Shown: in pieces, positions 1 to 64,000 of the stretch
How the letters are laid out: every line of letters begins with the position of its first letter
Numbering within the stretch: position 1 is the first letter of the stretch
From: Mycobacteriales bacterium
GTDB taxonomy: Bacteria > Actinomycetota > Actinomycetes > BP-191
Assembly: GCA_036382875.1 (NCBI GenBank)
Contig: DASVPJ010000041.1
Span: 2,505-66,504, forward strand
Length of the DNA stretch: 64,000 nt
Reading direction: 5' to 3'
Notes under the pieces: model-generated
What the model saw: only the letters and a program-made list of their open reading frames with translations
Databases searched by the model: none
Told to the model about the DNA's origin: nothing
Made by a program: the position numbers and the translations under genes

Positions 1-150
1 TGCCGCCCCACGGGACGAGCGTCGCCGCGAGGCCGAGCAGCACCCCCGCGACCGCGGTTAGCGCGAGCGCGCGCGCCTCGCGGCGGCGGGCCGTACGGCG
101 GGCGTCGGCGACGGCGCGGCGGATCACCTCGTCCACGCCGTCCACGCTAC
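1..150 (-). CDS. Partial hypothetical membrane-anchored protein (3' part runs off window start)
   Basis: Minus-strand frame open to window edge with GC3-rich codons (VDGVDEVIRRAVADARR...LTAVAGVLLGLAATLVPWGG, hydrophobic stretch); possible GTG start near 150; no homology recognised. Confidence 0.25.
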
Positions 151-213
151 GCCGCGCGAAATGGTCAGACCTGGCTATGGCGGGGCGCAGCGTGCCGAAA
201 CACGATGTCTCGG

Positions 214-545
214 TCAGCGCGGCAGCAGCACGCCGAGCGCGAGCGACACCGCGTTGGCGACCAGCGACAGCGCGGCGATCGCCGGCGCGTCGCGGCCGAC
301 GCGCACGCGCAGGAGCGCCGCCTCCCACGCCACCGCGAACGCCTCGACGGCCACGAACGCCGCGTACCCCTCCGGCAGCAGCGGGAAGAGGACCAGCCAG
401 GTGAGCGGATGACTGGTGGCGTTGGCCAGCAGGCCGTCGCGGTACCCGCGCCGCGCGGGTACGCCGAGCGCCCGGCGCAGCCCGTACGCCCAGACCGGCG
501 GCTCGACGGCGAGCGTCAGCAGGAACGCCGCGAGGTAGCCGTTCA
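214..545 (-). CDS. Small integral membrane protein (about 110 aa), hypothetical
   Basis: GC3-rich minus-strand frame ending TGA at 214; GTG start at 545 (upstream frame becomes Arg-rich junk); hydrophobic segments (HPLTWLVLFPLLPEGYAAFVAVEAFAVAW..., AIAALSLVANAVSLALGVLL). Confidence 0.55.
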
Positions 546-642
546 CGCGCCGTGGCGGCCGGTCGCCGAGACCGCGGCGTACGTCGTCGTCGCGGCCGCG
601 CTCGCGTCCCGCGCGCCGCTGCTCGCGTCGGTCGTCGGGCTC

Positions 643-1476
643 ATGGTGCTCGGGATTCTGCACAACGCGTTCGAGCTCCGCTACGTGCTCGGGCGGTGGG
701 CGGGGTCGTTCACCGGCGCGTTCCGCGCGACCGTCCTCGGGCTCGTCACGGTGATCGCGGTGACGCGGCTCACCGGCGCGACGGTGACCGGGCGGCGGGT
801 CGAGGTGGTGGCCGGCTTCGCGGTGCTCGCCGCGGGCATGGCGTGGGGCGCGCGCCGCCGGCCGGTGCTCGCCGCCGTGGGCCTGCCGCTCGCCGTCGCG
901 ACGGGCGCGTGGGCGTGGACGCACCTCGACTGGTACTTCGTCGCGGTGACCTACCTGCACAACCTCGTGCCGTTCGTCTTCCTCTGGGACTGGTCGGCCC
1001 GGGCGCTCGCCGGCCGGGCGCGGGCGGCGTTCCGCGCGGTGCAGGGGGCGTGGCTGCTCGTCGTGCCGGCGCTGCTGCTGACCGGCGCGCTGCCGGTGCC
1101 GTCGCCGGCGTCGCAGCACGTGGCGTTCGCCGGGCCGCTCGCCGGCCACGTGGCGACCGTCGCGCCGCCGGCCTGGCGGGGGCCGGAGGCGGCGCGGCTG
1201 CTGGCGGTGTTCGCGTTCCTCCAGGTGCTGCACTACGCGTTCTGGTGCGCGTTCCTCCCGCGGCACGCGCTGGACGCGCCGCCGAGCCCGCGGGACGTCG
1301 CGACCCGCGCCGCGCTGTGGACCGGCGTGGCCGTCGTGGCGGCAGTTTTCGCGTTCGCCTACGTCGCGTCGTGGTCGTCCACGAAGATGGCGTACACGTC
1401 CCTGGCGAGCTACCACGCGTACGTCGAGTACGCGGTCCTGGCGCTCGTCGTGTTCCGACCCGTTGGAGAGAGATGA
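643..1476 (+). CDS. Integral membrane protein, hypothetical (start uncertain, may lie upstream of ATG 643)
   Basis: Frame of ORF 205..1476; only the part downstream of about 540 has coding character (GC3-rich, multiple TM helices: VLGLVTVIAVTRL, FAVLAAGMAW, LLVVPALLLTGAL, VAVVAAVFAFAYVA); N-terminal 110 aa of the listed ORF is antisense to the 214..545 gene. Confidence 0.6.
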   Translation: MVLGILHNAFELRYVLGRWAGSFTGAFRATVLGLVTVIAVTRLTGATVTGRRVEVVAGFAVLAAGMAWGARRRPVLAAVGLPLAVATGAWAWTHLDWYFVAVTYLHNLVPFVFLWDWSARALAGRARAAFRAVQGAWLLVVPALLLTGALPVPSPASQHVAFAGPLAGHVATVAPPAWRGPEAARLLAVFAFLQVLHYAFWCAFLPRHALDAPPSPRDVATRAALWTGVAVVAAVFAFAYVASWSSTKMAYTSLASYHAYVEYAVLALVVFRPVGER

Positions 1477-1622
1477 CCGTGGTGCTCGCCGACGCGGCCC
1501 CCACCGGCGCGGGGCTCGCGATCGTCGGCGTCATCCTGCTGGCGTTCGTCGCGATCGTGATCGCGGCCGTGTTCTTCTCGGTGCGCTTCCTCCTGCGGCG
1601 GGGGCGGCGCGGTCAGTCCTGA
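1473..1622 (+). CDS. Small single-TM protein (49 aa)
   Basis: ATG 1473 overlaps the TGA of the upstream gene (ATGA coupling); GGAGAG SD; GC3-rich; MTVVLADAAPTGAGLAIVGVILLAFVAIVIAAVFFSVRFLLRRGRRGQS is one TM helix plus a basic tail. Confidence 0.5.
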   Translation: MTVVLADAAPTGAGLAIVGVILLAFVAIVIAAVFFSVRFLLRRGRRGQS

Positions 1623-2056
1623 GCGCGGACGAACGAGAACTTCCCGTCCGGCTCCAGCACGCCGATCCGCACGTCGGCGAGGTCGCCGATGCCCTCGTTG
1701 CGCGCCGCCTCGAGGACCTCGTCGCGGGTGATGCGTTCGATCCGCAACGCCTCGTCCACCCACTTGCCGCGGTTCACGACGACGACCGGCCGGCCCTCCA
1801 GCACGTCGCGCGCCCGGCGCGAGCGGAACGTCAGCCACGACCCCAGCAGCGCGAGGAACCCGAACGTGCTCACCGCCAGGATCGCGCCGGTGACGCTGTA
1901 GTCCTCCTGCGTGACGCCCTGCTGCACGAGGTCGCCGATCGTGACGAGCACGATCATCTCGAACGCCGACATCTCCACGAGCTCGCGCTTGCCCAGCGCG
2001 CGGGTGAACAGCAGCAGGAACGCGTAGACCGCGGCCGCGCGCCACACGATGTCCAT
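1613..2056 (-). CDS. DUF421 (YetF-like) membrane protein
   Basis: 147 aa; N-terminal TM helices then C-terminal YetF-type domain (RITRDEVLEAARNEGIGDLADVRIGVLEPDGKFSFV); start TGATG-coupled to upstream gene. Confidence 0.8.
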   Translation of the reverse strand: MDIVWRAAAVYAFLLLFTRALGKRELVEMSAFEMIVLVTIGDLVQQGVTQEDYSVTGAILAVSTFGFLALLGSWLTFRSRRARDVLEGRPVVVVNRGKWVDEALRIERITRDEVLEAARNEGIGDLADVRIGVLEPDGKFSFVRAQD

Positions 2057-2574
2057 CAGGGCATCACCGTCGTCCGGATCGTGACGCCCACGACCGGGAC
2101 GCCGTTCGCCAGGACGGCCACCTCGCCGGTGGTGCCGCGCTGGCGGTTCGGCCCGGACCGCGTGTCGAAGTAGATGCGCAGCACGTCACCGGGCGGCGGG
2201 TCGAACTCCCACATCACGTGCGTCGCCGTCGCGGTCTCCATGCTCGGCGCGGGCTGCACGCCGTTCTCGTCGAACAGCGCGAAGTAGCCGGTCGAGACGC
2301 GCACCTGGATCGGCTCGCCGCCGAAGCCGCCGCCCTTGTGCACCCGCACCGACAGCGGCACCGCGTGGCCGGGGCGCGTGACGCGCGGGTACTCGACGAC
2401 GAGGTCGTAGCCGCCGCCGCTGGCCCGCGCGTGGGCCGTGCGCACGCCGAGGCGTCCGGTCGCGCCGAGCGCGAGCACCGTGGCGAACAGGGTGAGCAGC
2501 ACCCGGCGGGCCAGCCGGGCGCGCTTGAGCTCGTCGACGCGCGGCGCGACCGGCGCGGTGTCCGTCACGATCAT
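2056..2574 (-). CDS. Membrane-anchored/secreted hypothetical protein (operon partner of YetF-like gene)
   Basis: ATG at 2574 preceded by GAGGGGGA SD; N-terminal signal-anchor (RVLLTLFATVLALGATG); stop overlaps YetF start (TGATG). Confidence 0.65.
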   Translation of the reverse strand: MIVTDTAPVAPRVDELKRARLARRVLLTLFATVLALGATGRLGVRTAHARASGGGYDLVVEYPRVTRPGHAVPLSVRVHKGGGFGGEPIQVRVSTGYFALFDENGVQPAPSMETATATHVMWEFDPPPGDVLRIYFDTRSGPNRQRGTTGEVAVLANGVPVVGVTIRTTVMP

Positions 2575-2635
2575 GGTCGTCCCCCTCGGGGGGCAGTCGG
2601 GAAACCTGTCACACCCCGGCCGTACGCTCCTGGGC

Positions 2636-5413
2636 ATGTCCTTCGCCCGCCGTCTGGCCGCCGTCGCGCTCGGGGTCGCGCTGCTCGCGCCCGGCGCGCC
2701 CGCGCGCGCCGACGACGTGCCGCCGCCGCAGGAGCTCACCGCGGTCAACGCGCTGCCCCCCGGCGAGAACGGCCACTTCTCCGTCGCGGGCCAGGCCGCG
2801 GGCATGGCGTCGGGCGACCCGGACGACTACGGCCCGCACGTGGACGACCAGCGCGAGCTGTTCTGGGAGGGGCGGCACAAGCCCGGGTCGTTCGCCACGG
2901 TGTCCGGGCCGCCCGTCTCCCCGCGCGCGGGCGTGCGGATCTACCGCGACGACTACGGCGTGCCTGTCATCTACGGCGACACCGCGGCGGACGTGTGGTT
3001 CGGCGCCGGCTACGCCGCCGGCGTGGACCGGCTGTTCCTGGCCGACGCCGTGCGGCGGCTGGGGCGGGGGACGTTCGGCGAGCTGGGCGGGCCTTCGTAC
3101 GTGCCGGACGACGTGCGCGTGCGGCTCGGCGCGTACACCACCGAGGAGTACGACGCGATGCTCGCCGCGCTGCCCGCCGAGGGGCGGACCGCGATCGAGG
3201 CGTACAGCGCGGGCCTCGAGGCGCGGATCGGCGAGGTGCGGCTCGACCCGGCCCAGCTCCCGGCCGAGTACGTCCTGCTGTCCTCGCTGCCCGAGCCGTG
3301 GAGCGTCGTCGACACGCTCGCCGCGGGCGTGTACATCACGCGCTACGTCGCCTCCGCCGGGCTGCTCGAGCCCGAGCCGTTGCCGGTGCTGCGCGCGCTC
3401 GACACCGCGCTCGGGCGCGAGGCGGCGCTGGACGCGTTCGCCGACCTGTTCCCGCGCGAGGACCCGCTGACCACGACGACCGTGCCGAAGGCGGAGGGCG
3501 TGTTCGACGTCGACCCGGCGCCGACGGCGCAGCGGGACGCGGTGTACCGCGCGGCGGCGACGTACGCACTGTCGCTGCCGCCGGAGCTGGACGAGGGGCC
3601 GGGCACCGGCGCGTACCCGGTGCCCGCCTCGCCGCCGCCGCCCGTACCGCCCGCTCCCGGCCCACCCTTCGCGGCGGCGGCCGCCCTGCGCGGCGTGACC
3701 GCGCACCTGCGGTCGTTCGTGGGCGCGCTGCGCGGGGGGTCGTTCGGCTTCGCGGTCGCCGGCTCCCGCACCGCCAACGGCGCCCCGATGCTGATGAGCG
3801 GCCCGCAGCTCGGCTACTCCTACCCGACGCAGCTCTGGGAGCTCGAGGTGCACGGCGGCGGCTACGACGCCCGCGGCGTCTCCGTCCCGAGCCTGCCGAC
3901 GGTCGGCATCGGCTACGGGCAGCGGACCGCGTGGGCGCTGACGACCGGCTACTCGCGCACCATCGACTCGTTCGTCGAGACGACCCGGCGCACCGACGGC
4001 GCGCTGCAGTACCTGCACGGCGGGCAGTGGCACGACGCGGACTGCCGCACCGAGACCGTCCGCTACCGCACCGAGGTCCAGGGCGTGCCGGCCGGCCCGC
4101 CGGTGTTCGAGACCGACGTCGAGGCGTGCCGTACGGTGCACGGCCCGGTCGTCGCCGCGACGGCGGACGGCACCCGCGCGCGGTCGGTCGCCATCGCGAT
4201 GTGGCGGCGCGAGCTGGAGACCGTCAGCGGGCTGCTCGCGTTCGACCGCGTCGACACGTTCGCCGAGTTCGACCGCGCGGTCGCGCAGGTGACCTGGAAC
4301 GAGAACGTCCTCTACGCCGACGCCGACGGCCACATCGCGTACTGGCACCCCGGGCTGCTCCCGCGCCGCGCGCCGGCCGCCGACCCGCGCTTCCCCAGCC
4401 CGGGCACCGGCGGGTGCGACTGGCAGGGTCTGCTGCCGCGCGCCGCGCTGCCGCACGCGGTCGACCCCGCGCAGGGCTACCTGGCGAACTGGAACTCCCA
4501 GCCCGCGCACGGCTTCGACGACGCGCTCGGCGACCCGTACTCCGCGCGGCCCGCGGGCCAGGCCGGCCGGATCGACGTGCTCGACCGGCTGCTGAGCGGC
4601 GCGCACGGGCTCGACGTCCCCGCCGTCGAGGCGCTGGCCATCCGGATGGGGCGCACCGACCAGCGGTGGGGCTCCTTCCGGCCGGTGCTCGCCTCGCTGG
4701 CCGCCGCGGCCGGCGACTCGGCCGAGCGCCGCGCGGCGCTCGACCTGCTGCTCGGCTGGGACGGCACGGCGTTCGGGCCCGGCGCGGGGACCTCGCCGGG
4801 CGAGCCCGAGGACGAGACGGTGACCGACGGGCCGGCGCCGACGCTGTTCCGCGAGCTGGCCGACCGGCTGCGCGACCGGGTGCTCGGCGACCTGCCCGAG
4901 GCGGTGGTGCTGCGCGCCGACCAGGTGCCGGTCGCGGGCGACCCGTACGAGACCACGTCGCACGTCTTCGACGCCTCGCCGGCCGACAACCTCGTGCTGC
5001 GCGTGCTGACCGGCCGCACCGACCCGCCGGTGCGGCGCGACTGGCTCGCCGGCCGCACGCCGGCCGCGGTGCTGCGCGCCGCGCTGGACGACGCGGTCGC
5101 CGCGCTGCGCGACCGCTACGGCGCCGACCCCGCCTCGTGGCGCGCGCCGCACCCGCGCCGGCCGGTCGAGTCGCTCACCGGCGTCGTCGGGCCGTCGGTG
5201 ACCATGCCGTACGAGGACCGCGGCTCGTGGGAGCACATCGTGGCGTTCTCCCGGGCCGGCGCGCCCCCGCGCCCCGGGCCGCCGGCCCGCCCCGGCCGCG
5301 TCCCCGCGACCGGCCTGCCCGCCTGGCTGCCGGTGGCGGCGTTTGCCGCGGTGCTACCCGCCCTGTGGTCACGACGGACCCGGCGGCGGGGACCCGCGAC
5401 CTCCCCGCCGTAG
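2636..5413 (+). CDS. Penicillin amidase / acyl-homoserine-lactone acylase family protein (Ntn hydrolase, peptidase S45), secreted
   Basis: Signal peptide MSFARRLAAVALGVALLAPGAPARA; S45 hallmarks (GDTAADVWFGAGYAAGVDRLF; beta-subunit N-terminus GSFGFAVAGSRTANGAPMLMSGPQLGYSYP aligning to SNMWVIG...NGPQFGW of PGA); Pro-rich C-terminal tail with hydrophobic anchor. Confidence 0.85.
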   Translation: MSFARRLAAVALGVALLAPGAPARADDVPPPQELTAVNALPPGENGHFSVAGQAAGMASGDPDDYGPHVDDQRELFWEGRHKPGSFATVSGPPVSPRAGVRIYRDDYGVPVIYGDTAADVWFGAGYAAGVDRLFLADAVRRLGRGTFGELGGPSYVPDDVRVRLGAYTTEEYDAMLAALPAEGRTAIEAYSAGLEARIGEVRLDPAQLPAEYVLLSSLPEPWSVVDTLAAGVYITRYVASAGLLEPEPLPVLRALDTALGREAALDAFADLFPREDPLTTTTVPKAEGVFDVDPAPTAQRDAVYRAAATYALSLPPELDEGPGTGAYPVPASPPPPVPPAPGPPFAAAAALRGVTAHLRSFVGALRGGSFGFAVAGSRTANGAPMLMSGPQLGYSYPTQLWELEVHGGGYDARGVSVPSLPTVGIGYGQRTAWALTTGYSRTIDSFVETTRRTDGALQYLHGGQWHDADCRTETVRYRTEVQGVPAGPPVFETDVEACRTVHGPVVAATADGTRARSVAIAMWRRELETVSGLLAFDRVDTFAEFDRAVAQVTWNENVLYADADGHIAYWHPGLLPRRAPAADPRFPSPGTGGCDWQGLLPRAALPHAVDPAQGYLANWNSQPAHGFDDALGDPYSARPAGQAGRIDVLDRLLSGAHGLDVPAVEALAIRMGRTDQRWGSFRPVLASLAAAAGDSAERRAALDLLLGWDGTAFGPGAGTSPGEPEDETVTDGPAPTLFRELADRLRDRVLGDLPEAVVLRADQVPVAGDPYETTSHVFDASPADNLVLRVLTGRTDPPVRRDWLAGRTPAAVLRAALDDAVAALRDRYGADPASWRAPHPRRPVESLTGVVGPSVTMPYEDRGSWEHIVAFSRAGAPPRPGPPARPGRVPATGLPAWLPVAAFAAVLPALWSRRTRRRGPATSPP

Positions 5414-5489
5414 GGCCGAACGTCACCGAATCCGGACATCACCCGCCGCCCCCTCAAGACCCCGGGGGCCGGGGTCCGACCCGTTCTGC

Positions 5490-6407
5490 ATGCGTACGTT
5501 CCGGACCGCCGCCGCCCTCGCCGCCGCCGCCGTGCTGCTCCCCGGCGTCGCGGCCGCCGCCCTCCCGGCGCGGCTGGTGGCGGTGACGTACGACGCCGCC
5601 GGCACCGCGCGGCTCTACGCGCTCGTCAACGGCCACCGCCGCGCGCTCGGCCTGCCCGCGCTGGCGCTCGACACCCGGCTGGCCGGCATCGCGCGCACCT
5701 GGACGCTCGGCATGGCGGCGAGCGGCGACCTCGCGCACAACGACGCGCTGTTCACGTCCGCGACGCACGCGCTGCTGCGGATCAAGACGTTCGGCGAGAA
5801 CGTCGCGTACGCCTCGCGCGGCGTCGACTCCGCGCACCAGGTGCTGCTCGACAGCCCGCACCACCGCGAGAACATCGAGAGCCGCGCGTACGCCGTCGCC
5901 GGGTTCGCCGTCGCGGTCGACGCGAAGGGCGTCACCTGGGTGACCGAGGACTTCGGCAGCCGCCCGGTCGCGCCCGCCGCCACCACCGCACCGGCGCCCC
6001 GTCCGGTCGCGGCGCCCACCCCGGCCCGCGCGGCGAGCACCGCCGCCCGCCCCGCCGCGCGGGCGGCGATCGCGGCCCGCCGCCCGGCGCCGGTCGCCGC
6101 GCGGCCGGCCGCCCCCGCGGCACCGGCGTACGTCCCGCCGGCCTGGCCGCACCGGGCGTCGCCCACCGACCGCGTGGACCCGGCCGCCACCGGGCCGGCC
6201 ACCGCGCCGGCCGCCGCCACCGGCACCGCCGCCGGCGCCCCGCGGACCGCCACCCTCGACGCCACCCGCGCCGGAGGCCACCGGACGACCCCCGCCGCGA
6301 CCCCGCTCGCCGCCGTCGCCACCGCGCTCGCCGCGGCCACCGTCGCCGCCCTCGCCCGCGCGCTGCGCCCGCGCGCGCGGCGGCGTTCGGCCACACTGGC
6401 GGCGTGA
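5490..6407 (+). CDS. CAP (SCP/PR-1-like) domain secreted protein with Ala/Pro-rich C-terminal region
   Basis: Signal peptide MRTFRTAAALAAAAVLLPGVAAAA; CAP motifs (GHRRALGLPAL, HHRENIESRAYAVAGFAV); long low-complexity PA-rich linker and C-terminal hydrophobic anchor. Confidence 0.75.
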   Translation: MRTFRTAAALAAAAVLLPGVAAAALPARLVAVTYDAAGTARLYALVNGHRRALGLPALALDTRLAGIARTWTLGMAASGDLAHNDALFTSATHALLRIKTFGENVAYASRGVDSAHQVLLDSPHHRENIESRAYAVAGFAVAVDAKGVTWVTEDFGSRPVAPAATTAPAPRPVAAPTPARAASTAARPAARAAIAARRPAPVAARPAAPAAPAYVPPAWPHRASPTDRVDPAATGPATAPAAATGTAAGAPRTATLDATRAGGHRTTPAATPLAAVATALAAATVAALARALRPRARRRSATLAA

Positions 6408-6874
6408 CCGAGGAACGCGCCCTCGCCGCGCTGGACGCCGCCGGCGTCGCCTACCGCGTCGTCCGGCACGGCCCGGTCCGCAGCCTGGCCGAGGCCGCCG
6501 CCGCGCGCGGCGTGACGCCGGCCCAGGTCGTGAAGACGCTCGTCGTGCGCCGGGGCGAGGGCGACCACCTGTTCGTGCTGGTGCCGGGCGACCGGACGAT
6601 CTCCTGGCCGAAGCTGCGCGACCTGCTCGGCGTCAGCCGGCTGTCCCTGCCCGACGCCGGGGCGGCGCGCGACGCGACCGGCTACGAGCGCGGCACGATC
6701 ACGCCGTTCGGCTCGCTGGTGCAATGGCCTTCTATTGTCGACGAAAACGTTTCCGGGGAAATCACGCTCGGCGCCGGAGCGCACGGTGTCGCGGTCGCCG
6801 TGGAATCGGCGGACATCGTCGCCGCATTGAACGCCACCGTCGCCGACGTCTCCGAACCCGAGGACGCCGGATAA
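6404..6874 (+). CDS. ybaK: YbaK/ProX-type aminoacyl-tRNA deacylase
   Basis: GTG start overlapping upstream TGA (GTGA); family pattern (VKTLVVRRGEGDHLFVLVPGDR...WPKLRDLLGV...ITPFG). Confidence 0.8.
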   Translation: MTEERALAALDAAGVAYRVVRHGPVRSLAEAAAARGVTPAQVVKTLVVRRGEGDHLFVLVPGDRTISWPKLRDLLGVSRLSLPDAGAARDATGYERGTITPFGSLVQWPSIVDENVSGEITLGAGAHGVAVAVESADIVAALNATVADVSEPEDAG

Positions 6875-6884
6875 CCGCGCCCCG

Positions 6885-7925
6885 CTAAACGCAGCCCGCG
6901 CGCCGCCCGATCCGGCGCAACCCGGTCAGGTCGCCCGCGCCGTAGAGCGCCGACCCCACCGGCTCCAGCTCCGGCCGCATCATCTGGTGGTCCGCGTCGA
7001 CGTGGTCGAGCCCCATCACGTGCCCCAGCTCGTGCAGCAGCAGCTCGCCCTCCGTCCGCCCGGCGCCGAACCCGGAGCCGACGCCCGCCAGCCGCGCGAC
7101 GTCGACCACCACGAACCCGTGCCGGATCCGCGGCCGCCCCCCGCGCCCGGCGACCGGCTGCTCGAACCCGCCCGTCGCCGCGCGGCTGCCGCCGAGCAGC
7201 GCCGAGTCGGTGGCGTGGGTCCACGCGACGACGAGGTCGGCCTCGTACCGGAACCCGCGCCCGCCCGGCACGTAGCGCGTGCTGCCCAGCTCGCGGAAGC
7301 GCACCCCCGTCTCCCACGTGACCCGCCGCAACGCCTCCCGCAGGTCGGCCAGCGACGTGCCGCGCGCGGCGGCGGCGTTGACGCGGAACGTCACGACGGC
7401 GCACGGGTTCCACCGCGCGGGGACGCCGCGGGCGAGGAACAGGTACCGGTACGCGCGCGGGTCGCCGAGCCCGGTGTCCGTCACCTCGAGCGCCGCCGGC
7501 TCGCTCGCCGCGCCCGCGCCGGCCGCGAGCGGCACCACGGCCCGGACCTCGTACGTCGCCGCCTCCCGCCGCGCCAGCCGGGCGACCGCGGTGCCCGCGT
7601 GGTCGAGGACGACGCGCGCCACGACCGCCCACTCGGGCCCGGTCGCGAGCTGCACCTCGGCCTCGCGCCCGGCGAACGCGGGCGCGGTCACGGTGACGTC
7701 GACCGGCGCGTTCGGCGGCACCAGCCGCGGCGACGCGGCGACGGAGACGGCGGCCCCGAGCGGGGCGACCCGCCCGGGCGGCGCGCCCGGCGGCCCGCCC
7801 CTCAACGGGCTCGCCGGGGCGCCCGGTCCGGCACCCGGTCCGGCAGCCGGCGCGATGCCCGGCGCCGCGAGAACGGCCGCGGCGGCCACGATCACCGCGC
7901 GCCGGACGGCACACGAGAAGTCCAT
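6885..7925 (-). CDS. Secreted zinc metalloprotease (zincin, matrixin/snapalysin-like HExxHxxGxxH)
   Basis: ATG 7925 with GGGGGA SD; signal peptide MDFSCAVRRAVIVAAAAVLAAPGIAPAAG; catalytic motif HELGHVMGLDHVDADHQMM (Met-turn). Confidence 0.8.
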   Translation of the reverse strand: MDFSCAVRRAVIVAAAAVLAAPGIAPAAGPGAGPGAPASPLRGGPPGAPPGRVAPLGAAVSVAASPRLVPPNAPVDVTVTAPAFAGREAEVQLATGPEWAVVARVVLDHAGTAVARLARREAATYEVRAVVPLAAGAGAASEPAALEVTDTGLGDPRAYRYLFLARGVPARWNPCAVVTFRVNAAAARGTSLADLREALRRVTWETGVRFRELGSTRYVPGGRGFRYEADLVVAWTHATDSALLGGSRAATGGFEQPVAGRGGRPRIRHGFVVVDVARLAGVGSGFGAGRTEGELLLHELGHVMGLDHVDADHQMMRPELEPVGSALYGAGDLTGLRRIGRRAGCV

Positions 7926-8095
7926 GAACGTTCCCCCGTTCACGTGCGTTCCGCCCCCGCGGCCGCCCGTTGCGACGAGTCTTACGCCCGTTTTTGTCAG
8001 CCCCCTTCCCCATCATTGGCACGTCCGCGCCATTGGCGCTCCTGCGCCGGTGGCGGAACCACCCGCCCGTGCCACGGCACCTAACGTCCAAGGGG

Positions 8096-9070
8096 ATGGA
8101 ATTCTTGTTGCACATCGCCGGCATCGAGCCGCTGGAGGAGCGGCTCTATCGCGCCCTGCTCCGTACGTCGCCGCTGTCCCTGCCCGAGATCGCCGACACG
8201 CTCGGCGTTCCCGAGGGGCTCCTCCGCGGCCCGGTCGAACGCCTCGTCGCGATCGGCTTCGTCACCACGCTCACCGACGAGGGCGACCTCTACGTCCCCG
8301 TCCCGCCCGACCTCGCCCTGCACCTCGTGGTGAGCCGCGAGGAGCTCAAGCTGCAGCGGCGCCTGGAGGAGCTGAGCCGATTACGCGGCTCGGCCGCCCG
8401 CCTCTCCCGGCAGCTCGTCGGCGAGGCGAAGGAGAGCCGCATCGACGTCGTGCACGTCGTCGACGGCGACCCGCTGGTGCGCCGCAAGATGTCCGACGTC
8501 GCGCTCCTCGCCCGCGGCGAGGTCCGCATCCTCGAGCCGATGCCGCTGCCCGAGGAGGACCTCGAGACGCAGCCCGAGGTGACCCGCAAGGTCATCTACG
8601 AGCGCGCCGCGCTCGACGAGCCCGACGTGCTCGACCGCGTCCAGCGCCGCCAGATCGTCGGCGACCAGGTGCGCCTCATCCCGAAGCCGCCCGCGCGGCT
8701 CGTGCTCGCCGACGGCGACCTGGCGTTCGTCGGCCTCGACCCCGACCCGCAGGGGAAGGCGCGCGGCGCGCTGGTCCACCCGTCGCCGCTGCTGGCCACG
8801 CTGAGCACGGTGTTCGACCTGCTGTGGGACCGCGCGATCCCGCTCGACGTCGGCGTGCGGGGCGGCGCCGACACCGGCTGGCGGATCAGCGACGAGGACG
8901 CCGCCATGCTCCGGCTGCTCGCCGCCGGCCTCAAGGACCAGGCGATCGCCCGGCACCTCGGCATCGGCCTGCGCACGGTCGTGCGCCGCATCGGCAACCT
9001 GTCCCGCGCGCTGGACGCGGAGACGCGGTTCCAGGCCGGGCTGCAGGCCGCCAGGCGCGGCCTGCTCTGA
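8096..9070 (+). CDS. LuxR-family transcriptional regulator (C-terminal GerE-type HTH)
   Basis: ATG 8096 after AAGGGG SD; C-terminal LuxR HTH (DEDAAMLRLLAAGLKDQAIARHLGIGLRTVVRRIGNL); divergent from protease gene. Confidence 0.8.
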   Translation: MEFLLHIAGIEPLEERLYRALLRTSPLSLPEIADTLGVPEGLLRGPVERLVAIGFVTTLTDEGDLYVPVPPDLALHLVVSREELKLQRRLEELSRLRGSAARLSRQLVGEAKESRIDVVHVVDGDPLVRRKMSDVALLARGEVRILEPMPLPEEDLETQPEVTRKVIYERAALDEPDVLDRVQRRQIVGDQVRLIPKPPARLVLADGDLAFVGLDPDPQGKARGALVHPSPLLATLSTVFDLLWDRAIPLDVGVRGGADTGWRISDEDAAMLRLLAAGLKDQAIARHLGIGLRTVVRRIGNLSRALDAETRFQAGLQAARRGLL

Positions 9071-9110
9071 CCGATGCCCCTGGCGAAGGGGAGCCGCGGC
9101 CGGGCGTCGA

Positions 9111-9965
9111 ATGACCACCCTCGTGAGACTCCGACACGCCCTCCCCCTCGCCCTCGCCGCGCTCACCCTGGCAGTGCCGTCGCAGGCCGCGCCGCCGCTG
9201 CGCTACGTCGCGCTCGGCGACTCGTACAGCGCGGCCTCCGGCGTGCTGCCGCCGGACCCGTTCGCGCCGCCGGAGTGCCTGCGCTCGCTGAGCAACTTCG
9301 CGAACGTCGTCGCCGACGCCACCGGCGCGGCGCTCACCGACGTCACGTGCGGCGCCGCCGAGACCGGCCACTTCTTCGCGCCGCAGTACGACAACGTCCC
9401 GCCGCAGCTCGACGCGCTCACCAAGGACGCCCAGCTCGTCACCATGACGATCGGCGGCAACGACAGCGGCGTCTTCATCAACGCGATCGTGAGCTGCGGC
9501 TCCGCCGGGATGTCCACCGGCGGCCAGGGCAGCCCGTGCAAGGACCGCTACGGCACGTCGTTCGAGGACACGATCCGCTCGACCACGTACCCGTCGCTCG
9601 TCGCCGCGCTCGGCGCGGTGCGCGACCGCGCGCCGCGCGCCAAGGTGGCGATCCTCGGCTACCCGTGGATCCTGCCGGAGACGGTCGGCTGCTTCGAACG
9701 CATGCCGGTCGCCGAGGGCGACGTGCCGTACCTGCGCGGCGTGCAGGCGACGTTGAACGACGCCGTCGCCCGCGCCGCCGCCGCGACCGGCGCGACGTTC
9801 GTCGACCTCAGCGCCGTCTCGGACGCGCACGACGCCTGCCGCCCGATCGGCGAGCGCTGGATCGAGCCGGTCGTCACGACCACCAACCCGGTCGCCGTGC
9901 ACCCGAACGCCCTCGGCGAGGCCGGCATGGCCGCCGAGACGATGCGCGTGCTGAAGCTCGGCTGA
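9111..9965 (+). CDS. Secreted SGNH/GDSL hydrolase (lipase/esterase)
   Basis: Signal peptide; GDSYS block (YVALGDSYSA), GGND block (TIGGNDSG), C-terminal catalytic region. Confidence 0.8.
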   Translation: MTTLVRLRHALPLALAALTLAVPSQAAPPLRYVALGDSYSAASGVLPPDPFAPPECLRSLSNFANVVADATGAALTDVTCGAAETGHFFAPQYDNVPPQLDALTKDAQLVTMTIGGNDSGVFINAIVSCGSAGMSTGGQGSPCKDRYGTSFEDTIRSTTYPSLVAALGAVRDRAPRAKVAILGYPWILPETVGCFERMPVAEGDVPYLRGVQATLNDAVARAAAATGATFVDLSAVSDAHDACRPIGERWIEPVVTTTNPVAVHPNALGEAGMAAETMRVLKLG

Positions 9966-9966
9966 C

Positions 9967-10812
9967 GTGCCGACCGCCGAGGAGGTCAGGGACGCGCAGC
10001 GGGCCGCGTGGGCGGGCCTGTCCGCGGGCTGGGAGAAGTGGGACGCGGTCATCATGGACCAGCTCCGGCCGGTCACGACCGCGATCGTCGAACGCCTCGG
10101 CGTGGCCCCGGACCAGCACCACCTCGACGTCGCCGCGGGCACCGGCGAGCCGGGCCTGACCGTCGCGCGGCTGGCGCCGGAGGGGCGGGTCGTGCTGACC
10201 GACCTGTCGCCGGAGATGCTCGACGTCGCCGCCCGCCGCGCCCGCGCGCAGGGCGTCGCGAACGTCGAGACGGCCGTGTGCAGCGCCGACGACCTGCCGT
10301 TCGAGGACGCGTCGTTCGACAGCGTGTCGGTGCGGTTCGGGTTCATGTTCTTCCCGGACCTGGCCCCCGCGACGGCCGAGATCGCGCGGGTGCTCCGGCC
10401 CGGCGGCCGGCTCTGCGCGTCGGTCTGGGTCCGGCCCGAGGCCAACCCGTGGACGACGATCGCCATGCGCGCGATCGGCACCGAGGCGCTGGTCCCGCCG
10501 CCCGCGCCCGACGGGCCGAACATGTACCGCTGCGCCGCGCCCGGCGCCGTCGCCGCGCTCTACGAGGCCGCCGGGCTGCGCGACGTCGAGGAGTGGGACG
10601 TCGACGTCGCGCTCGTGACCCGTTCGGCCGAGGAGTACTGGGAAATGATCAGCGAGCACGTCTCGCTGGCCGTCGTGGCGCTCCAGCAGGTCGACGCGCC
10701 CGCGCGGGAACGGATCCGCGCGCGGGCCATCGCGGACGTCGCCGCGTTCGCCCAGGACGGCGAGGTGCGGGTGCCCGGCGCGGCGCGCTGCATCGCCGGT
10801 ACGAAGCCATGA
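9967..10812 (+). CDS. Class I SAM-dependent methyltransferase
   Basis: GTG start 1 nt after upstream stop; motif I (LDVAAGTGEPGL), DLSPEML, acidic/aromatic post-I regions (SADDLPFEDASFD). Confidence 0.8.
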   Translation: MPTAEEVRDAQRAAWAGLSAGWEKWDAVIMDQLRPVTTAIVERLGVAPDQHHLDVAAGTGEPGLTVARLAPEGRVVLTDLSPEMLDVAARRARAQGVANVETAVCSADDLPFEDASFDSVSVRFGFMFFPDLAPATAEIARVLRPGGRLCASVWVRPEANPWTTIAMRAIGTEALVPPPAPDGPNMYRCAAPGAVAALYEAAGLRDVEEWDVDVALVTRSAEEYWEMISEHVSLAVVALQQVDAPARERIRARAIADVAAFAQDGEVRVPGAARCIAGTKP

Positions 10813-10838
10813 CCGCCAGCACACCCAGGAGGCCCACC

Positions 10839-11015
10839 ATGCCCGTCCGCACCCTGCTCGCCGCGACGGCGCTCGCGCTCGTCGCGGTGCCGTTCGCCGG
10901 CCCGTCGCAGGCCGGCTGCACCAGCGACCTGCTCGGCACCCGCCCGCCGGACCCGCACAGCATCACCGCGACGTACATCCAGGCGGCGGCGGACTTCGTC
11001 GCCTGCGCGGTCTGA
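10839..11015 (+). CDS. Small secreted protein (59 aa, 2 Cys)
   Basis: ATG preceded by AGGAGG; GC3-rich; signal peptide MPVRTLLAATALALVAVPFAGPSQAG then 33-aa mature part. Confidence 0.45.
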   Translation: MPVRTLLAATALALVAVPFAGPSQAGCTSDLLGTRPPDPHSITATYIQAAADFVACAV

Positions 11016-11125
11016 TCCCGCCGTCCCGCGACCGGCTGCGCGAGCTGGGCTACGAGCTCGGCTCGCGCGCCGAGGGCGGCCTGTCCGAGGGCGCCTGGTT
11101 CGCCACCGCGCCCGACGGCGCGCCG

Positions 11126-11863
11126 GTGGTGCTCAAGTGGTTCCCGGACGAGGCCGCCGCCGATCGCTACGCCGCTTTGCTGCCCGCCCTGGACACGCTG
11201 CGTTCGCGCGGCGTCCCCGTGCCGGTCTACTCCGAGGTGCGCGTCGTCGACGGATGGACCGTGTCGGCGCAGCAGCGCCTGCCGGGGACGTCGCCGCGCA
11301 ACCCGCCGCCCGCGGTGGTGGCCCGGGTGTTCGAGTGCACCGCGCTGATGGCCGGGATCGAGTGCCCGCTGCCGACGCCCGACGGGCTGCCCTGGGGCGA
11401 GTCGGTCGTGCGCGCGCTCACCGCCGGCTCGGAGGAGTGGGCGCGGCACGAGCCGATGCGCGCCGGCGGGCCGCGCAGCGCCGCCGTGCTGGACCGGGTC
11501 CGCGCCGTCGGCGCCGAGGCCGACCCGGCGTGGTTCCCCTCGAACGGGCTCGTGCACCTCGACCTGCACACCGACAACGTCCTCGTCGGCGACCGCGGCA
11601 CGCTGACCGGGATCATCGACTGGGACGGCGCGTGCGCGGGCGACCCGCGCTTCGACCTCGTCCGGTTCGCGTTCGACCTCGACGGTCACGACCAGCCGGT
11701 CTGGGCGGACGTCGAGGCGACCGGCATCGAGCGACGGGTGCTGCTGGCCTACGCCGCGCACCACGCGCTGCGTTGCACGTCCTGGCAGATCCAGCAGCGC
11801 ACCGACGACGTGCCGCGCCAGCTCGCCCGCGCCGAGCGCGTCCTCGACCGGTACGGCGCCTAG
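11126..11863 (+). CDS. Aminoglycoside/small-molecule phosphotransferase (APH/protein-kinase-like) family protein; annotated from first in-frame GTG, true N-terminus probably upstream (non-canonical start or truncation)
   Basis: Brenner motif HLDLHTDNVLV and IIDWDGACAGDPRFD; conserved ATP-binding VLK at the very N-terminus; frame is open back to 11018 (RDRLRELGYELGSRAEGGLSEGAWFATAPDGAPVVLK) but contains no ATG/GTG/TTG. Confidence 0.65.
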   Translation: MVLKWFPDEAAADRYAALLPALDTLRSRGVPVPVYSEVRVVDGWTVSAQQRLPGTSPRNPPPAVVARVFECTALMAGIECPLPTPDGLPWGESVVRALTAGSEEWARHEPMRAGGPRSAAVLDRVRAVGAEADPAWFPSNGLVHLDLHTDNVLVGDRGTLTGIIDWDGACAGDPRFDLVRFAFDLDGHDQPVWADVEATGIERRVLLAYAAHHALRCTSWQIQQRTDDVPRQLARAERVLDRYGA

Positions 11864-11876
11864 CGGGTCGCGCCCG

Positions 11877-12308
11877 TCAGAGCGTGTACTCCGGCGCGTC
11901 GCTGACGGACCGGAAGCGGCGGGCCAGCACGGCGAGCAGCCGCTTCGCGACCGAGGGGTGGCGGTCGAGCAGGTCGCTGAACGCCCGCGGCTCGATCGCG
12001 AGCAGCTCCATGTCGGTGGCCGCCGTCACCGTCGCGGTGCGCGACGCGGTGTCCAGCAGCGCCATCTCGCCGACGCACTCGCCCGGCCCGAGCGTCGCCA
12101 CCGCGCGCCCCCTGACCGACACCTCCGCGGTGCCGTTCACGATGACGAAGCACTCCTGCCCGGGCGTGCCCTCCTTCGTCAGCACGGCGCCCTGCTCGAC
12201 CGACAGCTCGTCGACGAGGCCGGCGATGTCGGCGAGCTCCTTCGGCGTGCACAGCCGGAACAGCGCGACCTCGCGCAGGATCTCGACCTTGCGGCTCTTG
12301 GTACGCAC
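11877..12308 (-). CDS. Cyclic-nucleotide-binding (cNMP/Crp-like) domain protein
   Basis: GTG 12308 after GGAGGGG SD; cNMP-binding motifs (VEQGAVLTKEGTPGQECFVIVNGTAEV, GPGECVGEMALL...RTATVTA). Confidence 0.7.
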   Translation of the reverse strand: MRTKSRKVEILREVALFRLCTPKELADIAGLVDELSVEQGAVLTKEGTPGQECFVIVNGTAEVSVRGRAVATLGPGECVGEMALLDTASRTATVTAATDMELLAIEPRAFSDLLDRHPSVAKRLLAVLARRFRSVSDAPEYTL

Positions 12309-12455
12309 GGTGCCCCTCCAGGCGCGGCGACCCGGGCGGCCGCCGCCACCCGGCGCGCCGTACCGGACCCCTGCAAGTCCGGCGCCCATGCTGTGGCGCG
12401 CCCGGCGGCCCCGCAAGGCCTCGCCGCTGTGACGCTGCCCACAGGCGGCCGCGGC

Positions 12456-13178
12456 TCAGGCCGGGGGGAACAGGTGCCACGCGCCTTCCGACACGACCTC
12501 CACGGTCCCGTCCACCACGGTCAGCGCGGTCGCGTCGTCGATCGCGTAGGTCGGCACCGGCAGCCGGGCGGCCCACGCCCGCGCGTGGGCGGTCGACGCG
12601 TCGGGGTGGTCCGGGTGGTCCAGGTGCGGGATCACGGCGAAGTCCGCGAACCCCGCGCCCGCCGCCGTGACGAACGTCCTCGCGACGTCGCCGAACACCG
12701 CCTCCTCCGACGTCAGCACCGGCCCGCGGTGGGTCAGCGGCTCGGTGTACGTCTCCCCGAACGTCGCCGCCGTCGCGATCGACCCGGCGCTGACGCCGAC
12801 GTAGACCAGCCGGTCCAGCGACGGCAGCACCTCCGCCAGGCCCGACTCGCGCAGCCACCAGCTCAGGTAGACCGGGTCGCCGCCCCAGACCAGCAGCGCG
12901 TCCGCGGCCTCGACGCCCGGCAGCCAGACCTCCCGGTCGATGCTGGGCAGCGCGGTGAGCTCGAGCACGCCCAGGGACGCCCACCCGAGGTCGGTCAGCG
13001 GCGTCGCGACCTCGCCGCGGACCAGCCGGGCCGCCATCACCGGACCGACCCCGAACGGGTGGATCCCCGTCGGGACGACCAGTGCCGCGCACTCGCCGAC
13101 CGGCTTGCCGAGCAGTCTCGTCAGCGCGTCGCGGATGGTCGCGTTGCTGACGCCCGACGAGGTGAGAAGCAGCTTCAT
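12456..13178 (-). CDS. Peptidase S51 (dipeptidase E/cyanophycinase-like) family protein
   Basis: ATG 13178 (MKLLLTSSGVSN...); S51 pattern (VYVGVSAGSIA), class I glutamine-amidotransferase-like fold. Confidence 0.75.
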   Translation of the reverse strand: MKLLLTSSGVSNATIRDALTRLLGKPVGECAALVVPTGIHPFGVGPVMAARLVRGEVATPLTDLGWASLGVLELTALPSIDREVWLPGVEAADALLVWGGDPVYLSWWLRESGLAEVLPSLDRLVYVGVSAGSIATAATFGETYTEPLTHRGPVLTSEEAVFGDVARTFVTAAGAGFADFAVIPHLDHPDHPDASTAHARAWAARLPVPTYAIDDATALTVVDGTVEVVSEGAWHLFPPA

Positions 13179-13261
13179 GCGAGCACCATGCCGCACTCGG
13201 GCGCCCGGGCGCCCGGGCGCCCGAGTGCCCGAGTGGCGCGGGCGCCCGGGTGCGGCGGTGG

Positions 13262-14176
13262 CTAGGCGGGGCCGCGCAGCGTGACGTCGACCGCGCCGCC
13301 CACGCGCTCGCGGATCGTCGTGCACCGCGTGCCGGTCGGCACCTCGGTCACCTGCGTCGCGCCGGTCATGCCGAGGTCGCGCACCGCCTTGTCCACCAGC
13401 GCCCGCGTCGCGGCGAGCGGCCGGCACTGCCTCGCGATCTCGCGCAGCCGCGCGGCGAGCGCGACGTGCCCGCCCTGCTCGTCCGCCGGGTCGGTCCCGC
13501 GGGCCAGGAGCCAGACGGTGCGGGTGACCGGGTCGGCGCTGCCGGCGTCGGTGCACCGGCCCGCGTCGCGCGGCGTGACGGTCCACCCGACGAGGCCGGT
13601 GCGGGCGACCTCGGCGCGGGCGAACGCCACCGCCTCGGCCTGGGTGAAGCAGCGCGAGCCGAGCCCGGCGACGTAGTCGTCGAGCGACTCCTGCAGGTCG
13701 ATGAGCGCGACGTTCTGGCCCTGGCCCGCCGGGAGCGGCGTGCCGCCGGACGGCGCCGGGTCGGCGGCGGGCTGCACGAGGATGCCGCCGTGGCCGTTGT
13801 CGTACGCGACCAGCGGCGGCGCCGCGACGCCGAGGTCACGCGTCCACTGCGCCGCGCAGTCGGCGACGGGGTCGCCGGAGACGGCGGTGATGATCGACGC
13901 CGAGCCGCCGATCTGGCACTGCAGCGACGTGGTGTCGCGGGGGTCGCCGGCCCTGACGATCGCCCAGCCGATCGTCCCGCTGGCGGCCAGGGTGACCCCG
14001 GTGACGCCGGCCACGAGCTGCGCGCGGCGGCGACGGCGGGGGGAGGGAACAGGGGGTACGGGCATGGCCACGATCCGTTCGAGCAGGGCCTCGCGGGCCT
14101 CGGCACCGGTCGCTCGGGCCACCTGCTCGTCGGCCACGCGCGCCAGCCGGCGCACCGCGTCGTCGTGGGAGCTCAC
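13262..14176 (-). CDS. Anti-sigma factor (membrane-spanning), cognate to upstream ECF sigma
   Basis: GTG 14176 overlaps sigma gene stop (GTGA); one TM helix (AQLVAGVTGVTLAASGTIGWAIV); GC3-rich; Cys-containing extracytoplasmic domain. Confidence 0.65.
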   Translation of the reverse strand: MSSHDDAVRRLARVADEQVARATGAEAREALLERIVAMPVPPVPSPRRRRRAQLVAGVTGVTLAASGTIGWAIVRAGDPRDTTSLQCQIGGSASIITAVSGDPVADCAAQWTRDLGVAAPPLVAYDNGHGGILVQPAADPAPSGGTPLPAGQGQNVALIDLQESLDDYVAGLGSRCFTQAEAVAFARAEVARTGLVGWTVTPRDAGRCTDAGSADPVTRTVWLLARGTDPADEQGGHVALAARLREIARQCRPLAATRALVDKAVRDLGMTGATQVTEVPTGTRCTTIRERVGGAVDVTLRGPA

Positions 14177-14760
14177 AGGCCGTCCTCCGTCGTACCGGGA
14201 CGGGCGATCGCCCGTCGTGCCGTCGCATGTCCGGCCGCGGCCGTGCGTTGCACGTCCCGCCGCCGGGCCTCCGCGAAGCGGTGGCGGGCCCGGTGCAGCC
14301 GCACCCGGACGAGCGGGCGGCTCACGCCCAGCGCCACGGCGAGCTCCTCGTGCGTCAGCCCCTCCCACGCCACGAGCGCCAGCAGCTCGCGGTCGCTCTC
14401 GCGCAACGCCGCGAACGCCCGCGCCACCGAGCCGTCGGTCTCCGGCGCCGGCACCGCCTCGCCGAGGACGGCGAGCTCGGCCGCGAGGCGCTCGGTCAGC
14501 GCGGCGCGGCGGCGTTCGCCCCGGCGGTGGTTCGCCAGCGCGCGGCGCGCGACGCCGTAGACCCACGGCCGCAGCTCGTCGCCCGCGGGCGCGTCGTCGA
14601 AGCGACGCCACAGCGTCAGGAACGTCTCCGCCACGACCTCGGCGGCGTCCTGCGGGTCGGCGAGGCGGCGCGCGGCGTAGCCGCACACCGGCGCGTAGAG
14701 CGCGCGGTACGCGCTCTCGAACAGCTCGCGCCGTTCGTCGTCGTCCACCCAGCCGCCCAC
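14173..14760 (-). CDS. ECF (sigma-70 family group 4) RNA polymerase sigma factor
   Basis: Region 2 (ELFESAYRALYAPVCGYAARRLADPQDAAEVVAETFLTLWRRFDD) and region 4 (LALVAWEGLTHEELAVALGVSRPLVRVRLHRARHRF). Confidence 0.85.
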   Translation of the reverse strand: MGGWVDDDERRELFESAYRALYAPVCGYAARRLADPQDAAEVVAETFLTLWRRFDDAPAGDELRPWVYGVARRALANHRRGERRRAALTERLAAELAVLGEAVPAPETDGSVARAFAALRESDRELLALVAWEGLTHEELAVALGVSRPLVRVRLHRARHRFAEARRRDVQRTAAAGHATARRAIARPGTTEDGL

Positions 14761-14809
14761 CTGTCGTCGGACCCCGTCGCCAGGCGCATGTCCGGTCCGG
14801 GCGCCAGCG

Positions 14810-15661
14810 TTGCACCTCGGCCCCCGCGCCGCCCGGCGCCTCTACGCTGCGGCCGTGGACGCCGCCGTCGCGCAGCTCGCCGCCCTCGTCGCGCAGGGCA
14901 ACGCCGCCCTCGCCGGCGACGCCGAGGCCGGTGCGCGGGTCGAGGCCGGCTCGACGTTCCGGTACGTGCGGGCGGTGCGGTTCGAGCGGCAGGAGGGCTC
15001 GCCGCCCGTGACGACGCACGCGGAGGACAGCGCGGCGGGCTGGTTCCGGCAACTCGCGGAGTGGGGGGTGACGGCGCTCTGGCTCGACCCGCGGCCGCTC
15101 GCCGTCCCGACGCTCGCCCCGCACCTGCTCGCGGCGTGGACCAACGGCAGCCGCGTCTCGATCGTCACGGAGGGCGCGGAGCCGCGGCTGCGGTGGATCG
15201 CGTCGCGGCACGTCGACCGCGTGCCGACGGAGGCGGACGAGCGGGTGTGGGCGGTCCACTGCGTCGGGCGGCCCGACATCGCGGACCTCGCCCCGCGGCC
15301 GACGATCCCCGAGGCGGCGGCCGCGTTGGAGGCGCTCGTCCGGGCGGCGCGCGAGCTCGCCCGCCGGATGGACGAGACGTTCTGGGGCGGTCAGCTCGAA
15401 CGCGCCCTCGCCCGGCTCACCGACGACGACCCCGCGACGAAGCACCACGACGACGTCCTGCCGCCCTCGGCCGAGCTCGACCGCCGCCGGCTGTTCGCGG
15501 CGGCCGTCGGCGCGTACGTGTTCGGCGGCATGGGCACCTGGAACGACATCGGGCCGCCGCCCGACGACGAGGAGGCCAACGCCGAGTACGACCGGGTCAC
15601 GCCCGCCCTCTACGCCGCGGTCCTCGACGCCGTCGCCGCCGCGGTGAACCCGCGCCGGTGA
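14810..15661 (+). CDS. Hypothetical protein (start codon uncertain, TTG 14810 or downstream GTG)
   Basis: GC3-rich frame, non-repetitive composition; divergent from ECF sigma gene; no recognised motif. Confidence 0.5.
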   Translation: MHLGPRAARRLYAAAVDAAVAQLAALVAQGNAALAGDAEAGARVEAGSTFRYVRAVRFERQEGSPPVTTHAEDSAAGWFRQLAEWGVTALWLDPRPLAVPTLAPHLLAAWTNGSRVSIVTEGAEPRLRWIASRHVDRVPTEADERVWAVHCVGRPDIADLAPRPTIPEAAAALEALVRAARELARRMDETFWGGQLERALARLTDDDPATKHHDDVLPPSAELDRRRLFAAAVGAYVFGGMGTWNDIGPPPDDEEANAEYDRVTPALYAAVLDAVAAAVNPRR

Positions 15662-15774
15662 GCCCGTCGCGCGACGCCCCGACCGGCTGATCCGGCCCGG
15701 CGGGCGGGGGCGGCGCGCGTACCATGGACCGAGCCGCACGAGGCGGTGGTCGAGGTGCGGAGGGGGGCGGCCGC

Positions 15775-16227
15775 GTGTACAAGGCGATCGTTCGTTCGCT
15801 GATCCGGAAGGACGTCGCCGCGCTGGTCGCGGGCGACCCGGGCCCGGCGGCGGCGAGGTACGCCGACGACGCCGTCCTGAGGTTCCCAGGCCAGAACTCC
15901 TGGGCGATGCAGCACCGGGACACCCCGCCGTCGACCGAGGAGTTCGCGACGCACCGCGGCCGCGCCGAGATCGAGGCGTTCCTCGCCCGGTACACCGCCG
16001 AGGGCATGAAGATGCACGTCGACGACATCCTGGTGAACGGCTTCCCCTGGCACACCCGCGCGGCGGTGCGGGTCACCCATGTGGCGCCGGACCGGACCGA
16101 GACGCGCGGCGTCATGTTCATCACCTCCCGCTGGGGCAAGGTCGTCGCGCAGGAGGACTACGAGGACACGCAGGCCATCGCGGCCCGCGAAGCCGGTCGC
16201 ACTCCCTCGGCCGCCGGCGGCCGGTGA
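15775..16227 (+). CDS. SnoaL-like/NTF2-fold protein (first gene of terpenoid-type operon)
   Basis: GTG 15775 after GGAGGGGGG; NTF2-like pattern (FLARYTAEGMKMHVDDILVNGFPWHTRAAVRVTH...WGKVVAQEDYEDT); stop overlaps next gene's start. Confidence 0.6.
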   Translation: MYKAIVRSLIRKDVAALVAGDPGPAAARYADDAVLRFPGQNSWAMQHRDTPPSTEEFATHRGRAEIEAFLARYTAEGMKMHVDDILVNGFPWHTRAAVRVTHVAPDRTETRGVMFITSRWGKVVAQEDYEDTQAIAAREAGRTPSAAGGR

Positions 16228-17228
16228 CCGTCTTCGCCTCGCGCGAGGCGACGTTCTCCGGTCTCGACGAGCTCCCGCTCGCGCCCGTCGAGGACGAGCT
16301 CGCCCGGAGGCTGACGGCCGGCTCGGCGTTCGACGACGTGTACGCCCACGTGCTCGCGGTGCCGGGGAAGCGGCTGCGCGCCCGGCTCGTCCTCGGCTGC
16401 GCGGCGCTCGGCGAGGCGCCGCTCACCGCGTGGGACCGGCGGGACGCGGTCGAGCTCGCCGCCGTGATCGAGATGCTGCACGAGGCGTCGCTGATCCACG
16501 ACGACATCTGCGACGGCTCCACCGAACGCCGTGGCGCCCCGTCCGTCGCGGCGGCGTTCGGCGTCGGCCGCGCGGCCCGCGCCGGGTTCCACCTGGCGGG
16601 GGAGGCCCTGCGGCTGTGCGCCGACGTCCTCGACCGCAGCGACACGCTGCGCCGCATCACGCCGTCGAGCCGGCGCGTGGGCGACGGCGGGCTCGGGGCG
16701 CTGTCGTTCGGCCAGCTCCTCGAGACCGTGGCGCCGACCGGTGACGTCGCGTCGTCCCGGCGCCACTACGGCAAGGTCGCGCGGGCGAAGACCGGCACGA
16801 TGTTCCGGCTGGCCTGCGAGATGGGCGCGGCCGTGGCGCGGTGCGGTGACGCCGAGCGCGCGGCGCTGCGGACGTTCGCGGACCGGCTCGCCGTCGCGTA
16901 CCAGATCGTCGACGACGTGCGCGACGTCGAGGGCGCCGCGACGCTCGGCAAGCGGCGCGGCACCGACGCGTCCCGCCGTACGTTGTCGTGGCCGATCATC
17001 GAGTGGCTCGCGACCTCGCCCACGGCGCGCGATCGCTGGGCGGCGGCCGACGTCGCCCCCGTCGCGTTGTGCGACGACGTCACCGCGTCCGGCGCGACCG
17101 TCCGGGCCCGGCGCGAGGCGGCGCGCGTCGTCGGGGAAGCCGTCGACGCGCTGCGCGTGCTGCGGCCGTCCGCGGCCACCCGCGCCCTGGCCGACCTCGC
17201 CACGCGGACCGTCGGGGACGGACGGTGA
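16224..17228 (+). CDS. Polyprenyl diphosphate synthase (trans-isoprenyl diphosphate synthase)
   Basis: First Asp-rich motif LIHDDICDGSTERRG, second QIVDDVRD; GTG start in GTGA overlap with upstream gene. Confidence 0.85.
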   Translation: MTVFASREATFSGLDELPLAPVEDELARRLTAGSAFDDVYAHVLAVPGKRLRARLVLGCAALGEAPLTAWDRRDAVELAAVIEMLHEASLIHDDICDGSTERRGAPSVAAAFGVGRAARAGFHLAGEALRLCADVLDRSDTLRRITPSSRRVGDGGLGALSFGQLLETVAPTGDVASSRRHYGKVARAKTGTMFRLACEMGAAVARCGDAERAALRTFADRLAVAYQIVDDVRDVEGAATLGKRRGTDASRRTLSWPIIEWLATSPTARDRWAAADVAPVALCDDVTASGATVRARREAARVVGEAVDALRVLRPSAATRALADLATRTVGDGR

Positions 17229-18457
17229 CCGCCGACGCGCTCGTGCGGGCGGCGTTGCTGGCCCGTGGCAGCGTTGCGCTGCGCGCGGCCCCGCCCGTCG
17301 AGCGGGTGCTCCGCGCGCGGTCACCGCGCGCGCTCGCCCGGGCCGCCCTCGTGCCCGCGGGGCGGAACCTCGGCATGGCGATCGCGATGCTGCCGGCCGG
17401 CCAGCGGCACGAGGCCACCGCGGCGTTCCTGGCCTGCCGGGTGCTCGACGCGTTCGAGGACCTCGGCCCCGACCCGGTGGCCGGCATCCACGCCGCGGCG
17501 CGCTACCTCACCGGCTCGTCACCGGCCATGCCCGCCGCCGGCACGCTGCGCGCGAGCCGGCCGTCCGAGCACCTCGACCGCGCGCTCGCCGTCCGCATCG
17601 ACCTCGTACGCGCGCTCGTCACCTCGCTCGACGCCGACCGCGGGCGGCGCGTCGAACGCCTCGTCGCCGACGTCGCCGCCGCGATGGCCGCGCACGCCGG
17701 CCGGCAGGAGCGGCGCGCGTACGGCGGCGACGTCCTCGGCCGCGCCGTCGCGTACGCCGGCGAGGTCGTCACCGACGAGGCCGGCGACGACGGTCCGGCC
17801 GACCGCGGCGTGCACCGCGCCGTCGGCTACCTGCTGCAGCTCGCCAACGACCTCCGCGACGACACCCGCGCGCCGTACGGCGCGGACTCCGCCGAGGAGC
17901 TGCGCTACGTCGTCTTCCTGTCGTCGCTGACCGGGTCGCTCGCCGCGCTGGACCTCGTCAGGTCGCTCCACCGCCGGGCCGCGAGCTGCGGCGGCCGCGT
18001 CGCGGTCGCCGCGATGATGCTGCACACGACCGCGTACTTCTGCCGTGCCGCCGGTGTGCGGCCGCCCGTCCCGCGCCGCGCGCGGCTCCTGCGCGCCGTG
18101 CTGGCCGCGCGCGGCGAGCGGCCGTTCGAGCGGCTCTGCCGCCGCGTCGAGGTCGCCGCCGACGCCTGCCTCAACCGCACCGTCACCGCGGCCGGCGCCG
18201 GCGACGACCTCGTGCTGTTCACGGCACCCCGCGGCACGACCGGGCGGGGCGTCGCCGCGCTGGCCGTCGACGCGGCCACCCACCTCATGGCGCCGCTGCC
18301 CGCCGGCCCGTTGCGCGGCCCGCTGCCGCCCGCGCAGGTGCGGGCCATGATGCTCGCCGACCACGTCGTACTCGACGCCGTCGAGCCGACGGACGACGGC
18401 GACACCGGCGACCTGCGCGAGCTCGCCGACCTCCTGCAGCGGGCGGCGGCGTCGTGA
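17225..18457 (+). CDS. Squalene/phytoene synthase family (head-to-head isoprenoid synthase-like) protein
   Basis: GTGA-coupled start; class-1 isoprenoid synthase fold signatures with atypical first motif (FLACRVLDAFEDLG) and second motif YLLQLANDLRDD. Confidence 0.6.
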   Translation: MTADALVRAALLARGSVALRAAPPVERVLRARSPRALARAALVPAGRNLGMAIAMLPAGQRHEATAAFLACRVLDAFEDLGPDPVAGIHAAARYLTGSSPAMPAAGTLRASRPSEHLDRALAVRIDLVRALVTSLDADRGRRVERLVADVAAAMAAHAGRQERRAYGGDVLGRAVAYAGEVVTDEAGDDGPADRGVHRAVGYLLQLANDLRDDTRAPYGADSAEELRYVVFLSSLTGSLAALDLVRSLHRRAASCGGRVAVAAMMLHTTAYFCRAAGVRPPVPRRARLLRAVLAARGERPFERLCRRVEVAADACLNRTVTAAGAGDDLVLFTAPRGTTGRGVAALAVDAATHLMAPLPAGPLRGPLPPAQVRAMMLADHVVLDAVEPTDDGDTGDLRELADLLQRAAAS

Positions 18458-19470
18458 CCGCCGTCACCGACGTCCGCCCCGCTCCGCCGGCGGTCCCGCG
18501 CGCGTTCCCGCGCCTCGAACGCCTCGCCGAGCGCGTGCTGCGCGTCGAGCGCGGCGCCAACGTGTTCCCGATCGGCCACGTGCTCTGCTACGTCGCGCTG
18601 CTCGCGTCGTGCCTCAGCCCGTTCGGCCCCCGCGCCTGGTGGACCGCCGCGCCGGCGATCGTGCTGCTGACGTTGCTGAACTACTCGGCCACCGTCGGGG
18701 TGCTGCACATGCACGCGCACCGCCCGCTGTTCGTGTCCAGGCTGCCGAACCGGCTCGCCGACCTGGTCTGCTGCTTCCCGTGCATGCTCAGCGCCACCGA
18801 GATGCGCGTCATGCACGTGTCGCACCACCACCGGTTCGACAACGGCCCGCGCGACGTCACCTCCACGGTCGGCTACGAGACCGGCGGCCGCGCGGTCTGG
18901 TACTGGCTGCGCTTCCCGTGGCGCGTGAAGGCCGCCTGCGTGGACGAGATCCTGCGGCGCGCGGACTCACCGGCGCGGCGTACGCGGCGGCGGCAGCTCC
19001 TGTTCGACGAGGCGGTCGTCATCGGCACGGTCACCGCGCTCACCGTCGCGTGGCCGTACCCGATGCTGGCGTTCTACTGGCTGCCGTTCGTGCTGACGTT
19101 GCTGACGAGCGGCTACTTCGCCTGGCTGACGCACGCGCCGGCCACCGGGCGGGCCGGCGACAGCGCCTCGATCAACACCGTCGGCAACGTCCTCAACTTC
19201 TTCGTGTTCAACCAGGGCTTCCACAGCGTCCACCACCGGTACCCGGGGATCCACTGGACCGAGATCCCGGACAAGCTCGCCATCCTGCTCGACGTGGACG
19301 ACGACGTGGTCGTGTCGTACTGGGTGACGCTCGACACCGCGTGGCGCATCGCGGCGCCGGAGCGCTTCCGCGAGCCGGAGTTCGGCGCGGCGTGGAAGCG
19401 GCGCCTCGCCGCGCGGCTCGCGACCGGCTCGTGCCGATCGAGGCTGCTGCCGTACTTCGTCAAGGTGTAA
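18454..19470 (+). CDS. Membrane fatty-acid desaturase/carotenoid ketolase-hydroxylase family di-iron enzyme
   Basis: GTGA-coupled start; three His boxes (HMHAHR, HVSHHHRF, HSVHHRYPGIHW) and several TM helices. Confidence 0.8.
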   Translation: MTAVTDVRPAPPAVPRAFPRLERLAERVLRVERGANVFPIGHVLCYVALLASCLSPFGPRAWWTAAPAIVLLTLLNYSATVGVLHMHAHRPLFVSRLPNRLADLVCCFPCMLSATEMRVMHVSHHHRFDNGPRDVTSTVGYETGGRAVWYWLRFPWRVKAACVDEILRRADSPARRTRRRQLLFDEAVVIGTVTALTVAWPYPMLAFYWLPFVLTLLTSGYFAWLTHAPATGRAGDSASINTVGNVLNFFVFNQGFHSVHHRYPGIHWTEIPDKLAILLDVDDDVVVSYWVTLDTAWRIAAPERFREPEFGAAWKRRLAARLATGSCRSRLLPYFVKV

Positions 19471-19555
19471 CGCGGCGCGCGCGTGCACCGCAGCGGGGTG
19501 GGGGAGGACACTCCGTGCGACCTGCCCGACCCGACCCCGCGAAGGTGACCAGACG

Positions 19556-19735
19556 ATGAAGAAGACGCTGCGGCTGTCCCGCGAGGAGCTTCGCGAGCTC
19601 ACCGCCCCCGAGCTCCAGGACGTGCAGGGTGGCACCCACCCGTTGATCACCGACGGCCACCACTGCTTCGGCACGACGCTCTGCGCCGGCCTCTCGTTGC
19701 CGACCGCCTGCGGCGTGCTCACCATCGACTGCTGA
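19556..19735 (+). CDS. RiPP-like precursor peptide (59 aa): leader MKKTLRLSREELRELTAPELQDVQGG plus Cys/Thr/Ser-rich core
   Basis: Not in ORF track (59 aa). ATG with AAGGTGA SD 7 nt upstream; 57 of 59 codons G/C-ending; class II lanthipeptide-like ELxxL leader ending GG; core THPLITDGHHCFGTTLCAGLSLPTACGVLTIDC has 4 Cys. Confidence 0.5.
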   Translation: MKKTLRLSREELRELTAPELQDVQGGTHPLITDGHHCFGTTLCAGLSLPTACGVLTIDC

Positions 19736-19766
19736 CGGGGCAGCGGACCTACGGTCTTGGCGCACG

Positions 19767-19851
19767 GCGGAGAGGGACAGGCCCGAGCGGGAAGCCCAGG
19801 TCAGACGGGTGCGCCGCCAGGGACTTGAACCCCGAACCCGCGGATTAAGAG
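19767..19851. repeat. attL: 85-bp direct repeat of tRNA-Lys 3' half plus 3' flank
   Basis: Near-identical (2 differences) to 28985..29070, which overlaps the intact tRNA-Lys; covers anticodon loop to acceptor 3' end plus about 35 bp. Confidence 0.7.
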
Positions 19852-20158
19852 GCAGGGCTACTACGTCCGAGGCAGTCCGGGGTAGTTGGTGACACCCCGC
19901 CTGACCTGCGACTTTGCGGAAGGCCGTGTCGTCGCAGTTCGGCACATCCGGGCTTGTCCGGCACCGCTTGTTATCGCAGTGTTAGCGCACTCATCGCGAT
20001 CGCGGGCGGCGCGGCCCGGGTCGCCCAACCGCGCCACAGGTCGTCGCGGCGCCGCGTGCGTAGGGTGTGCCCTTGAGGGTGAGCGGGTGGCGCATCAACG
20101 CGTATCATGCGATGACGAGGTGGCTTCTCGTTACGGGTAGTGCGATCGGGGGCAAGCC

Positions 20159-20533
20159 TTGTTCAGAAAAAAGAGCCGCGCTCGTGAGGCGTCGGGCGAG
20201 TCTTTACGAACCATTGAAAAGCTTAACCCACTGTACTATGAGCGGGTACAGGGCCGGCTTCGTCTTTGGGACGCGCCGGATGCGTCCATCGAGAACGCTG
20301 CGACGAGCACGGCGAACGCGATCTTCAACGTGGCGATGAATTACTTTGGCCGACTCGGTGACGACCGCGCCGGGCGAGCCTTCGCTCTACAGTTCGAAAA
20401 ACGTGTCGCGGGCGACCTGACCGTCGCGGACAAGATGATCGATCAACTCATCTCGTACGACGCTGACACTCAGGAGTTTCTTACGACTCTGCTCCAGCGC
20501 TTGGAGGATCTCGCAGGTCGCCCGCCCACCTAG
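20159..20533 (+). CDS. Hypothetical protein (island cargo)
   Basis: TTG start; mixed AT-ending codons typical of the island; 124 aa; no recognised domain. Confidence 0.4.
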   Translation: MFRKKSRAREASGESLRTIEKLNPLYYERVQGRLRLWDAPDASIENAATSTANAIFNVAMNYFGRLGDDRAGRAFALQFEKRVAGDLTVADKMIDQLISYDADTQEFLTTLLQRLEDLAGRPPT

Positions 20534-20878
20534 ATCGCACGCTGTTCTCGTGCTCCGTTGAATACCAACCTGAGCGAACGTGCCCGCGGCGAGCTCGGTG
20601 TCGATGCGGCATTAAACGCCAGCGCCTCGGCGGATCGTCTCACCGGCCTGCGGCTGAACGTCCTGCCGCTCGCGTCGCGCCAGTCGTACAGGTAGCCGCG
20701 GCCGCGCGGCGGATGCGAGGCTGGAGAGCGCGGGGTCGTGCCATCGACGGGTCGTCTCGTCGTCGGGCGACGACGTGAAGATGAGGATGCGGCGCACCCG
20801 CCGCAGGTCCGGCCGGGTTGCCAGCAATCCGCCACATCCGGCCTCAACGCGATGTTGAACGCCCCGCTCCGGGGAGCA

Positions 20879-20996
20879 AGCCGCAGGTCAGACGGGTGCG
20901 CCGCCAGGGACTTGAACCCTGGATCCGCGGACTTAAAGGCAGGGCAACTTCCGAGGCAGTCCGGGGCAGTTGGTGACAACCGCCTGACCTGCGGTT
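20879..20996. repeat. Degenerate internal copy of the att/tRNA-3' repeat plus conserved island-internal flank
   Basis: Shares caggtcagacgggtgcgccgccagggacttgaaccc with the att repeats and, after a diverged stretch, gcagggc...gaggcagtccgggg.agttggtgaca..cgcctgacctgcg with the island side of attL (19852..19910). Confidence 0.5.
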
Positions 20997-21481
20997 TGCC
21001 CCGTCGGATGTCGCCGTATAGCACGAACTCCGGATACGTCTGTTGGCCATGCTAGCGCTGCTAGCACGCGAGGACGTGGTGCCGACCAGTCGACTCATCA
21101 GGGCGGCGCCTCAGCAACTGCCTCGACCGCCGACGAAGACGCACCTCTGGCGTGCCGGCCCGTTCAGTCGTCCCGCCGACCCGCGCCCCAGGTCAGTCAA
21201 TCTACGATCTTGAGGCTGCTGAAGCGCATCATGTACAACGGTCGCTGTCTTCGTCGTTTGCCGCTCCTGCTCAAGGGCGCTGCGTCGATGCCGCGACGCC
21301 GAGAGGACGGATCCCTCACCGCCCACGGTCTCGACGTCGCGTGTACCACTGACGACGCCTCCCACGCCGAGGGGGCTTACCGCCCTCGCCCTCCGCATGG
21401 ACCTGGGACGAGGCGATCAACGGACTGACAATGAAGTCGGAACATTCCGAGCATTGAGCCTGACTGAAGTAGGCTCGGGCC

Positions 21482-22588
21482 ATGGCACTTCGTCCTACCA
21501 TCTTCATCGGATCCTCTGCGGAGGGAGAGCTCCTGGCGAACCAGCTTCAACTCAACCTCAGCAGGACGTGTCGACCTGATGTCTGGAGCCAGGGAGTCGT
21601 TCGCGTCGGCTCGGCAACACTGCAAAGTCTCGTAGACGCAAGTCATCGGTACGACTTTGCTGCCCTCCTTCTTACACCGGACGACGTTATAGAACAGCAT
21701 GGCGAAACTGGATTCGCTCCGCGTGACAATGTGATCTTTGAAGCCGGTCTGTTTGTCGGTGCGCTGGGCCCGGGCCGCACGTTCTTGGTGCATTGCCGTG
21801 AAGATGTGCTCAACCTCCCATCTGATCTCCTCGGAGTCACCATGGCCACGTATGACCGGCCAAGCCCAGGGGACAACTTGGAAGCGATCATGGGTCCGCC
21901 CGCCACGAAGATCATGAACGCGATTCAGCATGTCGAGTCAACAGGAGTTGGCCCGAACTACCTGACTGCCTTCAGTGCGTTGGCGCGCGAAGTCCCAAGG
22001 GATGAGCTAGTCAGGATCATCACCGAAGCTAGCGCGCCCAGTGATATGCGCTCGCCGCTTAGTCCCGTAGCCTTGCGGACCTTGGAGCGAGAACTTGAGT
22101 CCAGGGGCCACAGTCGGGATCGCGAGCTTACCCGCGACGATCTGCGGCCAGAGATCCGTAAATATAATGATATTCGAGAGACGACGATTCCGGGTGTTAG
22201 CCGAACGAACAGGCTGGAGGAAACCCTCGGAGAGATAGAGTATAAAGCCCTACGCCAGAAATATCCGGCAAGTCTCACCGCGGAACTACTGGACGGCGCC
22301 GATGGGGACAGAGTGGCAGGCCTCGTTCTAGCTCGCGTAAGGCCCGACAAAGAGAACTTCGACGCAGTGTTGCGCATAATAGAGACGCCTCGGTCGAACT
22401 ATGAGCATGCCAAGGCCATTGAGACAATGATACAGATGAAGAAGTCAGACAAACTCACAGATGACCAGGTGCGGGCTGCCCGACGCGTTGCTGAAGAATT
22501 GCTCGACAAGCGTGTGACGCTAATAGTGGACGGCGACCCCAGCCGGGTTGTGTTGGTCGAAACACTTGCGAGAGAGCTCAATCGGTGA
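21482..22588 (+). CDS. TIR-like (PF10137/COG4271-type) nucleotide-binding domain protein with uncharacterised helical C-terminal domain
   Basis: N-terminal signature (TIFIGSSAEG...DFAALLLTPDDVIEQHG...RDNVIFEAGLFVGALGPGRTFLV...LPSDLLGV); AT-ending codons; C-terminal 230 aa with no recognised motif. Confidence 0.7.
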   Translation: MALRPTIFIGSSAEGELLANQLQLNLSRTCRPDVWSQGVVRVGSATLQSLVDASHRYDFAALLLTPDDVIEQHGETGFAPRDNVIFEAGLFVGALGPGRTFLVHCREDVLNLPSDLLGVTMATYDRPSPGDNLEAIMGPPATKIMNAIQHVESTGVGPNYLTAFSALAREVPRDELVRIITEASAPSDMRSPLSPVALRTLERELESRGHSRDRELTRDDLRPEIRKYNDIRETTIPGVSRTNRLEETLGEIEYKALRQKYPASLTAELLDGADGDRVAGLVLARVRPDKENFDAVLRIIETPRSNYEHAKAIETMIQMKKSDKLTDDQVRAARRVAEELLDKRVTLIVDGDPSRVVLVETLARELNR

Positions 22589-22778
22589 GAGCGCCGCGGC
22601 GCCGCTCTGCGACAATCGGAACGAGCGTGCCGCCACGATGCAATCAGGGCGCGCCCATCGGTGCTGTACCTAGCGAGTTCATGCAGGCCGGTTGGTTGCC
22701 CGGAAGATGTCGGTACTGTGGCTGAAAGCGGACGACACACTCGAACGCGCGGACCCTCACCCCGGGTCCGGATGACTC

Positions 22779-23843
22779 TCAGCGGCTAGCAGCTAGCCGG
22801 TCACGCATCTCACGTGCGGCCGTCTTCCAGTCCTGCTCCGCCGACACGCTGAGGCACCGATCGAGGAGCCGCCGGGCGACATCGTTGAGCTCGGCCTCAC
22901 GAATCGCTTCCTCGACAGCGATGAGCGCCATGGCAAGCCGACGTCGCGTGCCCTCCTCGGCGAGCGTCAGATGCTCGAACGCGCGAACGGCGCCGGCGCG
23001 GTCGAGCTGGACCAACGCTGGCACGAGCCTTCGTGGGATGCCCACGTCATCGGCATTATTGGCGACCTCGACGGCGCGGATCAGGAACTCGTCCCCGACG
23101 GGTGCGCGTACCAACCGGGGCAACGTGTCGAACGCAAGCCGTTGAACACCTTGCTCTGATGATTCGAGCAGCGCAAAGACGTCGTCCTCGTCTAACCCGC
23201 CCCGATCGGCGAGCAGCCGGATCGCGCGCTTGCGCGGCCCCTTGTCCTCAAGCTCGTCGGTCGCCAGCTCGACCAGTCGCTGGACGTCGGATGCCGACAG
23301 TTTGTCGGCATCGGCGACGGTGAGACGCAGCGCCGTTCGCACGTTGCGCTGCTGCACCAGCCGCATGCCGGCCTCGAAGAGGCCGCCGAGCTGCTCGCGG
23401 ATCTTCTGCTCGAAGGTCGCCGGAGTGAATGGTGCGACGGTCAACTGCCAGTCGTACTCGAGGGACCGGAGCACCTGGGTCATTCTACGGTCGCTCGGGT
23501 CGGTCACCCCGTCCAGGCTGCGCAGCTCGTTAAGGATGCGGTATTTCGCGTACGTGGCGTCCAGGCAGAGCACGAGGAACGGCGTGCCCGCTTGCAGCGC
23601 CGTGTCGAGTTCGGTGCGCCAGGTGAGGTCGCCGTAGTCCTCCACGACGACGAAGACGCAGATGTCCGCGTCGAGGACCGACGCACGGGAGTTGGCCTCG
23701 AACCGCGCGCCGACTGCGTTGCTGTACGTGATCGCGCCCTGGAGGTAGGTCATTGGCTGGCCGCCGACGTCACGAACGACCCGTTCGAAGTGTTCGAGTA
23801 CATTGCGCGTGTCCGCTGCGCCGCAGAGCATGATTCGGAGCAT
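22779..23843 (-). CDS. DUF4062-domain protein with C-terminal HEAT/ARM-like repeats
   Basis: ATG 23843 after GGGGG SD; DUF4062-like N-terminus (ADICVFVVVEDYGDLTWRTELDTALQAGTPFLVLCLD); helical repeats in C-terminal half; convergent with the TIR-like gene, with hairpin terminators between. Confidence 0.65.
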   Translation of the reverse strand: MLRIMLCGAADTRNVLEHFERVVRDVGGQPMTYLQGAITYSNAVGARFEANSRASVLDADICVFVVVEDYGDLTWRTELDTALQAGTPFLVLCLDATYAKYRILNELRSLDGVTDPSDRRMTQVLRSLEYDWQLTVAPFTPATFEQKIREQLGGLFEAGMRLVQQRNVRTALRLTVADADKLSASDVQRLVELATDELEDKGPRKRAIRLLADRGGLDEDDVFALLESSEQGVQRLAFDTLPRLVRAPVGDEFLIRAVEVANNADDVGIPRRLVPALVQLDRAGAVRAFEHLTLAEEGTRRRLAMALIAVEEAIREAELNDVARRLLDRCLSVSAEQDWKTAAREMRDRLAASR

Positions 23844-24225
23844 CTGACCCCCAACTGCTTCATCGTCCGAACGCACGTTACCGGCGACCGCGTTGGCGTG
23901 TCAGTGGGAGGATTGGCCCTCAGCCCTCAACCGCGTCGCGCGACGGCGGGTGCTAGCCGCTCGCGCCGACTCCCGCGCGGCCGAGCGACCGGATGCACTT
24001 AACGAGGTATCCCAACAGGCAACAATCGAGACATTGCCCTCTGCGCGGCGCGTACCATTCGGCACCTAGCGGCTGTGCGGCGAGCGCAGTGGCTCCCATA
24101 GTCGGACGGTGCAGAGGGTCCTATTACACCGACCTTGCTGCGGGTTCGCGACTTCGGATGCCGCCGGGCTTGCCTGCGGATCTGATTGCAGCAGGTGACT
24201 CATTAAGCGTCGGGTCGGCATAATG

Positions 24226-24504
24226 TTAGTCGTCGCACGCCTTGCGGATTGCGTCAACGAACGGCAGATCCTCGTCCTTCGTGTCGTCACTCAAAGACTC
24301 GAACGGCCGAATGGCGTCGTGTTCGCGGCCGCTTGACTCCATCCATGCCGCCCATGCGTCATGCACATCGGCGGCAGTTACGGCCGCGCCCTTTGCGCGC
24401 GCGAGTACGGCATACATCAGGAACAGACTTGTTGATTCTGCTGGAATAAGAGCTTCCGGTACTTGTGAGCGGATCTTGTCCGCGAGGTCTGTGATGTAGC
24501 TCAT
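24226..24504 (-). CDS. Small hypothetical protein (92 aa), third gene of TIR operon
   Basis: ATG overlaps stop of upstream membrane-protein gene (ATGA); acidic C-terminus; no recognised domain. Confidence 0.5.
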   Translation of the reverse strand: MSYITDLADKIRSQVPEALIPAESTSLFLMYAVLARAKGAAVTAADVHDAWAAWMESSGREHDAIRPFESLSDDTKDEDLPFVDAIRKACDD

Positions 24505-24998
24505 CGGACAACCAGATACGTTGCCAGCACGAGATAGACTACCCCGAATGCGACCGGCGTCACTTGCTCGATGAAGCCGAGCTCGGCGTAGCGATCGCGC
24601 CACTTGAGCTTGGTCGGAGGGTCGGTGTTCGGCCTCAAGACGACCCACTCGTCCACGAACGGACGCACCGTGAAGTGGTCCTGTTCGATGCGGTTGATCA
24701 CGGTGAACTTCGCTGAATTCAACTTCCGATAACTCCGGAGAAGGAGCCACCAGGCGCCGGCGAGAAGTACTCCAGCAAAGGCTGCAACCACGAGAACGAA
24801 CCGGTCAGGTGCGGCCTGGCCGCCGCTGTCGCTGACCCTTGTGGCAAAGAGCGCAAGACCGGCAACAAGGCCGGTCTGCAAGGTCAGAAAGAAGCTGTTC
24901 GCCGAGGCTCGCCTTGCGGATACCCGATCCGCCATCTCAACCGCAAGCGAGTACAACGCGAGAACTGTGGCCTCGGAACTAGCGGCTGGGACAGTCAT
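24501..24998 (-). CDS. Multi-TM membrane protein (about 165 aa), candidate effector (SLATT-like?) of TIR operon
   Basis: ATG 24998 one nt after TIR gene stop (alternative GTG 25013); TM helices FFLTLQTGLVAGLALFA, FVLVVAAFAGVLLAGAWWLLL, VTPVAFGVVYLVLATYLVV; AT-ending codons. Confidence 0.6.
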   Translation of the reverse strand: MTVPAASSEATVLALYSLAVEMADRVSARRASANSFFLTLQTGLVAGLALFATRVSDSGGQAAPDRFVLVVAAFAGVLLAGAWWLLLRSYRKLNSAKFTVINRIEQDHFTVRPFVDEWVVLRPNTDPPTKLKWRDRYAELGFIEQVTPVAFGVVYLVLATYLVVR

Positions 24999-24999
24999 C

Positions 25000-25419
25000 T
25001 CAGCGCGAGCCACCGATAAGTAGCTTCAGATTGTCCCAGGTCCAGTTATACATCTTGTCGGTTGACTTGGCGGAGGTGGGGCGCGTGCAGGTTCCGGTGG
25101 CCCGCCCACGTAGCAGGAAGTACGACTTGCCTTCCTCCTGGGCAATCGATACTTCAGCGCTGACTCCGGTGGCGGTGTGCGTGTGGTGACCGCACAGCAC
25201 TACAACCTGGTCGACGCCCTTGATCCGTCTCCGCGCGCGCGACCGCCAATCAGGCGACGCTTCTTTGATGGACATGTCAACTACCTCGAATGGCGAATCC
25301 GAGTTCTTTGCCTGGCCAATCAGCAAGGTCTTGAGATCACTGTCGTTGTCATAGTCGAAACTTACAAACACCCGTGTCTTCGCCACGCCTCTCCCCTGTC
25401 TGGTGCTGTACATACCCAT
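25000..25419 (-). CDS. TIR-domain protein, ThsB-like (DUF1863/MTH538 TIR-like)
   Basis: RVFVSFDYDNDSD...VVVLCGHHTHTATGVSAEVSIAQEEGKSYFLL matches ThsB/DUF1863 pattern (vFfSFhy.D...LIG..T..s.WV..EI); AT-ending codons; start ATG 25419 (TTG 25443 also possible). Confidence 0.7.
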   Translation of the reverse strand: MGMYSTRQGRGVAKTRVFVSFDYDNDSDLKTLLIGQAKNSDSPFEVVDMSIKEASPDWRSRARRRIKGVDQVVVLCGHHTHTATGVSAEVSIAQEEGKSYFLLRGRATGTCTRPTSAKSTDKMYNWTWDNLKLLIGGSR

Positions 25420-25884
25420 CGGCCCTGGCGTCCGATCCGGCAACGACTGATGCCATAACCTATCGCACTAGCTTGTACAGATCGTTCGATGTTCGTGCGC
25501 AGCCGGGTGTCGGCTGGGACGAGACGCCGCCGACACTTCAGCGTGAGTGTGAGCGTCGGTGTGCGGGGGCGAGAGCGGCGTGGGCCGCGCGCCTCGCGGG
25601 CAGGCCGTTCTTGCCTGCCCGCTCTTCCTGTCCGTAGGGGCCGTAGAGGCTCCGAGGTCAAGGGCCGCCGGGGGCGGTCGCGGAGCGACGCGCGAAGCGC
25701 GCCCTTGAGCTTGGAGGGGCGGCCCCGCAGGATGCGCGGCCCGGGGCGCTCGACCGGACGTGCCCGGCTTGCGGTGTACTCCTGTGGACAAGGCGGGGCC
25801 GGCGGCGAGTTCTCCACAGATTCCGTTCGGCCTCTTGCGGGCGCTTCGGCGGTCAGGTGAACTTCAACGATGGTCCATGATCGC

Positions 25885-26127
25885 TCACTCGATCTGATCG
25901 AGACGTCCCATGAGTTGGCTCGGCTTCACGTCGAGCGCTCGGGCGAGGCGCACGACGATCGCGACGGTCGGGTTGCGGCGGCCGGTCTCGATCTCGGAGA
26001 GGTACGCGACGCTGATCCCGGCGCGCTCGGCGCAGACCGGCTGCGTGAAGCCGCGGCGGTGCCGCAGTTCGCGCACCCACAGGCCGAGCGCTTGGCAGAG
26101 CCGCTCGTCCAGATCGTCGGCTGGCAT
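25885..26127 (-). CDS. XRE-family (Cro/CI-type) HTH transcriptional regulator
   Basis: HTH pattern LRHRRGFTQPVCAERAGISVAYLSEIETGRRNPTVAIVVRLARAL; divergent from phage-like genes at 26192. Confidence 0.7.
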   Translation of the reverse strand: MPADDLDERLCQALGLWVRELRHRRGFTQPVCAERAGISVAYLSEIETGRRNPTVAIVVRLARALDVKPSQLMGRLDQIE

Positions 26128-26191
26128 GGACCCGCATCGTACGGACGCGCCGCACTTCGCGGCGGTCCACCCACGACCACGGGAGGACGGC

Positions 26192-26530
26192 ATGACGCAG
26201 ACCATCGTTGACGAGATCGACCGCACGTTCCTGCTGCTGCGCGTTGCGGCAGCCCGCGACGACGGCGCGGACGAGGCGACGGGGACGCGCTGGTGCGCGC
26301 ACGTGTGCGACCCGGCGAGCCCGCTCGCGGGTCTCTACGCCTTCGCGGACACCCTCGCCGAGGCGCGGGACGCGGTGACGGTCCTGGCGTGGACGGCGGT
26401 ACTCGCGGGCGAGCTGCTGCCGTTCGGCTACACCGCCGACGACCTGGCAGGCATCCACGTCGCGGTGACGACGACCACCCCGTACGACGCCGCCTGGCTC
26501 AACGCCGCAGTCGCGAACGACGCGGCGTAG
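26192..26530 (+). CDS. Hypothetical island protein
   Basis: ATG after GGGAGGACGG SD; GC3-rich; 112 aa, no recognised domain. Confidence 0.5.
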   Translation: MTQTIVDEIDRTFLLLRVAAARDDGADEATGTRWCAHVCDPASPLAGLYAFADTLAEARDAVTVLAWTAVLAGELLPFGYTADDLAGIHVAVTTTTPYDAAWLNAAVANDAA

Positions 26531-26542
26531 GTAGGAGGCGCC

Positions 26543-27028
26543 ATGACGACACAGATCGACGGCTGCCGGCCGCACCTGACCAGCGACCGCGCGGACGAGT
26601 CGTACTCCTCCTGGGTCGGTCGGGCGCGGTGCGCCGGGTGGTCGGACGTGTTCGGCGACGAGAGCAGCAACGACGAGGCGCTGGCGCTCTGCGGGGCGTG
26701 CCCGGTGCTGCGGCAGTGCCGCCGATGGGCGCTGCGCACCGCGGTGGACGGCGTGGCCGGCGGCATGACGTCCGCGGAGCGCGCGGCGTGGCGGCGCGAG
26801 CACGGCGAGCCGGAGCCGGTCGTGAGCGTCGAGGACTTCCTGCTGACCGAGGTGGTCAGCGCCGACCGGACGTGGGGCCGTGGCCGCTCCGAGGCGATCC
26901 TCAACGCGGTAGCACGCTGGACCGACGACGGACACACCGCTCGCGAGATCGGCCTCCGGCTCGGCGTCACCCGACGCACCGTGAACAGGCTCCGCGCTAC
27001 CTGCCGCGAATGCCGACTCATCGCCTGA
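26543..27028 (+). CDS. WhiB-like (Wbl) Fe-S transcription factor with extra C-terminal HTH
   Basis: Cys motif C...C..C....C (CAGW...CGACPVLRQCRRWAL), GVAGGMTSAER turn; C-terminal AREIGLRLGVTRRTVNRL; typical of actinophage/AICE regulators. Confidence 0.75.
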   Translation: MTTQIDGCRPHLTSDRADESYSSWVGRARCAGWSDVFGDESSNDEALALCGACPVLRQCRRWALRTAVDGVAGGMTSAERAAWRREHGEPEPVVSVEDFLLTEVVSADRTWGRGRSEAILNAVARWTDDGHTAREIGLRLGVTRRTVNRLRATCRECRLIA

Positions 27029-27130
27029 CCCGACCCCGTTCCTCGACCTCTGCTGTTCTCCCGACCCCTTCGTCTCTTCTTCTTCGCTTCTCTCCTGATG
27101 TTGTTGATCTTGTTGCTGACCTGATCCGCT

Positions 27131-27338
27131 CCACCCCGCTGACCTGCCCTCCCTTCTCCAATGTGCGTGTCGAGGGAGTGCCACATGTTCGGGGGTGCGA
27201 AGCAGCCCCGAACATGTGGCACGACCGACCCCCGGCGGAGTGCAAAACCGCAGGTCAGCGGGGTGGAGCGGCCTCCGAAAAAGATCTTCGAGGGTGGTTC
27301 CTCGGGTGGTGCCTCGGTGCGTGGACCGAGGCACCACC
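27131..27338. promoter_or_regulatory. Cluster of strong nested palindromes upstream of xis-int (candidate regulatory/recombination-accessory region)
   Basis: 17-bp inverted repeat ccaccccgctgacctgc (27131-27147) and gcaggtcagcggggtgg (27250-27266) enclosing a perfect 17-bp stem hairpin (27178-27222); a further 14-bp stem hairpin at 27305-27338; contains CTGACCTG also present in att core and att-adjacent arms. Confidence 0.5.
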
Positions 27339-27475
27339 CTGAGCGGGTCCCCGGTTACGAGAACTTCACGGAGATCTCACCGCCGTGGTAACTCGGCCGT
27401 GAACCTTTCGTGAAGTCCCGAGCCGACCGTCCCCCCACGTCCCGGTAGCCCGGGACGGGCGAGAGGAGAGCCACC

Positions 27476-27745
27476 ATGAGCGCCATCGACCCGGCGTCGT
27501 TGCCGCCCGTTCTCGACGTCCCCACGGCCGGCCGGCTGCTCGGACTCGGCCGCTCCGCGGCCTACGACCTCGCCGTCGCCGAGCTCTGGCCGACGCCGGT
27601 CCTGCGGCTCGGACGGCGGCTGCGGATCCCGACCGCTCCGTTGCTGGCGCTTCTCGGCCTCGACCCTGGTCCGCTGTCGCAGTCCGGTGGCATGGTGACC
27701 GGGTCACCAACTGCCCCGGCTGCCTCCGAAGGAGGCAGGCCATGA
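27476..27745 (+). CDS. xis: Excisionase/Xis-family HTH DNA-binding protein
   Basis: GAGAGGAGAG SD; MerR/AlpA-like HTH (LDVPTAGRLLGLGRSAAYDLAVAELWPTPVLRLGRRLRIP); stop overlaps integrase ATG (ATGA). Confidence 0.7.
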   Translation: MSAIDPASLPPVLDVPTAGRLLGLGRSAAYDLAVAELWPTPVLRLGRRLRIPTAPLLALLGLDPGPLSQSGGMVTGSPTAPAASEGGRP

Positions 27746-28974
27746 CGAAAGAGTCGGGCGTGTACCAGCGGCACTCACGGCGCTGCCCGCGCAACGCGGG
27801 CGGTCGTGGCTACGCGCCGCACCGGTGCACCGGCACGTGGTCCTACGTCATCGACGTGGGCCGGGACGCCAACAACGAGAGAAGGCAGGAGACGAAGGGA
27901 GGCTTTCCGACCAAGCGGGAAGCGGTCGAGCAGCGGCGCAAGCGTCTCGGCGAGCTGAGGTCGCGGACGGGCGAGGCGTACGGGACGACGGTCGGCGCGT
28001 ACCTGGAGCAGTGGCTGTCGTGGAAGCGCGGCCTGCGGGACAGCACCCGGCTGTCCTACCGGCAGCACCTGGACGACTACCTGGTCCCGGCGCTTGGGCA
28101 GTACCGGCTCGCCGACCTGGAACGTCGGCCGGAGCTGATCGAGCAGATGTTCTCCAACCTCGTCACCGGGGTCAGCGGCAAGCCGTTGTCGCCGGCGTCG
28201 GTGCGGCGCATCTACTCGACGCTGCGCAGCGCGCTCAACAGCGCGGTGAAGCGGCGGATGCTGGCGCACAACCCGGCGTTGCACGTCGAGCTGCCGCGGA
28301 CGGCGCTGTACCGGCCGGTCGTGTGGGACGCGCAGCAGGTCGGCATCTTCCTCGACGCGATCCAGGGCCACCGGCTCTACGCGCTCTACGGCGTCGTCGT
28401 CCTGACCGGACTCCGGCGCGGCGAGGCGCTCGGGCTCCGGTGGGAGGACGTGGACCTGGACGAGGGCGTGCTGCACGTACGCCAGCAGGTCGTCGCGGTC
28501 GGCACGGAGGTCCGCATCGGCCCGCCGAAGACGAAGGCGGGGGAGCGGACGGTCGCGCTGTCCGAGGCGACCGTGGCGATGCTGCGCGAGCACCAGGCGC
28601 GGCAACGGCGCGAACGGCTCGCGTGGGGCGAGGCGTGGCACGACAGCGGCCACGTGTTCACCTACGAGGACGGCCGGATGCTGCGGCCGGACCACGTGAC
28701 GCACCTGTTCCGCAGGCTGGCGAAGGAGGCGGGGCTGCCGCTGATCCGGCTGCACAACCTGCGGCACACCAGCGCGAGCCTCGCGCTGGCGGCGGGCGTC
28801 CCGATGAAGGTCGTCAGCGACCGGCTCGGCCACTCCAGCGAGTCGATCACCTCGGCGCTCTACACGGTCGTCGTGCCCGCTGTGGCACGCGAGGCGGCCG
28901 AGCGGATCGCCAACGTCGTGCTGCTGCCGAGGGCACGGAGCGACGAGCACGAAGCCGTGTTAGCGCGGCGTTAG
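27742..28974 (+). CDS. int: Tyrosine-type site-specific integrase
   Basis: C-terminal catalytic region (LRRGEALGLRWEDVD, HNLRHTSASLALAAGVPMKVVSDRLGHSSESITSALY); adjacent to tRNA-Lys and attR. Confidence 0.9.
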   Translation: MTKESGVYQRHSRRCPRNAGGRGYAPHRCTGTWSYVIDVGRDANNERRQETKGGFPTKREAVEQRRKRLGELRSRTGEAYGTTVGAYLEQWLSWKRGLRDSTRLSYRQHLDDYLVPALGQYRLADLERRPELIEQMFSNLVTGVSGKPLSPASVRRIYSTLRSALNSAVKRRMLAHNPALHVELPRTALYRPVVWDAQQVGIFLDAIQGHRLYALYGVVVLTGLRRGEALGLRWEDVDLDEGVLHVRQQVVAVGTEVRIGPPKTKAGERTVALSEATVAMLREHQARQRRERLAWGEAWHDSGHVFTYEDGRMLRPDHVTHLFRRLAKEAGLPLIRLHNLRHTSASLALAAGVPMKVVSDRLGHSSESITSALYTVVVPAVAREAAERIANVVLLPRARSDEHEAVLARR

Positions 28975-28984
28975 CGCATGACCG

Positions 28985-29070
28985 GGAGAGGGCCAGGCCC
29001 GAGCGGGAAAGCCCAGGTCAGACGGGTGCGCCGCCAGGGACTTGAACCCCGAACCCGCGGATTAAGAGTC
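28985..29070. repeat. attR: direct repeat overlapping 3' half of tRNA-Lys
   Basis: Partner of 19767..19851. Confidence 0.7.
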
Positions 29071-29099
29071 CGCTGCTCTGCCAATTGAGCTAGCGGCGC
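29027..29099 (-). tRNA. tRNA-Lys (anticodon CTT), CCA not encoded
   Basis: Minus-strand cloverleaf GCGCCGC-TA-GCTC-AATTGGCA-GAGC-A-GCGGA-CTCTTAA-TCCGC-GGGTT-CGGGG-TTCAAGT-CCCTG-GCGGCGC-A; 73 nt. Confidence 0.85.
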
Positions 29100-29181
29100 G
29101 TGGCGCAGACTCTACACGACCTTCCGCCGGGGCCGCGCGCGCGTTACCGTCGTACGTCTGGCCAGCGGAGGGGCGGGGATC

Positions 29182-30150
29182 GTGCTGCGCGTACGGCGGT
29201 CGGTCGCGGCCGGGGTGGCGATCGCGGTGCTCGGCGTGCCGTGGGCCATCGCCGCGCCGCAGGAACGCCCCCTCTGCCTCGACCCGGTGATCGCCTGCCC
29301 GAAGCCGCCGCCGCCCGAGCCGGACCCGGTGCCGAAGCCGGACACGAGCGCGTACCGGGGCCTCGGCACGTGGGTCGACGCGTACGACTTCGCGCGCGAG
29401 TTCGGCAACGCCACCACGCGGCCGAGCGCGGTGGACGAGATGGCGCAGCAGGGCGTGAAGACGCTCTACATCCAGGCCGCGAAGGACCGCGACGGCGTCG
29501 GCGACCTGGCCAGCCCGGACCTGCTCGGGCAGTTCCTCGAACGCGCCCACGCCCGGCGGATGAAGGTGATCGCCTGGTACCTGCCGCGCTTCCTCGACCA
29601 GGAGCGCGACTTCCGCCACGTGAAGGCGATGCTCGACTTCCGCTCGCACGGCCACGCGTTCGACGGCGTCGGCATCGACATCGAGTCGCGCGAGAACGGC
29701 GACGTGAAGCAGCGCAACGACCGCCTCGTCGCGCTGTCGCAGCGGGTGCGCAAGGCGGCGGGCATGCGCAGCGTCTCGGCGATCGTGGTGCCGCCGGTGG
29801 TGACGGACGTGATGAACCCGAAGTTCTGGCCGGACTTCCCGTGGAGCCGGATCCGGAGCAGCTACGACGTCTGGGTCCCGATGGGCTACTGGACCAACCG
29901 CAAGCCGGACAGCGAGTACCGCGACGCGTACCGCTACACGACGGAGAACGTCCGCCTGCTCCGCGAGAACCTGAACGACCCCAACGCCGTGGTCCACGTC
30001 GCCGGCGGAGTCGGAACCAAGGCGACGAGCAGGGACTACGAACGCTTCGTGCTGGGCGCCCGCGACAGCCGCAGCGTCGGGCTCTCCGTCTACGACTGGG
30101 CGGTCACGGCGCGCAGCGCGTACCCGATCCTGCGCAAGGGGCCGAGCTAG
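29182..30150 (+). CDS. Secreted hypothetical protein (possible glycoside-hydrolase-like TIM-barrel)
   Basis: GTG after GGAGGGGCGGGG SD; signal peptide; GC3-rich; Pro-rich linker then about 250-aa domain. Confidence 0.6.
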   Translation: MLRVRRSVAAGVAIAVLGVPWAIAAPQERPLCLDPVIACPKPPPPEPDPVPKPDTSAYRGLGTWVDAYDFAREFGNATTRPSAVDEMAQQGVKTLYIQAAKDRDGVGDLASPDLLGQFLERAHARRMKVIAWYLPRFLDQERDFRHVKAMLDFRSHGHAFDGVGIDIESRENGDVKQRNDRLVALSQRVRKAAGMRSVSAIVVPPVVTDVMNPKFWPDFPWSRIRSSYDVWVPMGYWTNRKPDSEYRDAYRYTTENVRLLRENLNDPNAVVHVAGGVGTKATSRDYERFVLGARDSRSVGLSVYDWAVTARSAYPILRKGPS

Positions 30151-30155
30151 CCGCG

Positions 30156-30497
30156 TTACGCGCCGTGCAGCGCCTCGTCGCGGGTGTCGTAGACCGGCAG
30201 CTCCTGGTCGAGGTGGGCCAGCACCAACGCCGGCCGCACCGGCGACGACGGCGGGCACGCGACGCGCAGCGAACGGTGGTGCTCGTGCGCGAGGTCGCAG
30301 CCGCGCCGCAGCGCGCGGACGCCGCCGGCGAGCAGCGTGCCGCTCTCGGTGAGGTCGACGACGACGTCGTAGCCGTCGCGGGCGACGAGCCCCGCGATGG
30401 CGCCGCTGACGGCCGGAGCGCTGCGTGGCGTGAGGTCACCCTTCACGATGAGCAGCGCGACACGGTTGTCCTGGTCCAGGTCGATGTCGACGCTCAT
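30156..30497 (-). CDS. STAS-domain protein (anti-sigma-factor antagonist-like)
   Basis: ATG 30497 after GAGGCGG; SpoIIAA-like pattern (VDIDLDQDNRVALLIVKGDLTPRSAPAVSGAIAGLVARDGYDVVVDL). Confidence 0.7.
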   Translation of the reverse strand: MSVDIDLDQDNRVALLIVKGDLTPRSAPAVSGAIAGLVARDGYDVVVDLTESGTLLAGGVRALRRGCDLAHEHHRSLRVACPPSSPVRPALVLAHLDQELPVYDTRDEALHGA

Positions 30498-30596
30498 CAC
30501 GACCGCCTCGGGTAGCGCGCACGGACTAGTAACGCACTAGTCATCGGCCCACCGGAAGGGGGTCTGAACGGATCAGCCGGGAATCACCCGGTTGGC

Positions 30597-31334
30597 TCAA
30601 CGCGGCAACGGCCCCGGCATGCCGAGCAGCCGGCCGCGCCCGAGCGTGGCGCCGAGCGCGGTCGCGGCGGAACGCCGCTGCTCGGTGTCGACGCCCAGCG
30701 CGATCACCTCGATGCCGCGGCGGCCCGCGAGGTCGAGCATCGCGCGCACCCCGTCGGACACGGCGCCGGAACGGCCGGGCCGGTCGAGGTCGAGCTTGAC
30801 GACGTCGGGGCGCACCTGGTCGAGCAGCCCGAGGGCGCCCGGAACGTCCGCCACGTCGTCGGCGACGATCCGCCACCCCCAGCCGCGGAACTCGTCGATG
30901 CCCGAACGCAGCGCCGCCGGGTCGGCGAACGCGTGCGCCGGCACCTCGGCCGCGACCTTCACGGAACGCCGCCCGCGACCCCAGGAGGTGGCGAGCCGCG
31001 GCGGGCACGCGCTGCCGTACGTCTCCGGCTCAGGCGTGATCCACATCTCGACGTCCACGCCGCGCTCGAGGTACTGGTCGAACGCGAGGCAGCGGAACGC
31101 CCAGTCCAGCCGCTCCACGAGGCCGAGGCCCTGGGCCGACTCCAGCAGCGCGAGCGTGCTGTTCAGCTCGGTGCCGGCCTGGCCGCGACCGGTCGCCTTG
31201 TAGCCGACGAGCGTGTCGTCGTCGAGCCGGCGGACGGGCTGGAAGTCGGGGCCGAGCTGCTCGGGCCGCTCGATGAGCCGCTCGATGAGGGCGCGGTCGT
31301 TGCGGAGCTTCTCCACGGAGTTCAGCAGGGACAT
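30597..31334 (-). CDS. EAL-domain protein (c-di-GMP phosphodiesterase-like, possibly degenerate)
   Basis: C-terminal EAL-type blocks (IVADDVADVPGALGLL, DVVKLDLD, IEVIALGVDTEQ). Confidence 0.65.
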   Translation of the reverse strand: MSLLNSVEKLRNDRALIERLIERPEQLGPDFQPVRRLDDDTLVGYKATGRGQAGTELNSTLALLESAQGLGLVERLDWAFRCLAFDQYLERGVDVEMWITPEPETYGSACPPRLATSWGRGRRSVKVAAEVPAHAFADPAALRSGIDEFRGWGWRIVADDVADVPGALGLLDQVRPDVVKLDLDRPGRSGAVSDGVRAMLDLAGRRGIEVIALGVDTEQRRSAATALGATLGRGRLLGMPGPLPR

Positions 31335-31360
31335 GCAGGTGGTCTCGGCACGAATGCCGT

Positions 31361-32395
31361 TCACCCTGAGAGCGCCGCCGTCCGCCGGCCGATCGCGGGC
31401 ACGAACTTGAAGCCGTGCCCCGAGCACGGCGAGCAGACGACGAGCGCCCCGTGGCGGCGCAGCACGAACGACTCGTCCGGCGTCGTCGTGTACAGGCACG
31501 AGTCCGCGCGGGTGGCCCGCGGCTCGGCGCCGGGCAGCCACTCGGCGGCATACTCCTCGACCCGCCGCACCGCGGCGGCGTCGACGCCGAGCCGCGCGTC
31601 GGGCGTCACCGGACGGCCGCTGCCGTGCTCGCCGACCTTGACGCCCTCGCCGGGCGCGCCGAGGCCGTAGTACGGCACGCCGTCCGCGCGGTGGTGGATC
31701 CACGACGGCCAGGCCGCGTCGCTCGGCAGGTAGACCGGCTGCTCCTGCGTGACCCGGAACGGCGGCAGGTCGTCCGGCACCGGCAACGACGCGAGCAGCC
31801 CCGGCAGCCACGCGCCGGCCGCGACGACGGCGACCCGCGCCTCGTACTCGTCGCCGGTGTCCGTCGTGACGGCGACGCCGTACGACGTCTCGCGCGCGGC
31901 CACGGCGGTCACGCCGAACCGCACGTCGGCGCCGTGCCGCGCCGCCTCCGCGTGCAACGTCTCCACCGCCGCGTCGGCGTCGAGCCGCCCGGCGTCGGGC
32001 TGGTGCACGACGTCGGAGGAGAACCGCAGCGCCGGCCACCGCTCGGCCGCCGCCGCGGCGGCCAGGCGCTCGTACGGCAGGCCGTGCGCGCGCAGGTTCG
32101 CCTCGATGTCGTCGACCGCCACGCCGTGGTCGACGCCGCCGGTGACCTGCAGCAGGGACGCGCCGCTCTCGCGTTCGAGCAGCCGCCACAGGTCGTACGC
32201 CTCGCGGGCCATCGCGACGTACGAGCCGTCGGCGTAGGCGAGCCGGAAGATGCGCGAACGGCCGTGCGAGGAGCCGTGCACGTGGTGCCCGGGGTGGCGT
32301 TCGAGCAGCGTCACGTCGCGCCCGGCGCGGGCCGCCCACCAGGCGGTCGCCGAGCCCATCGCGCCGCCGCCGACGACGAGCAGGTCCGTACGCAT
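31361..32395 (-). CDS. FAD-dependent oxidoreductase (sarcosine/N-methyltryptophan oxidase SolA-like)
   Basis: Rossmann dinucleotide motif DLLVVGGGAMGSATAWWAA; C-terminal pattern ending CSGHGFKF. Confidence 0.8.
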   Translation of the reverse strand: MRTDLLVVGGGAMGSATAWWAARAGRDVTLLERHPGHHVHGSSHGRSRIFRLAYADGSYVAMAREAYDLWRLLERESGASLLQVTGGVDHGVAVDDIEANLRAHGLPYERLAAAAAAERWPALRFSSDVVHQPDAGRLDADAAVETLHAEAARHGADVRFGVTAVAARETSYGVAVTTDTGDEYEARVAVVAAGAWLPGLLASLPVPDDLPPFRVTQEQPVYLPSDAAWPSWIHHRADGVPYYGLGAPGEGVKVGEHGSGRPVTPDARLGVDAAAVRRVEEYAAEWLPGAEPRATRADSCLYTTTPDESFVLRRHGALVVCSPCSGHGFKFVPAIGRRTAALSG

Positions 32396-32508
32396 CGCGG
32401 GCAGGCTACGGCGCCGCGCGCGGCGAATGCTTGACCCGGAGCCCGTTCCGCCGGTTTGCTCCACCTCTGCCCGAGATGCCCGGTCGACCCCTCTGCAAGG
32501 AGACCCTC

Positions 32509-32736
32509 GTGCGCCGTCTGCTCGCCCTGCCCCTCGTCGCGTTCGCGTTCGCGACCCCCGCCTCCGCCGCCGTGTCCTGCCACGGCGTGTACTCCGGCAG
32601 CACCGACGTCAGCGTCTGCGCCGGCATCGAGTGCGTCGACCTGTGCGGTCCGCGCCTCGTCGTCGACCCGCGCTGCTCCGGCGCGCCCTCGATCGCCGCC
32701 GCGCTGTGCGCCGCGATCGACGCGTACGAGCTCTGA
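32509..32736 (+). CDS. Small secreted 6-Cys protein, paralog 1 of 3 (75 aa)
   Basis: GTG after AAGGAGAC SD; signal peptide VRRLLALPLVAFAFATPASA; mature about 55 aa with 6 Cys. Confidence 0.55.
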   Translation: MRRLLALPLVAFAFATPASAAVSCHGVYSGSTDVSVCAGIECVDLCGPRLVVDPRCSGAPSIAAALCAAIDAYEL

Positions 32737-32762
32737 CCTCGCCTCACCCAAGGAGACCCGGC

Positions 32763-32975
32763 ATGCGCCGTCTGTTCGCCCTGCCCCTGATCGCCGCGGC
32801 GTTCGCCACGGCGAGCCCCGCCGGCGCGGTCGCCGCCTGCACGCCGACCGTCGTCGGCGCCTGCGTGTCGTACCAGTGCGGCGAGATCTGCGGGCCGGTC
32901 GAGGTGTGGCTCTACTGCGACCTCGACAGCCACCCGCGCATCCTCGCCTGCGACCTGATCAACCAGCTCGGCTGA
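32763..32975 (+). CDS. Small secreted 6-Cys protein, paralog 2 of 3 (70 aa)
   Basis: ATG after AAGGAGACC SD; MRRLFALPLIAAAFATASPAGA signal peptide; 6 Cys. Confidence 0.55.
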   Translation: MRRLFALPLIAAAFATASPAGAVAACTPTVVGACVSYQCGEICGPVEVWLYCDLDSHPRILACDLINQLG

Positions 32976-33004
32976 GCCCCGTTCTGCGAAGGAGCCCCTC
33001 CGTG

Positions 33005-33238
33005 ATGCGTCGTCTGCTCGCCGGTGCGGCTGTCGCCGCCGTGGCGTTCGGCGTCACCGCCCCCGCGTCCGCCGCCTGGTCCTGCCACGGCGTCGAGTCC
33101 GGCACCACCCGTGCCGGCGTCTGCGCCGGCTCGTGGTGCGTGGACGAGTGCTGGATCGTGGCCTGGACCTACTGCGAGGGCGCGAACGCCAAGGTCTGCA
33201 CCGCCGTCGACGGGCTCGGCGCCCCGCCCGGCCGCTGA
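33005..33238 (+). CDS. Small secreted 6-Cys protein, paralog 3 of 3 (77 aa)
   Basis: ATG after GAAGGAGCC SD; signal peptide MRRLLAGAAVAAVAFGVTAPASA; 6 Cys (WSCHGVESG...CAGSWCVDEC...YCEG...VC). Confidence 0.55.
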   Translation: MRRLLAGAAVAAVAFGVTAPASAAWSCHGVESGTTRAGVCAGSWCVDECWIVAWTYCEGANAKVCTAVDGLGAPPGR

Positions 33239-33251
33239 CCCGCAACCGTGC

Positions 33252-33704
33252 CTACGGCGCGGTGACCGACGCCCCCTCGCACATCAGGTAGTAACGGGTC
33301 GTCGGGTTGATGTTGGCGTACTGCGCCACGCAGGTGAACGCCGCCGGCGCGCCGGTGGACGCGCACAGGCCGGCGAACGCGATGAGGCCGGCCACGTAGG
33401 CGACCTGGCACAGCCCCAGCTGCAGGGGGCCGCAGGAGCCGTACATGGTGCCGGTGCCGACCGCGATGGTGCCGACGACGGTGCCCGAGAACCCGCAGGA
33501 GTACGTCCCCAGGATGCCGCGGGTACCGACGCTCGTGATCGTGCCGGTGAACGCCACGGACTGCGGCTGCGAGTAGAGCCCGAAGCCGGGCGTGAACGTT
33601 CCGCTGCCGGTCAGCACGAACACGTCGGCGTTCGGGGCTGACGCGGCCGGGCTTGCCATGGTGAGGGGGAGCGCGAGCACGGCGACGAGGGGACGGAGCT
33701 TCAT
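33252..33704 (-). CDS. Secreted protein, uncharacterised paralog family member A (150 aa)
   Basis: ATG 33704 after AGGAGAA SD; signal peptide; family motifs (VLTGSGTFTPG, QSVAFTGTITSVGT, SCGFSGT, GSCGP, NINPTTRYYLMC). Confidence 0.7.
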   Translation of the reverse strand: MKLRPLVAVLALPLTMASPAASAPNADVFVLTGSGTFTPGFGLYSQPQSVAFTGTITSVGTRGILGTYSCGFSGTVVGTIAVGTGTMYGSCGPLQLGLCQVAYVAGLIAFAGLCASTGAPAAFTCVAQYANINPTTRYYLMCEGASVTAP

Positions 33705-33735
33705 GGTTCTCCTGGCTGGGTGGGCGGTGCCGCTG

Positions 33736-34203
33736 CTACGGCACCCGGTAGTCGACCGCGACGACGCACGCGAGGTTGAACCGCGTCGTCGGGTTGACGT
33801 TCGTGGGCTGGAACACACAGTCGAAGTGCAGGCCTCGCGACGCGCTGGCGATCACGGCCGTGGTCAGGGAGAGAGTGGGACCTACGCGCACCAAGACCAT
33901 GTCGACGCCCGACGTCGGGCCACAGCTCCCGGAGAGCGAACCCAATCCGAGGAGCACCGAGCCGATTTGGTCCGTTCCCGAGAAGCTGCACGAGTATCCG
34001 CCGAGACCCACAGGGAACGTGCTTGCGTAGCTTGCCGTCCCGGTGAACGAGATCGACTGCGGGGTCGGGACCACCGTAAGGCCGGGGCTGAGGGTCCCGC
34101 TGCCGGTGATCACGTAGACGTTCGCGTCCAGAGCCTCGGCGGGCGGCGCGACCGGAAACGCGAGCGCGGCGGCGGCGCCAGCGACGAGCAGGCGGTGCGA
34201 CAT
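33736..34203 (-). CDS. Secreted protein, paralog family member B (155 aa)
   Basis: ATG 34203 after GAGGGGGGA SD; motifs ITGSGTLSPGL, QSISFTGTA, SCSFSGT, GSCGP, CVFQPTNVNPTTRFNLAC. Confidence 0.7.
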   Translation of the reverse strand: MSHRLLVAGAAAALAFPVAPPAEALDANVYVITGSGTLSPGLTVVPTPQSISFTGTASYASTFPVGLGGYSCSFSGTDQIGSVLLGLGSLSGSCGPTSGVDMVLVRVGPTLSLTTAVIASASRGLHFDCVFQPTNVNPTTRFNLACVVAVDYRVP

Positions 34204-34477
34204 CGTCCCCCCTCGGGGCTGGGTGTGCCGCGACCGTAGAGGCGCGGGGGGATCGGCGACACGGCCAGGTGGCCAGGTCCCTCACCCTCGTGTCGACCGG
34301 CCTGAGGCGGGCCGCGCGCCGCGACGACCTGACGGGAGCCGCCCTCTGCGGCTGGGTCGACGCCGGAGACCGGGGGCGACCGTGCCACTGCCGTCCATGA
34401 CGTCACCGCCGGTCCGAGCCGGAACGCGCGGGAGGGGCGGGCCGCCGCGCGACCCGCCCCTCCCGCGTGCAGCGTCG

Positions 34478-34945
34478 TTACGAGATCTTCGCGAGCCCCG
34501 CGGCGCACGCGAGGTTGTAGCGGGTGGTCGGCCGGACGTTCGTCGGCTGGAACACGCAGTCACCGGCGCCGATGCCGCCGGTGCCGCCGTTGATCGGGCA
34601 CACGACGATCACGTGCACGCCGGTGAACACGAGCGAGCAGCCCGGGAACGACAGCGGGCCGCAGGAGCCCGAGACGGTGCCGGTGCCGCCGGCCATGTTG
34701 CCGAAGCCGGTGCCGGAGAACGAGCACGGGTACGAGCCGGGCAGGCCGTCGGTGCCGACCACGGTCGCGGTGCCCGTGAACGAGATCGACTGGTTCTGCA
34801 CGACCTCGGTGAGACCCGGCGAGAGGGTGCCGCTGCCGGTGATCGCGGCGACGTCGACGTTGGCGGCGACGGCGGGCGACGCCGACAGCAGCGCGAACGG
34901 CATCGCCAGCGTGGCACCGAGGAAGAGCGAGCGGGTGAGCTTCAT
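34478..34945 (-). CDS. Secreted protein, paralog family member C (155 aa)
   Basis: ATG 34945 (MKLTRSLFLG...); motifs ITGSGTLSPGL, QSISFTGTA, CSFSGTG, GSCGP, CVFQPTNVRPTTRYNLAC. Confidence 0.7.
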   Translation of the reverse strand: MKLTRSLFLGATLAMPFALLSASPAVAANVDVAAITGSGTLSPGLTEVVQNQSISFTGTATVVGTDGLPGSYPCSFSGTGFGNMAGGTGTVSGSCGPLSFPGCSLVFTGVHVIVVCPINGGTGGIGAGDCVFQPTNVRPTTRYNLACAAGLAKIS

Positions 34946-35071
34946 GCGGGTGTGCCTTTCGTCGAGGGGTGGGTACCGACGCAAGGCACGCTAGGCAGCG
35001 CGGCGGGGACGCAGTAGCGCCACCCGGCCACTTCTGCTGGCCACCCGGCCAGGTGCCGGGAGCCCACCTGG

Positions 35072-36280
35072 CTACGTCCGGCGGGACGCCGTGCTGCCGG
35101 CGTAGCGGTTGCGGACGCCGCTGTAGACGACCTTGACGGTCTTGCCGCGCACGGTCCGCAGGGTGCTCTTGCCGCGCGAGTCGGTGCGGTACGACGCCAC
35201 CGACTTGCCGTCGACGTACCACGTCACGACCTGCCCGCCGAGCGGCTTGCGGAGGTCGTCGACGAGCGTCGCGGTGACGTACGCCGTGGTGCCGGACACG
35301 GTCTGCGCGAGCGACGCCGACGTCGGCTGGATCCGCACGGTGAGCGGCGCGGTCGCGGTCGCGGCCTGGAGCGAGTCGTCGCCCGCCCACGACGCGGTGA
35401 CCGGGTACGACCCGGCCAGGCTGCTGATCGCGAACGACGCCGAGAACGTGCCGTCCGCGCCGGACGTGACCTGCGCGGTCTTGCCGGCGACCGAGACGGT
35501 GACGTTCTTGCCGGCGACGGCGGTGCCGGCGGTGTTGGTCAGCGTGCCGCCGATGACCGCGGTGTGGCCGGTGACGACGTACGCCGGAACGGTCAGCGCG
35601 AGCTTGCCCGCCGGCGGCGCGAAGCAGGTGTTGTCGCCGAGGGTGTACGCCTGCGCGGCCGCGTCCTTCGCGGCGGCGGTGTCGGCGCTCATCATCGTGA
35701 CCACGAAGTCGGCCTGCGACGCGGCGGTCACCGAGCTCATGACGATGCCGTCGGTGAGCGGCTCCTTCGCCGCGGCCGCGAGCGGCGCGCGGTCGGCCGT
35801 GATGACGACGGTGTGCGTCTTGGCGTCGAACACCGCCTCGACCTTGGCGTCGGCGATCGCGCCGCCGTCGAAGTTCGCGCCGGTGAGCGGCGGCGCGACC
35901 ATCGGCCCGGCCACGTCGTGCACGGCGGCGGCCTCGCTCTCGCCGGCGAAGATGTCGACGACCTTGCCGCTGGGCAGCTTGTACGACACCACGAACTGGT
36001 GGCCCGCCCCCAGCGACGGCGAGCTGAGCTCGGCCACCTTGATGTAGGCCCGCAGCTTCTCCGGCGGGGAGGCGAGCACGACGCTGAGGATGTCGAGGTC
36101 GGAGTCGTTCGGCGCCCCGGAGACGCTGGCGTCCTCCGCGTCGTCGGTGAACGTCACGCAGCCCTCGCGCGGCGTGGGCGGCGCGGCGGGCGCCTCGTCG
36201 GCGGCGTGGCCGGCGGGCGGCGCGACGGTCGCCGCGACCGCGGCGACGACGATCAGGCCGGTCTTCGTGATGGCGATGCG
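35072..36280 (-). CDS. Secreted protein with bacterial Ig-like repeats (start GTG 36280 or 36343)
   Basis: Signal peptide VRIAITKTGLIVVAAVAATVAPPAGHA; Thr/Ala/Val-rich beta repeats (TVSVAGKTAQVTSGADGTFSA..., VTATLVDDLRKPLGGQVVTWYVDGK). Confidence 0.65.
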   Translation of the reverse strand, partial: RIAITKTGLIVVAAVAATVAPPAGHAADEAPAAPPTPREGCVTFTDDAEDASVSGAPNDSDLDILSVVLASPPEKLRAYIKVAELSSPSLGAGHQFVVSYKLPSGKVVDIFAGESEAAAVHDVAGPMVAPPLTGANFDGGAIADAKVEAVFDAKTHTVVITADRAPLAAAAKEPLTDGIVMSSVTAASQADFVVTMMSADTAAAKDAAAQAYTLGDNTCFAPPAGKLALTVPAYVVTGHTAVIGGTLTNTAGTAVAGKNVTVSVAGKTAQVTSGADGTFSASFAISSLAGSYPVTASWAGDDSLQAATATAPLTVRIQPTSASLAQTVSGTTAYVTATLVDDLRKPLGGQVVTWYVDGKSVASYRTDSRGKSTLRTVRGKTVKVVYSGVRNRYAGSTASRRT

Positions 36281-36418
36281 CACGGGGGTACGTCCGTTCT
36301 CTTCTCGGCCGCGGGTCTGGGCGTCCCGCGGCAACAGCGCCACGAACCTAGGGGCCTTGCGTGAGGGGCGGTACAGCCAGGTGGCTACGTCCGGGATGGC
36401 CAGGTGGCCATTTACGGC

Positions 36419-37474
36419 TCAGCAGCCGGGGACCGCCGACGACACGCGGCAAGGGGTGCCGGCGCCGCCGTAGTTGTGACCGGTGTTGTCGACGCCCACC
36501 CACCCGTACGGGGTGTGCACGCCGATGTGCTCCTCGTTCGTCTGACCGTTCTGCATCAGGTTGCCGGGCTTGCCGACGCGGGCCACGACCGGGGTACGGC
36601 GGGGCGCGACGTCGACGAGGGGCGCGGCCGGCTCGGTGCCGCCGGTGCGCGCCGGGGCGGACGCCACGCGGGTGCCGGCGGCGGCCGCCGCGCCCGACCG
36701 GGCGGCGGGGAGGGGCGCGGAGCGGCCGGCGTCCTGGACGTACACGGTGCCCCGCGGCGCGGCCATCGCCCGCGGCGCGGAGCCGTGCGGCGCGACGGTG
36801 TACGTCACCGCGCCCGCCACGGCGACGGCGAGCGCGGCCGCGCCGGCGAACGAGAAGCCGCCGCCCTGCGCGAGCTTGGCCGCCCTGACCGCGGCGGTGC
36901 GGCGGCGGAGCCGGACCAGCGCGCCGAGCCCGAACGCGCCGCTCGGCACGCTGGCGAGGGCCCGGCGGAACTGGTTGCGCGCGCGGAACAGCTTCTGCCG
37001 CACGGCGTTGTCGTTGGTCCCCAGGAAGCGGGCGATCTCGCCGACGCTCATCTCGTCGAACGCCTGGAGCGCGAGCACCTGGCGGGACGCGGGGGCGAGG
37101 CCGTCGAGCACCTTGTGCACGGCCTGGCTGCGGTCGGCGGCGAGCACCGGCTCGTCGGCGGGCGGCGCCACCTCGCGCTCGTAGGTCTCCTCGGTGAGCG
37201 GCTGCTCCGGCGCCTGCGCGCGGGCGAAGTCGCGGGCGACGTTGACGGCGATCGCCGCGATGTACGGCCACGGGTCGCGGGACGGGTCGATCCGGTGCGC
37301 GTGCAGCAGGACCCGGACCATCGTCTCCTGCGCGACGTCCTCGCTGTCGAACGCCGGGAACCGGCGCGCCGCGAGGCCCTTCACCCGGCCGTAGTAGCGG
37401 CGGTAGAGCACCTGGAACCGCTCGTCGTGGTCGTCCGCGCGTTCGGCGGCGACGTCGATCGGCTGGGCGCTCAC
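36419..37474 (-). CDS. ECF sigma factor with C-terminal membrane-anchored extracytoplasmic extension (sigma/anti-sigma-like fusion)
   Basis: GTG 37474 after GGAG SD; sigma region 2 (FQVLYRRYYGRVKGLAARRFPAFDSEDVAQETMVRVL) and region 4 (LALQAFDEMSVGEIARFLGTNDNAVRQKLFRARNQF) followed in the same frame by a TM helix (FSFAGAAALAVAVAGAVTY) and a 150-aa C-terminal domain. Confidence 0.7.
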   Translation of the reverse strand: MSAQPIDVAAERADDHDERFQVLYRRYYGRVKGLAARRFPAFDSEDVAQETMVRVLLHAHRIDPSRDPWPYIAAIAVNVARDFARAQAPEQPLTEETYEREVAPPADEPVLAADRSQAVHKVLDGLAPASRQVLALQAFDEMSVGEIARFLGTNDNAVRQKLFRARNQFRRALASVPSGAFGLGALVRLRRRTAAVRAAKLAQGGGFSFAGAAALAVAVAGAVTYTVAPHGSAPRAMAAPRGTVYVQDAGRSAPLPAARSGAAAAAGTRVASAPARTGGTEPAAPLVDVAPRRTPVVARVGKPGNLMQNGQTNEEHIGVHTPYGWVGVDNTGHNYGGAGTPCRVSSAVPGC

Positions 37475-37616
37475 GGGGTCACTCCGGGGATGTCCTGTCG
37501 GGCGAGGGCACCTTCTCAAACGTTTCCTGGGTGTGTCCGTAACGTTCGACGGGGAGAGCCCGTACACCTTCCAGAGGTTCGGTCTGCCCAGGACCGCCCA
37601 GGAGGGGGATACGGGG

Positions 37617-39683
37617 ATGTCCACGGCATCCGCCGTACGCGGCCCGCACTGGCCGCGGCTGACCCCTGCCGTCGCCCTGGCGGACATCGCCACGGCGATG
37701 AACTCCTCCCTCGGCCTGGACGAGATCCTGCGCACCGTCGTGCGCCTGACCTGCGACGTCCTGGCCGCCAACCGGGCCACGATCCTGCTGCTCGACGACC
37801 TGATGCGGCTGGTGCCGAAGATGTCGCACGGCGCCGTGGAGGACCCGGCCGCGCTGGCCCGGTTCCGCGAGATGCCGCCGATCGCGCTGGCCTCGATCCC
37901 GCACGCGATCGACCTCATCGGGAAGGCGGCGGCGCTGCCGATCAGCGACGTCGGCGCCTCCGACCTGATCCCGCGCGAGTGGATCGACCAGTTCGGGCTG
38001 CAGTCGCTGCTGATCGCGCCGATCGTGGCCGACGGCGAGACGCTCGGCGCGCTGGTGGCGGACTACGTGGACGAGCGCCACGAGTTCACGCCCGCGGAGA
38101 CCCGCACGATGGAGGGCATCGCGGCCTGCTGCGCCACCGCGATGCGCAACGCCCGCCTGTACGACGAGGCCGTGCGCCGCGCGCAGAACCTGGACGAGAG
38201 CCTCCGCGTCACCGCCGACCTGAACGCCGCCACGACGTCGCGCGGCGTCTGCGACGTCGCCCTGGACGGCCTGCTGCGGGTGCTCGAGGGCAGCCGGGCG
38301 AGCCTGCACGTCTACGCCGACGACGCGCTCGTCACGCTCGCGACGCGCGGCGGGTTCCACCCCGACCCGGGCCGGTACCCCCTCGCGGCGGACGAGCGGG
38401 CGGCGCTCGTCGCCTTGGCGGACGAGCGGGGCGGCATCGCCGACGCGGTACGCCACCTGGCGCCGTTCGCCGCGCTGCCGGACGACCTGCCCACGGTGCT
38501 GCTGCCGCTCACCGACGCGCCCACGCCGGGCTTCGTGCTCGTGACGTGCGCCGAGCTGCCCGACGACACCCGCTGGCGCCTCGCCCGCTCGGTCGCCGGC
38601 CAGGTGTGGCTCGCGCTGGACCGCGCGCGGCTCGCCGAGCAGACCCAGCGCCGGTTCGAGGACCTCCAGACGATCTACCACCTGGCCGACGAGCTGGCGC
38701 TCGCGCCGGACCTGGACACCGTGGTCGCGCGGATCGCCGGGCCGGTCCGGGTGGCGACCGGCTGCGAGGCCATCGACGTCTACCTCTGCGGCTCGCGCGG
38801 CAGCGAGCGGTTCGCCAGCCGGCCGCCCGGCAAGGCGCTCTCCGCGCTGATGCGCGCGTGGCGTACGCCGCCGTCGCACCCCGTCGAGCACGGCGGGCTG
38901 CTGGTCGTGCCGATGGTGCTCGACGGCGCGCTGGTCGGCCTGCTCCGCGTCCGCGAGGGCGCCGAGCACCCCGGCCCGGCCGAGGAGGACTTCCTCATGG
39001 CCATCGCGGCCGGCGTCGCGAGCGTCGTGTCGCGCGCCGAGCTGACCGCCAAGGTCGGGGAGGCGCAGCGCGAGCTCGCCGTCGTCCAGGAGCGCGAACG
39101 CATCGCCCGCGACCTGCACGACACGCTCGGCCAGACCCTGTTCGGCCTCGGGCTCCAGCTCGCGCAGTGCGAGCAGGCCGCCACCGACCAGGCGCTGCGC
39201 GCGTCGCTGCGCCAGGCGAAGGGCGCCACCGACGCGGCCGCGGTGCAGCTCCGGCAGGCGATCCACGCGCTGGCGTTCCTCAAGGGCGGCCGGCTCGACC
39301 TCGTCGGCTCGCTGCGCGCGCTCACCCGCGAGCTGCCGGAGGGCCTCAACGCCGTCTTCCAGACCTCCGGCCGCGCCGTCGCCGTCGAGCCGGCGCGCGC
39401 CGAGGCGCTCCTGCGCGTGGCGCGCGAGGCGCTGGTCAACGTCGAGAAGCACGCGCTGGCCAGCGCCGTGTACCTCGAGCTGCGCTACCGCAGGGGGACG
39501 GTCGAGCTGACGGTGACCGACAACGGCACCGGGCTCGGCCAGCGCGCGTCCGCGCTCGCGGCGTCCGGGCTGCACTTCGGCCTGCGCAGCATGAAGCGAC
39601 GGCTCGACGAGGTCGGCGGGGAGTTCTCGTTCGAGAACGTCGTCCCGCACGGCCTCCGGATCACCGCGAGGGTGCCCGTATGA
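37617..39683 (+). CDS. Sensor histidine kinase with three cytoplasmic GAF domains (HisKA_3/NarX-type)
   Basis: ATG after GGAGGGGGA SD; H-box ERERIARDLHDTLGQ; HATPase_c motifs (TVTDNGTGL, GLHFGLRSMKRR); no TM segments. Confidence 0.85.
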   Translation: MSTASAVRGPHWPRLTPAVALADIATAMNSSLGLDEILRTVVRLTCDVLAANRATILLLDDLMRLVPKMSHGAVEDPAALARFREMPPIALASIPHAIDLIGKAAALPISDVGASDLIPREWIDQFGLQSLLIAPIVADGETLGALVADYVDERHEFTPAETRTMEGIAACCATAMRNARLYDEAVRRAQNLDESLRVTADLNAATTSRGVCDVALDGLLRVLEGSRASLHVYADDALVTLATRGGFHPDPGRYPLAADERAALVALADERGGIADAVRHLAPFAALPDDLPTVLLPLTDAPTPGFVLVTCAELPDDTRWRLARSVAGQVWLALDRARLAEQTQRRFEDLQTIYHLADELALAPDLDTVVARIAGPVRVATGCEAIDVYLCGSRGSERFASRPPGKALSALMRAWRTPPSHPVEHGGLLVVPMVLDGALVGLLRVREGAEHPGPAEEDFLMAIAAGVASVVSRAELTAKVGEAQRELAVVQERERIARDLHDTLGQTLFGLGLQLAQCEQAATDQALRASLRQAKGATDAAAVQLRQAIHALAFLKGGRLDLVGSLRALTRELPEGLNAVFQTSGRAVAVEPARAEALLRVAREALVNVEKHALASAVYLELRYRRGTVELTVTDNGTGLGQRASALAASGLHFGLRSMKRRLDEVGGEFSFENVVPHGLRITARVPV

Positions 39684-40339
39684 CCGCGCTGTCCGTCTAC
39701 CTCGTCGACGACCACCCGGTCGTCTGCTCCGGCCTCGACGCGCTGCTGTCCGCCCAGGAGGACATCGAGGTGGTCGGCTACTCGCACAGCGCCGAGCTGG
39801 CGCTCTGCGACCTCCGGGAGCGCCCCGCCGACGTGGTCATCGTCGACCACCGCCTCGGCGGCTCGATGGACGGCGTCGACCTGTGCCGGCGGATCACCGA
39901 GCCGCCGTACCTCGCCCGCTGCCTGGCCATGAGCGCCAGCGCCGACGGCGAGAGCGTGCGGTCCTTCGTCTGCGCCGGCGCCAGCGGGTTCCTGCTCAAG
40001 CACGCCGACCCCGCCCGCATCGTGGACGCGGTCCGTACGGTGGGCCGCGGCGCGTCGTTCATCGACCAGCGGGTGGCCGAGCTGATCGCGCAGGAGCTGA
40101 ACCCGGCCACCCGCGGCCGGATGCTGCTCACCGCGCGCGAGCGGGAGATCCTCGAGTACGTCGCGCGCGGGCTGTCGAACCGCGAGATCGCCGTGCGGCT
40201 CTGCGTCTCCACGAGCTCGGTGAAGAGCTACGTCTCGAACCTGCTCCGCAAGCTGGGCGTGACGCACCGGACGGAGGCGGTCGCCGTGGCCGCGCGCGAA
40301 GGGCTGCTGGCTCTCGTGTCGGGCAGCGGTGTCCGATGA
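39680..40339 (+). CDS. NarL/FixJ-family response regulator (REC plus LuxR HTH)
   Basis: ATGA overlap with kinase stop; REC motifs (VYLVDDHPVV, VVIVDHRLGG); C-terminal LuxR HTH (LTAREREILEYVARGLSNREIAVRLCVSTSSVKSYVSNLLRKLGV). Confidence 0.85.
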   Translation: MTALSVYLVDDHPVVCSGLDALLSAQEDIEVVGYSHSAELALCDLRERPADVVIVDHRLGGSMDGVDLCRRITEPPYLARCLAMSASADGESVRSFVCAGASGFLLKHADPARIVDAVRTVGRGASFIDQRVAELIAQELNPATRGRMLLTAREREILEYVARGLSNREIAVRLCVSTSSVKSYVSNLLRKLGVTHRTEAVAVAAREGLLALVSGSGVR

Positions 40340-40421
40340 CGTCCGGAAATGGCCACCTGGCCAGTTTGGTGATGGCCACCTGGCCAACGGCATGTGGCCA
40401 GGTGGCGCTTACGTGCCACAT

Positions 40422-40448
40422 GGAACGCGCAATACCGTCCCCCGCGTC
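40422..40448 (+). promoter_or_regulatory. Possible ECF-type promoter (GGAAC ... CGTC) upstream of paralog D gene
   Basis: GGAAC at 40422-40426 and CGTC at 40445-40448 (18-nt spacer, slightly long) about 35 bp upstream of ATG 40481; an ECF sigma is encoded 3 kb upstream. Confidence 0.3.
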
Positions 40449-40480
40449 GGTTTTGCCCCCGTTCCATGAAAGAGGTTCGT

Positions 40481-40942
40481 ATGAAGAAGCTCGTTCGCTC
40501 GCTCTTCGCGGGTGCCGCGATCGCGATGCCCATCGTGATGGTCACCGCGTCCCCGGCCGCCGCGCTCGACGCGTTCGTCATCACCGGCTCGGGCACGATC
40601 AGCCCCGGCCTGACGGCCGTCCCGACGCCGCAGTCGGTCAGCTTCACCGGTACGGCGACGAGCGTCGGCACGACGGCGGTCCCGGGCTCGTACCCGTGCT
40701 CGTTCTCCGGCACGGACACGCTGGGCTCGGCGGCCGAGGGCGTCGGCACGGTGTCGGGCTCCTGTGGCCCGTTCGCGTTCACGAACTGCCAGTTCGTCCG
40801 GATCGTGGGCGTCGTGGTCGTGGTCTGCCCGCCGCAGGGCAACCCGCCGCGTACCGCCGTCGCGGTCTGCGCGTTCCAGCCGACCAACGTCAACCCGACC
40901 ACGCGGTACAACCTCGTGTGCGCGGGTGTCGTCGGCCCGTAG
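40481..40942 (+). CDS. Secreted protein, paralog family member D (153 aa)
   Basis: ATG after AAAGAGG SD; motifs ITGSGTISPGL, QSVSFTGTA, CSFSGTD, GSCGP, CAFQPTNVNPTTRYNLVC. Confidence 0.7.
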   Translation: MKKLVRSLFAGAAIAMPIVMVTASPAAALDAFVITGSGTISPGLTAVPTPQSVSFTGTATSVGTTAVPGSYPCSFSGTDTLGSAAEGVGTVSGSCGPFAFTNCQFVRIVGVVVVVCPPQGNPPRTAVAVCAFQPTNVNPTTRYNLVCAGVVGP

Positions 40943-41057
40943 CTCGGCCCGCGAACTCCGTTTCGCGTAGCGCGTCACTTCCGGTGGTGCCCGGCGTTTA
41001 CCCGTCGGGCACCACCGGATCATTTTTCCCAGCAGAACCGACGAAGGAGCTCCAGCC

Positions 41058-41645
41058 ATGAGGATCCGCACCGCACTCGTCGCCGCGGCGGCCGTCGCGA
41101 TCGCGGCGCAGAGCGGGGCCGTCGCCGCGACGCGCCCCAAGCCCAAGCCGCTGTGCAACCTCGTGACCGACAAGCCCGGCGACCTGACCACCGGCACGAA
41201 GTCGCTCGACATCGTCGGCGCCGACATCGTGAGCGACGGGAAGCGCCTGACGGTCGTCGTCCGCCTCGCCAAGCTCGCCGCGGTGGGCAGCGAGCCGACG
41301 TCGCCGACCGGTGGGTACTTCGAGTTCCAGTTCACCCACAACGGCGCGGGCCAGAAGCTGTTCGCCCAGATCACCGCGGCGGGCAGCAAGTTCGGCCCCG
41401 GCGCCGGCGCCAAGGGTGCGTTCGACCTCGCCAGGAACGAGGTCCGGATCACGGTCAACGCCAACGAGCTCTTCGGCTCGCCGGTGCTGCGCCAGGGCGA
41501 CCTGCTCACGAACTTCGTCGTCAGCACCGACATCGGCAACCCGGTGTACGACTCCGGCAGCACGCTGTACATGGCGGGCGACGTCGCGAACGGGTACAAG
41601 CCGTACCCGGTCGGCGCGGCCTCCTGCGTCAAGCTCGGCGCCTGA
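41058..41645 (+). CDS. Secreted hypothetical protein (195 aa)
   Basis: ATG after GAAGGAG SD; signal peptide MRIRTALVAAAAVAIAAQSGAVAA; GC3-rich. Confidence 0.6.
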   Translation: MRIRTALVAAAAVAIAAQSGAVAATRPKPKPLCNLVTDKPGDLTTGTKSLDIVGADIVSDGKRLTVVVRLAKLAAVGSEPTSPTGGYFEFQFTHNGAGQKLFAQITAAGSKFGPGAGAKGAFDLARNEVRITVNANELFGSPVLRQGDLLTNFVVSTDIGNPVYDSGSTLYMAGDVANGYKPYPVGAASCVKLGA

Positions 41646-41784
41646 CCCCACGCTCCGCGGCCCCGCCGGTCCCAGCCTCCGGCGGGCGCCGCGGCCTTCT
41701 GCGAGCGAGGCGTAACGGCAGGCGGGGTGGCGCCGTACACCTTGTGACGGACTCGTGCCGTCCGGTTGTCCAGGGAGGGCTTCA

Positions 41785-44436
41785 GTGAGGCGTTGGACTC
41801 GCGCGCGGGCGCTGCTGCTCGCGCTCGCGACCACCGCGGCCGCGGTCGTCGGAACGGCGCTGCCGCGTGCCGCCGACGCGGACGGGGGACTCGTCCAGCA
41901 GGCGGAGTGGCACCCGTTCCCCAAGGACACCGCGGGCCACGGCTACGTCGCCGTCGACTCCGCGAGCCGCATCGGGTACGCGTTCTCCGGCGCCCTCACG
42001 GGCCAATGGACCCGAGTCCAGGCGGTCAACCTCGACACCGGCAAGAACCTCGGGACGCCGCTGGCCATCCCGCCGGTCGGCATGACCGCGCCGAGCTGGG
42101 TCGACACGAAGCGGCACGTCCTCGTCTACGCCGAGTCGTACCCCTCGAACGCCTTCGTGCCCCCCACGACGCAGCACCTGTACGGCCTCGCGTTCCGCAA
42201 CGGGCAGGTCGAGCGGATCTTCACCGTGGACTCGCCGGTCGGCTCGCTCCGGATCGCGTCGCTGGTGCCCGACGAGGCCACCGGCGACCTGCTCGTCCTC
42301 GGCACGACCGACAAGATGTCGCAGAGCCTGACCGGCGGTCCGTCCGTCATCGACATCCAGCGGATCTCCATGGCGGACCTGGCGGCCGGTCGCGTCGTGA
42401 CCCGGTGGACCGAGGCGCTGCGCCTGCCCCAGGACTCCTGCCCCGCACTGGTCGGCACGGACCTGCCGACCGAGGCGCTGGTCGTCGGCGACACGGCGTT
42501 CCTGCCCTGCCGCGGCCCGGCCAACGACAAGAGCGGCACGGCGGCGCAGACGTTCCTCGGCGCCCAGGCGGGGGTCGTCGCGGTCCGCGGCGTCGGCCCT
42601 CAGCGCGCGGCCGAGCCCGCCATCACCGTCTACCGGACGAGCGGCGACTACTACAAGGCGGGCGCCGAGACCGCGGTCGACCGGCGGATGCGCCGGCTGC
42701 TGCTGGTGGAGACCGGCTACACCCCGGGCCTGCGGGTGTTCGACACCGACCACCGGCGCTACGTCGGGCGCATCAACGGGAACGCCGCGGTGCTCTTCGG
42801 TCAGGTCGTCGACCAGATGACGAGCCGCGTGTACTTCATCAGCAAGGACGGCCAGGTCGGCCTCGGCTACGCCGACGACGCCGCGCTCGTGCCGACGCAG
42901 GGCGAGCGCCTCAAGGTGCCGTACGCCGCGCTGTTCGCCACCGGCAACGCCCGCCGGCTCTCGTTCGACGAGAAGACGAAGCGGCTGCTCGTGCCCCTGC
43001 GCCGCCAGAACGACACCGGTGCGCTGGTCGAGTCGGTCCTCGTCATGAAGGACGTGGCCGACCCGTACGTCCCGCCGCCGGCGATCGACCCGGCCTACGG
43101 CGCCGTCGACCTGCCCGACGTGCCCGGCAAGACCGAGAGCGAGCACGCCGCGACCGCCCGCGCGGTCGGCGCCGACTACCAGCTCATCGGCGGCACGATG
43201 AACCTCGTCCAGAACGTCCTCGGCACCGACGGCCGCGGCCAGTTCCGGCCGGGCACCCGCCACCTGCGCCAGGCGTACGTCGAGTCGGCCAACCTCACCG
43301 ACGACGGCGCCATCGCCCGCGCGACGGCGGCGCAGCAGGACGACGCCACGCTCGCCGACCGCAACGAGGTCCAGGACACCGCCGGCCACGGCGGCGGCCC
43401 GTACGCGCCGCTGCTCGTGTGCACCGACTACGCCAAGGTCGCCGCCGTCCAGGAGGGCCCGGGCGCCACGGCTCGTTGCGACCTCGCGAAGGCGACGGTC
43501 GCCGCGAAGGCGGCGTACGACCACGCGGGCGGCGTCATGATCACGGGCGGCCAGACGACCGTCCCCGCGCCGGTGCAGATGGGCGACTCCACGGTCGAGG
43601 TGGTCGAGCAGCGGGCCGCCGGCCGCGGCGCGCTGACCACGAAGGTCACCGCGATCGCGCGCAACGTCACCATCGGCGGCGTCGTGTCGTTCGGCCGGGT
43701 CGAGCAGCGCACGACGCTCACCGCGCACGGCCGCAGCGGCACCGCGAAGCTGGACCGCGCCGTGGTGGTGACCGACGTCGAGATCAACGGCACGCCGTTC
43801 TGCGGCCTGACGTGCTCGCTGTCCGCCGTCACGGCCGCCGTGAACAAGGCGGCGAACGGCCGCTTCTGGGTCGACTTCCCGACGCCCACCATGACGGTGG
43901 ACAAGCGCGGCACGTACGCGGAGGTCACCCAGGACCCGTACCTGCACGCCGAGCGCAAGCTCGACTACGACAAGGCCGAGGACGACTTCGTCGTGCCGGC
44001 GATGTCGGTCGTGTACCTGCTCGACGGCATGAGCAAGAGCCGCCTGGTCACCGACTTCGCGGCCGTGTCGGGCACGAACTCCTACCGCGTCTACCCGGTC
44101 AACGACTTCGACTTCGGCGACGGCGAGGACCCGGTCGTCGACGACGACGGCGGCGGCGGCGAGCTGCCGCGCCCCGTGGCGACGATCCGTCCCGAGGCGC
44201 CGAAGCCGGACGGCTCCGCGCCCGCGCCGCAGCCGACCACCGTCGCCGGCGGTTCGACGGACGACGGGCCGATCGGCGCCCTGATCGAGCGCGTGCGGCT
44301 GTCGCTGCGCTCGCTCGGCGACGCGCTCCCGCTGCTCCTGATCTGGGCGCTCCTCGGCGTGCCCGCGTACCTGTCGGCACGCCGCCGGCTCCTCCTGGAA
44401 CTCCCGATGCTCACCCGTGATGAGGAACTGACATGA
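41785..44436 (+). CDS. Large secreted/membrane-anchored hypothetical protein (883 aa) heading the ABC-transporter operon
   Basis: GTG after CAGGGAGGG SD; signal peptide; C-terminal TM helix (LPLLLIWALLGVPAYL); stop overlaps next gene's ATG. Confidence 0.6.
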   Translation: MRRWTRARALLLALATTAAAVVGTALPRAADADGGLVQQAEWHPFPKDTAGHGYVAVDSASRIGYAFSGALTGQWTRVQAVNLDTGKNLGTPLAIPPVGMTAPSWVDTKRHVLVYAESYPSNAFVPPTTQHLYGLAFRNGQVERIFTVDSPVGSLRIASLVPDEATGDLLVLGTTDKMSQSLTGGPSVIDIQRISMADLAAGRVVTRWTEALRLPQDSCPALVGTDLPTEALVVGDTAFLPCRGPANDKSGTAAQTFLGAQAGVVAVRGVGPQRAAEPAITVYRTSGDYYKAGAETAVDRRMRRLLLVETGYTPGLRVFDTDHRRYVGRINGNAAVLFGQVVDQMTSRVYFISKDGQVGLGYADDAALVPTQGERLKVPYAALFATGNARRLSFDEKTKRLLVPLRRQNDTGALVESVLVMKDVADPYVPPPAIDPAYGAVDLPDVPGKTESEHAATARAVGADYQLIGGTMNLVQNVLGTDGRGQFRPGTRHLRQAYVESANLTDDGAIARATAAQQDDATLADRNEVQDTAGHGGGPYAPLLVCTDYAKVAAVQEGPGATARCDLAKATVAAKAAYDHAGGVMITGGQTTVPAPVQMGDSTVEVVEQRAAGRGALTTKVTAIARNVTIGGVVSFGRVEQRTTLTAHGRSGTAKLDRAVVVTDVEINGTPFCGLTCSLSAVTAAVNKAANGRFWVDFPTPTMTVDKRGTYAEVTQDPYLHAERKLDYDKAEDDFVVPAMSVVYLLDGMSKSRLVTDFAAVSGTNSYRVYPVNDFDFGDGEDPVVDDDGGGGELPRPVATIRPEAPKPDGSAPAPQPTTVAGGSTDDGPIGALIERVRLSLRSLGDALPLLLIWALLGVPAYLSARRRLLLELPMLTRDEELT

Positions 44437-45953
44437 GCCGGCTCGGCCCGTCCGTCGACGGATCCCTGTCCACCCTGGCCGTCGTCGCCGCCGGCGTCGT
44501 GGTGCTGTCGTTCGTCGCCATCAGCAACACCGGCGCGAGCTCCGTCGGCCTGCCCGGCACGGGCGTCGTCGTCGACGGCGGCACCGGCAACGGCACGACC
44601 GGCAACGGCACCACCGGCAACGGCACCACGAACACGGCCGGCGGCAAGACCGGCACGTCCGGCGGCGGGGTCGTGACCGACCCGAAGACCGGCAAGATCA
44701 CGGTCCCGCAGCCGCGCGGCGTCGAGTGCCGGGCGGGCGCCAACGGCGGCAAGACCGACCGCGGCGTGACCTCGACCGAGATCAAGCTCGGCGCGACGGT
44801 CGTGCAGACCGGCATCGGCACGAGCTTCCTCGGCCCGGTCGTGACCGGGATGAACGCCGTCAAGAACAAGGTCAACCGCGAGGGCGGCATCTGCGGCCGC
44901 AAGATCACCCTCAAGGTCAAGGACGACGGCTGGGACGCGCAGCGCGGCTACGGCTACATCCGCAACCTGGTCGAGGGCGAGCAGGTGTTCGCGCTCGCCG
45001 TGAACCCGTCGTCCGAGGGCCTGCGCATCGCGAGCCGCGAGGGCTACTTCGTCAAGACCCAGACGCCGGTCCTCGGCACCGACGGCATGCTCAACAGCCA
45101 GTACGTCGACCCGTGGATCTGGCCGGTGGCCGCGTCGACCGTCTCGACGATGCACATCATGGCCAAGGACGCGTACGACCGGCTCGACGCGCGCAGCTTC
45201 TCGATCGTCTACGACAACCAGTACCACTTCGGCGTCGAGGGCGCGTTCGCGTACAACGCCGCGGTGAAGCGGCTCACCGGCAAGGACATCCCGGGTTACG
45301 GCTCCGGCGGCTGCAGCACGCGGTACTGCGCGATCACCGCCGGCCGGTCGAGCTACTCGACCGAGAGCAAGGCGTTCAACGACGCCTGCTTCAACGGCGA
45401 CAACGAGTGCGACTTCCTCGCGCTGCTGCTCGAGCCGAACGAGGCGCTGACGTTCGTCCGCGACGGGTTCGGCCGCGAGTTCACCGCCGGCATGGGCCTG
45501 GCGCAGACGCTGTTCAGCGAGTCGTTCGCCAAGTCGTGCGCCTCGACGTGCGAGGGCGCGACCGTCTGGACCGGCTACCTGCCGCCCGTCGGCGCGAACG
45601 CGAGCAAGCCGGCCGTCGCCGAGTACGTGCGCGACGTGCGGTCGGTGAAGCCGGACATCGACGTCTACAACCAGTTCCTCGAGGGCGGCTACCTCGGCAT
45701 GCGCTACACGGTCGACGTGCTGAAGAAGGTCGGGCCGTACCTCACCCGCCCGGGCGTCATGGCCGTGGCCGACGCGATGCCGTACGACATCGGCCTGTCG
45801 TCGCCGCTGAAGTGGGCCAAGGGCAACCACTACGCGAACGCCTCGATGCAGCCGTTCATCATCCAGTACCAGGGCGGCTTCAACGGCTTCCGCAGCCCGG
45901 GCATCGGCTGGGTCAAGGACCCCTGGGTCGGCCTCGACGCGCCGAAGGACTAG
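44433..45953 (+). CDS. ABC transporter substrate-binding protein (branched-chain amino acid/LivK-like, periplasmic binding protein type I)
   Basis: ATGA-coupled; N-terminal anchor then Gly/Thr-rich linker; PBP type I fold signatures. Confidence 0.8.
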   Translation: MSRLGPSVDGSLSTLAVVAAGVVVLSFVAISNTGASSVGLPGTGVVVDGGTGNGTTGNGTTGNGTTNTAGGKTGTSGGGVVTDPKTGKITVPQPRGVECRAGANGGKTDRGVTSTEIKLGATVVQTGIGTSFLGPVVTGMNAVKNKVNREGGICGRKITLKVKDDGWDAQRGYGYIRNLVEGEQVFALAVNPSSEGLRIASREGYFVKTQTPVLGTDGMLNSQYVDPWIWPVAASTVSTMHIMAKDAYDRLDARSFSIVYDNQYHFGVEGAFAYNAAVKRLTGKDIPGYGSGGCSTRYCAITAGRSSYSTESKAFNDACFNGDNECDFLALLLEPNEALTFVRDGFGREFTAGMGLAQTLFSESFAKSCASTCEGATVWTGYLPPVGANASKPAVAEYVRDVRSVKPDIDVYNQFLEGGYLGMRYTVDVLKKVGPYLTRPGVMAVADAMPYDIGLSSPLKWAKGNHYANASMQPFIIQYQGGFNGFRSPGIGWVKDPWVGLDAPKD

Positions 45954-45965
45954 GGGTACCGGACC

Positions 45966-48959
45966 GTGCTCGACCTGATCGTCTACCTCCTGCTGTCGCT
46001 GCCGCTCGTCGGCGCGTACGCGATGCTCGGCGTGGGCATCGTGGTCATCTTCCGGGCGTCCCGGGTGCTCAACCTGGCGCACGGCGCGATGGCGATGCTG
46101 CCCGCGTACGTGGCGTACGAGCTGTCCGTGCAGCGGCACCTGCCGATGGTGCTCGTCGTGCCGGTGGCGGTCGCCTCCGGCGGCGCGCTCGGCGTGCTGA
46201 CCGAGCGGGTGTTCGTCCGCACGCTGCGCCGCCAGGGCCCGACCGCGCAGACCGTCGGCACCGTCGCGATGTTCGGCCTCGTCGTGTCGATCGTCGCCAA
46301 GGTCTGGGGCACCGCCCCGCTCATCGGCCCGCGGGTCTTCCCCGACGGCGGGCCGAAGCTGTCCGGCAGCACGATCTTCTGGGGCGACCTCGGCCTGTTC
46401 TTCACGGCCGTCGTCGCGGCCGGCGCGCTGCTCGCGGTGTTCCAGTTCACCGACCTCGGCCTGTCGCTGCGTGGTGCCGCCGACAACCGCGTCGCCGCCG
46501 CGCTGGTCGGCATCGACCCCGACCGCAACGCGCGCGTCGCGTGGCTGATCGGCGGCTCGCTGGCCGGTGTCGCCGGCGTGCTGCTCGGTGGCGTGAACAA
46601 CCTCAGCCCGTACACCCTGTCGCTGCAGATGCTCCCCGCGTTCGTCGCGGCGCTGATCGGCGGCCTGGCGAGCCTCACCGGCGTGCTCGTCGGCGCGGCC
46701 TGCGTCGGCTTCCTCCAGGGCCTGGTGCCCGCGATGGGCCTGCTCGCGCCGCTGCGCCGGATCTCCGGCCAGCTCGGTCTCTCGCAGCTCGTCCTGACGA
46801 TCATCGCGCTGTCCGTGATGTACCTGCGCGGCGGCAAGTACTCGCAGACCGACATCCGCGCCGAGCAGGCGACCGGCACCGCCGAGGTCACCGCCGGGCG
46901 GCGCCGGTTCGAGCCGACGCTGCCGGTCGCGCGCCGCAAGCTGCTCGGCGTCCAGATCCGCGCCTGGCGGTACCTGCTGCTGATCGTGCTGCTCGCCTGG
47001 CCGTTCGTCGGGCTCAGCGAGAGCCGCCAGTTCGCGCTGCTCGGCGACGCGTCGCAGGCCGGGCTCTACACGATCGCGGCCGCGTCCATCGTGCTGCTCA
47101 CCGGATGGGTCGGCCAGATCTCGCTCGCGCAGGCGGCGTTCGTCGGCATCGGCGCGTTCTCCACGGCCATCGTCATCCGCGGCTGGCACCTGGGCTTCCC
47201 GCTCAACCTGCTGCTCGCCGGCGCGATCGCGGCCGGCGCGGCGATCGTGCTCGGCCTCGTCGCGCTGCGGGTCCGCGGCCTCTACCTCGCGGTCGCGACG
47301 CTGATCTTCGCGTACATGGCCGACGCGTACCTGTTCGTGTCGCCGTGGTTCTCCGGCGAGGGCGGCTCCTCCAGCGCCAACGTCGAGCCGGTCGGCCGGG
47401 CGGGCACGCAGCCGTACTTCGACTTCAGCGAGCGCAAGACGTTCTACTTCGTCGTCCTCGCCGTCGCGGCGGCGGTCATCTTCGGCCTGCTGAACCTGCG
47501 TGACTCCAAGACCGGCCGCGCGTTCTTCGCGGTGCGCGGCTCGGAGACGGCGGCCGCGTCGCTCGGCATCGACGTGCGGCGCTACAAGCTGATCGCGTTC
47601 GCGGTCGCCGGCGGCATCGCGGGCATCGCGGGCAACCTGACGTTCATCGGCCAGGGCACGGTCGTCAGCGCGCAGTTCAACATCAGCGCGTCGCTGCTGA
47701 TCCTCGCCATCGCCGTCGTCGGCGGCCTGCAGAGCCTGGGCGGCTGCGTCGCGGCGTCGATCGTGTTCGCCGCGCTGAACGAGCTGTTCTTCCGGGTCGA
47801 GGCGCTGGCCGGCTACCTGGAGATCGCCTCCGCGGTGCTGCTCGCGGCGGTCCTGCTCGTCTACCCGGGCGGCCTCGCCGCGATCCCGCACTCGGTCGCG
47901 CGCTACCTCGCGCCGCTCACCGCCCGGGTCCGCGCGTGGGCCGACGAGAACGAGGTCCCCGAGCGCCTCGAACGGCTCCGGTCGACCGGAGCGCTGGGCC
48001 GCGTGCGCAACGCCATGCCCTGGAACAGGAAGCCGAGCACGCCGGTGGGCATCCAGCCCGCCGAGCCGAAGCCCATCCGGATGCCGGCCGTCGCGCCGGT
48101 CGCCCAGGCGGCCGAGCCCGGCGAGGAGCTGCCGGTCAAGGTGCACCTGCCGGAGGGCGGCGTCTCGTCGGTCATCGACGTGCGCGGCGTCCGCGTGGAG
48201 TTCGACGGCCTGGTGGCCGTGGACAACGCCGACCTGCAGGTCGGCCCCGGCGAGATCGTCGGCCTCATCGGCCCGAACGGCGCCGGCAAGACCACGCTGT
48301 TCAACGCGATCTCCGGCCTCGTCACCCCGACGTCGGGCACGGTGTCGCTGTTCGGCGAGGACGTGACGGAGCTGCCCGTGCACGAGCGGGCGCGCCGCGG
48401 CCTCGGCCGGACGTTCCAGGCGATCCAGCTCTTCCCGCAGCTCTCGGTCTACGAGAACCTGCTGGTCGCCACGCACGCGAGCAACCCGACCGGGCTGTAC
48501 GCCCACGTGTTCCTCACCCGCCGCGGCGTGCGGCACGAGGCGGCGGCCGAGGAGTCGGTGAAGCGGGCGATCCGCTTCATGCGGCTCGAGCCGTTCGCCG
48601 ACCGCACGGTCGCCGGGCTGCCGTTCGGCGTGCTGCGCCGCGTGGAGATCGCGCGGACGCTCGTCGGCGGCTGGCCGGTCGTCATGCTCGACGAGCCGGC
48701 CTCCGGCCTCGACAACGCCGAGACCGACCAGCTCTCCGAGCTGCTGCTCGACCTGCGCGCGCGCCTCGGCGTGTCGTTGCTGCTGATCGAGCACGACGTC
48801 CGGATGGTGACGGGCGTCTCCGACCGGATGTACGTGCTCGTGCACGGCAAGATGGTCGCCTCCGGCACCCCGGACGTGGTCCGCGAGGACCCGACCGTCA
48901 TCGCGGCGTACCTCGGCGAGGCCGCCGTCGCCCCGACCACGGAAACGGTGCCGGCATGA
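45966..48959 (+). CDS. Fused ABC transporter permease-permease-ATPase (LivH-LivM-LivG-like in a single 997-aa ORF)
   Basis: No stop across two branched-chain permease domains and one NBD (Walker A GPNGAGKTT, signature LSGG-like LPFGVLRR, Walker B VVMLDEPASGLD). Confidence 0.75.
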   Translation: MLDLIVYLLLSLPLVGAYAMLGVGIVVIFRASRVLNLAHGAMAMLPAYVAYELSVQRHLPMVLVVPVAVASGGALGVLTERVFVRTLRRQGPTAQTVGTVAMFGLVVSIVAKVWGTAPLIGPRVFPDGGPKLSGSTIFWGDLGLFFTAVVAAGALLAVFQFTDLGLSLRGAADNRVAAALVGIDPDRNARVAWLIGGSLAGVAGVLLGGVNNLSPYTLSLQMLPAFVAALIGGLASLTGVLVGAACVGFLQGLVPAMGLLAPLRRISGQLGLSQLVLTIIALSVMYLRGGKYSQTDIRAEQATGTAEVTAGRRRFEPTLPVARRKLLGVQIRAWRYLLLIVLLAWPFVGLSESRQFALLGDASQAGLYTIAAASIVLLTGWVGQISLAQAAFVGIGAFSTAIVIRGWHLGFPLNLLLAGAIAAGAAIVLGLVALRVRGLYLAVATLIFAYMADAYLFVSPWFSGEGGSSSANVEPVGRAGTQPYFDFSERKTFYFVVLAVAAAVIFGLLNLRDSKTGRAFFAVRGSETAAASLGIDVRRYKLIAFAVAGGIAGIAGNLTFIGQGTVVSAQFNISASLLILAIAVVGGLQSLGGCVAASIVFAALNELFFRVEALAGYLEIASAVLLAAVLLVYPGGLAAIPHSVARYLAPLTARVRAWADENEVPERLERLRSTGALGRVRNAMPWNRKPSTPVGIQPAEPKPIRMPAVAPVAQAAEPGEELPVKVHLPEGGVSSVIDVRGVRVEFDGLVAVDNADLQVGPGEIVGLIGPNGAGKTTLFNAISGLVTPTSGTVSLFGEDVTELPVHERARRGLGRTFQAIQLFPQLSVYENLLVATHASNPTGLYAHVFLTRRGVRHEAAAEESVKRAIRFMRLEPFADRTVAGLPFGVLRRVEIARTLVGGWPVVMLDEPASGLDNAETDQLSELLLDLRARLGVSLLLIEHDVRMVTGVSDRMYVLVHGKMVASGTPDVVREDPTVIAAYLGEAAVAPTTETVPA

Positions 48960-49696
48960 CCGCCCTCCTCGACGTCCGCGGCCTCGACGTCTCGTACGGC
49001 GCGGTGACCGCGCTGCGCGACGTGGACCTCACCGTCGGCGCGGGCGAGGTCGTCGCCGTCGTCGGCGCGAACGGCGCCGGCAAGTCGACGCTGCTCAAGA
49101 CCGTCTCCGGGCTGCTCTCGCCGGTGCGGGGCGAGATCGTGTTCGACGGCGAGGACATCGCGGGCAAGCCGGCGTTCGACGTCGTGAAGCGCGGCCTCAC
49201 GCTGCTGCCGGAGGGCCGCGAGCTGTTCCGCGACCTGTCGGTGCTCGACAACCTGCACCTCGGCTTCTGGCCGACCCGCAAGCCCACGTCGCTGCGCGAC
49301 GAGCGGGTCGAGCGGGCGTTCGACATCTTCCCGCGGCTCAAGGAGCGCGCCCACCAGCGCGCGTCCACGCTGTCCGGCGGCGAGGCGCAGATGCTCGGCG
49401 TCGCGCGCGCGCTGATGTGCTCGCCGAAGCTGCTCGTCGTCGACGAGCTCTCGCTCGGCCTCGCGCCGAAGGTCGTGTCGCAGCTCTTCGACGTGCTCGG
49501 CGAGGTCAACGCCGCCGGCACCAGCCTGCTGCTGGTCGAGCAGTTCGTGCACCTCGCGCTCGAGCACTCGCACCGCGCGTACGTGCTCGCCAAGGGCTCG
49601 GTCGCGCTGTCCGGCCCGAGCAGCGAGCTGCTCGCGGACCCGGCCGTCGTGGCGTCGTACCTCGGCGGGTCCGCGCCCGTACCCGCGGCCACGTGA
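48956..49696 (+). CDS. ABC transporter ATP-binding protein (LivF-like)
   Basis: ATGA-coupled; Walker A GANGAGKST, ABC signature LSGGEAQ, Walker B LLVVDELSLGLAP. Confidence 0.85.
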   Translation: MTALLDVRGLDVSYGAVTALRDVDLTVGAGEVVAVVGANGAGKSTLLKTVSGLLSPVRGEIVFDGEDIAGKPAFDVVKRGLTLLPEGRELFRDLSVLDNLHLGFWPTRKPTSLRDERVERAFDIFPRLKERAHQRASTLSGGEAQMLGVARALMCSPKLLVVDELSLGLAPKVVSQLFDVLGEVNAAGTSLLLVEQFVHLALEHSHRAYVLAKGSVALSGPSSELLADPAVVASYLGGSAPVPAAT

Positions 49697-50247
49697 TGCG
49701 CAGGGCGTTCGTCGCCGGTGCCGCCGTGCTCGCCCTCGTGGCGCTGGCGGTGGGGTCGTTCGCCCTCACCCGCGACGAGAAGCCGGCGCTGACCCGCGCG
49801 CAGTACGAGGCGTGGGAGAGCGCGATGCTGCCGGAGCTCCAGGCGGGCGGCCGCACCGTCGAGCAGGGCATGAAGGCCGCGATCGACGACCTGCAGAACC
49901 GCCACGTCGTCCCGCCCGCGACGATCGCCACCGAGGCGGACGCCTGGGTGGAGTCGCTGACCGCGACGAAGGGCCGGGTGGCCGCGGTCGTGACGCCGGA
50001 CGTGCTCAAGCCCGCGCAGCGGGACTTCCTGGCGGCGCTGGACGGTTACGTAGCGGCGGCGCGCGAGTTCAAGAAGGCGGCGCTGGCCCCGGAGGGGGCG
50101 GCGCGGCAGACGCTGGTGGAGAACGGCATCCGGCACGGCGAGGCGGCCGACGACATCTACGACCGGGGCGGGTTCCTCGTGCAGGACGTGCGCCGGTCGG
50201 TGGGACTGCCCGAGAGCGACAACTTCCCGAGGAGATCCGTTGAATAG
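49696..50247 (+). CDS. Membrane-anchored hypothetical protein
   Basis: Start GTG 49693/ATG 49696 abutting upstream stop; N-terminal TM (FVAGAAVLALVALAVGSFAL). Confidence 0.5.
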   Translation: MRRAFVAGAAVLALVALAVGSFALTRDEKPALTRAQYEAWESAMLPELQAGGRTVEQGMKAAIDDLQNRHVVPPATIATEADAWVESLTATKGRVAAVVTPDVLKPAQRDFLAALDGYVAAAREFKKAALAPEGAARQTLVENGIRHGEAADDIYDRGGFLVQDVRRSVGLPESDNFPRRSVE

Positions 50248-50845
50248 CACCCCCGCCCGCACCACGCTGGCGGTCCTGGCCGTGGCGGCGCTCGCCGCCT
50301 GCGGTGGTGGCGACAAGCCCAAGACCGAGGCGAGCGGCGCTCCCGCGCCCACCGCTCCGGTCGTCGCCATCATGACCTCGACCCCCACGCCGTCGTCCGG
50401 CACCGCGTCCACCAAGCCCGGCACCGGCGCCACCCCCGGCGCGAGCCGCGGCACGACCGGCGCGACGACGGGCGCGACGCCCGGCGGCAGCACCGCCCCC
50501 GGCGGCACCCCCGCGGCGAACCCCACGAACGGCGCGGGCACGATGGACATCGACGCCAAGATGTCGAAGACCTGCCTGAGGCCCGGCGACTCGGTCACCG
50601 TGACGCTGCACGGCCGCCCCGGCATGAACGTCGTCCACAACGCCACCTACGCGGACGGCAAGGACGGCGAGGTGCACGGCGGCAAGGAGATGCACGGCAT
50701 GACCGACCAGAACGGTCAGTACACCGGCACCTGGACGCTGCGTCCCTCCGCGCCGGTCGGCGACGCGACGCTCTACCTCGCGGCCGTCGACTACATGGGC
50801 AGCGGCCACGACCACCTGCCGTTCCGGGTCTCGCTGAGCTGCTGA
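50240..50845 (+). CDS. Lipoprotein with Thr/Gly/Pro-rich linker
   Basis: TTG after GAGGAG SD; lipobox LAAC; low-complexity linker then about 95-aa domain. Confidence 0.55.
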   Translation: MNSTPARTTLAVLAVAALAACGGGDKPKTEASGAPAPTAPVVAIMTSTPTPSSGTASTKPGTGATPGASRGTTGATTGATPGGSTAPGGTPAANPTNGAGTMDIDAKMSKTCLRPGDSVTVTLHGRPGMNVVHNATYADGKDGEVHGGKEMHGMTDQNGQYTGTWTLRPSAPVGDATLYLAAVDYMGSGHDHLPFRVSLSC

Positions 50846-50894
50846 GCCGAACCACGGGGGACCACGCCCCAGCCGTGGACGAAGGAGCCCGCCC

Positions 50895-51137
50895 ATGCGC
50901 AAGTCGCTCGGCCTGGCCGCCGTCGCGGCCGTCGCGGTGTCGATCGTGCCCGCGACGGCCGAGACCGGGGACCCGACCCTCTGCTACGAGGTGACCCGGA
51001 CCGGCACCGTCGGGCCGCCGGTGCACGTCGGCCCGATCTGCGTCCCGTTCTACGACGGCCCGGTGAACTGCCAGCCCACGACCGTGACCACGACGCCGTT
51101 GAACGTCATCACGATCTCGTGGTGCGTCCCGCGCTGA
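50895..51137 (+). CDS. Small secreted Cys-containing protein (80 aa)
   Basis: ATG after GAAGGAG SD; signal peptide; 4 Cys. Confidence 0.45.
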   Translation: MRKSLGLAAVAAVAVSIVPATAETGDPTLCYEVTRTGTVGPPVHVGPICVPFYDGPVNCQPTTVTTTPLNVITISWCVPR

Positions 51138-51179
51138 CGCCGTAGCGGCGCGCCACGACCCCCCGCGGCGCGCCCCGGC

Positions 51180-52460
51180 TCAGTGCCGGGTCGACGTCTC
51201 GCGCTGGTAGTAGACGCCCCAGCGGTTCTTGGCCACGAACACGCTCATGCCGATGTGCATGCGCCCCTGCCGGTCCAGGCGCACCATCTCGAACTCCGGC
51301 AGGGTCTGCGCGCCCTCCCACATCGGCGTGCGCGTCGTGGTGCCGCTGGTGACGCGGCCGTTGGTCACGCGGGCCCAGTAGAAGTACCAGCCGGACTCGG
51401 CATCGACCTGGCCGGCGGGGGAGCCGAGCCAGACGATCGCCGCCTCACCCGCGCGGCCGCCCGCGACCCACGGCGCCTGGCCGGTGTGGCCGGCGTTGAG
51501 CGGCTTGGGGGCGGTCCAGTGGGCGCCCTTGTCCTTCGACATCGTGTAGAAGACCGGGTTGTCCTTGTCCCGCGGCGCGGCCCACGCGACGTGCAGCCAG
51601 CCCGCCGCGTCCATGCCGATGCTCGGGTAGATCGAGCTCGTCTCGCGCGGGATGTCCGCGATGGGCAGCGTGGTCCACGACGCGCCGCCGTCGTGGCTCG
51701 CCGCGAGCGAGATCTCCTCGGCGTACTTGGGGATCGCCGGGTGGTTGACGCCCGCGCTCATCCGCCGCGAGTAGACCAGGTAGAGGTCCTTGCCGCTGGG
51801 GGAGACGACGAAGTTGCCCTCCCACGTGTACGGCCCGGCGGCGTTCGCGGTGGTGATGGGCACCGCCGGGGAGAACGTCCGGCCGTAGTCGGTCGACTTG
51901 GTGAACCACATCGCCGACGGCGTGCAGCACTGGAGGTCGTGGTAGGTCAGGTACACGGTGCCGGGCGGGCCGCCGACGAGCCAGGGCCGGTCCACGACCG
52001 GGGCCGTGACGGAGACGAGCGAGCCCTCCCAGGACTCGCCGTTGTTGCGGCTGGAGCCGACGGAGAGGTTCCCGACCCACGTGTCGGCGGTGTACATCGT
52101 GCCGCCCGCGTCGAACGCCACGTCGCAGTCCCCGCCCTCGAACGCCGCGTTGCGGGTGTCCGTGGAGGACGGCTCGACGTCGATGGCGCGCCACTTGCGG
52201 CCGCCGTCGGTCGAGAGGTGGAAGTACGACTGGCCGTCCTCGACCGCCGGCACGCCGGACGGGTCGCAGATCAGCATCTGGCTGGGGTTCCTGGGGTTGA
52301 TCGCGAGGCTGGTCTCGCGGTGCGCCTGCGTCCCGCTCACCAGGACGGGCGTGTCCCAGCCCTTCGTCGGGCGTTCGGCCGCCGTCCCGGACGGGGCGGT
52401 GAGCACCGCCACGGACACGGCCGCCGCGGCGGCCCACCAGTACCTGACGTTCGGTCGCAT
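51180..52460 (-). CDS. Secreted BNR/Asp-box repeat protein (sialidase-like beta-propeller)
   Basis: Signal peptide; multiple Asp-boxes SxDxGxTW (STDGGRKW, SRNNGESW, STDYGRTF, SHDGGASW, SKDKGAHW). Confidence 0.75.
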   Translation of the reverse strand: MRPNVRYWWAAAAAVSVAVLTAPSGTAAERPTKGWDTPVLVSGTQAHRETSLAINPRNPSQMLICDPSGVPAVEDGQSYFHLSTDGGRKWRAIDVEPSSTDTRNAAFEGGDCDVAFDAGGTMYTADTWVGNLSVGSSRNNGESWEGSLVSVTAPVVDRPWLVGGPPGTVYLTYHDLQCCTPSAMWFTKSTDYGRTFSPAVPITTANAAGPYTWEGNFVVSPSGKDLYLVYSRRMSAGVNHPAIPKYAEEISLAASHDGGASWTTLPIADIPRETSSIYPSIGMDAAGWLHVAWAAPRDKDNPVFYTMSKDKGAHWTAPKPLNAGHTGQAPWVAGGRAGEAAIVWLGSPAGQVDAESGWYFYWARVTNGRVTSGTTTRTPMWEGAQTLPEFEMVRLDRQGRMHIGMSVFVAKNRWGVYYQRETSTRH

Positions 52461-52535
52461 GGGCGGTGCGCCTCTCGCTGGGGGTACGAACCGCGCGCAC
52501 CCTTCTCCAGCGGGAGGCGCCCCTCCTGCTTGCCG

Positions 52536-54767
52536 TCAGGCCTGGAAGCGCCGGAGCCGCAGGCTGTTGGTGACCACGAACACCGACGAGAACGCCATCG
52601 CGCCGCCCGCGAGCAGCGGCGAGAGCCGCCCGGCCGCCGCGACCGGGATCGCCGCGACGTTGTACGCGAACGCCCAGAACAGGTTCCCCTGGATCGTGCG
52701 CAGCGTCCGCCGGGCCAGCCGGATCGCGGCCGGCGCGGTGCGCAGGTCGCCCCGGACCAGTGTCAGGTCGCTCGCCTCGATCGCCACGTCGGTGCCGGTG
52801 CCCATCGCCAGGCCGAGATCGGCCTGGGCGAGCGCGGCGGCGTCGTTGACGCCGTCGCCGACCATCGCGACGACCCGGCCCTCGGCCTGCAGGCGGCGGA
52901 CCACGTCGACCTTGCCCTCCGGCAGCACCTCCGCGACCACCTCGTCGATCCCGACCTGCGCGGCGATCCCGCGGGCGGTGCGCTCGTTGTCGCCGGTGAG
53001 CAGCACCGGGCGCAGGCCGAGCGCCTTCAGCTCGGCCACCGCGGCGGCGCTGGTCTCCTTCGGCGTGTCGGCGACGACGAGCACCGCGCGTACCGCGCCG
53101 TCCCAGGCCACGAACACCGCCGTCCGGCCGCCCGCCTCCGCGTCCTCGCGGGCCCGGGCGAGCGCGTCGGGAACGGTCAGCGACCACTCGCGCAGCAGCG
53201 CCTCGCGGCCGGCGAGCACCGCGTGCCCGTCCACCACGCCGCTGACGCCGAGCCCGGCCGTGCCGGCGAACGACTCCACCCGCGGCAGCGCCCCGACCTC
53301 CGCGCGGGCGGCGTCCGCGACGGCCCGCGCGATCGGGTGCTCGGAGGCGTTCTCCACCGCGCCGGCGAGCCGCAGCACGTCCGCGCGGCGTTCCGTGGTC
53401 ACCACGTCCACGAGCGTCATCCGGCCGGTCGTCACGGTGCCGGTCTTGTCCAGCACGACGGTGTCGACGCGGCGGGTCGACTCGAGCACCTCGGGGCCCT
53501 TGATGAGGATTCCGAGCTGCGCGCCGCGGCCGGTGCCGACCAGCAGCGCGGTCGGCGTGGCCAGGCCCAGCGCGCACGGGCAGGCGATGATCAGCACCGC
53601 GACCGCGGCCTCGAACGCCCGCTCCACCCCCGCGCCGTCCAGCAGCCAGTAGGCGAGCGTGGCGAGCGCCAGCGCGATGACCACCGGCACGAACACCGCC
53701 GAGACGCGGTCGGCCAGCCGCTGCACCGGCGCCTTGCCGGACTGCGCCTCGGTCACCAGCCGCGCGATGCGGGCCAGCGCGGTGTCCGCGCCGACGCGCG
53801 TGGCCCGGACGGTCAGGACGCCGCCGGCGTTGACCGTCGCGCCGGTCACCGCGTCGCCGGGCCCTACCTCGACCGGCACCGACTCGCCGGTGAGCATGCT
53901 CTCGTCCACCGCGGACTGGCCGTCGGTGACGACGCCGTCGGTGGCGATGCGTTCGCCGGGGCGGACCAGGAACAGGTCGCCCGCCTGCAGCTCCGCCACG
54001 GCCACCCGGGTCTCGACGCCGTCGCGGAGGACCGCGACGTCCTTCGCACCGAGCTCGAGCAGCGCCTTGAGCGCCGCGCCCGAACGCCGCTTCGCCCGCG
54101 CCTCGAACCACCGGCCCAGCACGATCAGCGTCGTCACGCCGGCCGCGACCTCGAGGTAGACGTCGGGCATCCCGTGCGCGCCCATCCGCATCCCCGGCTC
54201 GCCGGCGCCGCCCCAGAACAGCGCCCACACCGACCAGCCGAACGCCGCCGTCACGCCGACCGAGATCAGCGTGTCCATCGTCGCGGCGCCGTGCCGGGCC
54301 TTGACCGCCGCCGCGTGGTGGAACGGCCAGGCGCCGTAGACCACGACCGGCGCGGCGAGCGCGAACGCGAGCCACTGCCAGAAGCGGAACTGCAGTGCCG
54401 GCACCATCGACAGGAGCACCACCGGCACCGACAGCGTGGCGGAGACGAGCAGCCGCATGCGCAGCGTCTCGGGGCCGCCGTGGTCGTGCGGGTCGGCGGC
54501 CGCCGCGTGCGCGCCGGGCGCGCCGTGCCCGCCGTCCGCGTCGTGCCGCGCGGGGCGGGGGAGGGCCGCCCGGTAGCCGGTGGCCTCGACCGTGCGGACC
54601 AGGTCGTCGGGAGCGACGACGTCCGGGTCGTACGTCACCGACGCCTGCTCGGTGGCGTAGTTGACCGACGCCGTGACGCCGTCGAGGCGGTTCAGCTTCT
54701 TCTCGATCCTGGCGGCGCACGACGCGCACGTCATGCCGCCGATCGCCAGGTCGAGCCGCTCGGTCAT
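52536..54767 (-). CDS. copA: Copper-translocating P1B-type ATPase
   Basis: HMA domain [11 protein letters not shown] motif ([13 protein letters not shown]), DKTGTVT phosphorylation site, [10 protein letters not shown]. Confidence 0.9.
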
Positions 54768-54970
54768 GATCCGGCGACGGCGTAGCCGGCCTCGTCCACG
54801 GCGGCGCGCACCGCGCCGTCGTCGATCGAGTCGCCGGTCACCGTCAGGGTCTTGGAGCCGAGGTCCACGGTGACGTCGGACAGGCCCGCCACCTTGGAGA
54901 CCTCCTCCGTCACGGCGGCGACGCAGTGGCCGCAGGTCATGCCGTCGACGGTGTAGGTGCGCGTGCTCAT
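54764..54970 (-). CDS. copZ: Copper chaperone (HMA domain)
   Basis: MTCGHCV metal-binding motif; ATGA overlap with copA. Confidence 0.85.
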
Positions 54971-54984
54971 GGTGTCTCCTGTTC

Positions 54985-55266
54985 CTACGAGCGGACGAGG
55001 CGGCGTACGGCCTCGCCGGCTTCGGCGATCTTGGCGTGCGCCTCGGGGCCGCCGGACTCGATCGCGGCGGCGACGCAGTGGTGGAGGTGCTGTTCGAGGA
55101 GGGTCGTCGCCACGGCCTGGAGGGCCTTGGTGGCGGCGGAGATCTGGGTGAGGACGTCGATGCAGTACGCGTCCTCGTCCACCATGCGCTGGAGCCCGCG
55201 TACCTGCCCCTCGACGCGGCGCAGCCGCTTCAGCAGGGCGTCCTTGTCGTCGCTGTACCCGCGCAT
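54985..55266 (-). CDS. csoR: CsoR/RcnR-family copper-sensing transcriptional repressor
   Basis: ATG 55266 after GGAGGAGAG SD; CsoR W-X-Y-Z residues (YCIDVLTQ...HLHHC). Confidence 0.85.
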
Positions 55267-55294
55267 GCTCTCCTCCACGGTCGGGAGGAACAGC

Positions 55295-55311
55295 ATACCC
55301 CTAGTGGGTAT
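55295..55311. promoter_or_regulatory. Putative CsoR operator (GC-rich inverted repeat ATACCC-N5-GGGTAT)
   Basis: atacccctagtgggtat 29 bp upstream of csoR start; resembles actinobacterial CsoR operator consensus. Confidence 0.5.
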
Positions 55312-55488
55312 TCCGGCCGACTGCCTGGGCGCCCGGGCGGGCCCCGGGCAGCCGGGTGCACCCGCGCGTTCTGTGGAGCTCAGGGGACGGTCGTCCGCGT
55401 GGCGATCTTCACAGTTGGGGCACGGCCGCGGCGGGCACGGCCGCGGCGCGCGCGGCGCGCGGCGCGCGGCGGCCGGCGCGGGCCCCGC

Positions 55489-56586
55489 CTACCGGGCGCA
55501 GACGGTCTTGAGGAACGGGTACGGGTTCGCGGCGGGGCCGCCACCCGGGTGCGCCTCGAAGTGCACGTGCGGCGGCGTGGTGGCCGCGTTGCCGGTGTTG
55601 CCAACGTGCGCGATGACGTCGCCGGCCCGGACGTGCGTCCCGACCGGGGCGAGGTTCACGCTGTTGTGGGCGTAGTAGTAGCGGTCGCCGTTCGCGGCGC
55701 GCAGCCACAGCGTGATGCCGCCGAGGCCGCCGTTGCCCCACTTGTCGATGACGCCGTCCACCACGGCGTACGCGGGGGAGCCGTGCGGCGCGAAGACGTC
55801 GGTGCCCTGGTGCTGCCGCCCGCCGGAACGCGGCGCGTGCCACGTGTCGACGAACGACCGGACCGCGCCGACCGGGCAGGCGTAGCGGCCGGGCGGGGCG
55901 ACGTACGCGTTGCCGGCGCCGCTGGTCGTGGCCACCGTGCGCAGGGCCGCGGCGGCGAGCTCGCGGGCGCGCGCCGCCTCGGCCTCGACGATGGCGCGCA
56001 GCCGCGCGTCGGCGCCGGCGAGCAGCGCGGCCTGGCGCGACAGCAACGACTCCAGCCGGGCGGCGGCCTCCTGGGTCGCCCGCTCGGCCTTGGCCTGGTC
56101 GCGGACGGCGGAGTGCAGCGCCTCCTGCGCCTTCTCCGCCTCCTCGGCCCCGCGCACGGCGTAGCCGACCTGGACCTGGTCGGCCTGCAGGACGGCGGTC
56201 GCGTTGTGGTACCGGGAGAACGCGTCGTGGAAGTCGGTGGCCTGGAACACCGTCGCGACGACGGCGAGCGAGCCGCCGTTCATGTAGAGCGCGCGGATCC
56301 GCTCGGCGGCGGCGTCGTTGGCGATGGCCCGGGTCTCGGCGGCCTCGCGGGCCCGCGCCTCGGCGCCGAGGTTCGCGCTGATCGCGTTGGTGAGCGAGTC
56401 CTCGGCCTCGTGGAAGCGCGCCATCGCGTCGGCGAGCTCCTTGTCGAGCGCGGCGACGGACTTCTTCAGCGCGGCGACGCGGGTGCGCAGGTCGGACTTG
56501 TCGTCGGCGGTGGCGGACGGCGACAGCGACACGACGAGCGCGGCGCACGCCGCCAGCACGACGGCGCGCCGGGGGAGGCGGCCCAT
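55489..56586 (-). CDS. Secreted M23-family metallopeptidase with N-terminal coiled-coil
   Basis: Signal peptide; M23 motifs HQGTDVFA...GNTGNA...PHVHFE. Confidence 0.8.
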   Translation of the reverse strand: MGRLPRRAVVLAACAALVVSLSPSATADDKSDLRTRVAALKKSVAALDKELADAMARFHEAEDSLTNAISANLGAEARAREAAETRAIANDAAAERIRALYMNGGSLAVVATVFQATDFHDAFSRYHNATAVLQADQVQVGYAVRGAEEAEKAQEALHSAVRDQAKAERATQEAAARLESLLSRQAALLAGADARLRAIVEAEAARARELAAAALRTVATTSGAGNAYVAPPGRYACPVGAVRSFVDTWHAPRSGGRQHQGTDVFAPHGSPAYAVVDGVIDKWGNGGLGGITLWLRAANGDRYYYAHNSVNLAPVGTHVRAGDVIAHVGNTGNAATTPPHVHFEAHPGGGPAANPYPFLKTVCAR

Positions 56587-56624
56587 GCCCCGTTCTTCGT
56601 CATCCGGGGCACGGACCTTGACCC

Positions 56625-59600
56625 CTACGGCCTAACGCCCAGCCGGTCGAACACGACGTTCGTCCCGGTTGCGCCCGTCCGGCGCTGGCCCAGCACGGTG
56701 ATCGTCATGGTGTGGGCCCGGTCGGCGAGCCCGGAGAACGTCCGCACGTAGCCCCAGCGGGCCGACGAGTACCAGTTGTCGAACGTTCCCTTGCTCACGC
56801 CGTCGATGACCACCGTCGCCTTGCCCATGTTCGGGCCGAGCGCGGTCACCCAGTCGATGCCGCGGCCGCGGAACGTGATCGTCACCGTCGCGCCCGCGAC
56901 GTCCTCGACGGCGTACGCGCCGCCGCTCGCCGCCGACGTGCCGTAGCGCGCCCAGCCGAACGTCACCGCCGGCGTCGCCGCCAGCGACTGGCCGACCTTG
57001 AACGCGTCCACGGCCACGTCAGTGCCCTTGCCCGAGGACGACCCCCGCTCCCCGCGCACCACGATCTTGAGCGTGTGCTTGGCGTTCGTCAGGCCGCCGA
57101 TCGACCGGGTGAGCGCGCCGGAGGTGGTCGAGTAGAAGTTCACCCGCGACGCCTTGAGGACGTTGTCGACGTAGACGTCGGCGAGGCCGTACGTCGGCCC
57201 GCGCACCCCGTACCAGGTGATCCCGGTGCCGGTGAACACGTACGACGCCGTCGCGCCGCGCAGGTGCGCGACGTGGTACGTCCCGCCCTGCGCCCCAGAC
57301 CAGCCGGCCCGCCGCCACGCCTGGCGGACCCCGACCGAGGTCTCCTGCTCCACGGTCGACGCGCGGTACGCGCGCGACGCGCCGGGCGAGGCGTTGCCGG
57401 CGAGGTCGGTCACGCCGGACACGGCGAGCGTGTAGAGCTGGCCCGGCACCAGCGGCGCCGACGGCGTGAGCAGCGCCCGCTGGACGGTCGTCGCGGTGCA
57501 GGCGACGGCGACGTTGGCCGACGTGCGGCAGGACAGCGCGGCCGGGACGACCGTCGCGGTGCCGGTGAGCAGCAGCCGCACGGTGCCGGCCGTGACGTTC
57601 TTGACCGGCTCGTTCCACGTGACGGTGTGGGTCGGCGTCAGCGCCGCCGACGGCACCGGCACGGACGTGACCGGCGCGGCCGTGTCGACGGTCCACGCGA
57701 ACGTCACGGCCTCGCCGGCGTTGCCGACGTCGTCCGTCGCGGTGACCGACAGCGTGTGCACGCCCGCCGACACGGTCGGCGTGAACGGCGAGTCGCACGC
57801 CTCCGGCACGCCGTCCAGCGCGCACTCGTACGACGCCACGTCGGGCGCCGCCGAGGAGAACGCGAACGTCGGCGTGGTGTCGTTGCCGAGCGCCGGCGGC
57901 GTCGCGGTGAACGCCGCCGCCGGGCCCGTCACGTCCACGGTCCAGCCCCACGACGCGGGGACGCCGGGGTTGCCGAGCGCGTCGTACGCGACGACGGCGA
58001 ACGTGTGCCCCGCCTCGCCCAGCGACGACAGCGTCACCGGCGACGCGCAGTCGCCGGCCGCGCCGTCGACCGTGCACACGTAGTGGTCCGCGCCGTCCGC
58101 CGCGAACTCGAACGTCGCCGCGTCGGCGCCCGTGCGGGCCGGCGGCTTCGCGGTCAGTGCCGCGTCGGGCCCGACCGTGTCGACGGTCCACGCGTGCGTG
58201 GCGGGCGCGCCGGCGTTCGCCAGGTCGTCCTTCGCGACGACCGCGAACGTGTGCGGCCCGTCCGCGAGCCCCGAGAGCACGAGCGGCGACGCGCACGCGC
58301 TCGCGACGCCGTCCACGGTGCACGTGTACGACGCCACGTCCTCGTCCGGCGCGGCGAACTCGAACGTCGCCCCGGTCGCGTTGGTCAGCGTCGCGGGCGC
58401 CGCGGTGATCCCCGCGTCCGGGCCCGCCGTGTCGACCGTCCAGGTCCAGGTGGCGGGCGTGCCGGCGTTGGCGAGGTCGTCCTTGGCGACGACGGAGAAC
58501 GAGTGCGCGCCGGCCGCCAGCGACGACAGGGTCAGCGGGGACCCGCAGGCGCTCGTGACGCCGTCCACCGTGCAGGTGAAGCCGGCCAGGTCCGCGGCGG
58601 CCGAGGAGAACGCGAACGACGCCGCGGTCGACGCCGTGCGCGCCGCCGGCTTGGCGGTGAGCGAGACGGCGGGGCCGGTCTGGTCGACCGTCCACGCCCA
58701 GGTGGCCGGGACGCTGTTGTTGCCGAGGTCGTCGCGCGCGACGACGGCGAACGTGTGGTCGCCCTGCGTGAGCGAGGACAGGTTCAGCGGCGACGTGCAG
58801 GCGGCGGCGGCGCCGTCGACCGTGCACGTGTAGCCGGCCAGGTCGCTCGCCGCCGAGCCGAACTCGAACGTCGCCGTGGCGAGCGCGGTCCGCGCCGGCG
58901 GCTTCGACGTCAGCGAGACCGCCGGACCGGCCTGGTCCACGGTCCACGTGTACGACGCGGTGGCGGCGTTGAGCGCCGCGTCGCGCGCCGTCAGCACGAA
59001 CGTGTGCGACCCGGTGGTGAGGCCGTTCGAGGTGTACGCGCCGGTGCCGCACGTGACGGGGGAGCCGTCGAGCGCGCAGGCGTAGGTCAGCGCGTCGTCG
59101 GGCGTCCACCCGAACGCCGCCGTGGCCGACGCGGTCCGCAGCGGCGGCACGCTGGTGAGCTCCGGCGCGGCGGGCGCGGTCGCGTCCACGGTCCACGCGC
59201 GGGTCGCGGCGGCCGACGTGGCGCCGTTCTTCGACGCGGTGACGGAGAACGTGTGCGGGCCGTCGGCCAGCGACTCGTAGGTCACGCCGCTGGTGCACGG
59301 CGCGGGCGCGCCGCCGTCGAGCGTGCACGCCGTCGTGGTCCCGGCGGCGGAGGTGAACGCGAACGTCGCGGAGCGGCTGTTGACCAGTGCGGCCGGGCCG
59401 CTCGTGATCACCGGCGCGGGGACCGCGATGGTCCACGAGAAGACCGTGTCGGCACTCTGCCGCCCCGCCTGGTCGACCGTCCGCACGGTGAACGTGTGGC
59501 CGCCGAACGTGAGGCTCTGGTAGTCCGCGGTGCCGAAGCACGACGACGCGCCGCCGGTGTCGAGGCGGCACGTGTAGTACGACGCGTCGTCCGACGGCGA

Positions 59601-62600
59601 CGCGAACTCGAAGTGCGCCGTGGTCGCCTCGGTGGACGCGTTCGGCGTCGCGGACAGCACCGGCGCCGCGGGGTCGGTGAGGTCGACGTACCACGTGTAC
59701 TGGTTGCCGCTCTGGTTGCCCGCCGGGTCGGACGCGACGACGTTGAAGGTGTGCTGCCCCTCGGCGAGGCCGCTCACGGACGCGAAGGACGACGAGCACC
59801 CGACGGGCGCGTTGTCGACCTTGCAGGCGTAGGTCGCCGACTGGTCGCTCTGCCACTGGAACAGCGCGCTCGTGGCGGCCGACCGCGCGCTCGGCACCTG
59901 GAAGAACCCCGGGAACGCCGGTGGCACCGTGTCCACGGTCCACGACCGGGTCGCGGCGGCGGACAGGTTGCCCGCGGCGTCGACAGACCGGACCGCGAAC
60001 GTGTGCGCGCCCTGGCCGACCGTGTAGCCCACGCCGCTCACGCAGGTCGCGGGCGTCTGGCTGTCGAGCTGGCACTGCGCGCCGGTGGCGTCGCCGGTCA
60101 GCTCGAACGTGAACGCCGCGCTCGTGCTGCGCACCAGGCCGCTCGGGCCGGTGAGGATCGTCGGCACCGGCGCGGGCGTCCCGTCGACGGTCCACGTGCG
60201 CGTCGCGAGCGGGCTCTCGTTGCCGTTCTCGTCGACCGAGACGACGGCGAACGTGTGCTCGCCCGAGGACAGCGGGCCGCTGTACGTCTTCGACGCGGAG
60301 CACGACGCCCAGGCGGTGTCGTCCAGCGCGCAGAGGTGCGTCGTGCCGGTGTTCGTGAAGGTGAACGTGAACGCGTTCGCCCCGCCCGGCGCAGTCGTCC
60401 CGGACGGCCCGCCGGTGATCGACGGCGTGGCGGGCGGGACCTGCTCGACGGGCGTGTAGAGCCCGGCGTTGCCGGTGCCGACGAGGTCCAGGCCGTCGCC
60501 GCGGTGGGCGAGCGTGGCCATGGCGACGTTCGTGAAGCCGCGGTTGATCGAGTGCCACGCGGCACCGTCGTCGGTGGACTTGTACATCGACACGGTGCCG
60601 GAACGGCCGGCCAGCACGACGCCGCTCGGCGACACGGACAGCCGGTCGGCCACGTCGGGCAGCGGCGACGGCGTCCACGTGCCGGTGCCGCCGTCGCGGT
60701 ACAGCCTGACGCCGCCGGCGCCGTCGGTGGCGACGTACGCGACGGTGCGGTCGGCGGGGTGCGTGGCGAGCGTCTGCACGACCGAGCCCGGCTGCGGCAG
60801 CTCGCGCGGGGTCATCGCGAGCGCGGGCGACGGGTCCGCCGAGAACGACGCGCGGGAGACTCGCGGCGCGGCGCCGCGGACGACCCAGACGTCGGTCGCG
60901 GAGACGGCGTCGACCTCGGTGACCGAGGTCTGGCCGAGCGGCGTCCACGTCGACCCGGCGTCGCCGCTGCGGACGACCTGGCCGCCGGCGGCGAGCCACA
61001 CCACCGGCGCGTCGGGCACCGCGGACACCGACGCGACGCTCGCGGGGGCACCGGCGGCGGCCCAGTCGCCGCTGCCCACGTCGATCCGGTACAGCGCCGT
61101 GCCGAACACCGCGAGGGCGCGCAGCGCGCTGGAGGCGTCGCGGACGAGCGCGACCTGCTTCGCGTCGGTGCCGGTCGCGGTCGTCGTGCCGAGCGGGCCG
61201 AACGACGCGCCGCCGTTCGTCGAGCGGAACACGCCGGCGTCGGTCGCCGCGTAGAGGTGCAGCGGGTTGGCCGGGTCGGCGACGACCTGGCGGACGTTGC
61301 GGCCGCCGAGCGAGGTGAACTGGAACTTGTCGTTGACGATCGTGATCGCGCGCGTCGCGGTGCTCGACGTGCCGGTGAGGGCGGCCTTGACCGTGACCGC
61401 GGTGCCGGTGGGGGAGGCGCTCGCCGGGGCGGTGTACGTCGTGTCGGAGAACGTCCCGCGCGACGCGGACCAGGTGAGCTTCGGCTCCGCGACGGAGTTG
61501 CGCAGCGTCGCGGTGAACGTCGCGGTCAGCGTGGCGTTGACCCGGCTGACGGCCGGCGGGATCGCGAACGCGAGCGTGGTGTCCGCCGACCCGGGCCAGA
61601 ACTGCGAGGCGTCGTCGAAGTTCGTGAAGGCGTCGATGCGGCCGTCGCCGGTCACGTCGCCGAACGTCCCGTGGTGGATCGACCCGGAGAGGGCGTGCAC
61701 GGGCGCGTACGCGTTCGGGCCCGTGCGCCGCAGCAGCACCGGCCCGCGGTACGTGTACCCGGCGAGGTCGAGCACGCCGTCGCCGTCGACGTGCACGGCC
61801 TGCAGCTGGCGCGGACGCCACGGGAGGAGCTGCACGGGCGTGGTGCTCACGGCGCCGGTGCCGTTCGCGAGGTTGGGGAGGACGAGCAGCTTCGGCGGGA
61901 AGAACGTGTAGTTCTCGCCGCCGACCCCGACGACGAGGTCGTTCCATCCGTCGCCGTCGGTGTCGGCGATCCGCGGCTCGGGCGCCATGCCGACGTTGTA
62001 CGTGACCTCGGACGCGATCGCGCCGAAGCCGTTGTTGATGCCGACCTCGATCGTGGTGCTGTTGTTGGTCGACCCCTTGATCCCGACCGCGACGTCGGGC
62101 CGGCCGTCTCCGGTGAGGTCACCGACGTCGAACGAGTCGGCCTCGAACGTCGACATCAGCGCGACCGGCTCCTGGAACGTGCCGTTGCCGTTGCCCTTCT
62201 CGAACAGCAGGTTGCCGAACCACTCCAGCCGGATCGCGTCGAGGTGACCGTCGCCGTCGAAGTCCGTGAGCCGCGCGCGGTTGCCGGACCGGGCGCCGCC
62301 GGTCGTGGGGACCTTCGCGTCGGGCGTGAACGTCCCGGTGCCGTTGTTGCGCCACACCTGGTAGCGCCAGGTCTGCGTGCTGGTCGAGCCGAACGGCACG
62401 TACACGTCGACGTCGCCGTCCTCGTCCACGTCGCCGAGCTCGAGGTCGAGGACGAAGTCGTTCGTGCGGGTGAAGCCGTTCGCGGCGAACGTGCTGCCGG
62501 CCGCGCTGGTGGTCCTCGTGAGGCCACTGCCGTTCCACGACACGGTCACCAGGTTCCAGACCTCGAGGCCGTTGCAGCAGGTCTGCAGCAGCACCACGTC

Positions 62601-63035
62601 GGGCTTGCCGTCGCCGGTCACGTCCGCGATGTCCGCGTCCTGGCCGCCGCCGGCCGGCGACGCGACCTCCTCGGCGAACCCGCCCCCGGGGACGCCGCTC
62701 GCGATCGTGATCGTCGCGTCGGCGTAGACGCTCGGGTCCTCGACCGCCGTCGCGCGCACGACCGCGACCGGGTCCGCGGGCACCGTCGCGGGCGGCGTGT
62801 AGAGACCGCTCGCGCCGACGGACCCGGCGCCGCGCCGCAGCGACCACGTCACCGTCTGGTCGGACAGGTTCGTGGTCGTCGCCGTGAGCTGGCGGGTGCC
62901 GCCGACCAGCACCGACGAGACGCCGGGCGTGACCCGCACCGTCGGCGGGTCGATCGCCGACGCGGACGACGCGGGCAGGGTCAGAGCGGCCGCCCCCACG
63001 GCCACCACGAGGACGCGCGAGAGCGCACGACGCAC
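56625..63035 (-). CDS. Giant secreted surface protein (2136 aa): FG-GAP/VCBS beta-propeller, Asp-box propeller, about 10 tandem Ig-like domains, C-terminal beta-sandwich domains
   Basis: GTG after GAGGGGGG SD; signal peptide; FG-GAP repeats (DVTGDGKPDVVLL, DFDGDGHLDAI, DTDGDGWNDLVVG); repeated about 95-aa units of form TWTVD...P...LTS.P...F.F......C.LDG....C.SP..LS.L..G.HTF.V.A.D..GN. Confidence 0.85.
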   Translation of the reverse strand: MRRALSRVLVVAVGAAALTLPASSASAIDPPTVRVTPGVSSVLVGGTRQLTATTTNLSDQTVTWSLRRGAGSVGASGLYTPPATVPADPVAVVRATAVEDPSVYADATITIASGVPGGGFAEEVASPAGGGQDADIADVTGDGKPDVVLLQTCCNGLEVWNLVTVSWNGSGLTRTTSAAGSTFAANGFTRTNDFVLDLELGDVDEDGDVDVYVPFGSTSTQTWRYQVWRNNGTGTFTPDAKVPTTGGARSGNRARLTDFDGDGHLDAIRLEWFGNLLFEKGNGNGTFQEPVALMSTFEADSFDVGDLTGDGRPDVAVGIKGSTNNSTTIEVGINNGFGAIASEVTYNVGMAPEPRIADTDGDGWNDLVVGVGGENYTFFPPKLLVLPNLANGTGAVSTTPVQLLPWRPRQLQAVHVDGDGVLDLAGYTYRGPVLLRRTGPNAYAPVHALSGSIHHGTFGDVTGDGRIDAFTNFDDASQFWPGSADTTLAFAIPPAVSRVNATLTATFTATLRNSVAEPKLTWSASRGTFSDTTYTAPASASPTGTAVTVKAALTGTSSTATRAITIVNDKFQFTSLGGRNVRQVVADPANPLHLYAATDAGVFRSTNGGASFGPLGTTTATGTDAKQVALVRDASSALRALAVFGTALYRIDVGSGDWAAAGAPASVASVSAVPDAPVVWLAAGGQVVRSGDAGSTWTPLGQTSVTEVDAVSATDVWVVRGAAPRVSRASFSADPSPALAMTPRELPQPGSVVQTLATHPADRTVAYVATDGAGGVRLYRDGGTGTWTPSPLPDVADRLSVSPSGVVLAGRSGTVSMYKSTDDGAAWHSINRGFTNVAMATLAHRGDGLDLVGTGNAGLYTPVEQVPPATPSITGGPSGTTAPGGANAFTFTFTNTGTTHLCALDDTAWASCSASKTYSGPLSSGEHTFAVVSVDENGNESPLATRTWTVDGTPAPVPTILTGPSGLVRSTSAAFTFELTGDATGAQCQLDSQTPATCVSGVGYTVGQGAHTFAVRSVDAAGNLSAAATRSWTVDTVPPAFPGFFQVPSARSAATSALFQWQSDQSATYACKVDNAPVGCSSSFASVSGLAEGQHTFNVVASDPAGNQSGNQYTWYVDLTDPAAPVLSATPNASTEATTAHFEFASPSDDASYYTCRLDTGGASSCFGTADYQSLTFGGHTFTVRTVDQAGRQSADTVFSWTIAVPAPVITSGPAALVNSRSATFAFTSAAGTTTACTLDGGAPAPCTSGVTYESLADGPHTFSVTASKNGATSAAATRAWTVDATAPAAPELTSVPPLRTASATAAFGWTPDDALTYACALDGSPVTCGTGAYTSNGLTTGSHTFVLTARDAALNAATASYTWTVDQAGPAVSLTSKPPARTALATATFEFGSAASDLAGYTCTVDGAAAACTSPLNLSSLTQGDHTFAVVARDDLGNNSVPATWAWTVDQTGPAVSLTAKPAARTASTAASFAFSSAAADLAGFTCTVDGVTSACGSPLTLSSLAAGAHSFSVVAKDDLANAGTPATWTWTVDTAGPDAGITAAPATLTNATGATFEFAAPDEDVASYTCTVDGVASACASPLVLSGLADGPHTFAVVAKDDLANAGAPATHAWTVDTVGPDAALTAKPPARTGADAATFEFAADGADHYVCTVDGAAGDCASPVTLSSLGEAGHTFAVVAYDALGNPGVPASWGWTVDVTGPAAAFTATPPALGNDTTPTFAFSSAAPDVASYECALDGVPEACDSPFTPTVSAGVHTLSVTATDDVGNAGEAVTFAWTVDTAAPVTSVPVPSAALTPTHTVTWNEPVKNVTAGTVRLLLTGTATVVPAALSCRTSANVAVACTATTVQRALLTPSAPLVPGQLYTLAVSGVTDLAGNASPGASRAYRASTVEQETSVGVRQAWRRAGWSGAQGGTYHVAHLRGATASYVFTGTGITWYGVRGPTYGLADVYVDNVLKASRVNFYSTTSGALTRSIGGLTNAKHTLKIVVRGERGSSSGKGTDVAVDAFKVGQSLAATPAVTFGWARYGTSAASGGAYAVEDVAGATVTITFRGRGIDWVTALGPNMGKATVVIDGVSKGTFDNWYSSARWGYVRTFSGLADRAHTMTITVLGQRRTGATGTNVVFDRLGVRP

Positions 63036-63266
63036 TGTGCCCCCCTCAGGGACAGTCGGGTGTGTGTTCAGGTGTGAGGGGTCACCCTAGCCACGCGGCA
63101 AGCCCGACGGAACGATCCGGGGCGAACTCGCCCGGAGGTTGGTCCGGACGGGCCGTGGGCGATGACCCGTTCGGGCGAGAGAGGGGTGACGACCCGCTCG
63201 ACGGCGCCGTGAGCCCGTTCCGTGAAGCCCCGGCGGCCGTCGCCCGCGTGGTGATCTTCACAGAAC

Positions 63267-63346
63267 GGGTCCGGCTCCGGCTCCGGGTCCGGGTCCGGGT
63301 CCGGCTCCGGGTCCGGGTCCGGGTCCGGGTCCGGGTCCGGGTCCGG
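63267..63346. repeat. Hexanucleotide tandem repeat (GGGTCC/GGCTCC)x13
   Basis: 13 contiguous 6-nt units, two variants, about 230 bp upstream of the giant surface-protein gene. Confidence 0.8.
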
Positions 63347-63353
63347 CGACGGC

Positions 63354-63665
63354 GTGGCCCGCGGACCGGTGAGTTCCGGGCGCCGCGGACGTCCACCCCG
63401 TGTGGTGGTCGAGGTCGTGGACGGCGGGGCCGTCGTGGCGACCGTGCGCATCGACGGCGACGTGCCGGGGCTGTTCCTCGTGGACGCGGTCGCCCGGCTC
63501 ACGCTGGCCGCCCGCCGGCTCGGCTGGCGGCTCGCGGTCGCCGACCCGGAGCTACGCGAGCTGCTCGCCCTCGCGGGGGTCGACGTCGAGCCGGGGCGGC
63601 AGCCCGAACGCCGCGAAGAGGCGTTCGTCGATGTAGTGGTGCAGCCCGACGACCCGCCCGCCTGA
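63354..63665 (+). CDS. Hypothetical ORF (doubtful; overlaps convergent sigJ-like gene by about 110 bp)
   Basis: GC3-rich frame starting right after the hexamer repeat; no motif. Confidence 0.2.
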   Translation: MARGPVSSGRRGRPPRVVVEVVDGGAVVATVRIDGDVPGLFLVDAVARLTLAARRLGWRLAVADPELRELLALAGVDVEPGRQPERREEAFVDVVVQPDDPPA

Positions 63666-64000
63666 CGTCTCGATCACCTGGATCGCCCACGGCTCCCAGC
63701 CGCCGCCCTCGGCGGGCTTGTACGCGCCGAACGCCGGCAGTCCGTTCGCCCGCACCGGCAGCAGCCGCGAGCCGCGGCAGCCGATGCCGTGGCCCAGGTA
63801 GAACGCGCCGATCTCCTTCGGCCCGCGCAGCCACATCGGGAACGGCGGCATGGTGAACGCCGCGTCGTCCGACACCAGCGTGACCAGCGTGTCGACGTCG
63901 TAGCGCTCGAACGCCTCGACGTAGCGCCGCAGCAGCGCCGCGTGCTCCTCGTCGAGGTCGACCGGCGCGGCCGGCCGCCGCTCGTCCAGCGTCGCGCGGG
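63552..64000 (-). CDS. Partial ECF sigma factor with C-terminal SnoaL-like domain (SigJ-type); 5' part beyond window end
   Basis: Frame open to window edge; C-terminal SnoaL_2-like pattern (RYVEAFERYDVDTLVTLVSDDAAFTMPPFPMWLRG...WEPWAIQVIETSGGRVVGLHHYID). Confidence 0.6.
   Translation of the reverse strand, partial: RATLDERRPAAPVDLDEEHAALLRRYVEAFERYDVDTLVTLVSDDAAFTMPPFPMWLRGPKEIGAFYLGHGIGCRGSRLLPVRANGLPAFGAYKPAEGGGWEPWAIQVIETSGGRVVGLHHYIDERLFAAFGLPPRLDVDPREGEQLA

Follow-up and report, generated by a model that had tools for sequence, protein, structure and literature searches.

A translationally coupled locus for a prenyl synthase, a squalene-synthase-fold protein and a predicted membrane di-iron enzyme in a Mycobacteriales bacterium

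Gene content and layout of the locus

The window analysed here is the whole 64-kb stretch of contig DASVPJ010000041.1, and it carries four plus-strand genes, g1 to g4, which all start with GTG and are chained by three GTGA start/stop overlaps (Table 1). The four genes, the span 15775-19470 and the pairwise overlaps had been given in the original prediction and were reproduced exactly on reading of the sequence. GC content at third codon positions was 0.95-0.98 in all four genes, and the antisense open reading frames overlapping them showed the mirror pattern of third-position GC. For both g1 (150 aa) and g4 (338 aa), NCBI has a 100% identical protein from a 'Mycobacteriales bacterium' MAG; the outer boundaries of the operon therefore match an independent annotation.

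Table 1. Features of the g1-g4 locus (positions in the window)
Feature	Position (nt)	Strand	Remarks
SD-like GGAGGGGGG	15759..15767	+	7 nt 5' of g1 GTG start; sequence reading
g1, NTF2/SnoaL_2-like protein, 150 aa	15775..16227	+	Pfam SnoaL_2
g1/g2 GTGA overlap	16224..16227	+	kept in L096 and L097
g2, predicted trans-prenyl diphosphate synthase, 334 aa	16224..17228	+	Pfam polyprenyl_synt
g2 first motif DDICD, aa 93-97	16500-16514	+	
g2 second motif DDVRD, aa 230-234	16911-16925	+	
g2/g3 GTGA overlap	17225..17228	+	NTGA overlap in 82/86 related loci
g3 (X), diverged squalene-synthase-fold enzyme (predicted), 410 aa	17225..18457	+	AF2, Foldseek and family profile
RVLDAFED, X aa 72-79	17438-17461	+	first Asp-rich motif
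Tyr166 region of X	17717-17743	+	catalytic Tyr segment
QLANDLRDDTRA in X	17837-17872	+	
C-terminal MLADHV of X	18350-18367	+	
g3/g4 GTGA overlap	18454..18457	+	4-bp overlap in 27 related loci
g4, predicted membrane di-iron His-box enzyme (FA_desaturase family), 338 aa	18454..19470	+	Pfam FA_desaturase
g4 His box HMHAH	18706-18720	+	
g4 His box HVSHHH	18814-18831	+	
g4 His box HSVHH	19222-19236	+	

The g1 product matched Pfam SnoaL_2 (PF12680) at 29.1 bits (cut-off 27). Its AF2 model (pLDDT 86) had NTF2-like isomerases, limonene-1,2-epoxide hydrolases and ketosteroid isomerase (KSI) as Foldseek neighbours, and the NCBI entry identical to it goes under the name 'nuclear transport factor 2 family protein [Mycobacteriales bacterium]'. 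On its sequence, which matched Pfam polyprenyl_synt (PF00348) at 151 bits (cut-off 27), g2 was identified as a predicted trans-prenyl diphosphate synthase. It fell under all 16 NCBIfam chain-length equivalog cut-offs; its best PDB sequence matches were octaprenyl, decaprenyl and GGPP synthases by name, and its neighbours spanned C15 to C50 synthases. Alanine and serine at positions -5 and -4 of the prenyl synthase motif occur both in long-chain synthases and in type III GGPP synthases, and chain length is for this reason not readable from the g2 motif. Three His boxes, hydrophobic segments at aa 35-58, 65-86 and 182-200, and a match to Pfam FA_desaturase (PF00487) at 116 bits (cut-off 29.7) characterise g4 as a predicted three-His-box membrane di-iron oxygenase or desaturase. 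Similarity of g4 to the CrtR, GntB and CrtW equivalogs was weak (14-21 bits, cut-offs 350-475), falling below equivalog level for CrtW (13.8 bits, cut-off 350) and for CrtR (21.3 bits, cut-off 475).

The four family and fold assignments made previously were upheld by the Pfam scan and, for g3, by the AF2 model with Foldseek. Pfam scans of the major ORFs of the 64-kb window detected no phytoene desaturase and no squalene-hopene, lycopene or terpene cyclase, as had also been foreseen.

Fold and active-site residues of X

The g3 product, X, gave no Pfam match at E<=0.1 and so stayed below the gathering threshold of SQS_PSY (PF00494); it also gave no NCBIfam or PDB sequence match. The database relatives returned are all either named 'hypothetical protein' or without a name. 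The X family is new and is missed by current annotation, having no Pfam or NCBIfam model. The AF2 model of X (pLDDT 90.8) nevertheless returned squalene synthase (SQS) chains as the top 40 entries of the Foldseek PDB ranking, with probability 1.00 and a best TM of 0.62, and the modelled structure identifies X as having a squalene-synthase fold.

Run against 1.84 billion representatives, a family profile built on X collected 182 relatives, a series that passes gradually into proteins which Pfam assigns to SQS_PSY with 52-79 bits. With a broader, combined profile (A2), T. cruzi SQS was reached at 9e-15, human SQS at 1e-11, CrtM at 7e-8 and PSY at 4e-6; hhalign of the profile against the single human SQS sequence was weak (E 0.011). 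Homology between X and SQS is transitive only, running from profile A1 to SQS_PSY members and from profile A2 to SQS structures, and the window protein itself is sub-threshold. Those relatives of X that do reach Pfam scored 16-39 bits against NCBIfam equivalog cut-offs of 250-550 (CrtB, HpnC, HpnD, SQS). X itself had no match at E<=0.1 among the NCBIfam equivalogs of CrtB, HpnC, HpnD and squalene synthase and was placed outside the characterised clades, so that the refuting outcome named with the original prediction, firm clustering inside such a clade, did not occur.

The first Asp-rich motif, R72-V-L-D75-A-F-E78-D79, is a DxxED motif with a conserved Arg ahead of it and was found in 75 of the 86 loci examined. 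The synthase had been described as atypical on account of this DAFED sequence. The enzyme is indeed diverged, but DAFED is not the odd part, as it fits the DxxED of eukaryotic squalene synthase (human DTLED). The true anomalies of X are an eroded second motif, divergence past Pfam detection and some 130 aa of additional helical sequence at the C-terminus.

Residue equivalences were drawn with a human SQS sequence checked against 3vj8. R47 and R72 of X correspond to R52 and R77, and D75/E78/D79 to D80/E83/D84; in the core, Q205/N208/R211/D212 correspond to Q212/N215/R218/D219. Y166, which is invariant, corresponds to human Y171 in the YxxxVxG segment; in alignments it falls on the first of the Tyr residues in YCHYV(A/I)G, both for SQS_PSY relatives and for T. 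cruzi SQS. Across 31 family members the catalytic residues were invariant or nearly so. Taken with the predicted fold, the alignment indicates that X retains the residues that in human SQS bind diphosphate/Mg2+ and serve the first half-reaction.

The second Asp-rich motif, N208-D-L-R-D212-D-T-R-A216 (NDLRDDTRA), fails the N...D...D pattern. Its last acidic position is A, V, E or T in the close family of X, whereas relatives further off and SQS keep N..RD...D, and distant relatives in the same module, both fusions described below included, retain a full DxxxD second motif. X can be regarded as a natural experiment in which an SQS active site has drifted, with loss of the last Asp of motif 2, under continued selection.

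Distribution and genomic neighbourhood of the module

Relatives of X were present in 106 of 185,579 species genomes, and carriers of the module include the clinically relevant N. farcinica, M. szulgai, M. riyadhense and M. simulans. The prenyl synthase-X pair was found in every one of the 86 loci examined, and the di-iron enzyme adjoins it in 70. As a 4-bp NTGA overlap joins synthase and X in 82 of the 86, and all three overlaps recur in L096 and L097, which are close relatives of the window locus, the GTGA coupling, as read from these sequences, is not a product of chance. The four-gene version was seen again in L003, L096 and L097, where nucleotide identity is about 83%. The SnoaL-like gene g1 is a recent, lineage-specific addition outside the conserved core. 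A majority of the related loci also carry an NnrU-like protein, for which the window has no gene.

Natural X::FA_desaturase fusions have arisen in two lineages (P0071, 801 aa; P0125, 781 aa), both with a prenyl synthase ahead of them, and P0071 shows stronger CrtR/CrtW similarity than g4. Directly downstream of the module, a mevalonate operon was found in 38 loci, the Nocardia loci running on into it. Both inspected loci with only synthase and X are followed by a convergent extra DXS, and MMPL transporter genes adjoin the module in some mycobacteria and in L090 and L091. The gene tables of ten related loci contained no CrtI-type or cyclase gene. The X module is thus conserved, tightly coupled, oxygenase-fused in two lineages and, in Nocardia, placed beside a full mevalonate operon; it has probably been missed by rule-based terpene cluster mining.

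Proposed pathway and comparison with known systems

We propose that the locus is a dedicated, translationally coupled terpenoid-lipid module in which X would most likely condense prenyl diphosphates head-to-head, a reading of the sequences and the model to which we give a slightly better than even chance. The g2 enzyme would build an all-trans prenyl diphosphate, probably C20 or longer, which X would ionise, most likely coupling two prenyl units head-to-head in the manner of SQS, CrtM and PSY. The long hydrocarbon so formed would be released at the membrane and next desaturated or hydroxylated by g4, and the NTF2-like g1 may carry out or help with a step of isomerisation, epoxide opening or binding; its accessory position is apparently taken in most relatives by the NnrU-like membrane protein. 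In the relatives, a dedicated mevalonate operon or the extra DXS would supply the product, and an MmpL-type transporter would export it.

A two-substrate, SQS-type active site is not guaranteed, because the last acidic residue of motif 2 is missing from X and variable (A/V/E/T) in its close family. The same degeneracy favours a reading in which X acts on one g2-made prenyl diphosphate, resembling a class I terpene synthase, diphosphate lyase or cyclase, and yields a linear or cyclic hydrocarbon or alcohol which the di-iron enzyme then oxidises. In sequence, N208-D209-x-x-D212 is loosely like an NSE/DTE-type metal site, and non-canonical terpene synthases have recently been described beside prenyl synthases in Mycobacterium and Nocardia (PMC11234867). 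We nonetheless consider a single-substrate X unlikely: the full DxxxD motif is held by distant module relatives and by both fusions, head-to-head synthases, not cyclases, are its neighbours both in structure and in sequence, the SQS catalytic Tyr is invariant, and X resembles the published class ID/IE/IF enzymes in neither motifs nor size.

It is less probable still that the locus is an ordinary diverged carotenoid or squalene set, with g2 as CrtE, X as a phytoene, dehydrosqualene or squalene synthase orthologue, g4 as a CrtW/CrtR-type ketolase or hydroxylase and the missing desaturase or cyclase elsewhere in the genome. The order of prenyl synthase and SQS/PSY-fold gene does mirror crtE-crtB, CrtR and CrtW are the only named similarities of g4 and are stronger in fusion P0071, and the NnrU of the relatives belongs to the family of the carotenoid isomerase Z-ISO. 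The scores are against it, as X lacks a CrtB, CrtM, HpnC, HpnD or SQS equivalog match and its Pfam-reaching relatives, like g4, remain far below the cut-offs given above; so is the lack of a CrtI-type or cyclase gene in the window or the ten related loci. Moreover, Nocardia genomes already have a separate conserved crtE-crtB-crtI cluster (PMC7413640). X might instead be a non-catalytic partner of the prenyl synthase, comparable to the small subunits of heteromeric hexaprenyl and heptaprenyl synthases, and govern chain length or membrane delivery. X has the all-helical isoprenoid-synthase superfold, and a near-universal synthase/X overlap would suit such a role, this kind of coupling being typical of genes for stoichiometric complexes. 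The invariant SQS active-site residues would be unexpected in a structural subunit, however, and the fusions link X to the di-iron enzyme and not to the synthase, making this the most improbable of the readings.

Building on head-to-head condensation by X, we tentatively suggest, as a possible but doubtful extension, that in Nocardia, in Rhodococcus and in some of the slow-growing mycobacteria the prenyl synthase-X-di-iron module makes a terpenoid lipid of the envelope that belongs to a class not described before. An example would be a long hydrocarbon of head-to-head origin: the membrane di-iron enzyme, in place of one of the FAD-dependent CrtI/PDS type, would desaturate or oxygenate it, the NnrU-like protein would isomerise or reduce it, and MmpL would export it. 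If true, this would also explain the purpose of the horizontally acquired Nocardia mevalonate operon. The identity of the product could enlarge the known set of Mycobacteriales envelope lipids by a new terpenoid and assign a function to the Nocardia mevalonate pathway, and the module may represent a di-iron route for modifying head-to-head terpenoids.

Among known systems, X matches SQS best in structure (human FDFT1, T. cruzi SQS; NCBIfam TIGR01559), and SQS also ranks first when the broad profile is compared with the sequences of solved structures; X and SQS have in common R..LD..ED, the Q..N..RD core and the catalytic Tyr. X differs in its identity of only 12-15%, in matching neither the SQS equivalog nor Pfam SQS_PSY, in lacking the last Asp of the second motif, in its C-terminal region, and in having a prenyl synthase of its own coupled to it in every case and, in most cases, a di-iron enzyme as well. 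CrtM and CrtB (dehydrosqualene and phytoene synthases) with CrtE belong to the same superfamily, as the broad profile indicates, and here too a head-to-head synthase comes after a prenyl synthase, but they are further from X than SQS is, there is no CrtB equivalog match and the X locus has no CrtI-type desaturase. In the three-step HpnC/HpnD/HpnE squalene route of bacteria, SQS_PSY paralogues divide the SQS chemistry between them and a redox enzyme of its own kind acts after them, and hopanoid loci also employ an MMPL-family exporter, HpnN. The X locus, in contrast, has a single SQS-like gene and no cyclase, its redox partner is a predicted membrane di-iron enzyme and not an FAD enzyme, and X and its relatives lie far under the HpnC and HpnD cut-offs. 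A standard carotenoid (crtE-B-I) or hopanoid (hpnCDE-shc) set was rejected, as neither phytoene desaturase nor squalene-hopene cyclase was found among the major ORFs scanned in the window or in the gene tables of related loci. The carotenoid ketolase CrtW and hydroxylase CrtR, and Z-ISO, represent the Pfam families of g4, whose similarity is weak, and of the NnrU-like gene of the relatives; isoprenoid polyenes are known substrates of both families.

The class ID/IE/IF terpene synthases were likewise hypothetical proteins adjoining trans-prenyl synthases in Mycobacterium and Nocardia, found only via structure (Abe et al. 2024, PMC11234867). They are class I cyclase-like enzymes of 49-75 kDa with D(N/D), ND and RXXKD motifs (PMC11234867), and X, which is SQS-like, of about 44 kDa and with other motifs, is set apart from them by the described motifs, sizes and fold type. 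The Botryococcus SSL enzymes are eukaryotic, plainly SQS by sequence and, unlike X, not coupled to a di-iron enzyme. SSL-1/2/3 and lycopaoctaene synthase nevertheless provide a precedent for SQS-fold enzymes with altered substrate length or outcome (PMC4823828).

Organisation of the four-gene operon

Four genes (g1-g4; see table) lie on the forward strand of the window, in which G+C content is ~75%, and each is joined to the next by GTGA, a GTG start codon overlapping a TGA stop codon. The sequence GGAGGGGGG was found 7 nt 5' of the g1 start. Third-position G+C was 0.95-0.98 across g1-g4, and long antisense ORFs displayed the mirror-image third-position pattern expected for non-coding frames. 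The outer boundaries of g1 and g4 were independently backed by identical NCBI proteins (100% matches to the 150-aa g1 product and the 338-aa g4 product), encoded on a 135-kb MAG contig labelled 'Mycobacteriales bacterium'. Positions 15300-19900 were scanned for promoters and terminators, and none was found.

The g1 product matched Pfam SnoaL_2 at 29.1 bits (cut-off 27), and its AlphaFold model was an NTF2-like cone (pLDDT 86). Its structural neighbours were putative isomerases, limonene-1,2-epoxide hydrolases, ketosteroid isomerase and polyketide cyclases, and the fold search did not tell isomerase, epoxide hydrolase and cyclase apart. The g2 product was a trans-prenyl diphosphate synthase (Pfam, 151 bits) carrying DDICD and DDVRD. 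It scored under every cut-off of the NCBIfam chain-length equivalogs; its PDB neighbours, ranging from farnesyl through decaprenyl synthases, and the residues before its first DDxxD indicated no single chain length. The g4 product belonged to the membrane FA_desaturase family (Pfam, 116 bits), with hydrophobic segments and the His boxes HMHAH, HVSHHH and HSVHH; its only named similarities, all faint, were to CrtR, GntB and CrtW (NCBIfam). When the major ORFs of the window were scanned with Pfam, neither a phytoene desaturase nor a cyclase turned up, nor any further terpenoid gene. The original prediction of four genes overlapping pairwise by GTGA, encoding among others a SnoaL-like protein, a polyprenyl synthase with DDxxD motifs and a three-His-box desaturase-like enzyme, and unaccompanied by phytoene desaturase or cyclase, was confirmed on these points.

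Positions of features in the window and in related loci (L-numbers)
Sequence	Feature	Position	Strand	Remarks
Window	UbiE-type methyltransferase	9955-10812		
Window	Insert relative to L003 and L096	10649-15661		~5 kb
Window	Anti-sigma-like ORF and ECF sigma factor	13262-14760	-	
Window	283-aa ORF	14810-15661	+	weak bpX6 match
Window	g1	15775-16227	+	GTG start
Window	g1-g2 junction	16224-16227		GTGA
Window	g2	16224-17228	+	GTG start
Window	g2-g3 junction	17225-17228		GTGA
Window	g3 (X)	17225-18457	+	GTG start
Window	g3-g4 junction	18454-18457		GTGA
Window	g4	18454-19470	+	GTG start
Window	59-aa ORF	19556-19735	+	GC3 0.95
Window	Integrative island	19769-29099		~9.2 kb
Window	Direct repeats of tRNA 3' part	19769-19851; 28985-29068		96-98% identical
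Window	Third repeat copy	20876-20938		degenerate
Window	TIR effector gene	21482-22588	+	368 aa
Window	Gene without family match	22779-23876	-	365 aa
Window	HTH gene	25885-26334		
Window	WhiB-like gene	26531-27028		
Window	Tyrosine integrase	27403-28974		
Window	tRNA-Lys(CTT)	29025-29099	-	
L001/L002	Cassette and mevalonate operon	7081-17266		Nocardia farcinica
L044	Extra DXS	11476-13572	-	convergent with X
L082	Extra DXS	11186-13150	-	convergent with X
L086	X-like::FA_desaturase fusion	2044-4449		
L090	X-like::FA_desaturase fusion	6049-8394		
L091	X-like::FA_desaturase fusion	6189-8534		

Fold, motifs and relatives of the g3 product

The 410-aa product of g3, referred to as X, on its own had no match in Pfam, in NCBIfam or among PDB sequences, and querying the PDB with a 31-sequence profile of its family returned nothing useful; its ancestry was revealed only by a fold search and a wider profile. 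The AlphaFold model, built from the relatives' alignment, was all-helical (pLDDT 90.8). With this model, the first 40 Foldseek matches were squalene synthase (SQS) chains from T. cruzi, human and A. flavus (probability 1.00, best TM-score 0.62, 12-15% identity); a CrtM-like enzyme came next. When 1.84 billion representatives were searched exhaustively with a profile, 182 relatives emerged, falling into three tiers: a close family of ~420 aa; proteins of 450-550 aa, the best sampled member of which was above the Pfam SQS_PSY threshold and three others approximately at it; and proteins of ~360 aa, clear SQS_PSY members (56-79 bits), none of which qualified as a squalene synthase, HpnC, HpnD or CrtB equivalog. 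The three-tier profile matched T. cruzi SQS (E-value 9e-15), human SQS (1e-11), CrtM (7e-8) and phytoene synthase (4e-6). On the strength of these profile matches, X is judged to belong genuinely to the head-to-head prenyl synthase superfamily, though strongly diverged within it, and to be closest to the SQS type; the earlier assignment of g3 to the squalene/phytoene synthase fold is upheld by both Foldseek and the profile. Judged by HMM cut-offs in place of a curated-reference phylogeny, X is placed outside every characterised clade, and not within one; a firm place inside such a clade, with the usual neighbouring genes elsewhere in the genome, had been named as counting against the original prediction.

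The human SQS reference sequence used for alignment was identical to PDB 3vj8, residues 31-369. Residues R47, R72, D75, E78, D79, Y166, Q205, N208, R211 and D212 of X aligned with R52, R77, D80, E83, D84, Y171, Q212, N215, R218 and D219 of human SQS, respectively, and all were invariant or >90% conserved in the family. Since D75/E78/D79 align with D80/E83/D84, the sequence DAFED, previously described as an atypical first motif, proved to be the usual DxxED of SQS-type enzymes. It is the second motif of X that is abnormal, being N...D...D in SQS and the more distant relatives and NDLRDxExxxY in the close family, where the final acidic position is occupied by A, V, E or T; the window protein and its nearest relative share a unique DDTR(A/E)P. 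At its C-terminus X has a further ~130 aa of helical structure, which include a conserved (A/G/S)D motif (MLADHV in the window); the 450-550-aa tier shares this extension and the 360-aa tier lacks it.

Occurrence and genomic context

Only 48 relatives of X were found among 5.8 billion proteins. Where a name was given it was always 'hypothetical protein', and where an organism was named it was Nocardia or one of a few Mycobacterium species; the closest was 83% identical and all others ≤46%. A pattern scan located X in 106 of 185,579 species genomes, none with an X more than 44% identical to the window protein. The only named genera were Nocardia, Mycobacterium/Mycolicibacterium and Rhodococcus, the remainder being uncultured Actinomycetota or Mycobacteriales MAGs.

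The genomic context was surveyed in 86 loci, including the window. Every one of the 86 had a prenyl synthase gene directly 5' of X, and in 82 the two genes overlapped by 4 bp (NTGA). The di-iron enzyme (Des, as g4) was added in 70 loci, 65 of which also had an NnrU-like membrane protein; the remaining 16 had the synthase-X pair alone. In 38 loci, nearly all Nocardia, a mevalonate operon was directly downstream. The mevalonate genes detected across loci were MK, MDD, PMK, IDI2 and HMGR, and HMGS was present only in the N. farcinica gene table. In N. farcinica (L001/L002) and 36 other loci, synthase-X-Des-NnrU runs into the mevalonate operon on the same strand, and the Nocardia cassette may be a dedicated consumer of the adjoining pathway. 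An MmpL gene was flanking in 12 of the 86 loci; in M. simulans, M. szulgai, M. angelicum and M. gastri, all slow-growing mycobacteria, it lay immediately downstream. Both pair-only loci inspected, L044 and L082, had an extra gene for 1-deoxy-D-xylulose-5-phosphate synthase (DXS) converging on X; IS-type transposase and integrase fragments were present just upstream in L044.

The triad was retained in the 450-550-aa tier, accompanied by a different set of tailoring genes (Rieske oxygenase, CMAS-type methyltransferase, radical SAM, Metal_hydrol and MMPL). One contig of this tier (L092, from ENA), with a synthase-X-Des-NnrU module and an X of 545 aa, has a G+C content of 43.8%; the module is therefore not restricted to high-G+C actinobacteria. 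Two lineages encoded X and the di-iron enzyme as one fused polypeptide (P0071, 801 aa; P0125, 781 aa). Each fusion gene was overlapped by an upstream prenyl synthase gene and followed by genes for Rieske oxygenase, CMAS-type methyltransferase, GST or MMPL. The fusion is strong evidence that the product of X would be passed straight to the di-iron enzyme at the membrane.

The SnoaL-synthase-X-Des arrangement with all three 4-bp overlaps recurred in two metagenomic contigs, L096 and L097, and L003 had the same block apart from differently called gene starts (~83% nucleotide identity to the window over 3.7 kb in all three). The SnoaL gene was specific to this lineage; its homologues elsewhere (50-62% identity) were stand-alone genes beside a TetR regulator, a context that gives no role for g1. 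NnrU was absent from the lineage, L003, L096 and L097 included. Its removal by the island 3' of g4 was rejected, since the attachment repeats are intact and the island-free L003, L096 and L097 also lack the gene.

The block was flanked in L003, L096 and L097 by a UbiE-type methyltransferase and a cupin gene. In the window ~5 kb is inserted between the methyltransferase and g1, carrying genes for an APH-family kinase, a cNMP-binding protein (-), peptidase S51 (-), the anti-sigma-like protein and ECF sigma factor, and the 283-aa ORF, which ends 113 nt before g1. On the 3' side, a 59-aa ORF and the 9.2-kb island replace the relatives' cupin segment. The 59-aa ORF has coding-like composition, an SD-like GAAGGTGA upstream, a leader LSREELRELTAPELQDVQGG ending in a double glycine and a Cys- and Thr-rich core THPLITDGHHCFGTTLCAGLSLPTACGVLTIDC; its sequence resembles that of a lanthipeptide or RiPP precursor, and no modification enzyme for it was found among the window's major ORFs. 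The island is located at tRNA-Lys(CTT), exactly where synteny with L003 resumes, and carries the tyrosine integrase, WhiB-like and HTH genes of the table. Its G+C content is 62-63% between 20 and 26 kb and ~71% between 26 and 29 kb, the rest of the window being at ~75%. One island gene codes for a protein whose N-terminal part is a CAP12/Pycsar-type TIR effector domain (Pfam 90 bits; PADLOC TIR effector 129 bits, PycTIR 94 bits); it may form a defence pair with the adjoining convergent gene, and no recognisable cyclase was found nearby.

Proposed pathway and comparison with known systems

Taking the demonstrated folds, motifs, conserved coupling, fusions and tie to isoprenoid precursor supply as a starting point, g2 would make an all-trans prenyl diphosphate. 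X would bind prenyl diphosphate via Mg2+ on D75/E78/D79 and N208/D212, perhaps assisted by D209/D213; Y166 would serve as its counterpart does in the first SQS half-reaction, and X would most likely join two chains head-to-head. The hydrocarbon would enter the membrane, where g4 would desaturate or hydroxylate it, and g1 would contribute an isomerisation, epoxide-opening or carrier step. This complete series of steps, read from sequence comparisons, is given slightly better than an even chance. The broader proposal, a dedicated terpenoid-lipid module in which X is catalytic on a prenyl diphosphate, appears quite probable. NnrU is the family of Z-ISO, the isomerase of the central double bond made by phytoene synthase; its co-occurrence in the relatives' cassettes is a lead that would fit a product with a central double bond. 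Omega-cyclised menaquinone is typical of Nocardia. A link to this compound was set aside, since Mycobacterium and Rhodococcus have the cassette too and X is more like diphosphate-ionising enzymes than protonation-type cyclases.

It is rather unlikely that X acts on a single substrate in the manner of a class I terpene synthase. Non-canonical terpene synthases of classes ID, IE and IF, encoded close to prenyl synthases, have recently been described from Mycobacterium and Nocardia (PMC11234867), and X was rejected as one of these on the three points compared, namely motifs, size and fold type, all of which differ. That X serves as a non-catalytic partner of its ever-present synthase is considered very improbable for a family retaining the SQS-equivalent residues.

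An ordinary, diverged carotenoid or squalene set is distinctly unlikely. The closest known enzymes to X are squalene synthases and the closest known logic to the module is that of crtE-crtB or hpnCDE, yet in each comparison the defining features fail: the Pfam/equivalog thresholds, the second Asp-rich motif and the accompanying desaturase/cyclase. No paper on the X family or the module was found in the open-access literature searched, and what is new relative to these systems is a squalene-synthase-fold family with a new, conserved set of partners.

Follow-up and report, generated by a model that had tools for sequence, protein, structure and literature searches.

The 59-codon ORF described here, encoded in the window (i.e., the whole stretch of 64,000 nucleotides analysed), is a real, conserved protein-coding gene under purifying selection, and its product is best explained, with a probability of roughly 0.7, as a stand-alone class I lanthipeptide precursor (LanA); the LanB modifying it would be encoded on a different contig of the same binned genome. 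The ORF had been proposed in a sequence-only reading, and re-translation confirmed both its limits and the peptide given there, while the strong Shine-Dalgarno site and the 57 of 59 sense codons ending in G or C that had been cited in its favour were found again on the sequence. The description of the ORF as unlisted was partly true: an identical protein is annotated at NCBI, as the hypothetical protein VF519_15625 (HEX8004118.1) from a “Mycobacteriales bacterium” MAG. The features of the gene, its surroundings and the related loci are collected in Table 1.

Table 1. Coordinates of the peptide gene, its surroundings and the related loci (positions refer to the window unless a locus is named)
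Feature	Position	Strand	Basis or remarks
Peptide ORF (59 codons)	19556-19735	+	translation MKKTLRLSREELRELTAPELQDVQGGTHPLITDGHHCFGTTLCAGLSLPTACGVLTIDC, followed by the stop
Ribosome-binding site GAAGGTGA	19541..19548	+	read from the sequence; 7 nt from the ATG
Stop codon TGA	19733..19735	+	read from the sequence
Leader, residues 1-26, MKKTLRLSREELRELTAPELQDVQGG	19556..19633	+	LxLx(K/R)x5L box and ELxxVxGG end
Core, residues 27-59, THPLITDGHHCFGTTLCAGLSLPTACGVLTIDC	19634..19732	+	ortholog alignment
Terpenoid-type operon, five genes	14810..19470	+	frame plot and Pfam; shown for context, does not belong to the system
Displaced 3' part of tRNA-Lys(CTT) with 40 nt of flank, att repeat	19769..19851	-	direct-repeat families D1 and D4
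Tyrosine integrase	27742-28974		Phage_integrase match
Intact tRNA-Lys(CTT)	29025..29099	-	ARAGORN; Rfam RF00005, 66.8 bits
UbiE-type SAM methyltransferase and 68-aa Sec-signal Cys protein	9967-10812 and 10809-11015	+	Pfam, tblastn, blastn
Small secreted Cys proteins, window	32476-32736, 32763-32975, 33002-33238 (tandem), 10809-11015
Small secreted Cys proteins, family loci	L001 7790-7990; L002 546-1056; L005 650-853; L011 11829-12196
Small secreted Cys proteins, family loci	L013 9546-9722, 10207-10413; L016 5913-6624; L017 9600-9758
Ortholog neighbours, L009			APH-like and GNAT-like genes
Ortholog neighbours, L001 (8.8-kb contig)			CBM60 protein and other family peptides
Ortholog neighbours, L002			small secreted proteins and an SDR
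Ortholog neighbours, L005, L006, L008			another small secreted protein
Methyltransferase-LanB, L011	L011 16860-20153		Methyltransf_11/UbiE-type directly before full-length LanB; five to eight diverse precursors around (L011/L016)
Methyltransferase-LanB, L016	L016 9166-12844		same pair; LanB 71% identical to that of L011; eight family peptides
LanB locus, L017 (Frankiaceae)			related LanB; four family peptides; ABC-2 transporters; no LanC
LanB locus, L019 (Frankiaceae)			LanB 41% identical, second clade; five family peptides; LanC-LanB-(143 aa)-C39 ABC exporter

Leader, core and peptide family

A search of 5.8 billion proteins returned, besides the identical protein, four clusters with 73-83% identity, and a scan of one genome per species added one further copy at 83% (L009, from a Frankiaceae MAG), the single ortholog locus found in it. 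When 1.84 billion cluster representatives were searched exhaustively, no more than 54 matched at E<=0.001, five of them at E<=1e-10, and the subfamily of the window peptide is thus rare in public data. In the leader, the LxLx(K/R)x5L box is formed by L5, L7, R9 and L15, within MKKTLRLSREELRELT; the first three of these residues are invariant in the orthologs, and position 15 is occupied by either L or I. The Gly-Gly end consists of G25 and G26, which do not vary among the window peptide and the four orthologs aligned with it, nor in the L009 ortholog. The LxLxKx5L motif together with a Gly-Gly end is known from class I precursors of Bacteroidetes, often accompanied by a C39 protease (Walker et al., PMC7268733).

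Regarding the core, the four Cys counted in the sequence-only reading are there, although the Ser/Thr residues are seven and not six. Invariant in the five aligned sequences are T27, T32, T40, S47 and T56, together with C37, C43, C52 and C59, and 3 or 5 residues before each of these Cys stands a Thr/Ser that is likewise invariant (T32/C37, T40/C43, S47/C52 and T56/C59), a placement compatible with thioether formation. The N-terminal part of the core contains the motif TxPxxTDGHHCxGxxLC, which is kept in the more distant members P0010, P0024, P0026, P0027 and P0208-P0210 while their tails differ, and this suggests a conserved two-ring functional head. The motif is uncharacterised, the peptide being otherwise of a known kind.

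The leader is common to a much broader group of peptides. Five more small genes with the same leader and quite different cores are encoded in L001, and a profile search from L001-type sequences yielded at least 87 family proteins of 49-109 aa from Frankiaceae/Mycobacteriales metagenome genomes. Nearly all of the 87 start with the leader consensus MKRTL(x)LKRETLTELTxxDLxxVxGG, in which the last two residues may also be GA or AG. Their cores are rich in Cys, Ser and Thr, vary in sequence and can be sorted into several subfamilies; NCBI names one of the 87 “class I lanthipeptide”. The model NF038153 (lant_leader_L1a) is matched by 34 of 83 family members at E<=0.01, and some members carry PF28317 (Lant_leader_dom) matches, which appear only in precomputed annotations, the Pfam copy used for the scans seemingly being one without that family. 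The window peptide itself reaches 12.3 bits with NF038153 (E=0.14), below the curated cut-off of 22 bits, hence its PGAP label “hypothetical”. With that Pfam copy, neither the peptide nor nine relatives gave a significant match, the only one of any kind being ComC for P0062 (E=0.26).

An HMM trained exclusively on 21 leaders encoded beside LanB, none of them from the subfamily of the window peptide, matched the window ORF with 21.9 bits (E=6.8e-6), the sole significant match among the six-frame segments of the window, the second best of which scored 8.8 bits. Between the two types of LanB-associated leaders, that of the window scored 27.4 bits with the model of the methyltransferase/LanC-less LanB clade vs 14.8 bits with the L019-type model, keeping in mind that the models differ in size. 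Close relatives of the leader also occur in housekeeping regions, as orphans or in arrays devoid of enzymes (L020, L022 and L013). In L022, for instance, five tandem leader-family precursors are encoded between an mshC/cysS-like gene and metH (9807-10932) with no enzyme nearby, four of the five having GGTHV(G/D)C...(D/A)(G/T/D)CTH cores.

LanB loci and the candidate modification route

Pfam scans detected no LanM, LanB, LanC, LanKC, C39 transporter, radical-SAM or HopA1-like lyase in the 64-kb window; they covered the peptide ORF and 47 of the 54 gene calls, a set to which some small ORFs and a 2127-aa ORF with a strong coding signal (56625-63008, minus strand) do not belong. Within that scope, the earlier statement that the window holds no LanM/LanB/LanKC-type enzyme is upheld. 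Likewise, no Lan enzyme or exporter adjoins any ortholog in the loci examined, and neither in the window nor in the ortholog loci does the peptide belong to a cluster with LanB and LanC.

Unlike these loci, L011, L016, L017 and L019 contain a full-length LanB flanked by family peptides, and the dehydratases adjoining family members carry PF04738 and PF14028. The locus most closely tied to the window is that of the paralog P0062 (VF519_07185, HEX8002463.1), whose assembly prefix is the same as that of the window peptide. On another contig, represented by two independent assemblies (L010 and L011), P0062 is located 7.5 kb upstream of a UbiE-type SAM methyltransferase gene followed directly by a full-length LanB (Lant_dehydr_N, E=6e-108, plus Lant_dehydr_C), in a region that also encodes four further leader-family peptides, two small secreted Cys proteins and a UvrA-like ABC protein. 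At NCBI, the L011-type LanB corresponds to HEX8001061.1, 100% identical over the 815 residues compared and encoded on a 252-kb contig; a locus-tag tie between HEX8001061.1 and VF519 was not found, and the link of this LanB to the same genome rests on MAG binning. The possibility raised in the sequence-only reading that the enzymes may be distal is therefore supported by a methyltransferase-LanB pair beside paralogs on another contig, one of these paralogs being annotated in the same MAG. A scan of metagenome contigs with the LanB P0088 gave no match.

LanC (PF05147) was seen only in L019, where it accompanies LanB and a C39 ABC transporter (PF03412). No LanC or C39 transporter was detected in the sequence examined of L011 (up to LanB), L016 and L017, whose LanB clusters are the nearest to the leader type of the window; for L016, there is no LanC, protease, dedicated exporter or transporter within 10 kb on either side of LanB. 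LanM is absent from the window gene scans and from the precomputed Pfam lists of the family loci with gene tables that were examined, and those lists contain no HopA1-like lyase or radical-SAM gene either. Two proteins of 1008 and 431 aa near P0016 in L013 were considered as a divergent LanB and LanC and rejected, since they show no Lan domains at E<=1 (Pfam). Adjoining the LanB/leader-peptide cluster of L017 there is, furthermore, a thiopeptide-like set (1-7004) consisting of a YcaO gene and a split LanB, with Lant_dehydr_N and Lant_dehydr_C in separate genes.

The LanB-linked leader family supports the earlier proposal that leader and Cys/Ser/Thr-rich core make up a lanthipeptide-like RiPP precursor; from the resemblance to class II lanthipeptides proposed at the same time, the lanthipeptide part holds and the class II part does not, because the relatives are linked to LanB, never to LanM, and the leader is of a class I type. 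What we infer for the window peptide comprises its dehydration, ring pattern and cleavage, and any methylation or bioactivity. A LanB encoded elsewhere would bind the leader and dehydrate conserved Thr/Ser residues, the best candidate enzyme being the methyltransferase-LanB pair 7.5 kb from P0062. The predicted targets are T32, T40, S47 and T56, and perhaps T27, T41 and T50. The four conserved Cys would then add to the dehydro residues, and the spacing points to T32-C37, T40-C43, S47-C52 and T56-C59 (i to i+5, i+3, i+5 and i+3, respectively) as likely rings, whose closure could occur spontaneously or, should the genome encode a LanC, be carried out by that enzyme. Removal of the leader, after Gly26, might fall to a C39-peptidase ABC exporter such as that of the Frankiaceae locus L019, and the methyltransferase may add a methyl group.

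The absence of any modifying enzyme adjoining the ORF, in the window or in any ortholog locus, is also what would be expected if the peptide were not modified at all, or only by two disulfides, and were exported and cleaved by a C39 transporter as a double-glycine-leader peptide of the class II bacteriocin or signalling type. The Gly-Gly end, the conserved even number of Cys and weak sub-threshold matches to ComC (15.3 bits) and to a class IIb bacteriocin leader (14.9 bits) fit this explanation as well. However, those scores are to be read against cut-offs of 50 bits (NF033214, ComC) and 21.5 bits (TIGR03949, IIb), the leader family is repeatedly encoded beside LanB genes, an invariant Thr/Ser stands at a fixed spacing before each Cys, and no lone C39 transporter accompanies family peptides, the only one seen being part of the LanBC cluster of L019. 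An unmodified bacteriocin is thus less likely than a class I lanthipeptide, and unlikely in absolute terms.

More improbable still is that the leader has been reused by other RiPP machinery, such as a class V-type kinase/lyase or a radical-SAM thioether enzyme. Many family members are orphans far from any LanB, and APH-family phosphotransferase (kinase) genes are found near the L009 ortholog (9172-9950, minus strand) and in the window (11126-11863). Nevertheless, the two APH genes share no similarity, which makes their proximity to the peptide genes a probable coincidence, and no APH gene is encoded beside the other orthologs; the link to class V was rejected on these grounds, as two unrelated genes in a non-recurrent association. 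Neither the window scans nor the family-locus Pfam lists contain a HopA1-like lyase or radical-SAM gene, and LanB and the SAM methyltransferase are the only enzymes repeatedly clustered with the family.

Genomic surroundings and single-gene conservation

Upstream of the ORF, on the same strand and 85 nt away, ends the terpenoid-type operon, which encodes, in this order, an unknown protein of 283 aa, a SnoaL-like protein, a polyprenyl synthetase (E=4e-44), a 410-aa protein and a member of the fatty-acid-desaturase family (E=3e-33); an ECF sigma factor gene (14173-14760) is divergent from it. The 410-aa protein (17225-18457) has no Pfam or NCBIfam match, and its Asp-rich motifs DAFED and NDLRDD are reminiscent of those of squalene/phytoene synthases. 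It was also considered as a LanC, an assignment rejected because no LANC_like match appears at E<=1 and the motifs are squalene/phytoene-synthase-like instead. A scan of positions 19300-19900 revealed no promoter- or terminator-like site, and co-transcription of the ORF with the operon is possible because no terminator-like site separates them.

Such an arrangement, with the ORF 85 nt after the desaturase gene, would be in line with a peptide prenylated or lipidated by the operon and functionally part of it, and modification by the upstream prenyl chemistry had indeed been suggested earlier. The comparison of loci goes against that suggestion: tblastn detected no homolog of the operon proteins in any of 23 related loci, which leaves the prenylation idea without comparative support, and no ortholog keeps the neighbourhood, the ortholog neighbourhoods being all different from one another. 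In addition, the polyprenyl synthetase of the operon is of the chain-elongating kind and the 410-aa protein is squalene/phytoene-synthase-like; neither is a peptide prenyltransferase. This explanation is accordingly given very little credence.

Downstream, the 3' part of a tRNA-Lys starts 72 nt past the stop codon of the ORF. Exact 25-mer matches locate three copies of this 3' part, at 19808, 20895 and 29025, within att repeats at 19769-19851, 20876-20938 and 29006-29068, and the G+C content falls to 60-69% between the copies; an Rfam scan returned tRNA only. The three copies mark two tandem integrated elements of ~1.1 kb and ~8.1 kb, and these, together with the integrase and the G+C drop, place the ORF just outside the elements. 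Before integration, the ORF and the intact tRNA-Lys would have been convergent neighbours. Two other copies of the gene are found in comparable places. In L001, the element-end motif of the window recurs (CAGTTGGTGACACCCC..., at 8480-8580), behind a tRNA-Ser(TGA) fragment that comes directly after the ortholog. In L009, an apparent tRNA 3' fragment, identified by eye (~9085-9125), and a stretch 66% similar to the window island (8018-8685) lie ~1-2 kb from the ortholog. Given the tRNA fragments near the window, L001 and L009 copies, the peptide gene tends to be found at tRNA integration hot spots.

A second recurrent kind of neighbour is formed by small Sec-signal proteins of 50-86 aa with 2-6 Cys, encoded less than 500 bp from leader-family peptides in 8 of ~13 independent loci; ten small secreted Cys-containing neighbour proteins belong to no Pfam family. 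Three of these proteins are encoded in tandem in the window; without the tRNA-Lys island, ~3.6 kb would separate them from the ORF. Another one is paired with the UbiE-type methyltransferase, and this pair has an orthologous counterpart in the Frankiaceae MAG locus L013 (8614-9722), the secreted Cys proteins of the two pairs measuring 58-68 aa. Conservation of the pair amounts to 82-86%, the methyltransferases being 82% identical over 280 aa in tblastn (84-87% in blastn) and the small proteins 86%. In L013 the pair is immediately followed by the family peptide that NCBI names “class I lanthipeptide”, and in the window by an APH-family gene. The window pair is thereby a possible, if weak, candidate for a distant partner of the peptide.

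Between genomes, DNA similarity extends from ~34 nt before the ATG to the stop codon, and the flanks are unrelated. With L009, homology begins at window position 19522, and the ortholog there is preceded by a matching GAAGGTGG. It is as a single-gene unit that the peptide gene moves or persists. Among the six orthologous copies (73-83% identity), pairwise dN/dS is 0.04-0.44. For the core, dN is 0.03-0.15 vs a dS of 0.18-0.82, and core dN is usually below leader dN. These six copies with low dN/dS, along with the DNA homology confined to the ribosome-binding site and the coding sequence, establish the ORF as a protein-coding gene, and its composition is that of one: the G+C content by codon position is 0.63/0.49/0.97, and in a sliding frame plot GC3 is at its maximum (near-100% GC) in the ORF frame of the plus strand over 19500-19725, with the other two codon positions in plus-strand order. 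That the ORF is a spurious one of a high-G+C genome, as could be thought from its short length, the lack of a Pfam match and the many long non-genic ORFs overlapping the region, is effectively refuted by dN/dS values well below 1 and by conservation limited to ribosome-binding site and coding sequence in six orthologs from unrelated contexts, besides the GC3 of 0.97 in the correct frame pattern and the leader common to a broad family.

Relation to known systems and meaning

Class I precursors with LxLxKx5L/Gly-Gly leaders of the Bacteroidetes type, of which the pinensin family is an example, are the known systems with which the window peptide shares its box (L5-x-L7-x-R9-x5-L15), its GG end and its Cys/Ser/Thr-rich core (NF038153, PF28317). 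As in them, relatives of the peptide adjoin LanB, in L019 also LanC and a C39 ABC transporter. Unlike them, the window peptide is found in Actinomycetota (Mycobacteriales/Frankiaceae MAGs), is encoded alone and scores below the curated cut-off, and the LanB clade nearest to it is paired with a UbiE-type methyltransferase and has no adjacent LanC. Double-glycine class II bacteriocins and ComC resemble it in the short leader, the GG end and an ELxxV-like stretch before the cleavage site, but the scores with their models are far below the cut-offs and the genomic partners of the family are lanthipeptide dehydratases.

Prochlorosins are class II lanthipeptides of cyanobacteria, whose ProcA precursors, with a Nif11-type leader, are scattered in the genome and served by a single LanM, ProcM. 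The likeness lies in the large number of precursors, whose leader is conserved and whose cores vary widely, and in the location of several of them away from the synthetase, as is the case here for the orphans and enzyme-free arrays of the window, L020, L022 and L013. The differences are the LxLxK leader and the LanB, which take the place of the Nif11-type leader and LanM; that one enzyme would serve all copies is inferred here. Within Actinobacteria, the lanthiphage/OlvA-type systems are class I as well, combine LanB, LanC, a PF01135 O-methyltransferase and a PF14028 protein, are frequent in Frankia, and have the core motif TxDxCxxxCxxxC (bioRxiv 10.1101/2024.06.26.600839). In spite of the likeness of an actinobacterial class I system with a methyltransferase, the one beside LanB in the present family is of the UbiE/Methyltransf_11 type (PCMT gives only 13.6 bits), there is no adjacent LanC or stand-alone PF14028 gene, the leader is of another type and the core lacks TxDxCxxxCxxxC. 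As methyltransferase family, leader and core motif all differ, the window peptide does not belong to the lanthiphage/OlvA type. For Frankia-like bacteria, literature searches brought up nothing specific on dispersed precursors of class I or on LanB clusters lacking LanC.

What is unusual about the peptide is its phylum, its orphan location and the LanC-less LanB-methyltransferase clusters of its relatives; it is not surprising in kind. A broader picture can be drawn only tentatively, with the odds rather against it: a prochlorosin-like, combinatorial class I system in Frankiaceae/Mycobacteriales, in which a LanC-less LanB and a SAM methyltransferase would act on a leader-sharing library of precursors, some encoded in the cluster and others scattered singly by tRNA hot spots and small secreted Cys-rich proteins, the TxPxxTDGHHCxGxxLC head then being a new conserved two-ring pharmacophore. 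For RiPP mining, the peptide is useful independently of that picture. Without an enzyme nearby, its gene is invisible to cluster-based genome mining, and cluster-centred tools underestimate both the size and the dispersal of the precursor repertoire in actinobacterial MAGs. The LanB-linked leader family means that these MAGs carry class I leaders of the Bacteroidetes type, and its LanB-methyltransferase clusters without adjacent LanC raise a question: how, or whether, do the rings close? The TDGHHC...LC head, with its variable tails, is a candidate for a new lanthipeptide scaffold.

Follow-up and report, generated by a model that had tools for sequence, protein, structure and literature searches.

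The 64-kb window, that is, the whole stretch of DNA analysed here, very probably carries a composite integrative island of ~9.3 kb (19769–29068), inserted site-specifically into the 3' part of a tRNA-Lys(CTT) gene of an uncultured Frankiaceae-like actinobacterium. The reading that fits best is an integrative element lacking a relaxase, in preference to an AICE remnant. Elements of this general kind are ordinary, but the family to which the island belongs is undescribed and has two structured DNA/RNA signals that are conserved. In the proposed mechanism, a lambda-type integrase with an arm-binding domain would act together with a small HTH protein to recombine the island at tRNA-Lys(CTT). The outer pair of att copies (A and C) would be competent for recombination, while an inner copy (B) would be dead. 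The element is probably unable to transfer itself. The features of the island are collected in Table 1.

Table 1. Features of the island and its target, in window coordinates
Feature	Position	Strand	Basis
attR core (copy A): displaced tRNA-Lys 3' part (19808–19851) and 39 nt of P-arm-like flank	19769–19851		82 of 84 columns identical to 28985–29068
P' arm of the resident integrase type (arm A)	19852–19995		81% identical to L027 attR arm (934–1063)
Orphan ORF, 124 aa	20159–20533	+	Gene called in JGI record
Older-element relic: truncated, frameshifted 5' end of a second-type integrase, with its P arm	20575–20883	-	86% nucleotide identity to L004
Inner att copy B, decayed core	20884–20938		Matches cores A and C at 49 of 55 positions
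Arm B: second, partly decayed P'-type arm	20939–21075		87% identical to L027 941–1009, over 69 nt only
TIR protein, 368 aa: N-terminal Cap12/PycTIR-type TIR domain, uncharacterised C-terminal ~220 aa	21482–22588	+	Pfam, PADLOC, NCBIfam
Cargo protein, 365 aa, no assigned function	22779–23876	-	GC3 0.81
Cargo operon: ThsB-like TIR, then 8xMP, then DUF7701	24226–25413	-	Pfam
DUF7701	24226–24504	-	Pfam PF24792 2.7e-31
8xMP ('RipA family octameric membrane protein', NCBI name)	24501–24998	-	Pfam PF24838 4.5e-36
ThsB-like TIR	25000–25413	-	Pfam PF08937 2.4e-8
Structured non-coding element, candidate ncRNA or single-strand DNA signal	25575–25757	+	Covariation, folding energy
XRE-family HTH regulator	25885–26226	-	Pfam HTH_31 3.7e-15, HTH_3 8.7e-13
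orf112, conserved backbone protein without assigned function	26192–26530	+	Homologues in relatives
WhiB-like protein with C-terminal HTH	26543–27028	+	Pfam Whib 1.2e-10, HTH_23 1.9e-4; PHROG WhiB 2e-13
Conserved cis region: nested 146-bp palindrome, hairpin, repeat cluster	27126–27420		Inverted repeats I7, I8
Putative excisionase / recombination directionality factor, 89 aa	27476–27745	+	Position, size, sub-threshold HTH_17
Tyrosine integrase, 410 aa, arm-binding domain	27742–28974	+	Pfam, PHROG_1
attL: P arm and core copy C (28985–29068)	28955–29068		Repeat and motif comparison
Intact tRNA-Lys(CTT), integration target	29025–29099	-	ARAGORN, Rfam RF00005 66.8 bits

Attachment sites, integrase and an earlier resident

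The tRNA-Lys(CTT) gene is the single tRNA gene that ARAGORN detects in the window. Its 3' 44 nt, together with 40 nt of downstream flank, are duplicated as a direct repeat in which copies A (83 nt) and C (84 nt) differ by one substitution and a 1-nt indel. The tRNA segment of the repeat reaches exactly as far as the anticodon loop and stops at its 5' edge (...GATTAAGAG), suggesting that strand exchange would take place within the loop. A first-pass annotation had described a near-perfect duplication of the tRNA 3' half and flank, as 85-bp att repeats at 19767–19851 and 28985–29070; the duplication is real, and only the coordinates need adjusting, by ~2 nt at two of the ends. The lower GC content noted between the repeats is also borne out, the cargo having 0.62 and the backbone 0.71, compared with 0.74–0.77 for the flanks.

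Both outer sites retain arm sequences. Arm A contains a 30-bp box (19864–19893), an inverted CAGGTCAG motif (19901–19908) and tandem GTTATCG (19970) and GTTAGCG (19981) motifs, and resembles the attR arm of a relative, L027; the integrases of the two elements are 82% identical. The attL P arm has tandem GTTAGCG motifs at 28959 and 28970, overlapping the int stop codon. CAGGTCAG occurs at 29014 in attL and at 19797 in the attR core. The same attL layout is found in L026, L044, L027 and L028. Arm-type Int sites (tandem GTTAGCG) are thus present in both arms, attL P and attR P', which the first-pass annotation had missed.

The integrase matches Pfam Phage_integrase (PF00589, 3.9e-24) and Arm-DNA-bind_4, as well as PHROG_1 integrase (3.9e-79). 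Its catalytic R-K-H-R-H-Y set is complete (R225, K263, H338, R341, H364, Y374), with motifs that align to PDB 3nkh. The 89-aa ORF upstream, which overlaps the int start by 4 nt, is 79–90% identical in L026, L027, L029 and L042 and 43% identical in L040-type elements. An HTH_17 match spans its whole domain at a sub-threshold E value of 0.11, and PHROG 32619, which has no assigned function, matches at 3.6e-8. Of the xis-int pair that had been placed beside the intact tRNA, the integrase is therefore intact and adjoins the tRNA, and the excisionase is putative. All 11 relatives of the integrase likewise adjoin a tRNA. The tRNA targeted varies with integrase divergence (Lys-CTT, Arg-ACG, Ser-TGA, Lys-TTT), and the arm motifs switch with the integrase subfamily, from GTTAGCG to two copies of GTGACCGC in the ~65% subfamily and two copies of GTGCACAAA in the 52% subfamily. 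L027 provides an independent and clean example: a perfect 44-nt repeat of the 3' part of a tRNA-Arg bounds ~10.4 kb there, and the P' arm is homologous to arm A.

Comparison with related genomes lacking the insertion had been proposed as a check, and one such relative, L099 (~80% identical), retains both flanks and a tRNA-Lys(CTT) (13509–13586) with the island missing, which also answers the refutation test set with the first-pass annotation. Its positions 7303–10990 match window 15754–19482 (83%) and 13510–17163 match window 29024–32722 (77%); between these matches there is no integrase, island gene or arm motif. Because Cupin, 411-aa protein and methyltransferase genes replace window 19483–19768, L099 represents an unoccupied relative and not a precise empty site.

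The island might instead be fixed and immobile, a domesticated defence locus in which the att sites and integrase merely persist. This is unlikely, although the two available assemblies are identical over the island and neither an excised circle nor an empty attB of this population is seen in them, attP-type patterns are absent from IMG/VR, transfer genes are absent, and the relics and scars in the array indicate that decay is common at the site. The integrase retains all six catalytic residues and shows purifying selection (pN/pS 0.12 versus L026); the outer cores are identical across the presumed overlap region, with arm sites intact in both arms; and a 97% identical integrase, in L026, sits at tRNA-Lys(CTT) in other genomic surroundings, its right flank being unrelated. 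All of these argue against a locus that has ceased to move. The island has its own integration and excision module, with an intact integrase and a putative excisionase.

The island is not simple internally. The decayed core of copy B has three of its six mismatches in the anticodon-loop segment, where the identity of A and C stops. Copy B is followed by an arm that is 88–91% like the one after copy A and contains a 30-bp box (20948–20977), CTGACCTG at 20984 and degenerate GCTAGCG/GCTAGCA motifs at 21051 and 21060. Arm A is better kept than arm B, yet distal to the relic that adjoins copy B. This relic consists of an integrase fragment (~20575–20830), whose peptide similarity is divided between two frames, and a P arm with a GCCAGCA-type motif at 20820. 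Its match in L004 (9491–9796) is the start of an integrase adjoining the same tRNA-Lys; L004 carries a different element there, and two integrase types therefore use this target. A decayed third att copy with the truncated integrase of another type indicates that the island is composite and lies in a repeatedly used hotspot. Copy B and the truncated integrase are what is left of an element that formerly occupied this hotspot. Both had been overlooked in the first pass.

It is distinctly less probable that the island is a single simple 9.3-kb element between two 85-bp repeats, with the inner copy an insignificant internal duplication. Copies A and C are indeed near-identical, with the full arm motifs of the resident integrase at both, and the island may now act as one unit. 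However, an internal duplication would not yield a foreign integrase fragment, and the frameshifted 5' end beside copy B is only 30% identical to the resident integrase. Moreover, the tandem junction in L044, which breaks at the same nucleotide, shows that such arrays happen. The earlier description of one ~9.3-kb island accordingly holds for the outer repeats, which bracket it, but not for a single simple element.

Cargo, backbone and conserved structured elements

By its gene content the cargo is defence-like, in keeping with the earlier suggestion of a defence island. Its defence-type genes, which the first pass had missed, encode a TIR protein of Cap12/PycTIR-like type and the cassette ThsB-TIR/8xMP/DUF7701. 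The 368-aa TIR protein matches Pfam PF10137 (1.5e-25), the PADLOC models for TIR effector (4.8e-38) and PycTIR (2.4e-27), and NCBIfam Cap12 at 2.1e-25, which is under the cut-off of that model. No cyclase (CD-NTase or PycC/pyrimidine cyclase) lies anywhere in 19769–29068. In the cassette, the Pfam match places the first gene in the ThsB family, the PADLOC ThsB match being weak (2.1e-4); no PADLOC model matches 8xMP or DUF7701. These two genes are the neighbours of the ThsB-like gene, and no model for a ThsA effector (SIR2 or Macro/TM with SLOG) matched among the island genes. The trio recurs in the same gene order in L103, L105, L107 and L108, on other mobile elements, and in L103 it lies inside a prophage. 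The TIR genes may protect the host from phage via NAD+ depletion or membrane damage. Two further genes, the 124-aa orphan and the one for the 365-aa cargo protein, have no match in Pfam, PADLOC, PHROGs or NCBIfam. The latter is predicted to have an alpha/beta N-terminal part and an all-helical repeat C-terminal part; its single-sequence AF2 model is poor (pLDDT 46.6).

The WhiB-like and XRE regulators reported earlier between the repeats are both recovered by Pfam. The XRE regulator (25885–26127, 80 aa, in the JGI call) is conserved in L027, L042 and L004. The adjacent orf112 is 55–72% identical in L026, L027, L029, L042 and L004, and its homologues form 74 clusters, every one from a Frankiaceae/Mycobacteriales MAG or soil. 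It is modelled by AF2 with a pLDDT of 90.7, with weak, HicB-like fold matches only, and searches of 50,697 phage records, of plasmids and of IMG/VR give no match to it.

Two cis elements, both overlooked in the first pass, accompany this backbone. The first is a structured element of ~180 nt with an Alifold energy of -62.4 kcal/mol on the plus strand versus -42.0 on the minus strand. In its alignment 96% of cells are paired, versus 41–54% in slid controls, and 20 pairs covary, versus 2–5; none of 500 shuffles attains the observed values (MFE z-score -4.4). It has no Rfam match. One copy per element is found in nine loci, with none elsewhere in 0.78 Mb, and elements share it whether their relaxase is MOB_C, MOB_F or absent.

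The second is a covarying palindrome with outer arms of 22 nt (27126–27147/27250–27271) and inner arms of 21 nt (27178–27198/27202–27222), followed by a hairpin (27300–27339) and a YTCACG/CGTGAA repeat cluster (~27364–27414). This cis region holds three CAGGTCAG copies and is conserved in L026, L029, L042, L027 and L004, with compensatory changes from arm to arm. In L027 and L004 the palindrome and repeats lie directly upstream of the relaxase operon, which makes the palindrome a candidate oriT.

Class and mobility of the element

No relaxase is found in the island by Pfam or by tblastn with the Replic_Relax proteins of L027 and L004, and it holds none of the T4SS-type ICE genes (relaxase, coupling protein, VirB4-type ATPase). 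The earlier description of the element as non-conjugative thus stands, in that relaxase, replication and transfer genes are all missing from it. Relatives, on the other hand, encode relaxases, of the Replic_Relax/MOB_C type in L027 and L004 and of the TrwC/MOB_F type, with an NlpC/P60-SLT hydrolase, in L040. Those retaining transfer genes also carry T4SS-associated genes, including a T4SS-pilin-like gene. The lack of relaxase and transfer genes in the island, set against the relaxases of its relatives, points to a relaxase-less integrative element (for IME classes, see Coluzzi et al. 2017, PMC5357655). Its transfer is probably by mobilisation in trans, by related conjugative elements that share the palindrome, the structured element and the tRNA, or by accretion, whereby it would be co-excised in tandem arrays.

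The suggestion that the island is an AICE remnant, having lost its transfer and replication genes, is not upheld and is very unlikely. AICEs of the pSAM2, SLP1 and pMEA300 type resemble it in having an actinobacterial host, a comparable size (9–24 kb), integration at a tRNA 3' end, a long stretch of att identity and int-xis on the side nearest the tRNA; in L040, a distant relative, Kor-like GntR and Pif-like NUDIX genes lie beside xis-int. However, no FtsK/SpoIIIE-like Tra domain is present in the scanned island ORFs of at least 50 aa (Pfam), no replication initiator of the RepSA, RepAM or prim-pol type is found in the island with Pfam, PHROGs or NCBIfam, and NUDIX Pif and GntR Kor genes are absent from it, occurring only in L040. 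The AICE reading is unsupported because these genes are missing from the island, even as fragments. In addition, the single-strand-type relaxases, T4SS-pilin-like gene and NlpC/P60-SLT hydrolase of the relatives with transfer genes identify T4SS-type elements, unlike AICEs with their double-strand TraB transfer.

Least probable of all is a phage satellite or cryptic prophage remnant packaged via a helper phage, which would suit the small size, the int-xis with XRE and WhiB genes frequent in actinophages (PHROG matches), and a defence cargo such as many satellites carry, with its cassette inside the L103 prophage, but which is contradicted by the absence from the island of PICI-like primase/replication and capsid/packaging interference genes and of capsid, terminase, portal and packaging-redirection genes, by an orf112 without phage or IMG/VR matches, by an integrase whose identity to phage integrases does not exceed 35%, and by the relaxases of the relatives.

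Significance and relation to known systems

In itself, an integrase-bearing island in a tRNA gene is nothing unusual. The relaxase-less composite element described here belongs to a well-resolved hotspot in uncultured Frankiaceae-like soil bacteria, at which two integrase types use one tRNA-Lys and elements accumulate in tandem and degenerate into scars. Such arrays are raw material for accretion and for module exchange between elements. The switching of arm sites and tRNA targets across the family offers a useful natural series for integrase specificity. Both the structured element, which covaries strongly and goes with these mobile elements, and the three-gene TIR/membrane-protein cassette, recurrent on prophages and islands and without a described function, are experimentally tractable. 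It is possible, though on balance doubtful, that the island represents an undescribed actinobacterial relaxase-less family parasitising T4SS-type ICEs of the same hotspot, that the structured element is a new class of RNA or ssDNA signal and that the cassette is a new Thoeris-like system with a membrane effector, all three together. If so, the ~180-nt element could serve, for instance, as a single-strand origin once conjugation has brought the DNA into a cell.

As in Thoeris (ThsA/ThsB), the window has a ThsB-family TIR gene, carried like many defence systems on a mobile element, but ThsA is lacking and the ThsB-like gene is coupled instead to an 8xMP membrane protein and DUF7701. The TIR domain of the 368-aa protein is shared with the CBASS Cap12 and Pycsar PycTIR effectors, here without a CD-NTase or pyrimidine cyclase. 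The N-terminal arm-binding domain of the integrase, the core identity ending at the anticodon loop and the tandem direct-repeat P and P' arm sites that co-vary with integrase subfamily are all features of lambda-type arm-site integrases and of tRNA anticodon-loop integration. Unlike the known systems of this type, the window has an additional motif, CAGGTCAG, which is shared by the tRNA 3' end, the P' arm and the distant palindrome, and its integrase is at most 35–40% identical to any in phage and plasmid collections.

Vibrio MGIs are relaxase-less integrative mobilizable elements that are mobilised by SXT/R391 ICEs. The island differs from them in its actinobacterial host and tRNA target, in an unrelated backbone (XRE, orf112, WhiB, palindrome, structured element), and in that its oriT is a candidate and its helper postulated. 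Like them, it inserts site-specifically, encodes an integrase and a directionality factor of its own, lacks conjugation machinery and carries an adaptive (defence) cargo; it also resembles them in sharing conserved cis sequences with larger, relaxase-bearing relatives and in co-occurring in tandem at the same att site.

The tRNA-Lys site and its insertion

The island (~9.3 kb, 19769–29068) is an integrative defence element lacking a relaxase; it is composite, enclosing an older relic, and occupies a tRNA-Lys hotspot that has been used repeatedly. The direct repeat at tRNA-Lys claimed in the first-pass annotation is real: a single substitution and a 1-nt indel are all that distinguish copies A and C of the att-like core, and each copy joins 44 nt from the 3′ end of the tRNA gene to the 40 nt downstream of it. 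The tRNA part ends precisely at the 5′ boundary of the anticodon loop (...GATTAAGAG). The xis–int pair beside the tRNA, the WhiB and XRE regulators and the lower-GC cargo were likewise all found, with xis putative; GC content is 0.74–0.77 in the flanks, 0.62 in the cargo and 0.71 in the backbone.

The island is an insertion. A related genome without it, the comparison that the annotation had proposed, was located via a homologue of the left-flank fatty-acid desaturase. This locus, L099, has the same tRNA-Lys(CTT) and is syntenic with both flanks (83% nucleotide identity up to 19482 and 77% from 29024 on), and the 2.5 kb that separates them holds unrelated genes alone, lacking both an integrase and an arm motif. 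L004, the closest relative, carries a different element at the same tRNA. When the proteins of the integrase and flanking genes were looked up by exact sequence, the sole matches were the source contig and a near-identical contig from ENA, so that no same-strain empty site came to light. Two further comparison loci, L005 and L100, were rejected as naive empty sites because GTTAGCG or GCTAGCG motifs and CAGGTCAG persist there, as P-arm-like scars directly downstream of tRNA-Lys(CTT), without an integrase.

The resident integrase retains all six catalytic residues, and its pN/pS of 0.12 against a 97%-identical relative indicates purifying selection. No integrase in the phage collection exceeds 35% identity to it, and none in the plasmid collection exceeds ~41%. 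Its relatives always have a tRNA gene 50–100 bp away on the opposite strand, the target being Lys-CTT at 96–97% integrase identity, Arg-ACG at 81–82%, Ser-TGA at 64–66% and Lys-TTT at 52%. An independent clean case is the related element L027, in which 44 nt of the tRNA-Arg 3′ part are repeated without mismatch on either side of ~10.4 kb and the distal arm is homologous to arm A of the window. In both, a tandem GTTAGCG overlaps the int stop codon and occurs again in the P′ arm; at the same position the 65% subfamily has two copies of GTGACCGC and the 52% subfamily two of GTGCACAAA. These subfamily-specific tandem motifs behave as would be expected of arm-type sites.

The window holds ten copies of CAGGTCAG, where 1.4 would be expected, and nine of them fall within the island. 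Each of the three cores has one at the tRNA 3′ end, each of the two arms has one in inverted orientation, another stands at 21189, just within the end of the cargo, and a palindrome upstream of xis holds the remaining three. The 30-bp box of the P′ arms has an inverted copy within the 3′ end of the xis ORF, shortly ahead of the int start codon, and the relatives L026 and L027 have the same arrangement. Because all the motifs survive in arm A and the core of copy A is identical to that of C through the loop, while B is degenerate, we infer that A and C form the recombination-competent pair. Searches of IMG/VR for attP-junction and arm-box patterns found none.

Features of the window and of comparison loci (L handles); island genes run in order from the distal end to the tRNA
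Feature	Position	Strand	Remark
tRNA-Lys(CTT)	29025–29099	minus	sole tRNA gene in window; only Rfam match (tRNA, 66.8 bits)
Copy A; arm A	19769–19851; 19852–19995		
Copy B; arm B	20884–20938; 20939–21075		
Copy C	28985–29068		
30-bp box	19864–19893; 20948–20977; 27701–27731		third copy inverted
Orphan ORF, 124 aa			distal-most island gene
368-aa protein			N-terminal Cap12/PycTIR-type TIR domain
365-aa cargo protein			function unknown
ThsB-like TIR, 8xMP membrane protein, DUF7701	24226–25413	minus	operon
XRE regulator			divergent from orf112 and WhiB-HTH
orf112			
WhiB-HTH protein			
89-aa ORF (putative xis)	27476–27745		HTH_17 match below threshold
Integrase, 410 aa	27742–28974		tyrosine type, arm-binding domain
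Cassette, L103	4663–5809		prophage
Cassette, L105	3618–4797		beside another integrase; first gene without Pfam hit on record
Cassette, L107	3615–4770		beside AbiEii; L108 is a second contig with the same gene neighbourhood
Structured element (~180 nt, non-coding)	25575–25757	plus	multi-helix covarying fold
Structured element, L042	7721–7906		
Structured element, L004	3568–3754	minus	
Structured element, L027	6473–6651		
Structured element, L040	7975–8158		
Structured element, L036	7214–7399		
Nested palindrome (146 bp)	27126–27271		
L004-type integrase fragment	20575–20883		left of copy B
Scar, L005	7314–7374		
Scar, L100	3900–3970		

Earlier residents of the site

The third att-like copy, B, shares 49 of 55 positions with the core; of the six mismatches, three fall within the anticodon loop. 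The arm to its right resembles that of copy A. To its left lies DNA 86% identical to the start of the L004 integrase, which shares only 30% protein identity with the resident enzyme; the fragment is truncated and frameshifted. The A-to-B segment is therefore what remains of an older resident with another type of integrase. In copy A, the 40 nt outside the tRNA are themselves P-arm-like and have no counterpart at the naive L099 site, which suggests a still earlier resident.

In the comparison locus L044, two element types are joined in tandem, in the order opposite to that of the window. At 899–1258, int (96% identical), P arm and core are followed by loss of tRNA identity at the nucleotide where copies A and B also depart from the tRNA, and beyond this break stands the tandem GCCAGCA motif of the other integrase type. 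The scars at L005 and L100 show that residents of the tRNA-Lys site decay by deletion.

Defence-type cargo and neighbouring genes

The TIR, 8xMP and DUF7701 genes recur in the same order, with overlapping stop and start codons, in three further independent contexts. In a fourth (L101 and L102, which share a neighbourhood), 8xMP stands alone, adjoining a type IIG restriction gene. NCBI names the 8xMP family ‘RipA family octameric membrane protein’. The cassette is neither canonical Thoeris nor CBASS/Pycsar, identities which were ruled out because the island contains no ThsA and no cyclase. No PADLOC system matches the cassette, no solved structure matches 8xMP or DUF7701, and a literature search on 8xMP, DUF7701 and RipA found nothing relevant.

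The window lies within the JGI metagenome contig Ga0334905_000008, and the ENA assembly is the same sequence with a lone difference at 36673, outside the island. Because the assemblies are identical across the island, the short ENA call of the 8xMP gene is a gene-calling artefact; a frameshift was rejected. A weak ‘tail tube’ match of orf112 (NCBIfam, E = 0.0027) was dismissed as falling far short of the family cut-off, and orf112 has no relatives among phages, plasmids or IMG/VR. A single-sequence AF2 model of the 365-aa protein was of too poor quality for use.

The cargo of related elements is defence-like too: L027 (1097–1974, 4936–5679) has an HTH plus DUF6932 pair and a second Cap12-type TIR protein, L042 (1591–2817) a DndB-like protein, and L004 (6802–8420) an HTH–Peptidase_M78 protein with DUF4411.

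Judged by the flanks, the host is close to Frankiaceae MAGs. An ORF at 19556–19735 (plus strand), situated between desaturase and attR, encodes a 59-aa Cys-rich peptide with a double-glycine-like leader (‘ELQDVQGG’), which may be a ribosomal peptide precursor; the syntenic loci L099 and L100 lack it. Beyond the island on the right, self-matches reveal tandem paralogous small ORFs (70–86 aa) and a ~155-aa paralog family (32490–33240, 33420–34880, 40490–40940), conserved in L004 and L099.

Cis elements and the element family

The backbone of XRE, orf112, WhiB, palindrome region, xis and int is common to L026, L029, L042 and L027, and also to L004, but with a different integrase. The palindrome has perfect 22-nt outer arms and arm-to-arm compensatory changes across relatives; it is followed, just upstream of xis, by a hairpin and a YTCACG/CGTGAA repeat cluster (27126–27420). 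Directly downstream of the palindrome, L027 and L004 have an additional operon, of a pilin-like gene and a Replic_Relax protein, the latter belonging to the MOB_C relaxase class (PMC5357655; PMC12857230). L040-type relatives add GntR, NUDIX, a TrwC relaxase-helicase and an NlpC/P60-SLT hydrolase. The lineage thus descends from single-strand, T4SS-type conjugative or mobilizable elements, and the window element, like L042, has lost its relaxase.

The structured element folds at −62.4 kcal/mol on the plus strand, against −42.0 on the minus strand. Some 96% of its cells are paired (41–54% in slid controls) and 20 pairs covary (2–5 in controls), values reached by 0 of 500 shuffles. A search of 0.78 Mb with its covariance model picks out a single copy in each element and no others, and Rfam has no match for it. 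A sigma-70 and terminator scan of 25300–27600 gave nothing informative. A relaxase-specific nic site seems unlikely because the element is common to members with MOB_C, with MOB_F or with no relaxase; the leading ideas are a candidate single-strand origin or a candidate regulatory RNA.

The first-pass interpretation thus holds in outline, but not as a single simple element, given the older relic and the third att-like copy inside. ‘Non-conjugative’ agrees with the island, in which no relaxase, coupling protein, FtsK-like protein or replication initiator was found, and ‘defence island’ fits the Cap12-type TIR protein and the TIR/8xMP/DUF7701 cassette, both defence-type by sequence. How the element is mobilised, what its cis elements do and whether its cargo acts in defence are matters of inference. 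The kind of element is already known, and the window island is a further member.
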